This document shows positions 1 through 35,112 of a DNA stretch of 35,112 bases, piece after piece (the stretch's first letter is position 1; each line of letters begins with the position of its first letter). Source of the stretch: Thelocarpon superellum (lineage: Eukaryota); assembly GCA_026025795.1 (NCBI GenBank), contig JAPEUG010000163.1, positions 1 to 35,112 on the forward strand, read 5' to 3'. The translations under genes were made by a program, and so were the position numbers. The notes under the pieces are model-generated. The model did no database searches, had not been told where the DNA came from, and saw only the letters and a program-made list of their open reading frames with translations.

Positions 1-1790
1 ATGGACTAAAATACGAAAGAGCGCGGCCGCTTGAGGAGATTTGTGAGCCAGAGAATCCACTGTCATCCTCAGCAGAATGGCAGTCGGCCGTCGATCTTCT
101 CGGAGAGACGTTGTGTACTCTTCCTCCAGTACCTCTCGCAGATTTGTTCGAAGCTGATTGACAGTTTGTGCCAGAAGCTGGTTCCGAGATCGACTGAGGG
201 CGACGGCTTGCTCAATGGCGATAGGAAGTCCACCAACAACATCGGCAAGCTTGCTCGCCGTGTCTTCGAGGTAAGCGTTCCGGTCCGCGGAATCCGTGAG
301 GGTTGTAGCGAGCCTGACGGCCGAGGCTTTGTCGAGTGGCAGAACCTCAAATGTGTGCGAGTCGCCGGCTAGGAATCGAGCAGTCTGCTGATCCCGCATG
401 CTGAACAAGATATCCCCTTCTCCGTGGGCCGGCACAAAGTCCCTAACCAGCCCCGCTTCCGTGACGTCGTCGAAGATCAGGAGCCAGGTGGAAGTGTGGC
501 TTAACCAGCCGGTCACAATCTGCATAACGAGACGTTCGTCGTTGGCATCGTTTTCAAAGTCAAGCAGCTGCAAGAGCTGCGCAATGCGGCGGTATTCTTT
601 CGACAGGTCTTCGCGGGAGCTTGCTCGGAGAAAGAAGACGTTCTGGTAATGATTCTTTGCGTCTTCGGCATAACGGTAAGACAGCTGGGTCTTTCCCACC
701 CCTGGAATTCCCCAGATCGCCGCCCTGCGGGGCCCGCTTGAATCGGAAGCCTCCTTGAGACTGGTGTTGAGCTGAGCAAGGATGTGATCTTGGCCTGTGA
801 AATGATTGCTCAACAAATTCGGCACGGTGAAATGCTTGAGCGGATCTCTCTCGCTGTCGGGGAGGGCGGTTGGACGTGCTGGCGCACGCTTGAGAGAATC
901 GATGGCCCGGAACTTGGCGACGTCTGCGGCTTTATCGACCTCTTCAGCATACAGGTTGAGCTTCTTGAACAATTCGTCAAAGGGTCCCTTGAAGGGAGAA
1001 AACGTCGCGGCTACTATCGTCACTTCGGAAAATAAGTCATAAGTGACATAGGTGACGGAAGAATGTCGATCGGATCGTGCCAACTTACTCATGATGTTCT
1101 GCTTATGAATGCTCTCGACTTTGAGAGAAAAGTCGATGACGGCTTGGTAGAAAGCTACCAAGCGATTTCGAAAGAGCGACTCCCCATCGCCTAGGATTTT
1201 CAAAACTTCCGCAAACCTTTCCACGCACAAGGATATCTTCTCCATCATTTCAACAGCGCACTTGAAAGCTTCCGTCACTTCGCTGATGGCCTAGTATTGA
1301 TGAGTCGAAGAAAGACGGTCAATAGAAAGGGAGCGAGGGTCAAGGGCTCACCATGAAGATGACTCTCACCCCCGACCACACGCTTCCTGCGATTATCGGA
1401 TCTGCCGGGCGTGGTCAGTATCATCATCCTCGAGAAAGTTGAGAAACGCTTACTTGCGTTCATCAGGCTTTCCGTGGCAGTACCAACCCTGGAGAGAAGT
1501 CCGGTGGCCGTCTTGGGAGAAACACCGACCAGAAATCGTCTCTTCGACCTCAGCCGCTTGGCTTTGAGCTCTTCAACGTCTCGAAGGATCTCTTCGGCCG
1601 CGCATCTCGATTCGATGCGCCGCATTTGCGCGTCCGATATCTTCTTCTCGACGTGGGCTTCCCGGTACTGCTGAATGGCAAGCTCGTATATGGCCTGCAG
1701 ATCTGTCGGCTCCCTGGCTTGAGCGATCTGGTCGGCCAAGTGGCGATAGAATTCATCGGATGCGTCTGGTCGAATTTGAGATGAGGACAT
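1..1790 (-). CDS. Fungal NLR-like STAND protein: helical N-terminal domain (Goodbye-like) + NB-ARC; 3' part lies beyond the window edge
   Basis: Manual splicing with introns 1402-1453, 1291-1351 and ~1023-1088 gives ...NANPIIAGSVWSGVRVIFMAISEVTEAF...FYQAVIDF... followed by FTVPNLLSNHFTGQDHIL, Walker A GIPGVGKTQL, Walker B WLLIFDDV and GLPL-like GGLPIAIEQA. The frame stays open to base 1, which is why the ORF track misses it. Confidence 0.88.
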
Positions 1791-2360
1791 GGTGGCAGAA
1801 TATCCAACGATATGGCGGGCCAGTAGCCAGGCGAGGAGACTGCCGGGACAATCCGATCGCCCATGATCTTGAGTTCATGGACTCCACGGACCTTTAAAGC
1901 CAGAGGGGCCATGGACGGGACGCACAGCGTGTGAGTGTGGCCGGCGCTGTGCATAGCCGCCCACAAGTGTTTGACGTTGATGCCTACCGAGATGGGTGCT
2001 GGGGCAAATGGAGGCCTCGCCGAGCCCTGCAGCAAAGTATGCAGCCTCAAGGTTCGTCCAGCCAATACGCTGCTTCCGTCTCTCGGAAAACGCAGCGGCT
2101 CGTTACATCAAGGCGGCTGCAAGGAAAAAGCAAACAAAAAGCGCATGACTAAGCGAATCTGCCCTCATAAAGCTTTGTTTGATGCGAAAACGTGTAAACA
2201 GACATGCCCGAGCGTGTCGATGATCGCCCGCGCGGGGAAAGCATCTAGATACGTGTGAGACTAGTCAAGTAGCTATGCTTGTGTATGATTTGATGAAGGG
2301 TTTCCAGGTGTCGTATAGAGAGTTCAGTCATCGCGGCGCGACTTGCGAAACTGCGTCGTT

Positions 2361-3761
2361 CTAAGATAAGGCCGCTAGCGCCGCACCGGCGTCACCAAAG
2401 TCGCTTAGACGCGAGGTGCGAGCCGGTTGTTGACGATGGGGGAAAGGAATTAATCCGAGGTAGAAGAGACAGGTGATGCAGGCGGAAAGGCTTGCGGTAA
2501 CGGTAGCGGTTCGAGACAAACGACTCTGAGGTAGGCAGGATACGGCGGCCAGCTGACCTCTTTCCATACCCTCATCTTTAATGCCCGCGTGTCGATATAA
2601 ACCCTGACGAACTGCTCCCAACACTGGTAGCGACCCGACGAGGCTTTCGAACAGGACTTCGCTCCACTGGAACATTCCGCCGTCTGCTGGAGCAGACCAA
2701 GGCAGGTTCGTCCGGCCCTTTACTTCGTCTGCGTTGGGCGTCTGATCCTTGTCCGTCCCCACCAAGGCGTTTGCTGGATGAAAGGGTCCGGTAACAAAAG
2801 ACGATTGGAATCGGTTCACGTAGTTGCAGAGGGTGGGATATTTCTCCCTCATCGTGTCTGCCAGCCATGACTGGGGGAGATTGGGGATCAACGAGAGGGA
2901 TAGGTAGCCGAAGGTGAGAAAGTCCAGGCTCGACGGTTTTGAGTCGGACAGAAGATAGCGTTTCTCCGACAGGAGCCTGGCAAGGGGTTCCAAGAACTCG
3001 ACGCTCAGTGCATCTAGTCGCACCCTCCCAGCAAGCTCAGGTCTCCCTAAAAGACTTGTGACGGTGTCTTTGGATGCCTTGCGGAGGCTCCGTGGGATCA
3101 CGTTGGTATGGAAGCTGTCATCGTCTTCGGATTTGTCGTCATTGTTGTCCACGTCCAAAGACGAGAGACCAAGGTGTGCCGACCGATGCCGGGCAGCAGC
3201 GCGGAGCCTTGACGGTATCACGTATCGAAGCGGTGCCGATATAATCCCAGAGTATGCCGACCGAGTAGCTTCGTGGTAGTTCTCTGACGAGACGTAGAGC
3301 GACAGGTCGAGAAGTGGTCGCCCGATTGATTGTAAGAAGGCTCGGAAACTGTGCGTACGGAGTCAACAGAAGACGGGTTATCCTCCATCATCGTCCAACG
3401 TACGCTGTAGAGCTGGCTCTTGCCTCCAGAGGCAAGTCGTTGTCGATGTCCCACGATTCCGGCGAATGCTGTTGAAGATGGTCGAGAATGCTTTCAAATC
3501 CGGAGAGCCAGATGGAGCCTGCCCGGAGAGAGGGCAACACCTCTTTCGCCGAAATGATCATCAGATTACCGACGAATCTACCGATGCGTCTTCACAGACG
3601 TGGCAAGACTTACTCGTAGGGACAAGAGCGGAGGTGCTGGCAACAAGGGTCCAATGCCCCTGGGGCACCACCCGTGAAAAGTACGCAATCAGGGCGATGC
3701 ATTCGGGGTCGATGGAGGGGAGTGAGAAAGCCGGACCCCACACATGGAGCTCAAATGTCAT
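2361..3761 (-). CDS. SAM37: Metaxin/Sam37 (Tom37)-like mitochondrial outer membrane SAM complex subunit
   Basis: N-terminus MTFELHVWGPAFSLPSIDPECIA is metaxin-like, with a GST-C-like segment (PSSLDFLTFGYLSL...YPTLCNYV) and a C-terminal hydrophobic anchor. Introns 3543-3613 and 3349-3403 join the frames. Confidence 0.85.
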
Positions 3762-4080
3762 CCTTGGATGTACAGGCTAGACTGTTGAGACTTGTCTGCG
3801 ATGAGGGAGCGGCATGGGTGGAGGCATCTTCCTTTTTGAGCTGGGAGCCGACGAGTTGTCGAGCTTCGTATGTGTGCACAGGGATGTCAGAGCCGCGATC
3901 AACCTCGCGTATCGTTTGCTTCATTTGCTCGCTATCCGAAGGTTTCATCTCTAAACACTTAACTAAAGGTCGGCCCAAACTCATCTGACAACCACCAGTG
4001 CCAGGATTCCAGATACTGAACGTCGACCCAACAACTTCGAGACGAATGTAGTGCACATAACGTGTTGAGCGCGGTGAGGC

Positions 4081-4849
4081 ATGGCGCCGGTACGTCGATA
4101 TTTACGCATCACCAAATACAGCGTACTGGAATGCCGCATCTACCTAGAGAATCCGGCTCTGGCCAACTCATGGCTGCTCAATCCACGGGACCCAGTCCTT
4201 CCTCGTGTCATCCAGAGCGTGAAGCCTCTCGTGCTTCCCAAATTGCGCGAGGAGAAGGAACGAGCGAAAGGGAAGGGGAAGAAGGCAAAGCTAGCCATCA
4301 AGGATGTTGTCGTGGAAGGTGATTGATATCCGGGAGTAGGAAGCTTGCGCTAGGCTAACGTTGGCAATGACCTTTCCAGACGAATATGAAGTTTCCATCT
4401 TCTTCAAAGACATCTCTTCGAGACATTCCGTACTCAACAAGGAGAAGTCTTTTCTCGACCTTCCCGAAAGACCGACCGCCAACTCCAATCAGCACAGCGG
4501 TACGACTAGCACGCTACCGATTGAGGTGCCAGATGAAAACCCGGCCTTGGACACAGTTAGGGCCGAGAGCGACTCCGAAGACGAGATTACGATGCAAGAC
4601 ATCTCGGCCGTGGGCGCTGTGGGTTCACCCGGAGAGGCCGGGTCTTCTCGTCTGGCACGAAAGCTGGACGACAAGAAGATGGGCCTGACGACGTTGTACG
4701 ATGGATTCAGTATCTACAACCAGATCCTTTGCCTGATCGTCAAGCGGCGGCAAAACACTAGACCTGTGGGCAGGGACGGGAACGGACAGGCGCTGGTGGA
4801 AGACTGGATCATTGCCACTCAGGCTGGTGGTGTGGAAGGTGTGAGCTAA
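4081..4849 (+). CDS. Conserved fungal hypothetical protein
   Basis: MAPVRRYLRITKYSVLECRIYLENP... joins through intron 4319-4379 (GT...GCTAAC...CAG) to DEYEVSIFFKD...KKMGLTTLYDGFSIYNQILCLIVKRR. It is divergent from Sam37 across ~320 bp. Confidence 0.85.
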
Positions 4850-7509
4850 CTACCTCCTGCAGGGGCCGCCTTTTTCTAGACATGGATTTGAAATGAACGC
4901 ACCTGTATCAGTAATATGGACGTCCAACTGCAGGACTCGAGGCTCATCGCAACGCTCATATTTGTCATGGCAGGCCATGCGGAGACTTGTATTCCGAGAC
5001 TACAACGCAATCGAGACTGAGAAACGAGGGGCGGACACGGCGCAGCGCACTCGTACCGAACGCGTACAGAGATGCGTCGGCCTGGGCTCTTGGCACGAAC
5101 TGGATCGCGCGTTTCTATCTATAGCCAAGGTCAGTGCTGAACTATCCGAGCTGATCCTGGTGTACACGCAGGTTGCGGAGAGGCAAGCGTCGCCTTGCCA
5201 AGTGCCCGAGACTATTTGTATGCAGGCACATGAGCTTGTCCAAGGTTCTACTTTCGAAAGTGGGATATGAGGAGATATCGTTGTTGTGCGCGCGCTAGCA
5301 AGACGCATCGTAATCAGTTGTAAGCAACCTCAGTGTGCGCTATGTCGAGGGCGGCGGTGGTGGCATGGATGGGCTGAGAAAGCGTGCCTAATCCGTGACG
5401 TATTCGTCCCAGACACCATCCATACCGATCCAACCACAGCGTTGGCGGCAGCTCGCGCACTCCGACGGTGTGCCGGCGGTGCAGGCAATTTACTAGTCGG
5501 TCTTGGGAGGCGCCACAATCAAGGAGCAGGTGACTTCATGCAGGTACCAACGGCAGACATTCAGTAGAGGATGCTCTAGACGGGGTGTAGGACGGGGCAT
5601 GTCGGCTGCGATGCTTGCGCATCGGGCGCTCGTGGGCTGCGGTCGGGAGTGCTTGCAGCACGCAAGACGGCGGAGGTGACATAGCGGGGAGCAAGCGCTA
5701 CGAGACGAAGGAAACCAGCCATTTCGCGGGCGGACGGGTAGCAGCCGCTTGGCACCACCATCCGACAGGGCGACCATGGTGGGCTCATGGTGTGGGTGGT
5801 GTGCTCGATGGTGGAGTCATCTCTCGATAGTTCCCGGAACATGGACAAGTACCGGTACCCGCGGCCGTCCTCGTAAGTTACCAATATGTGCAAGACATGG
5901 GCCGGACGAAGTTTTCGTCAGGTGGGAGGTGCCACCAACCACCCACCACCGACGCTGGAGAGCAATGTGTTCGGCGCCGCTTCCGACCGACCGAGCGCAG
6001 GGCGAGCCCAGATCTGACCGCACACGCCCCACTCAGATTTTTGTTTCGGGCGCGCGAGTATTCGTGGCATGGGTGGGCCATGGAGCGATCGATTCACCAT
6101 GCGCGGCCCTGATGAAGACAGGTCGACCCTCCATCCGACCGGTCCGTGGGGCACTGACGTCAACGGAGAGGACCCGCGGTGGCCCCAGATCTGGAATGGA
6201 TGCGAGGTCGGTGACGTGCGCTGCGCAAGTCGTGCGCGGCGATGGAGACGGGCAACGTTCCGTCGGTCAGACCGGCGGAGACCTTCCGCGTCCACGCGGA
6301 GGTTATGGAGCCGACGTGGATCGGCGGCAAGCTTAGGCCGAATTGACTTTGTCTGCGCTCGTCCGGTTTCGACCAACGCTGCAGCGAGGCCCCCTGAGGC
6401 CCGCGGTACCTGGGCGCGCCACGTTTTCGACGTTTTCCTGGGGAGCACTGCATGAAACCGCATCCGGATGATGCACCAGGGGGGGCAGGAGCCGACCAAT
6501 CGTCGATGGCTCCGGCGGTGCGACACCCGTCACCTGATACTCGCATCTCGAATGGGTTTGGCTTCGCACCAGTCCTACGTCAGTAGCGGCGCGGCAGCTG
6601 CCAGGTACGAAGTACTAGTACGGGCCGGGAAGACTCTGAGGAGCTCGCCTTCCCAAGCGTCAGGGACGAAGGACGGCTCAGCTCCGTCATCCCGGAGGCG
6701 GCCCCGAAGGCAATGCCCAGGGCCGCGTGGTCTTGAAACTCGGATGGGTGAGGCATGCGATCACGCGTTGCGCAGAAGCCGATACCGACGCGCAGGCAGG
6801 GCATCCCCGTCCATCTGACACGCTGCATCATCCGCGGGCTCGCCGTGGCTGTGCCCCCCAAGCGCAGCGGTGCCTAGCGAGCGGTCGGCGCACGCCTTGG
6901 CCGCCTCACCCACGCGCAGCCAGGCACCCACGCACCCAACCATGGGCCACGCGACGGGGCTGCATCCCAATATTGACGGCTGCATGGCCCCTGCCGCATC
7001 GACGACGGTCATCCTCAGCCTTGTACCAGTACCGGCGCGGACGCGGAGCAGGCCCAGGATAATTCTAACCCGCTCACCGCCGCTTCGCCCGTTTCGACCC
7101 CTCGTGCACCTCGACCCTCCACACCGGGGCGCCACGAGTAATCAGACTGGTGCGCGCTTTCAGCACGGACCGTGGTCCCATGCCGGCTTGGCCGTTCCTA
7201 GCATTGTAATCTCGAACCATGAACCATGAATGATGCCCACCTCAACCAATCCGTGGCCCCTCGCCGGCCTTGCGAGCTAGCAAGGCCGCCGTCTGTCGCA
7301 AAGAGCTGGGTCCGTCGGATTGCTCCCCTCGTAGCTTGGGAATGACGACGATCAGCCGCGGCGTCGTCCCTGGACAAAGGAAAAGCATAAATACCCATCG
7401 GCACCTCTGTCTGAGCAACGAACTTTTTTCCATCGAACGCTTCACCGCCACCAGCACAAGCCCTGCTTCTCGCATCCTCTTCGCACGGTCTCCTTTTGCC
7501 ATTCATAAT

Positions 7510-7516
7510 TATATAA
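7510..7516 (+). promoter_or_regulatory. Candidate TATA box (TATATAA) upstream of the micro-ORF
   Basis: An isolated AT-rich patch (ATTCATAATTATATAAC) in very GC-rich DNA, followed by a C/T-rich leader and the ATG at 7681. Confidence 0.55.
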
Positions 7517-7576
7517 CACCCGCACGCGCACACGCTCGCACACTCCACCAACGTCTCCCCTCCATCCTCAAGCAGC

Positions 7577-7680
7577 GTCCTCGTCCTCGTCCTCGCCGTC
7601 GCGTCGCCCTCTGTCCTCATCACGTTGGCCAGGTCGGCCCTATCTCCACCTCCACCTCCACTTCCACTTCCACCACCACG
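7577..7680 (+). repeat. Short hexamer microsatellites (CGTCCT)x3 and (CTCCAC/TTCCAC)x5 in the putative 5' UTR
   Basis: cgtcctcgtcctcgtcct at ~7577 and ctccacctccacctccacttccacttccac immediately before accacgATG. Confidence 0.7.
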
Positions 7681-7773
7681 ATGCCTTCCAACAGCTACTA
7701 CAGCGGCTCCTCGCAATACCCGCCGTGTCCGGGTCCGCCACCGACGCGACCCCTCCCTCCGGTCCCCAAATAG
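7681..7773 (+). CDS. Candidate 30-aa proline-rich micropeptide MPSNSYYSGSSQYPPCPGPPPTRPLPPVPK
   Basis: First ATG after the TATA-like element, good Kozak context (ACCACG-ATG, A at -3), mostly C/G-ending codons, TAG stop and a pyrimidine-rich leader. Confidence 0.6.
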   Translation: MPSNSYYSGSSQYPPCPGPPPTRPLPPVPK

Positions 7774-9272
7774 GTCGCGCCCATGCCGCAACACTACGGG
7801 CGGCTTTGTTCGAAGGCGAAGGTGTCTGACCTCCAGACATCTCGAGTCCCATTCCGACCGTCAGCACATCCGATCGCATTCCACCATGCCCGGCTAATCT
7901 CCACCTGACTGCGACGCGATCGACCAGTTTTCCGACCTCACCATGATGCAAGGCTGAAGTGCCGCGGGCTACATTGCCCAGCGCGCACACACGCGGTGCA
8001 CACCTATCAACCTGACTCGTGCAAGACGCAACAACGCTCAACAATCACGTCTTGGCTCCGCGTCACGTTCCGCCCTTGCGTCGCCCTTGCATTACACTTA
8101 TCGGCTCCCTGCTAGAGATCGCTGGTCGATCTAGACGGTCTCCTTCGCTTCGACGTTTCTTCTCTTCCCTGGGGCTTGTCGCACGGGCCTCCTTTCGTCC
8201 CGCTCGAGGGCGAGTGGGTGGCCTCACCTGTCACTGATCGAGCACATTATTCAGCATACACGGGGGGCTTGCGTGCTAGGACAGGGGCATGGATTGGACA
8301 CGGAGGAATCTGCATCAGAGTCTACGTTGGGCAGCATTGGGTGGTCCGGGAGCTGGCATAGGCTGTCGACGGCACCCTACGATTTAGATAAGGGCTGCTC
8401 TCTGTGCCTCGGTACGCTGGTTCTGTACCGTGGCAGTACTCATTAATCTATGGTATGTGCATGCGTGCGCGTTGGTGTGTGTGTGCGTAGCTGCGTGGAT
8501 GCTTGCGTACGTGCGAGCGTGTGGTGGCATGCCTGTAAATTGATCACGCGGAGCTTGGGCCGCCTTGCGCTCCTCGGTCCCTGCTCCCCTTTCTTGATGT
8601 CATGCCACTTGAGGTGAAACAAGCATGGTCAGCACACGACTTGCCACCGCCCTCAATATGACCCTGCATGCATGTGCGCATGGCCGGATCCATGATTGCA
8701 TGCAATGTAACCTGCAACCCACAACCTCCGACCGGACCTGATCGGAACTACCGGGGGGGCATCGATCGGGCCGGGTACGATTGGAGGACCTGTTGGCGGG
8801 CTCGGTCTGGATCCGATCGACAACGTGGCACACACACGTAGACCCCGTAGCACTGGGACGGAACTCGGACACCGGCCACGCCCCCAGCAGGCTGTGGTCC
8901 AGCTGCCGCAACCCAAGCGAAACAGTCAGTTCTTAGCCTGGCCGGTTTTTGAGGAATGGTCCTCAGCCCATGTTCGTTTGACGACCGTTCGTGGCCGCTG
9001 CTCAAATCAAAAGATGCCCCACCTTGGGGGCCGATTGTGTGGACGCCTTGTGGCGTTTGTGGCGGGTCTAGATCGAGGCGTTGCGGTCGTTCCGAGGAAT
9101 TCTGCGGTCGGAACGGCTGACTCCGCCGTCCGACCGCGGACATTCTTGCCAGAACTTCTACCAGTAGCTTGGATCTTTCCATGGTTCCGAGAGCGTTGAA
9201 CAGCTACCTAGCTCGAAACGTCTCATTGGACTAGGTAACTCGAATCGACCGATCGCCGTCGAGTCGCATCGA

Positions 9273-10652
9273 TCAATCTAGATTCTCAATGAGGATCCAC
9301 AACGATTTCTGGGCCCCCTTGGCCTCTTTGTCCTTCTTATCCCCCTTGCCACTCTTTCGCTCTGATTTCCGCTCGAGCTTATCCATCTTCCGGTCCAGCT
9401 TGTCTAGTTTTCTCTGCTGCCGGTGGTCCAATCCCCCTTGCTGCTCGATCTCTACCGCCTTCTCGTCTAACCTCATCATCTTCTCGGACCAGTTGCCGTT
9501 CCTCGGGCCGTCGGCGCTGCCGGGAATACCGTGCTTCATCCGCTGTTTCATCACCTTGTGCTCCCTCCTCTTTGTTTGTATCTCGACCTGCTTGGCGCTC
9601 ATCTTGGCCAGCATCGTCGTCTGCGAAGTTGGCGGTGGGACATTGAGCGTAACGAAGCTCATGTAGGGCTGAACTGCGGCAATGACCCGCTCCTGGCTTG
9701 TCATGTGGATGTTTTGTTGCGTCAATGGTGCCAACAATGGCATCGAAGGTGGCAGATGGAGGGCCGCTGCCATGGCGTCGCCCGAGGCAATGCGCGCTTG
9801 AAGCCTGCGCGGGGCGAAGAAGGCCGTGTTGACCTTTGTCATGTACATCTCCGTGCGTCCTTTGGACACCGCCGCTTTTCCCAGCTTAGCCGTAGCTTGG
9901 ATAGCGATGCCAGCGATCATGGCCCAGTGGTAGGGAACGAATCCAATGACTCCCCCAACGAGATCCAGCACCTGCAACGGCGGGTTCGAAGTGGTGACGA
10001 CGTTGAGGTTGTCGACAAACTCGACAAATTCCTTTTCGCTGATCCCATGGCTCTCCAGCTCCGGGGCCCAAGCACGGATGTACGGTTGACCGATGCCGCC
10101 GGTAACCTGAGGAATCGCGATCGGTCGTCTCAACGGCGGGATGCTGCCCAGTGGTGGAGGAGGCCTTCGAGTGAATTCAAGTGCCTGTGTCAGCACGTCC
10201 GCATCCGTTGGCTCGGAGCCCGTCCGCTGGGGCGATCGACTATCCCGGAAGGGGGCCGTCTTTGGGTACATTGTTTCGTCGTACGAGGGGGGAAAGGAAG
10301 ACGGCGAAGCGGCCCTCCAGTCGGACGGACCATCATTGGGAACGTATGCCCGTTGAGGTTCAAAGGGGTGCGGATAGGCGGCATACGACTCCCGGTAAGT
10401 CTCCGTTGGAGGATTTGATGCTCTCTTTTCGGATGCCGATCGATAGGCGTCATGTGGCACGTGATTTGAAGCTGGGGCATCCATCATGGGACGAGGCTGT
10501 TGTCGGATAGGAAGAGGCATGGGTAGTTCTCGGGCATATGTCCCCAGAGTTGGTGAAGTGGAGGCGGGACTCGGATGTCGGCGCTCATTGCAATATGAAG
10601 ACGCCGCCATGTAAGGATTCTTCGAATCTGACTGGGAGAGATCGTCCATCAT
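9273..10652 (-). CDS. Conserved fungal hypothetical protein (459 aa, single exon)
   Basis: Long uninterrupted ORF with a disordered Pro/Ser N-terminus containing PPSY, a globular core (RRPIAIPQV...PYIRAWAPELESHGISEKEFVEFVDNLN), a hydrophobic helix pair and a charged coiled C-terminus ending LWILIENLD. Confidence 0.88.
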   Translation of the reverse strand: MMDDLSQSDSKNPYMAASSYCNERRHPSPASTSPTLGTYARELPMPLPIRQQPRPMMDAPASNHVPHDAYRSASEKRASNPPTETYRESYAAYPHPFEPQRAYVPNDGPSDWRAASPSSFPPSYDETMYPKTAPFRDSRSPQRTGSEPTDADVLTQALEFTRRPPPPLGSIPPLRRPIAIPQVTGGIGQPYIRAWAPELESHGISEKEFVEFVDNLNVVTTSNPPLQVLDLVGGVIGFVPYHWAMIAGIAIQATAKLGKAAVSKGRTEMYMTKVNTAFFAPRRLQARIASGDAMAAALHLPPSMPLLAPLTQQNIHMTSQERVIAAVQPYMSFVTLNVPPPTSQTTMLAKMSAKQVEIQTKRREHKVMKQRMKHGIPGSADGPRNGNWSEKMMRLDEKAVEIEQQGGLDHRQQRKLDKLDRKMDKLERKSERKSGKGDKKDKEAKGAQKSLWILIENLD

Positions 10653-12306
10653 GAGCTAATGTCAAGACGATTGCTTGGGCACGGATGAGGTTATTCTTCT
10701 CGAGAGCTAGGAAGGCTAAGGGTTTGAGACGTTTGTTATGACACAGAGAGATTTCTGGAAAGGCGTAGGGATGGATGCTTATATGTCCCATTGCAGGCCA
10801 CCGATGGATTGCATCGATCCACCCATGGCCGTGCAAGGCCATCCCACGATCCGATAAGGCCGCAACGAAAACGACCGACACAGCCCCCGACTTCCATTTT
10901 TCTTCCAGCAGAAAATGTAAGCTGGCCAGCAACGCGAGGGGGGTGCATCGTCACCAGGCGGCGCCTCTCCGCTATTGTCGCAGAATGCATCCTACCAGGC
11001 CTAGCGCGCCGCCTATCGGCCGAGAGCGCGCGAGAAGAGTGGAGGCTTGCAGCAAGTAGTCTTTCGTACCGCAACGCACGGTCGGAGCGAGCGAGCGCTT
11101 GCGACGCGAGACGAGCTACGAGCGTGATGTAATCACACCGCAGCCGTCTGGCTCCTGCAGCCCTGTCATACTCACAAAGTACGAGTAGTGCCTGGCGGTT
11201 TCGGCGTAATTGCGAGCCCTCCTTGCGGCCGTTGTTGGGCGTTGTCGGGTGTAGCTGTCTCCCTTGAGCTGCCGCACATTCTCGGGGGAAGGGGGAGGGG
11301 GGAGGGTAATGCCCAATTTCAGGTCACTCTCATTTCCAAACGGGATCGATGAGCGGTGGAATCTTTCCACTTGGCCGCGTCATTTTACGAGGTTCAAAAA
11401 ATCATTTTATCACGATTTAAACATTGAATCGATCGACTATTTAGCGTTTCTTTTTGGAAGCTACCCCTACCGTAGTTTCTGCTCCAGATTCTGGCCAAAT
11501 ATTATAGCAACGATAAATGGACGGTGGTTGCTGAATGTTAAGACCTCTTCATCTAATGCGCCAATCAAGTGCAGGCTCGCGACAATTTCCCCGTTCGCAA
11601 GTGAGGATGGGATCGTCGCACCAGCCCACTTTTTACGTCATCGCGGCTCCCCAGTAGCTCCACATCAATCACCAGCGACGAGGACAACGAACGACATGAA
11701 CGAAGATGATTTAATATGAAATCACTCGCTGCCGACACGTATGCCTCTTCGCGTATATGGCTCAAAGATATGTTCGTGCCAGCCAAACTTGGTCCATCCG
11801 ACGCCTTGTTCAACGCGTTGGGCTTCTTCAAGTGAGATGCGATTAGTTCCTATGCGCATCTTGACTTGCTCTTGAGTGACGTACCGTACGTGGCGGTGTC
11901 CGGAGAGGTGTCTCAGGTGTAGTCTGTGCAATGGACGTGCTTAGGCATCGTCCGCACGACGGCATTCACGAGACGATGGTGGTCACCGGTCGGTGTCTAC
12001 GTCGGAGTACCACCGATCCATTTCCTCAGGGTTATCAAGGGTCGCGAGGCAATGACAGGTCCCGTTGCGGTACCTGTGCCCATCGCGGCAGGGGATTCGT
12101 CCAGGTCTTTAACTGTAGCTCTCCAATTGTGGGGGGCCCCGCGTAACCGGGTCGGATAACTGATAATTCTCTACCCATTGCCACCTCCAGCTCTCGTCGG
12201 CAGCGACCCTGGCCCGGGAATCGCCTTCCCATGGGCCACGTGCATGAGGGAGTGTGGGAGCTGATGATCGCCTGGGAGGATCGTCTCTTGGCGGCACGAG
12301 AAAGAA

Positions 12307-14928
12307 ATGCCCGCGACAGCGAGGCAGAGGGTCGCGCAGCTCTTGGCCACCGATGCCCAGGACCACGGCCTTCCTCTTCTGCCCACGTCTCATCATCTGG
12401 TCATCAGCACCCGCAGTCGAGTCTACTCTTGGCACGGCCATGATCTCTCGGAACTGTTTCATTCAGGCTCCGCCGGGATTGTGGCGGCCAAACGAGCGAA
12501 CGACGGGAGCGGCATCTTGGCTGTGGCCGACAGCCACGTGGTGATCCTGCATGACATCAGGAAGAAGCTGGAGCGGAGTTATCGATTGAAGAGAGCAGAG
12601 GTGTGCATTCTGCGGCCGTGTCATCCTCCTTCGGCGCATGGCTGAGCGGCACTCGCACAGGGACGGGTCAATGTACTGGAATACGCCGACGATTCCAAAA
12701 GCCTCTACTTTACAACCTCCTTGCAGAACGCGGTGCAGTCATACTCGGTGCAGCAGTCCCGCCTCCTTGATCCCTCGCACATTCATCCTTCCCCCCCAAC
12801 GTGTCTCGCGCTCTCTCGTGCCTCGTCTCTGCTGATCTCGGCCTCGGCCTCCCCGCCTACCGTCTATGTTCAGAACCTCTGTCTGTGCACTACACCGTTC
12901 CATCTCCACCCGGCAGTCTCAACCGCCCCCGTGGTAGTCATTGCTTGCCATCCCAGCCGAACCAACATCTTCTCACTCGCGTTCGCCGATGGCTCCGTGG
13001 GCGTTTATGACACGCTACGACTGTCTAGCGAACGAGGTCCCGGCAAACGGCCGGTGGGCGCATCCAGAGATGGATATGGTGCAGAAGTCGGGTTTATGAC
13101 ATCGGTACACGCCCCTGGATTGACGCGTGGTCAAGCACATGCTCGAAATGATTCCGTCGAGGGTGCTATCGATCCCGCCGCAGCAACAAACATCAGCGAA
13201 GTCAGCAACCGATCTGGTAGCATCACGGCCGCCGAGTTCGTCCCTGGCTATCGAGCCAGGCTGGTCACAGTCGGAATGGATGGGAAATGCATGGTCAGCG
13301 ATTTTGAGAAGATGGAAAAACGAAAAGGGCGGCAGATCTGTTCGTGGCATGTCCGCAGCCCAGCGACCAGTCTCTCCATCTTGCCAGGCTCCCGCGAATG
13401 TAGCACCGCGGGTATGAAATCCGAGGCGAATCCCGAGGATTGTCTACTGGCAGTCGGACGAGTCGACGGGAAGGTGCTCCTATATTCTTTGACCGGCGAC
13501 GCGCTTGCGGAGAAGACGATCGATCCTGACGGAGGACCCATTCTCGACGTGGAGTGGATCAAGGGATCCGGCGAGATGCAACGGACGACGGAGGACTCAC
13601 CATCACCGAGGGAAGACATGATGAAGGCAGACCAGAGACAGATCCCCAGACGATCACCCAAACGAAAAAGCCTGAGCTCGCTACTTGCCGCGGGACGAGA
13701 AGAGGAGGAGGTGGTGTTCGGGGTATTGGAGAACGTGGAGGGAGACCATTCGGACTACACCAAAAAGTCCGAATCGACCGGTCGAAGCTATCACACGGCC
13801 AAGCAAGAATCCTCCCCTCCTGTGCCGACCATCTGGCAGGATGTGATGGAGGCTTCGCAACGCAACTACATGAACTTGTTCTCGCCCGTCAAGCAAGCTA
13901 AACGACGAGATTCCACCGCTCCGACCACCTCACGCGCCGTCCGACGTAAAAGCGCAACGCCGCGGAGGAAATCGACCAATACCCGCCGCGACAGCGACCG
14001 CCTCAGTGCCATCTCTGCGCCACAGCTCTGGAACGAAGCCGAGACCAAACCTGCGCCGTACACGTCGCTTAGATCCCGCACCCAAGAGGCTCAGTCGCAA
14101 TCGTCCACCGCTCTCGCCCCTGGCCTCCTCCGCCACGCTAGCACCAAAGAAGCGCAGACGGACGGGACGCATGTCGCGCTCTTTGCGCCCTACCTGCAGC
14201 GAAAAAGCCTTTACCCTACACCGAACCCTCCGTCGACCTCGCAGATGAAATCCCCGAAGGTATTGCCAGCCATCACATCGACGGATGCGGACGCCGGGTT
14301 CAACAAGCCCAGAGACGCATCCATCCCGGTCCGGAAATCCTCACTCTCGTCCACGATATCCAAGGGGACTGCGTCGACGGGGATGCAAAGTCGCAAGACG
14401 GTCTCATTTGAGGAAGCTGACGGGCGGGCCGAGGGGCGGGAACCAAGCAAAGGCGACCGCATCGGACGTCGCGGAGACACGAGGACGAAAGCGGAACAAA
14501 GCCATGACCCCAGCGCGAGCACAGCATCCCGAAGAATCCACACCGAATGCAGCACCTGCACATGCGACCGACAAGATAGCCACGCACCAATCACGCCGCA
14601 CGCCTTGACTCCTCTCCAAAGCGCCAACGGGCAACACACAGACCAGGCTCTGAACCAGGCCGTGGACCAAGCCATGGAGCGGGTTGTGGAGAAGGCGGTG
14701 GACAGGGAGAAGGGGCAGCTCCCCGAGCACGTCCAGGTCCAAGTGCAGCTTGAACCGGACGACTTTCGATCTTCTATCCGAGAAATGCGGGCAGAGATGC
14801 AGGCTATGCGAGACGAGCTGCGAGAAGACCTGCACGAGGAGATGCGCCTGCTTCGGGATGAGCTCGAGGCGCGCATCGCCTTGGCCTTGGCTGGTGATGA
14901 CGGGGGCGGCGCTCGGGTCATGATATGA
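12307..14928 (+). CDS. WD40 beta-propeller protein with disordered linker and C-terminal coiled coil (NEDD1/GCP-WD-like architecture)
   Basis: Exon 1 from ATG 12307 splices across intron 12601-12660 to GRVNVLEYADDSKSLYFTTSLQNAVQSY. WD-like blades include FSLAFADGSVGVYD, LVTVGMDGKCMVSD and LAVGRVDGKVLLYS, followed by an S/T/P/R-rich linker and a heptad tail (IREMRAEMQAMRDELREDL). Confidence 0.82.
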
Positions 14929-15235
14929 ACAAGTAGACGGAGGGTCCGTTGTATTCTATCATGATCTGAGTATAGGGGCTTACGCATCCGGTGGTGAGCA
15001 TTAATACTTAATACTACAAGTATATGATTCACAGACATTGTAGCAACCTCAACACCAACAGCGGGTCATGGCATGCATCGTGGAAGTGATGTGATGTCAC
15101 GTCCGACTTTTGGAGACGGTAAAGCTGCCATCAACAAGCGTCTGTGAACCTCTATGCACGGGTTGGTCAGTTTTCGATCACGCTGCTAGTTGATCCAACA
15201 ATGACGATCTTGGAGAGATTTGAGGTCCTACCTTG

Positions 15236-17039
15236 CTACGAACTCAGGACGGGTGAACTAGACAAGAGGGGATATGCATATGAGCCGTTGGAAAGGGCAG
15301 GAAGAGGGCCGAAGAATCGGACTGGGGTTGAACAAGACGTTTTTGTCAGATACAAGACCCTTCAACCTCGAGTATGGGGATACTAACGGTTGAGAGAGAA
15401 ATTTCCGCCCCCAGCAGGAGCGGGGAGCCAACTACAATGGGTGCAGGGTTAGTAAAGGTAAGAGAAGGTTGGTAGGTTCTCAAGGGCTCGACTCGGGACT
15501 CACTTGCGGGTCCAATTCTGCGGCGGCGTCGTATTAGCTGGCTGGATCAAGATTTGAAAAGGTCCATCGCTTGTTGCGTTTCCGTAGACCAGGAAGCCAT
15601 CCGCGAAAGTCAAGTTGCTCCGGTCACCCAGGGAGTAGATGTTCATGGGATTGGGAATCAGAAATTGGTTGGCGCCGTAAGCGGTCAGACTCCAGAATGC
15701 AGTCACTGGAGGCTTGGCCGAGAAGGTTAATATAATCGCCTCGCCTGCCTTCACCACCAGGGTGGCAGTCTCGCTTTCGCCGACATATGCTGGGTAGAGG
15801 GCTTGCGACGCGACCAGCTCCAGATAGCCTGTGCGTGCAACGTTGGCTCGGGCAAAGTAGTTGGGTCCGTAGTTGCCACTGAGAGAAGGAAGTGGCTGAG
15901 TCCAGTTGTTGCCGAGATCCTGGCGATTGGCGGGATCAGAGAACGTCTCTGCCATCCTGCGTCTTGCGTCGTCATTCGCAGCGGTCAGATTCACCCCAGG
16001 TGGCTGCGTGTAGGACCCGTTCTGAAGGCCTGCCAGGTCCAGAATTGCCGAGACATTCCCTAACTCATTGCCAGGCTCTGGTAGATTGTAAGGGTAGAGG
16101 CGTGCGGTACGCTGAAGGGCTCGTTCCTCGGGAGATCCGGAGAGACTGCCATTCAATCCCTCGAGAGATAGGGCAGGTGCTTGTGACTCGGCATCAGCTC
16201 GAGCGACAGGAGTCACTTGTATCTGAGACCGCAAGTGTTGGACAGCGGCCACGTCGGTCGAGTTGTTTCGAAGTAAGATCCGGATGATTACAGACCCGTA
16301 TGTTGTCGGGAAGTTGACAATGCCCGCGTATCCAGGACGAGCCTCCGCGGAAGCAACGTCGCTCAACAGGTGCAAGCCCGGCGGACCACGATCCTGACCC
16401 CCAAGTCTGAGAAGGTAGGTTCCGGGAGCGGTGTTGGTGACGCTTCCAATGTTGGCAAAGTTGTTGCCGTATCTGCCCAGAATGTCAATTGAGCCCATTG
16501 CGTACCGAGGGGGTGGACCAGGGGTGGACCAGGGGTGGACCAGGGGTGGACCAGGGGCGGACCAGGGGCGGAGGACGACTCACACGTCATAGAAGGGAAA
16601 GACGTAAAATCGACCATCGGAGACCGCTGGAACGGTCAGGGCCAGGTCGGTGTGGGACAGATCCACCACCATCCTGGAGTACAGCGTATCCGCATTGGGC
16701 CGCACAACGGCCGTCCAGCTGGCGGTCAGCAGTCGCGGCTCATGGTAGATTTCATTCAACCCCACATGCGACAGAACAGTCGCGGCTAGATCGGTGTAGG
16801 GGCCGAGTGGGTAGCCATACTGGTACAGGTCTCAGTCCCTTCACGTCCTGTCTTCGAGGCGCCGTCATAGCAGCAGAGGTTCTCACCGCCAAGGCAAATG
16901 TTGTCGCGTCCTGGGCATTGTCCTGGGGTGCGAAAGCCGAGCGCTTAAGCCGCCCATTCGTCGCTTGACTCCCGGACGACAGGTGCACCAAGCCATGCAG
17001 CAAGAAAATAAGGGCCGGAGAGCACATCAGCTGCATCAT
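15236..17039 (-). CDS. Secreted DUF1254/DUF1214-domain protein
   Basis: Signal-like N-terminus, then YGYPL...VVRPNADTLYS...GRFYVFPFYDVYGNNFA (DUF1254-type) and FWSLTAYG...YSLGDRS...NWLPAPAGGG...LRFFGP (DUF1214-type). Introns at 16820-16886, 16473-16583, 15432-15503 and 15322-15387; many N-X-S/T sequons. Confidence 0.87.
16510..16575 (+). repeat. Intronic 11-bp tandem minisatellite (GGGGTGGACCA)x4 + GGGGCGGACCA + GGGGCGGAGGA
   Basis: Read directly from the sequence; lies wholly within intron 2 (16473-16583) of the DUF1254 gene. Confidence 0.95.
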
Positions 17040-17691
17040 GGGCGATTTCTGCTCTTTCAACTGGGAAGAATGAGGTTCACTTTGCTGGATAGTTACACGA
17101 CCAACATCACAGCATTGGCTTCATATTATACAGCTTGCCGGCTTGCTGCTTGCCGACATCTACTTGCAGCAGAGGGTGCGGAATAAATGCGAATGCGGGA
17201 AAGAGGGCGGGTGAGGGTGCGCTTGGGCCGTGCGCGTTTGGGGTCCGTGGTCAGCAGTCATCGGCCCCAGAAGCCCTAGACGCTTCTGCCAGAGGCTTTT
17301 GCAACCGGAGTGACCGGAGGGGAGGGCTGGGGGAGAAGTGACACCCCGGCATCGTCACCACGGGCGCGGAGAAACGCGACGGCCGCGGAGAAACGAGTAA
17401 TGCCAGATTATCGTGAAAGATACCACGCAAGGATGAGGGTGGTCTGTGTCAGAGAGAGGAGGGAGGGGAAGAGTTACGGCTCCTCGCGGTCATAGCTTCG
17501 TGGGAAGAAGTGGGAAGGTGGAGGAGGTCAAAAGTCGCAACCACGGTAAGCGACCGCGAGCCGACGAGCTAGCCCGCGCGCTCGAGGTCCGGCAGTGTTA
17601 ACGCCGCACACGGGAGCGGTCCGACCCCGCCAGTTTCCGCGCTCTCGACACATCACTATACTCTAACTCGGAATCTGTCGCTGTCGAACCT

Positions 17692-20600
17692 TCACCGCCT
17701 GCGACCCCCTCCCCTAGCCACCTCCACCTCCACTTTCAACGACCCAACAACATCCTCACACCTTCCACAAAGCACTAGATCAAGCTCGGGCGTACCGAGG
17801 GGCGCTACGTAACGCCAACATCGGGCGCACTTGGCTTTCGTGGGCGGCAGGATGTGTGCTGTTGCGCTCCCCGGGCCGTCTGGGGTGTCGAAGGCTTGCG
17901 CGTAGGACGCGCTAAATCCACTTTGAATGCTGTCACTGTCTTCGAGTCGAGTGGTGGTGAGCGTCACGCTTGAAACGACGAAGAGACTGTCCAATTCAGA
18001 CAGGTAGGAGTTGAACAGTCCGTAGCCCTTCGAGGCGGTCGATGAGGAGGCGGTAGACGGAGGGGGAACGGAAAAAGAGAGAACGACAGAAGATTGCAGC
18101 GAGGAGCCCATGTCCTTCTTCGTCCTCGCCTGTTCCTGTGCCGCTTTGATGGCGGCATTGGCCGCAAGGAGCCACGGAAGATCGAGCCGGAGTCTCGGGT
18201 GACTCCATTGAGGGGCGGGCGCGGGAAAGAGTCGTTGGAGGGGATGGGTAGTCGTGTCTTTGAGCTGCGCCGGGGTATGCTCCCATGCTTCTTCGACGAG
18301 CAGCGGTGTGATGGGCGAGAGCATGCCGAGGAGGTGGTCGGAGACGTGCATCAGCACCGTTTGAGCGGCACGGCGACTGACGCTGTTGGCGCCATCGGCG
18401 TAGAGTCGGTCTTTGATTGACTCGATGTAGAGCGCTGATAAGTCGAGATTGATCCATCGGTTGATGGCGTTGACGGCTGTGGAAGGGACGTGAATGTGTT
18501 AGTGAGGGTCGGGACGGTGGCGGAAATGAAGGCACCATACCTCGGTGGAATTCGTAGCTTTGATAGGCTTGTCGCACGGTCGCATTGACCTCTCCGAGCT
18601 GCAGCAGGGCGATCTGATCCATGCTCGTGAGCCCCTCGTACCTGATCTGATCCGTCGCATGGAAATCTTGGAGTGCTCCCAGCAGCAGCTTGATCGTGAC
18701 GCGGAGCTTGTGCAGGCTGGCGTGGATGGCCTGCAGAGCTGGCTGGCTGATCATCACATCGCGTGTGTAATCGCTTCCGGCGGCCCACAACCTCAACGCG
18801 TCGGGTCCGAGGCCATCATATGTCGACGCATTCCTGTCCGACGCCATTCCTTTCTGGCCCTTCTTCCGTTTGACGGGCGGGAGCAGGGATCCGTCCAAGA
18901 TCTGCTCCGGCGACACCACGTTGCCCATGGACTTGCTCATCTTTCGCCCGCGCTCGTCCAGGGTAAACCCATGTGTGAGGAGCGTCTTGAACGGCGGTCG
19001 TGCGTCCGTGGTCACGCCACTCTGGTGTGCAATGTAGGTCAGGAGGCTGGATTGGAACCACCCGCGATGTTGGTCACTCCCTTCGCAGTACACGTCGGCC
19101 AGAGGCTGCCCTGATGACCGAGCTTCAAGCAGCTGCGTCCAGCTTGTGCCGCTGTCGAACCACACATCCATCGTGTCCATGCCACGACGATACATCGACG
19201 GGCCCTCGCCCTCACGAAGCTCTGGTGGTGTCCAGCTGGCATCATCTTCGGCATCTGTCCACCACGTGTCAATCCCACGCGCCTCAATCATCGCCATGAC
19301 ATGCGAGACACTTCGCTCCGTGACAAGTGCCGACCCCGATTCTCGATGGTACAGAGCCGGAATAGGCACACCCCACGCCCGTTGTCGCGAGATGCACCAC
19401 TCGTTTCTGCCCTTCACGAAGCTTTGTAGTCTGGACTTGCCGCTCGCAGGAACGAATTGGACGTGGTCGAGGGAGGCCAAGGCCTGGTCCTTGATGCTCC
19501 CCACGTTGGCAAACCACTGCTCGGTAGCGCGGATGATGATCGGACGCTTCGTGCGCCAGTCGTAAGGATACTTGTGCGTATACTGATGAGTCGCGACCAC
19601 TTCTCCCCGCTTGCTGAGGTAGTCCAGCACCCGGCGGGCCCCGTCGCCCAGGACCTCCGACCCCGTCAGCGCCGCCGAATCATCCTGGCAGGCGGTAGCC
19701 ACGAAGCGTCCATCAGCGTCCACTGGCGCAAAGACGTCCAGGCCATGTTGACGGCAGAGCTCGTAGTCGTCGAATCCGTGGCCCGGCGCACAGTGCACCA
19801 TCCCTGTTCCCGAGTCCGCCGTGACGAATTCGGCGTGTATCAATGGCCGAGGATCAGGTCGCTCACCGTCGAATACATTAGCATATCGTACTGCCCCAAC
19901 AAGGTCTCGTCCTGGGATGTTGTCGACAACGATCGTCAATGTGCCGGGCGAGACAAATTGTAAGAGATGTGGTATTCTCGATCGCGCCAGTAAGAGCTGG
20001 CCGCATGAAGGTACGTCCACGACGGCGAACAGCGTCTCTGTATCGATGGCGACGGCTCGGTTGGCCGGTAATGTCCAAGGCGTTGTGGTCCAGATGAGGA
20101 CACCGAGGCGGTCGATCTCTACTCGCTCATCCTGCGCCAAGGCAGGAGGCAAAGTGATGACGGGAAACTTGACAAAGGCAGCTAAGGACTGGTGGTCTTC
20201 TCGATATTCGAGTTCAGCTTCGGCCAAGGCGGTGGCAGAAGAAGGTGACCAGTACACGGGCCTGAACCGTCGGTGGATCATGTCTAGATATACGTCAACC
20301 CCTGAACCAATCTCTCCCCGGATGCTGTCAAAGCCCGCGACGTTGCCTGACCTTTGTCCACCATCTCACGGAAAAGGGCTAGCTGTCTCATCTCGAAGGA
20401 GTGGTCCATGGTTTTCCACGCCCCGTCCCAATCGGCCATGATCCCCCATCCCCGGAACCCTTTCATCTGCCCGGCAATGGCCGTGGCCGCCAGTCCTTTC
20501 GCGGCCGACCTGACGGCTGCTGGGCTTAGCACCTCGGCTTTGGTCGAGGTAGTATGCTGTGCTTGGGGTTGCTGGAGCGCCTTGAGCTCGATGGGCAGAC

Positions 20601-20913
20601 CATGACAGTCCCATCCTGGCACGTAGTGCACGCGTTTGCCCTGGGTGAGTTGAAAGCGACAGATGACGTCTTTGAGCACTTTATTGAGTGCGTGTCCGAC
20701 GTGGAGATCGCCATTGGCGTAGGGTGGTCCGTCATGAAGGACGAAGGATTGCTCGGGCGGACGCGTGCGGCGCTGCCAGTCATAGAGGTCATCGGAACAT
20801 TGCTGCAAGAGCGCGGCCTGACGAGCGAGCGACGGTCGGGGCGGGAAGGTGGACTTGGGCAGGCACAAGGTTGATGACCATGATGTGTACAGTACACGGG
20901 TCGGACGAAGCAT
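17692..20913 (-). CDS. ISM1: Mitochondrial isoleucyl-tRNA synthetase (bacterial IleRS1 type)
   Basis: HDGPPYANGDLHVGH, GWDCHGLP, IWTTTPWTLP, GTGMVHCAPGHG, WCISRQR, EGSDQHRGWF and KMSKS motifs, plus C-terminal CARC...CGRC zinc knuckle. Introns 20284-20351 and 18477-18540; presequence-like MLRPTRVLYTSWSS start. Confidence 0.96.
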
Positions 20914-21176
20914 CTCACCGGAAGACCATGATGCAGCCCGTCTTGTGGCAAAGCGGTCCACTCGTACTACTCATACAGCTCAGAAGCTTGACGATGGAGC
21001 TCTTGGAAAAAGTAACGTTAGCTTCGCGATTTAGCACGCTGCTTTACAGTGCGAGTGTGCTCCCATAGTATGGGACACTCTCGCATCGTGGTACTGACGC
21101 TCCCCGAAAACTAGACTGGAAATCGGTGGTCTATTCTACGGAAGCTATCCGTCGTTCTAATATACAGCTATGGTGG

Positions 21177-21230
21177 GTCACGTGCGGCGGCTTAGTCAAA
21201 AGCCTCGAGCTCCCGTGTGGAGCCTCCACA
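21177..21230. promoter_or_regulatory. GTCACGTG E-box (Cbf1-type) and 15-bp palindrome TGTGGAG-C-CTCCACA upstream of IleRS
   Basis: Motifs at 21177-21184 and 21216-21230; function inferred only. Confidence 0.3.
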
Positions 21231-21872
21231 GTACCATCCGTGAACACCGGACGTTGGGGAATCATATCTCATTTCCGTGCTCGAAAAATACATGCCGTCT
21301 CGGGGAATCGTACTTGGGCCGAGAATAATTGAAGTGGCCGTAATGCAGCATCTTGGGATAGGAAGACTTTGGGCTCTGCGCATCCCTTTCTCCTCAGGGA
21401 TCAAAACAGTTTCACGAGGCAGGATGGCAAAAGCACCCGCCGGGATCTGGGCAGGATCCCGGCTGGTCGAAACAATCCACTGGTCCGCCCGCGGTGATCT
21501 GCGGGGTTTTCAGGGATGGTTTGCGAGTTGGTATCCAGATGGCGCAAATGGAGGAACCATTTCCACTACGCCATCTGGGGTTACAGACACAAGCGGTCAA
21601 CTGGTATAAAACCTGTCCGAAGAATCTCCTAGGCTGTGACGCTGCATCGCTCCTGCCTGAGGAGGTGCTGCATCAGGATATTCACTTTGCGTACTCCAGT
21701 CACCCGAGCTGACACCATGCTGGGGACAGATCTCAAGTCGATGAGGGAAATGGACGCGTGACAATCCTCGACGCCGACGCCGTTTGTCCCAGTCCCTCGC
21801 TATGCAGACACGCCAAACATGAAGACGAGGATCCTGGTGGTCATCCACCCGTGAAATACGCGAGGGGAAGTC

Positions 21873-23497
21873 TCAAAACACTGTCAAACATGAGACTGTG
21901 CCGCTCTTCAATACTTCAAAGATCAGACCCGGAAAGCCAAAGAGCTCCGTATTCCCCAACGCAAGTTCGGCGTCCGCGGAACCATCGCCGACCGCTTTGC
22001 GTCGACCGCGCGCATTCTCCTCCCATCCCCCGAGGAGCTCGCAGCTGCTCCCTGGGCTGTCACCCCATCCTCGGTTCAGGACCATACCCCTGTGCAGGCC
22101 GCCGTCCGCCGTCTCGTCGTCGGACGTTCCCTGCCACATGGAGCGAAGGTGAGAGGCAATCTCGTCAAACTTCATCTCCGAGTCCACCGACTCCGTACCC
22201 GCGGTGGGCGGGAGGTGTTCTATCGACCACCGAATCCTACGGTGCCGGTTGAAGGGGTATGATCCGGGAACGTTCGCGTGAAGGAGGACTTTGGTCGCCG
22301 TGAGATGGTTCGACGCGAGAAATTCGGTTGGTGTGGCGGGCGGGGACATGGGCCACGGAGGAGAGGGTGCCGTCGGGGCGGAGACGAACACGTCGAACCC
22401 GTGATGGAAGTAGTTGTAGAAGCATTCGGTCGCTGTCATGTCATCCACGCCACCATGCCTCGGCTGACCCTCGTTGTCAGAGCCGTCCGTTGCCGACGAA
22501 GCTTCCGTGTCAGTCAGCTCCGCCGGACCGTTAGCAGGTAAGGCGGGCCAGAGATTTGGACCCGTCGCCGGAGTCAGGGCGCGGTGGATGGTGAGTCGCC
22601 GGTCATTCTTGCGATAGATGGCGTCGGGTGGTCCCAGCTCCGCCACCAGGTCTTGCGGCGTCGTCTGGCTCAAGACAATGACGAAAGGCGTGCCCGAGCG
22701 ACGAACGACTTCAATGCGACCGCCACCACGGATCTTGACCATGTCACTCTCATCAGCTCGACCATCCACGCCACGAGCCGTGGAAGAGAGCGAGCGGGGA
22801 TTCGGCGGTTCGCGGGTGAACAGCTCCGTGCGGGCTTCGGGCCAAGAGGAGCCGTTGAAGATGGCCATTGACACGGCCGGAGCTGCAGCCGACGACGACA
22901 GGAGGGAGACAAAGTCCACATCGGGCGACCAGGCGGAGTTCCGTAGCGGAAAGGAGAAGGCAATGCCTGGGTACGAGAGCACATACGTCCCATACTCCGA
23001 CGTCTCTCTGGCTGGCGGAGCAATATACTCGCCCGGAAAGGTGGGGCCGAAGAGTCGACTGTAGACGTGCCGAAAGGTGGGCCCGGTCGGCTCCTTGCTT
23101 AGCTCCTCTGCTGTGGGTGGAGCCTCGGGTGAGAGTTTGACGATCTCGGTGTTCTTGTAGCTCAGCCGGTGCTTGGTAAAGTCCAGGACTTCAATGAGTC
23201 GGAGTCGTTGATCCGGCCCGTCGAAGCGAAGTCGGAAGCCATTGGCGGGGAGCGTGACTAGTACAGCGGATAAGACAGGCTCCGTCGCGGAGTAGGAGAG
23301 GTCGAGTTTGGGGTAGATCTGGGGCTGGGCCTTGAGTCGGCCGAGGAGATCATGAAGCGAGGCCCCGAGCACTGTGGCAATCAGCGACGCTCCCAAAGGG
23401 ATTCTCCCCCTGGGGTGCCCCCCATAGCTCCTAACTCACCGATGGATCCCCAGCCCCGGTTTGGTACCACCTGGGCAGGTGCGGTGTTGACGGCCAT
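21873..23497 (-). CDS. UPF0183 / PHAF1 (C16orf70)-like protein
   Basis: MAVNTAPAQVVPNRGWGSI joins VLGASLHDLL across intron 23372-23439. Family-like motifs: GFRLRFDGPDQRLRLIEV, LFGPTFPG, LSYPGIAFSF, TPQDLVAELGPP, FYNYFHHGFD, KVLLHANVPGSYPFNRHRR, LFGFPGLIFEV. Confidence 0.88.
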
Positions 23498-23588
23498 CAA
23501 GACACTAAGCACTCTTTCCCTTGGCAGGGATGGGTGCCAGGAGGATGGAGTAGCGGCGGTCGGCGGCCTAGTGATGCCTGGCCATCAG

Positions 23589-23928
23589 TATATATACGCC
23601 TCAGCCTCCTCCTCCTCCTCCAACTGGACCAGTCAGGATCGTGAGGCAGAGGGCGGCTTCAGCTGACCGGCAAGTATCTAAGCCGCTTGATCTATCGCGG
23701 CTCAGCCGGACGCGTGAAGGTCAAGATGACTGCCCCTCGTCAGTCGGCCTTCGTCACTTGTCACCCGAGATCACTCACTGGTCCAAGAATGGTCTAGCGG
23801 GACGTTATTGCGAAACGGGCGTAGCGTGATCTGTAGCGGGGTGGGCAGGTGCAGCTTGGCCGTCAGCTCCTGCTGCGGGTGTGTGGTTGGCGAGTTTTGG
23901 CGTGCGCCGGGATTGTTTGGTTGTTTAC
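23589..23928. promoter_or_regulatory. Divergent promoter region with TATATATA (23589-23596), MCB ACGCGT (23710-23715) and forkhead-type TGTTTAC (23922-23928)
   Basis: Motifs read directly. They fit a cell-cycle regulated kinesin-5, but short motifs also arise by chance. Confidence 0.35.
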
Positions 23929-24259
23929 CCGGTTAGATCACGGATGATGGACTTTAGGCCGGGATTCGGCGGAATCAGATCACTCATCACAGACGAACTG
24001 GCAGTTGCTCGGCGACTTCATCACGACTTCATCGCAAACTCTTCATCCGTCATCATCGCAGCCTGCTTCAGACTCGGCTCCAATACCGCGTTAGTACCAT
24101 CGCATGTGCTAGGAAGCCCGGCTCTCGTCATCCTTCGACCATCATCCCACCGTGGTACCGTCATCCGCTCATCGTGAACAAGGTCTGCGGTCCCCCCATC
24201 TCATCGCTGCGGCTGTTGGGTCCCTGTGAGGCCACCGAGGCTCCCGTGGCCCAGCGGTG

Positions 24260-27200
24260 ATGCCCGCCCACTCCCGGCGAAATGCCGCTCTTCCCGCGCT
24301 CAAGACATCCACCTCAACCCGGGCTCAGCGCACCCGCGATACTCGCCCGTCCTTGACTCGTACGCAAACCCTCGCCGCCTCGAGCTCCATCTATGGCCGC
24401 TCTCGCCACGGCAATGCCTCATCTCCGCGGCCCGTCTCGCGCAGCACCTCTCGCACTCGCACTCCTTCCCGCAAGCTAAGAGACTCCGACGCGTCGTCCT
24501 CAGAGGAGACCAACATCCGGGTCGTCGTGCGATGCCGCGGCCGCAGCGACCGCGAGGTTCGCGAGAACAGCGGCGTGGTTCTCTCCACCGACGGCCTGCG
24601 TGGAAAAACCGTCGAGCTCACCATGGGCCCCAGTGCCCTCGGCAACAAGACCTACACGTTTGACAACGTCTTCTCGCCTGCCGCCGATCAGTACATGATC
24701 TACGACGACGTAGTCAAGCCGATGCTGCACGAGATGCTCGCCGGCTATAACTGTACCATCTTCGCCTATGGCCAGACGGGCACCGGCAAGACCTACACCA
24801 TGTCTGGCGACATGTCCGACACCTTGGGCCTCGTCTCCGACGCGGCCGGTATCATCCCGCGCGTCCTCGACAGCCTCTTCAGCACGCTCGAGGCCGATGG
24901 CGCCGAGAGCTCCGTCAAGGTCTCCTTCATCGAGCTCTACAACGAGGAGCTACGCGACCTTCTCTCGGCCGAGGAGAACAACAAGCTCAAGATCTACGAG
25001 GAGACGGGTAAGAAGGGCCACGGCGCCACCCTGGTCCAAGGCATGGAAGAGTCGCACATCAAGACGGCCATCGAAGGCGTCAAGCTCCTCGGCGATGGCA
25101 GCCACAAACGCCAGGTCGCGGCCACCAAGTGCAACGACCTCAGCAGTCGCAGCCACACCGTGTTCACCATCACAGCGTACATCAAACGCACCAACGAGGA
25201 CGGCGAAGAGTACGTCAGCGCCGGCAAGCTCAACCTCGTCGATCTCGCCGGCAGCGAAAACATCCAGCGCAGCGGCGCCGAGAACAAGCGCGCCGCCGAA
25301 GCCGGGCTCATCAACAAGAGCTTGCTGACCCTCGGCCGCGTCATCAACGCCTTGGTGGATCGGGGCTCGCACATCCCCTACCGCGAGTCCAAACTCACCC
25401 GCATCCTGCAGGACTCACTCGGCGGCCGCACAAAGACGTGCATCATCGCCACCGTGTCCCCGGCCAAGAGCAACCTCGAGGAGACCATCTCCACTCTCGA
25501 TTATGCGTTCCGCGCCAAGAACATTCGCAACAAACCCCAGGTCAATCAGCTCATCTCGAAGAAGACGGTGCTGCGTGAATACACCGAGGAGATCCAGAAG
25601 CTCAAGTCCGAGTTGATCGCCACTCGCCAGCGCAATGGCGTCTATCTGACGTCCGAGGACTTTGAGCAACTCACGGGCGAGAATGAGTCGCGTCGCATCC
25701 TCAGCGAGGAGCAAAGAACCAAGCTCGAGATGATGGACCACAACCTGCGCAACAAGGTGCAGGAGCTCTTCGCCATGACCACCAACTACACCGCCCTGAA
25801 GAAGGACAACGACGAGACCAGGGTCGTGTTGGACAACACCGAAACCCGCCTGCACCATACCGAGGCCGTCTTGACCACCACCCGCAACGAGCTCGCCGAA
25901 CAGACGGCGATGAAGGAGGCTCATCAGCGGACCGAGGAGCAGCTGGCTGATATCGGTGAAAAGTTAGTTGCCACCGTGGACCAGACCGTGGCCGACCTCG
26001 GCGGCCTTCAACATAAGCTCGATCGCAACGCGGAGCTGCACGCGGAGCATCGGGACGTGTGGACCCACTCGCAGGAGCGCGTGTCCGATGTCACCACTGC
26101 TCTCGAGTCACGCCTGCGCGGCTTTCGCGCCCTGCAAGACACGCTGCTTGCTGACATGTCCGTCAAGATGTGCGCGTTTGTCAAGGAGGAATATGATGAG
26201 CTGACCACGAAGACGAACGCGCTTGACGCGCACCGGCTCGCATGGGAGAACGGCGAGTCCGAGATGGTGGGCCAGAGCGAGGCCTCCCGGGAGCGTCTGG
26301 ACGACGTCTTGGATGAGATCAGAACGGTCCGCGAAGACGTGAAGCAGCGCATTGCCGAGGGACTCAACGGCCTGTCGGTCGCCGCCGCACGCATTTCCGC
26401 TGAGGTGATGCACGAGCTGGATGACTTCAAAGCGCAGGTGCGAGAGCCCGGGCCGTCTCATCGCTTGACCGTTGACTGACCGTGGGCAACAGTTACACCA
26501 ATCGTACGGCACGCTCGGCGAGGAGTTCAGGTGCACGTTTGAAAGCTTGATGGAGCGTGTGCACACGCAAAGGCACGAGGCCGAAGGACTCCGAAGCGCG
26601 CTGGACGCAGCCAGCGCGGCGGCCATGGACGCCAACGCCGCGGCCTCGGCGCGACTCGACCAAGTCCTCATTGACGAGCGACAACAGGCCGCGCGGGAGC
26701 GGGCCCAGCTTCTTTCGCAGATCGGCGCACTGATCAACGCCTCGGGCGAGGCGCAAGACTCCCGCGTCACCTCGAAGATCGGTGCCATCCAAGACGAGGT
26801 ATCGACGGCTACGACGACCTTCAAGACCGCCCACTCGCGCTTCGGTCGGGGCATGGACGACTGGGCCGAGCAAGAAGACAGCCTGGCTGCGGCGGCGCAC
26901 TTGTCCCGCCAGACCGTGGAAAGCCAGCTCCAGCGGTGCTGGGCCACGGCGGACGAGCAACACTCGTCCATTCAAGCGACGACGGCGGCCATCCATGCCG
27001 AGACGGTGCGCCTCGTCGACGCCCAGACCGCGGACGTGGGTGTCCAGATGTCGGCTCTGGATGCCCACGTCGCGCGCGCCAAGGCGGAGGTGGAGGGGCG
27101 CCACCAGGCTCAGCGGGAGCTGGTGGCGCGGGTGGGCGCCGGCGTGAGCCGGTCATACGTGGACGTCGGCGACGTCAACGGCGCCACGTATGACCGGCTC

Positions 27201-27752
27201 AACGTGATGTGCGCCCACGTGAAGGAGCACGCGGCCGCCATCGAGCGGTCTCTCGGGCCGCTCGAGCCCGACATGTGCCAGCGCCTGGCTGATCTCCGGG
27301 GGGAGGTGGGCACGGCTCCCTTACGGGAGTATGTGCCGACGGGGTCGACGCCGCCGAGGCGGCAGTTTTACTGCCCCTCGGCGCTCCCTCGCACCAACCC
27401 CCGGGTGGTCAGCGGGGCTGGTCAGAAGCGGGCGGCCAGCCCCCTCTCGTCGCCCACCGGCCGGACTCCGTCCGGCCCCAGCGTGGTCTTCTCCGACGAA
27501 GAGGGGGCTGCCGCGCCGCTCGCGCCGTCGCCGGAGGAGAACCCCGGCCTGCGCGAGGTAGATGTGAACGTGGAGGGGGCGCGGTCGACGTCAGGCGACT
27601 CGGCCGTCTCCCTCCCGTCACATCTCGAGGAGCTGGCCCCTCCTCTGAAGCGTCAGCGCCGGGGGGACCCTCGGGCGACGGCGCGGGCGGCCGGCCGCGG
27701 CCGGCCGGAGCTCCGGGAGGGCGGTGGCCGAATCGCGAGTGCATACCCGTGA
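24260..27752 (+). CDS. bimC: Kinesin-5 (BimC/Cut7/Eg5 family) mitotic motor
   Basis: Motor domain with NIRVVVRCRG, GYNCTIFAYGQTGTGKT, SSRSH, LVDLAGSE and HIPYRESKLT; long coiled coil; BimC box YVPTGSTPPRRQF. One intron at 26438-26492. Confidence 0.97.
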
Positions 27753-28129
27753 TTTGTGCCGCGTCTCCCGGGGTGACCAGGCCGCTGCGGTCGCCGTGCG
27801 GGTGGCGGTGCGCGTGCTCACGGGGGGGGAAGGAGGTGGAGAAGAAGGGATGGGGCGAGGAGGCGGCAGGGCTTCCTCTTGTTTACTTTTCTTTAATGTC
27901 GGGTGGAAGGTCGGGGACATGGCCGTTCTCAACGGCGTGTCCCCGGCCTTCTCCCGGGCTTGAGGGCGCAAGCGGGCGGAGTTGGGGTGGGTGAACGGGT
28001 GGCGGGGCTCGGGCACGGGGCCCGGGCCCGGATAGAGAAGCATTAGTACCATGTGGGTCTTTGTTTTGTTTTTTTGGTGTACCGTTCTTATTCTTAGCCA
28101 CTCCACATGCAGCGGCCGCCATTCCTGCA

Positions 28130-28951
28130 TCACCGCTGCATCACCTTCCGCAGCACCTCCATGCGCCGCTCAAAGTCGGCCAGTAGATCATGCATCTCCT
28201 CTCCGCCACTTGCATCGTCCACGGCAGTCCGCGGCACCCCTGTCCCTTCTATCCTCAACATCAGTCCGTTACTCCCGGCACCACTCGCCGGTCTGCCCGC
28301 TGCCCCACCCATCCCCTCTGTCGATCGTCCACCTACCCCCTCCGCCGACCGTCCCGCCCCCCCTCCCACTCCTCCCCCTCCATCACCATCCCACGTCGGC
28401 GCACTGGTCACATCCACCCCGATCACCTGCCAGTCCGTCGACAAGCTATGCGCAGCCGTGACGGCATCGCCTGTGGCATTGAGGTCCAGCACCAGATACC
28501 GCTCTTGTGGCTGTGCGAGACCATCATGCAATGACGCCGACACGCTGCTGGAGGAGGTCCCGGGTGCGTGTGCGTGTGCTTGTCCCTGTCCGTCCAACGG
28601 CGGCGGTGGAGAGGGTGAGAGCGCTCGTAGCGCCGCATGCGTCATCAGATCGGTGTCATCGTCTGAGAAGACGTAGTGGACATTGGGGTGATGGTGCGTG
28701 GAGGTCGAGACGTCTTCGATGAGCGTGAAGAAGGGCATGAATGGTGGTCGGGGTGCGTTTGCGCGTGGTACTGCGTGCGTGGATGAGCCGTCGTTGTCGT
28801 CGCCGTCGCCGGGGGATCGTGGCTCGTCGGCGAATGGGGAGGGAAGGAGGGTCTTGGATGCCGGCGAGGTTGCGGACATGGGGGCAGGCTCGAGGAGAGT
28901 GTGGGATTGCTCGAAGGCTGCTCCTGAGCCTCGCCGACGTGGGTCGGCCAT
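28130..28951 (-). CDS. Conserved fungal protein, probable divergent Atg31-like autophagy subunit
   Basis: Single-exon 273-aa ORF. Blocks FFTLIED, HPNVHYVFSDDD, ERYLVLDL, HSLSTDWQVI, LMLRIEG and MHDLLADFERRMEVL follow the order of blocks I recall in yeast Atg31. The ORF is solid, the name tentative. Confidence 0.75.
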   Translation of the reverse strand: MADPRRRGSGAAFEQSHTLLEPAPMSATSPASKTLLPSPFADEPRSPGDGDDNDGSSTHAVPRANAPRPPFMPFFTLIEDVSTSTHHHPNVHYVFSDDDTDLMTHAALRALSPSPPPPLDGQGQAHAHAPGTSSSSVSASLHDGLAQPQERYLVLDLNATGDAVTAAHSLSTDWQVIGVDVTSAPTWDGDGGGGVGGGAGRSAEGVGGRSTEGMGGAAGRPASGAGSNGLMLRIEGTGVPRTAVDDASGGEEMHDLLADFERRMEVLRKVMQR

Positions 28952-30401
28952 TCTCCGCGCCGGGGAACTCTGGGTGCCGGCCCGCCAGCGGAGGAAAACG
29001 GGGAGGGTTGGCTTCGATGCAGTAGGTTCGAGTTGAAGCTTGGTCTGCTGATTGTCGACCTCTTATCTTATCGCCACGTGAGCTCGCGTAACCCGCGCGT
29101 CGGAAAACGCCCGATCCAGGTTTGGGCCCGCCCCGACAACAATCGCATTCTGGCCCGCCGCTCGCCGCCTTCCACTGCGGTCCGCGAGACACGAAGGTCC
29201 GAAGCACAGGGCGGTCCGTCGCTGCCCTAACCTGGACAAGCGCCCTGCTTACGCTGATATGCCACGAAGGGACACTGCCGTCCAATCCTCGACGTCCGAT
29301 GACTCTCTCTCCCGTCTCGCCAAAGTATCTATTCTTTCAAAGGTACAGATCTTCTCTCCTCTTCTCCTACCATGTCTTGTTCTCTCCCCGTCATCATAAT
29401 CATGATGATGATGACGTACATTTCCGTTCTAGCAGCTTTGCAAGTCCAAGAGTCTGCACACGAAGATTCCTCTGAACCAGTCCCGAAGACCGCTCACGCA
29501 CTCCCCTCTTCGCTCTTCGAGGTCGGCGTCGTTGAAGGGACCTCCACAGTAGGAAAGTGATCGATGATGACGATATCCGAGCCGGTCGGGGACTGCTCGC
29601 GCGGCCAGGATCGCCATTCGCCGCACATTGTGATGCTGTGAGCGTGCCGAATGATGATGTGGTCGAGATGGTGTAGTGTGGGGCAGGCTGGATCCGAGAC
29701 TGCTGGACGGTCCGCACGGCTACCTCGGCTTCTGCACACACGTGTACGGTCCCGCCAATAACACAGCCAGCACCACCAGTCAGTCATCGTCGTCGTCGTC
29801 GACCTCGATGACCTCGACATCTCCGTCTACCGTCCCGGTCCCTGTAAGCTGTCGCACCGTCGCATTCCGAACCATCCTACTTACATTGGCAAGGTGACCA
29901 GTACAGTCAAAGGAATTGCGCCATCTCAACGATTTCCGGTTGTCCTTCCTGGCGTCGCGTCTGTCCTAGTCATTGTCATCATCATCGCATAGGCTAGAAT
30001 TGTCCATACGGTATCGGGATGTCCAACAGTAGCGGATCTAGTGGAGGATGCCTTGGGTCGAGCACCAGCCAAGTACCTTCCACAAATCAGCAAAGCGGCT
30101 CCTCACGAGATACTCAATCGCAGTACTATTTGGATCTTGTCAATGCCAGTAGCAATGTCATGGAATGTTCGCACCCGGACTTCTGCTGGTTACTCCACTA
30201 GTCGGCACCCCCAACCGAGCTGTAGGGTAGCAAGAAGGCAGAAACACTGCGTCACGGCATTACAGATCAAGCTGTATCAGGAGAGGAGGTCTCTGTACAA
30301 ATTGGTGCTTTACAGAGGATATCGATACATTCATTCAGAAGCGCGCCGCTCGCGCAGGGATATAACGCCGTTGCTCAACGCCCTGTGAACCCCAATCCCT
30401 G

Positions 30402-30832
30402 CTACTCCCCACTGCCTTTCCATTCAAACTCTGGAAAGGATGTCAGTGATTAGAAGACGCGGGGGATATGGGCGACAAACTCTGCCGGCACATGGGACAG
30501 AGCCCTTTGGCGGCTTCTTGATCGATCCATTTGACCAGACAATGCTGAAGGCGGATGAGAACCAGCGCGGCTGTGCTCACGGTCTTGTTCCAGACATATG
30601 ACGTACCATGTGAAAGGAATGGCCGCACTTGCCAATGACTGAGGGTCCCATGGTCAGTAGGCTGGCTCTTTGCTCGAGAGGTCGACCCACGTAGAGAGCA
30701 ATCGTCTCCTGGGTACTTGCACGTGGGACAGGTCCCATCGAACTGGACGCGACAGATGCCACACACGTCATCCTCGGGCATGTCCCATCGCCACGAGGCC
30801 ACTCCATTCCACTCTTTGATTCGGACCTTCAT
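30402..30832 (-). CDS. APC11: Anaphase-promoting complex subunit 11 (RING-H2)
   Basis: Splicing at 30639-30690, 30545-30606 and 30431-30480 gives MKVRIKEWNGVASWRWDMPEDDVCGICRVQFDGTCPTCKYPGDDCSLLIGKCGHSFHMHCLVKWIDQEAAKGLCPMCRQKFEWKGSGE. Confidence 0.96.
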
Positions 30833-31109
30833 ACTAAGGGAGGTGCGGGGGAAGAGGATGTTGGGGGAGGGGTGGGCGAGGGGCGGAGTTGGGCGATCGG
30901 CTGGCGGGGTGAAGCAAAGTACAGAGTGGCCGTGGTGGGGCAAAAGTGAAACCTATGCGAAGGCATACCCACGAGCACTCATCCTATCGCTCGCTCTCCA
31001 GCGTGGTATGCCGGTCTCCCTGCGCAACTTCCGCGCCCTTTGCTCTCTGCCCAATGTAACCCACTCAAACCCGTAGACCAGTCCAACCATCTCGTCTGTA
31101 TCACAGACG

Positions 31110-32210
31110 ATGGCGGCCTTGATACGGACCAGGCCAACATCGCTCAGCAAGACCCGAATGCTTTCTCGTCTGCACCAGCAACCCGCACGACGAAACATGT
31201 CGTCCTACCTCGTCACTCCCAAAGAGCTGTCCGATGCATTGGCCACGAACAAGCATGTGGCAGACTCATCGTCTCCACGCGTGATCCCGTTATGTGCCGC
31301 CTGGTTTCTCCCCAATGATAATCAGCAACGCACTGGCGCTTCCGTCTTTCGGAAACAGCATATCCCCACCTCACGTTTCTTTGATCTCGACGCCGTGAAA
31401 GACCATACCTCTCCGTACCCCCACATGTTACCCAACGCTGCCGACTTTGCCCAAGCGATGGGAGATTTAGGTATCAAGAAGGACGATAAGGTGGTCGTCT
31501 ACGATAGCGCCGAACTGGGCATCTTCAGTGCACCGCGGGCTGCCTGGACCCTGAGGGTGTTTGGCCACGGCCAGGTCCATGTACTCAACAACTTCCGTCT
31601 GTGGGTGGAGCAGGGATACCCTGTCGAGGCGGGCGAGATGGTCTCTTTCCCACGTGTACAATACCCCACACCTGATGTGGACCTCTCCGGCGTGGTCGCT
31701 TTTGACGTGATTCGTGAGGTGGCCCGTAAGGCCAAAGCGGACGGCACAGCGCAGGTCCAGATTCTTGACGCTCGGCCGCGCGGGAGATGGCATGGGACCG
31801 ACCCGGAGCCACGGCCTGGTGTGTCCGGGGAACCCTACCATCATACCCCAGGCTAACCGGTGCGCAGGTCTCTCGTCCGGACACATTCCCGGTTCGCTCA
31901 GCGTGCCCTTTTCGGATCTCTTGGACCCGTCCACCAAAACTCTTCGACCCGTGAACGAGCTGAAGAAAGTCTTCGAGCAGGCCGGTGTAGATCCGACGAA
32001 GCCCATCATCAGTAGCTGCGGTACGGGCGTCACGGCCGCCGTGATCGATGCTGCGCTGAATGAGGCCGGCTACGGGTCGCATCCGCTCTATGACGGCAGT
32101 TGGACGTAAGTCGCCCTTGACTTCTCGGGCTACCTGATCCCCGCTAAATCGCCGGTAGGGAATGGGCCCAACGGGTGACGGACGACGAAGGTCTGATTCA
32201 GAAGACCTGA
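31110..32210 (+). CDS. TUM1: 3-mercaptopyruvate/thiosulfate sulfurtransferase (double rhodanese)
   Basis: HIPTSRFFDLD, PHMLP, DKVVVYD, APRAAW, ILDARPRGR, SGHIPG, active loop SCGTGVTA and LYDGSWTEW. Introns 31819-31867 and 32106-32158; TGA at 32208-32210. Confidence 0.95.
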
Positions 32211-32241
32211 GACGACTCAAGAAAGATAGAGAGCAGATCTA

Positions 32242-33201
32242 CTACCCCGCGATCGACTCTGCTCCACCTCCGCTGTCCTCTCGGAGATCTGGAAGCCAGC
32301 CTGTGGGTCGTTCTCGACCTCGGATGATCATGCCGTATGCGGCATTTTCGACCTTTTCCACACACGTCTTCATCACCCCCATCTTCTGCTCCATCTCCTT
32401 TCCAAGTCCGGCATTCCGTCCACTCGAGGATGTGTCAAGGGACTCGAAGGCACTACGGAGTGAGCGTAAATCGGTCAAGATATCTCGACCTGCAGCATGC
32501 AAATCATGGCTCATGGAGTTCTTTGAACCCGCGGCAGCCGCTGGAGTGCTGCGCTGGGCACGAGGGAGTGAGCCCGAGGTGGCCATGGAGGTGATGGCAA
32601 AGCGCATCAATTCTCCGACCAGATCAAAGAGGCCTAGCACGTAGTCATCTTCCGTCAGCTGCACGCCGGCCGGGAGTCGCTGGTCAGCTTCGTCGAGGCT
32701 GATCAGACGCTGCGTGGTCAGGTAATGCTCCAACGACACCGCCTCAACGAACTCCTGGATGCCGCCGGAGATCTGACGCCGGTAACGCCACGCATTGATG
32801 CCGCGTACATCTTCTACGATCGACGTGAAGAGCTTCGCAATCGTAGCTGCCCGTTCGGCGTTCTCCGCCGCGATCGGCTTGGGGATCTGGCGGTGGAGGT
32901 GGCGTATTCTGTGTCGCTCAGATCAGGTTGGAAAGACAAGGAGACGAGGGCAAGGGTACCTTTGAAGAGAGAAGATCCTGCGCAACGGATGAGCATGGTA
33001 GTGGTGCGCACACGCTCCTCCAAGATCTCACATCTTCTTACTCAACGCGGTGATATCGCGTGCGGCTTTGATTGTCCGTTCGCGTCGATCGTGATGCTCG
33101 TCGAGCTCGTCCCGGAAGGCCTCGAACATGCTCATGTACGGGGACACCACGGTCGGCTCGTCCACCGGGCCTGAGTCGCGAGGTCGTTTGACGCCTGCCA
33201 T
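32242..33201 (-). CDS. TSNAX: Translin-associated factor X (TRAX; C3PO nuclease subunit)
   Basis: FRDELDEHHDRRERTIKAARDITALSKKMIFSLQR, IQEFVEA, DYVLGLFDLVGELMRFA and KVENAAY. Introns 32978-33031 and 32909-32959 flank an 18-nt microexon. Confidence 0.93.
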
Positions 33202-33529
33202 CGTGCCTCTTTATGAGACTCTGCACGCAAGGGACGTGGCGGTCCAGCGAATGGATCGAAGGAGTGAAGATGTCCGATGCCCAAGGCCCCATGTCGTCAA
33301 GTCAAGCGAATCAAGCTGGACGACACAACCTTCATCCGAGTCGGCCGAATCTCCGAACGAAAAGTACCTTCACACTACGATACGCTCCTTCAATGTAGCG
33401 TTCATCTCTCTGCTGAGCGACCAATCTCTGTAGCAATCTCCTGCCTCTCCTCGAGTGATATCTGTACAATCGACATTCGAGCTCCGTGCGCACCGTTTGG
33501 CCGAATGACTCGACATCGGCCGTGATTCG

Positions 33530-35046
33530 ATGGGCTTGGCTGGGATGTCCACCTTCTTCACCGCGAAACACGTCTTTGTGGCTGCTGCACTCCTTCGCCT
33601 CGGTCTTTTCTCCTACGGCTTGGCCCAAGACGCCTATTCTCCGGTCAAATATACCGACATCGACTACTATGTCTTCACCGACGCTGCGCGCTTCGTGTCC
33701 GAAGGTCGCTCCCCCTACGACCGCGCCACCTATCGATATACGCCCCTGCTAGCATGGACGATGCTCCCGGCCGTCTGGCGGCCATGGACCTTTTCCTTTG
33801 GCAAGATTGTTTTTGCGCTGGCTGACCTCGTTGCCGGGTGGCTGATCCGCGACGTCCTCCGTGCCCGGGGGATGCCGGAACTGCAAGCGCTGCAGTTTTC
33901 TAGCATCTGGCTGCTGAACCCCATGGTGGCGGCCATCAGCACGCGCGGGAGTGCTGAGGGACTCCTGGGAGTCATGGTCGTGGCTCTCCTCTATGCGGTG
34001 ACGCGGCGGAGGATAGTGCTGGCGGGACTCCTCCTGGGCCTGGCCGTGCACTTCAAGATCTATCCCTTCATCTACGGCCCGACCATCCTCTGGTGGCTGG
34101 ACGACGATCGCCTGTCTCGTCCTGCCCGGCCGGCAGCATTGGGACAGCCTCCCGTGACGAGCCGCGTCGCGCACTTCTTCAACGCGGAACGCCTCACGGT
34201 GACCGTGGTCAGTCTGATCACCTTTATGGGCCTCAACCTGGTGATGTACTCGCTGTAAGTTCGCTCTCCTCGAAGCTCGGTCCAACCTTGACCGTGGCGT
34301 GTAGGTACGGATGGCCTTTTGTCCAGCACACGTATCTCCACCACGTCTCGCGCATCGATCACCGGCACAACTTCTCCGTCTACAACACTCTTCTCCACCT
34401 AAATGCGTCGCCGGCCGGAAGCTCGGATCTGCGTCTCGAGTCGTTAGCGTTCATTCCACAGCTAAGCCTTGCGGCGCTGATCCTACCCTTGATGCTCGCC
34501 AAATTGGACCTGGCCAGCACGATGCTCGCCCAGACCTTTGCTTTTGTCACCTTCAACAAAGTGTGCACGAGCCAGGTACGTGGGCGCCGGCGCCGGCGTA
34601 AGCGTGGGGGTGGAACCCAGTGTCGGAGCTAACGTGGCGACGGCAGTACTTCCTGTGGTACTTGACCTTTTTACCCTTCTACCTGCCCAACTCTTCCCTC
34701 CGTGCGCGGCGGCACATGGGCCTCCTCGCGGCATTTCTCTGGGTGCTGGGCCAGGTCAGTGTTCCCACGCCTCCGACCTCCTCATGGCTGATGCGGGCAG
34801 TAGGCGCTCTGGCTGCAGCAAGCCTTTCGGGTCGAGTTGCTTGGCATCAGCACCTTTGTGCCGGCCCTCTGGGCTATTGAGACTGTCTTCTTTGCCATCA
34901 ATGTCTGGATCTTGGGCGTGGTGGTGTCGGACATTAAGGCTGGCACAAGCCAGCGTGATTCCCATGGACTCGCGAATGTCCCTATCGCGCCCCTACGCGG
35001 CTGGTCCAAACGTCTATCGGCTGCGACATCTGCATCACCGCCCTAG
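33530..35046 (+). CDS. GPI14: GPI mannosyltransferase I (PIG-M); start may be the ATG at 33545
   Basis: VKYTDIDYYVFTDAA (DxD), SPYDRATYRYTPLL, WLLNP, ISTRGSAE, VHFKIYP, RIDHRHNFS and FNKVCTSQYFLWY. Introns 34255-34304, 34576-34646 and 34755-34803. Confidence 0.96.
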
Positions 35047-35112
35047 CTTATCTGGAGTCGAATCGAGAAAATCGTAGATGAGAGTTTGGGATCTAGGCCA
35101 TGGCATACCTAG

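Follow-up and report, generated by a model that had tools for sequence, protein, structure and literature searches.

Results

A micro-ORF in a gap between convergent genes

The window, by which we mean the whole 35,112-nucleotide stretch of Thelocarpon superellum DNA that was analysed (contig JAPEUG010000163.1, forward strand), contains a gap of ~4 kb between two convergent genes: a plus strand gene, with its final long ORFs ending at 4849/5270, and a minus strand ORF at 9273-10655 (Table 1). A sequence-only reading of this DNA had proposed that the gap is free of ordinary genes and holds instead a stand-alone gene for a 30-residue peptide. Indeed, none of the 15 gap ORFs that were scanned reached the Pfam cut-off. 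Two sub-threshold Rfam matches, at 9013-9162, were taken as chance. The layout described in that reading (TATATAA, an ATG-free C/T-rich leader, the ATG at 7681, a 30-codon ORF and a stop) was recovered with every feature in its place, and the ATG, which had been called a strong Kozak start, has A at −3 and C at +4.

Table 1. Features of the micro-ORF locus in the window
Feature	Position	Strand	Remark
Left neighbour gene, family without Pfam match	exons 4081-4320, ~4340-4849	+	synteny anchor, not part of the micro-gene
Candidate TATA box, TATATAA	7510-7516	+	171 nt 5′ of the ATG
C-rich, G-poor, ATG-free leader	7517-7680	+	51% C, 20% T
Micro-ORF, 30 codons + TAG, peptide MPSNSYYSGSSQYPPCPGPPPTRPLPPVPK	7681-7773	+	orthologous ORFs in 11/11 metagenome loci
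Invariant core YPPCPGPPPTRPLPP, 15 codons	7717-7761	+	with the next-but-one Pro, a conserved block of 16/17 residues
RPLPPVP, class I SH3-ligand consensus [RK]xxPxxP	7747-7767	+	regular-expression match in 8/8 distinct ORFs; binding predicted
TAG stop, 3 codons past the core	7771-7773	+	stop 3-5 codons past the core in 8/8 distinct ORFs

The TATATAA at 7510 is the sole plus strand TATAWA within 5000-9400. Across the 35 kb window the longer TATAWAW occurs in three places, giving five matches on both strands versus 1.08 expected, a number reached by 1 of 100 shuffles. We infer that TATATAA at 7510-7516 is a promoter element of the micro-ORF. ATG is absent throughout 7381-7680, and, since the long leader thus holds none, a scanning ribosome would meet the ATG at 7681 first. 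Within the leader, TRF found hexamer repeats in two arrays, at 7576-7618 and 7644-7679.

Judged from the window alone, the micro-ORF and its motif are at chance level. The window contains 279 ATG-initiated ORFs of 30 aa or longer, 36 of them in the gap (5300-9270), and RxxPxxP occurs in 4 of these 36, as does PxxPxR. The strand is C-rich (GC skew −0.47), because of which all three plus frames are open across the micro-ORF. A codon-usage log-odds score, for which nine of the window's long ORFs served as the training set, is neutral for the micro-ORF at −0.02 per codon, where the long ORFs range over 0.08-0.37. Within the micro-ORF the value is +0.39 for codons 1-13 and −0.34 for the remaining 17. 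What lifts the micro-ORF above chance is its conservation in other sequences.

A single annotated relative

Searching the 30-aa peptide with phmmer against 1.84 billion cluster representatives returned exactly one match at E≤0.001 (E 1.9e-4), hypothetical protein M1815_001830 from a Lichina confinis MAG (KAI9750389.1, 73 aa, YSGSSQYPPSPGPPPTRPLPPLP). It is 79% identical to residues 2-30 of the window peptide, with YSGSSQYPP-PGPPPTRPLPP-P unchanged, and has the Ser/Tyr-rich N-terminal insertion of the window peptide in common with it. It differs in having Val aligned to the window Met and Ser aligned to the window Cys. Its annotated ORF, as judged from the protein record, starts 12 codons further upstream and continues 32 codons beyond the window's stop; there is no stop after the motif, and the flanks are strongly unlike those of the window. 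The idea that the 32-residue tail represents a second exon overlooked in the window was rejected, as tblastn gave no match for it.

Other collections gave nothing further. The Lichina protein has no Pfam family and no other homologue among proteins of 40-128 aa. The natural 40-aa extension of the micro-ORF (7651-7770) yielded 192 candidates in a word-indexed protein search, none at E≤10, and zero candidates in the word-indexed search of close relatives. The exact window peptide, four orthologous peptides described below and the right-hand ORF are all missing from a protein collection of 15 billion entries. The ESM Atlas held no usable match for the peptide or the left gene. No Pfam family was found at E≤10 for the five peptides or the Lichina protein, and no PDB chain at E≤10 for the peptide. 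Among the papers covered, a literature search found no description of the peptide and no match to the core motif strings.

Orthologous ORFs in metagenome contigs

We then scanned DNA with a degenerate pattern encoding YPPxPGPPPTRPLPP, which imposes only the 14 named core residues. Metagenome contigs contained 11 loci, with seven distinct ORF DNAs and four distinct peptides (MPGSIKYPPCPGPPPTRPLPPVPKR; MPAGSIKYPPCPGPPPTRPLPPVPKR; MPGSIKYPPCPGPPPTRPLPPTPR; MPGSVKYPPCPGPPPTRPLPPIPKPK; consensus MP(A)GS[IV]KYPPCPGPPPTRPLPP[VTI]P[KR]...), whereas the same pattern matched nothing in prokaryote genome contigs. A search of this kind hides any orthologues with changed cores; the Lichina protein is the one relative that came to light free of this bias. 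The contigs are called fungal from their homology to the window and from split eukaryote-type IleRS ORFs alone. Together with the window they fall into four lineage groups: the window itself; clade A (L001, L002=L009, L006, L005=L007=L011); clade C (L003=L008, L004); and L010.

Much of what these loci have in common was not imposed by the pattern. All 11 have an ORF of 24-26 codons that begins with ATG-CCN 6-7 codons 5′ of the core and has the N-terminus MP(A)GS[IV]K; the pattern's free codon is Cys (TGT or TGC) in every one; and all carry a Pro two residues past the core and a stop 3-5 codons past it. With the window included, ATG and stop are kept in 8/8 distinct ORFs (24-30 codons), the Lichina model being different, and the last Pro of RPLPPxP is kept in all eight and in Lichina. 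A purine stands at −3 in 7/8 distinct sequences, among them the window. The probability of such placement by chance, calculated from sense strand frequencies in ±300 nt flanks (stops 1.8%, ATG 1.5%), is 0.051 per lineage for the stop and 0.098 for the ATG, or ~7e-6 and 9e-5, respectively, for four lineages. The frame upstream of the ATG shows no relationship from locus to locus and is interrupted by stops 9-21 codons 5′ in L001, L004 and L005/7/11.

These results bear on several points of the sequence-only reading. The stand-alone micro-ORF that it had proposed has homologous ORFs at 11 metagenome loci and in the Lichina protein. Its remark on similar YPPCPGPPPxRPLPP ends in small predicted fungal proteins agrees with the stop lying 3-5 codons past the core at all 11 loci, and with one annotated Lichina protein. 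The single Cys to which it had drawn attention is kept in 8/8 distinct ORFs but is Ser in Lichina. The Tyr/Ser tail, present in the window as SNSYYSGSSQ, turned out to be lineage-specific: only Lichina has it, and elsewhere the corresponding stretch is G-S-I/V-K.

The upstream layout is also shared. An ATG-free leader precedes the ORF in the 7/7 other distinct loci, over 161 to more than 300 nt (the L010 contig holds 174 nt upstream), with 39-49% C and 6-17% G. Clade A has a CCTATAAGTC block ~215 nt 5′ of the ATG, and the region 200-300 nt upstream that contains it is identical in 78 of 100 columns. The common leader/TATA layout fits a promoter of the micro-ORF's own, which we suppose to be in use.

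Conservation begins at the ATG and ends at the stop

Comparing the core between lineages, we found that 7-14 of its 15 third positions differ (13 between the window and L003, 14 between L004 and L010) and none of its second positions, although the invariance of first and second positions at 14/15 core codons is partly imposed by the search pattern. The sole first-position difference in the core is in the Arg codon: the window uses CGA and the other loci AGA/AGG, a change that no other frame would leave synonymous. Codons on which the pattern places no demand vary in the same manner: CCT/CCC/CCG/CCA, TCT/TCA, AAA/AAG, TGC/TGT, and one conservative Ile/Val change.

Clade A provides a cleaner test, because its flanks align and homology is thus independent of the pattern. 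In its four distinct sequences the ORF comprises 81 columns, of which 71 are identical, 7 variable and 3 gapped (one whole codon). All seven variable columns are at codon position 3 (p ~5e-4 if changes were evenly spread). In the 100 nt 5′ of the ATG, by comparison, 43 columns are identical, 43 variable and 14 gapped, and in the 100 nt 3′ of the stop 51 are identical, 45 variable and 4 gapped. These counts show that conservation begins at the ATG and ends at the stop. Between clades, blastn alignments are confined to the ORF (55-90 nt), and tblastx across clades gives HSPs above 45 bits for the ORF itself and neighbouring genes only. The IleRS N-terminus of the window is 71, 44, 68 and 59% identical to that of clade A in four HSPs; at 44-71% identity for a housekeeping enzyme, the micro-ORF core is the better kept of the two.

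A third-position change in a CCN codon is also synonymous in one antisense (GGN) frame, so the sense frame is decided only by the placement of start and stop, the Arg CGA/AGR change and the shortness of antisense ORFs. Gly-rich coding on the antisense strand was rejected: the window's antisense ORF measures 31 aa, and over the site L003 contains none of 60 aa or more.

Conserved ATG, conserved stop and synonymous-biased change, which the sequence-only reading had suggested looking for, were all seen; homologous ORFs and codon-level conservation, whose absence it had named among the signs that would refute it, were both found. The comparisons indicate purifying selection on the ORF, including its start, stop and encoded amino-acid sequence, in no fewer than four fungal lineages that are deeply separated, and we regard it as very likely that 7681-7773 is a conserved coding micro-gene. 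The rival reading, that the ORF arose by chance in a promoter or leader rich in C, or that a DNA or RNA element is conserved rather than the peptide, can draw on the chance-level motif, the neutral codon score and the three frames opened by base composition in the window, but is almost certainly wrong, given that the variable positions are all codon position 3, the one indel is a whole codon, the Arg codons change synonymously, the DNA on either side of the conserved ATG and stop cannot be aligned, and an element of DNA or RNA would not leave every third base free.

Neighbouring genes differ between lineages

By tblastx, the left gene has homologues in L003/L008, where they lie upstream of the ORF and share its strand, and in L010, where the homologue is downstream and on the opposite strand. 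The clade C homologue lies ~1.3 kb upstream on the same strand, like in the window. Clade A carries IleRS on the strand of the ORF, beginning ~0.9 kb downstream of it; the IleRS of the window (N-terminal part at ~20021-20886, minus strand) is 10 kb from the micro-ORF and on the other strand. This loose synteny supports orthology of the ORFs. What lies downstream of the micro-ORF thus depends on the lineage: the window has a convergent gene there, clade A has IleRS, and L010 has a homologue of the left gene, again convergent. This rules out a uORF of one conserved gene.

Cross-clade tblastx revealed no second conserved coding block up to ~2 kb on each side, or less where contigs end (174 nt upstream in L010). 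An ATG occurs 1-13 nt past the stop in 3/4 lineages. The ORFs that start there were rejected as a second cistron, being unrelated between clades and broken by 1-2 nt indels within clade A. As judged from these comparisons, no coding element other than the micro-ORF is conserved at the locus.

A proline-rich peptide with a class I SH3-ligand motif

The predicted peptides have 24-30 residues, of which 37-46% are proline and 2-4 basic, with no acidic ones; their pI is 9.1-10.3, and none has a hydrophobic segment. Length and composition imply that such a peptide cannot be globular. N-terminal Met-Pro is invariant, and all four Pro codons are used. The core, with its immediate continuation, is YPPCPGPPPTRPLPPxP[K/R/Q].

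Class I ligands of SH3 domains follow the consensus [RK]xxPxxP; classical examples are the Src-SH3 peptide RPLPPLP and the proline motif of yeast Pbs2, which is bound by Sho1. The sequence-only reading had assigned RPLPPxP to this class, and RPLPPVP of the window does match. Lichina and 8/8 distinct ORFs all carry the consensus, as RPLPP[VTIL]P; across these 9/9 sequences the motif is invariant, and Lichina has RPLPPLP itself. The class II consensus PxxPx[RK] occurs in only 4/8 distinct ORFs, all of clade A, where it overlaps the class I motif. Pfam searches turned up no SH3 domain among 47 ORFs of the window or 88 ORFs of the metagenome loci. From the invariance of RPLPPxP, a role as SH3 ligand is plausible. 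The diffusible SH3 decoy put forward in the sequence-only reading is likewise a putative role, deduced from the motif.

Classical SH3 ligands, however, sit in large proteins or are synthetic peptides, whereas here the motif makes up a quarter of the gene product and lies within an invariant block of 16 residues. The conserved unit is thus far longer than a minimal SH3 ligand. A block of this length exceeds what an SH3 ligand needs, and the partner may not be SH3, or not SH3 alone.

Discussion

A peptide proposed to act in trans

The explanation that we favour, with somewhat more confidence than doubt, is an unannotated micro-gene with its own TATA-type promoter, the peptide of which acts in trans as a polyproline ligand. 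The micro-gene would be transcribed from that promoter with a long, ATG-free, C-rich leader, and the peptide, once released, would act in trans as an extended polyproline-II ligand. The class I motif RPLPPxP would be its likeliest docking site, bound by an SH3 domain, while the YPPCPGPPP half, which is equally invariant, could make a second contact or add specificity. In this way the peptide might compete with SH3-mediated complexes, or bridge them. Of the parts of this scheme, action in trans through some proline-recognition domain is reasonably probable; that the domain is SH3 we put forward tentatively, as a little short of an even chance.

More speculatively, and with low probability, removal of the initiator Met could expose an N-terminal proline, and with it a Pro/N-degron for the GID/CTLH ligase. 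A degron of this sort would make the peptide short-lived and nutrient-controlled, or might even let it link the ligase to an SH3 protein.

Alternative readings: other recognition modules or action in cis

Proline-rich sequences are also bound by modules other than SH3, with consensus motifs assigned to WW, EVH1 and GYF domains. The peptide might accordingly bind a WW, EVH1/WH1 or GYF domain, or profilin, or else two modules, RPLPPxP being only part of a longer interface. The 16-residue invariant block (YPPCPGPPPTRPLPPxP) is twice the usual length of an SH3 ligand; its YPPCPGPPP half has neither [RK]xxPxxP nor PxxPx[RK] of its own; and the basic residues at the C-terminus are not fixed, so that class II is matched in only half of the distinct ORFs. 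Yet RPLPPxP is a perfect class I consensus that is invariant down to the Pro lying outside the search pattern, and we consider a non-SH3 partner unlikely.

An action in cis is harder to sustain. Here ribosomes would pause at the polyproline stretches PGPPP and RPLPP, for instance as a sensor of eIF5A or polyamines, and so control the micro-ORF's own transcript or a downstream cistron, with the peptide itself having no job. Fungi offer a model in the arginine attenuator peptide, a conserved peptide uORF of 20-30 codons that starts at the first AUG of a long leader. The micro-ORF resembles uORFs of that type in its 20-30 codons, in its conservation at the amino-acid level and in providing the first AUG of a long leader; amino-acid conservation of a very short first-ATG ORF also marks peptide uORFs, a second ATG follows the stop closely in three of the four lineages, and in clade A IleRS follows downstream on the same strand. 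Unlike them, it has no conserved main ORF, its core-to-stop spacing varies and its neighbours differ. We rejected a conserved peptide uORF on these grounds: no homologous main ORF lies downstream in all carriers, the neighbours depend on the lineage, the stop comes 3, 4 or 5 codons after the core, and the end residues vary between K, KR, R and KPK. The same observations tell against cis action in general, since the downstream gene is lineage-dependent, and convergent in the window and L010; the ORFs after the stop are unrelated between clades and broken by indels within clade A; a spacing of 3-5 codons is a misfit with stalling at termination; and the conserved Tyr, Cys, Thr and Arg would not be needed for a polyproline pause. 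Altogether, we find cis action rather improbable.

That the ORF belongs to a larger gene, one left unannotated or annotated wrongly, as its first exon (with splicing right at the stop) or its last, is very improbable. It is prompted by the 73-aa Lichina model, which continues on both sides, and by the fact that in clades A, C and L010 the last sense base and the stop read GTAA/GTAG, a possible intron start in the same phase. Introns of fungi typically have G at +5, but none of these sites does (GTAACT, GTAATC, GTAACA, GTAGCC, GTAAAC), and GT is absent at this point in the window. Moreover, cross-clade tblastx found no second conserved coding block within up to ~2 kb per side, nothing in the window corresponds to the Lichina tail, and in-frame stops lie 9-21 codons 5′ of the ATG in L001, L004 and L005/7/11, with the upstream frame unrelated.

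Comparison with other short proline-rich peptides

Proline-rich antimicrobial peptides of insects and mammals are ~18-30 aa long, 40-50% Pro, basic, without acidic residues, and fast-evolving. The micro-ORF product resembles them in size, in Pro content, in being basic and in lacking acidic residues. It differs in its far stronger conservation and in having no repeated PRP units. We rejected an antimicrobial peptide because there is no signal peptide or precursor: MP is followed directly by conserved sequence, a hydrophobic stretch is lacking, and the frame is closed by stops a short way upstream.

A closer parallel is found among human microproteins. [quoted passage not shown] These and the micro-ORF product are alike in being very short and in having an SH3-ligand-type proline-rich motif as their sole recognisable feature. 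The human examples are primate-young, derive from a uORF or an overlapping uORF, and were bound in vitro, whereas the micro-ORF is fungal, deeply conserved, stand-alone and known from sequence (PMC10032668). The action of a microprotein via a proline-rich motif is thus not without precedent (PMC10032668).

Implications

The peptide is predicted to be the 24-30 residue product of a micro-gene that has very probably been overlooked, and it carries a textbook SH3-binding motif. ORFs of this size are discarded by gene callers; only one relative, that of Lichina, is annotated, and it is mis-sized, while the exact peptides are missing from 15 billion proteins. Scans with degenerate-codon patterns can recover micro-genes that protein databases miss.

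On a more speculative plane, and with low expectation that it will prove right, the peptide might be an ancient fungal regulator made only of docking motifs, a free, genetically encoded polyproline ligand which tunes one conserved SH3-organised machine by competition with that machine's usual partners; osmosensing, endocytic actin assembly and polarity would be candidates for such a machine. If expressed, the micro-ORF would be a rare deeply conserved stand-alone micro-gene of a eukaryote, with a product that is essentially a single linear motif, and it would offer a simple genetic handle on the regulation of domain-motif networks by free motif peptides.

The gap around the micro-ORF

The part of the roughly 4-kb gap that lies upstream of the proline-rich micro-ORF (window 5350-7150) has a GC content of 62-69% versus 50-57% in the flanking genes, and both of its strands carry long open frames, none of which matched a Pfam family. 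Farther along, Rfam gave only sub-threshold matches to bacterial sRNA families, at 9088-9162 (+) and 9013-9147 (-). Chloroflexi-1 scored 32.6 bits (gathering score 80) and sX7 23.2 (gathering score 55). We interpret both hits as having arisen by chance in the 3' region of a fungal gene neighbourhood.

Promoter-like elements and the ATG beyond the stop

Besides the TATATAA preceding the micro-ORF (7510-7516), TATAWAW occurs in the window only at 21605-21611 and 23589-23596. The latter lies between the divergent genes for a PHAF1-like protein (- strand) and kinesin-5 (+ strand). In clade A of the metagenome loci carrying micro-ORF homologues (L001, L002, L006 and L007), a strongly conserved non-coding block is found 200-300 nt 5' of the micro-ORF ATG and resembles a promoter that includes a TATA-like element.

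A further ATG follows the micro-ORF stop by 1-13 nt in three of the four lineage groups; in the window it lies 9 nt beyond the stop, in the frame of the micro-ORF. The ORFs so opened are 41-115 aa long, show no conservation between clades, and their frame is broken within clade A. This ATG may be a coincidence (chance of about 0.17 per lineage) or a site of reinitiation.

Features of the window and of the related loci (window coordinates unless stated)
Feature	Position	Strand	Remarks
NB-ARC/AAA domain ORF, NLR-like gene	1-1290	-	runs off window start
Tom37/SAM37-like	2364-3362	-	
Left neighbour gene	4081-4849	+	begins MAPVRRYLRITKYSVLECRIYLENP...
ORF opened by post-stop ATG	7783-7908		
DUF1254/DUF1214	15503-16579	-	
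Isoleucyl-tRNA synthetase	17695-20970	-	also in L002, L005, L007, L011
APC11	30446-30952	-	
Rhodanese	31077-31853	+	
Translin	32245-32922	-	
PIG-M	33509-34629	+	
Post-stop ATG, other loci	L001 ~743; L007 ~2073; L003 ~1587; L004 ~955		L007 in ORF orientation
Conserved upstream block, clade A	alignment (A2) columns ~17-125		CCTGGTCACCATGTCATACTAGCTCGG...GCTGCTGGCAT.TCCTATAAGTC

Neighbouring genes

We found no Pfam family and no Atlas match for the left neighbour gene. It is conserved: L003/L008 (clade C) have it linked to the micro-ORF, upstream on the same strand, and in L010 its homologue is also linked, downstream and on the opposite strand. In the window, 10 kb separate the isoleucyl-tRNA synthetase gene from the micro-ORF, and the two are on different strands; in clade A they share a strand, with the synthetase gene 0.9 kb downstream of the micro-ORF. 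The neighbourhood is conserved but rearranged.
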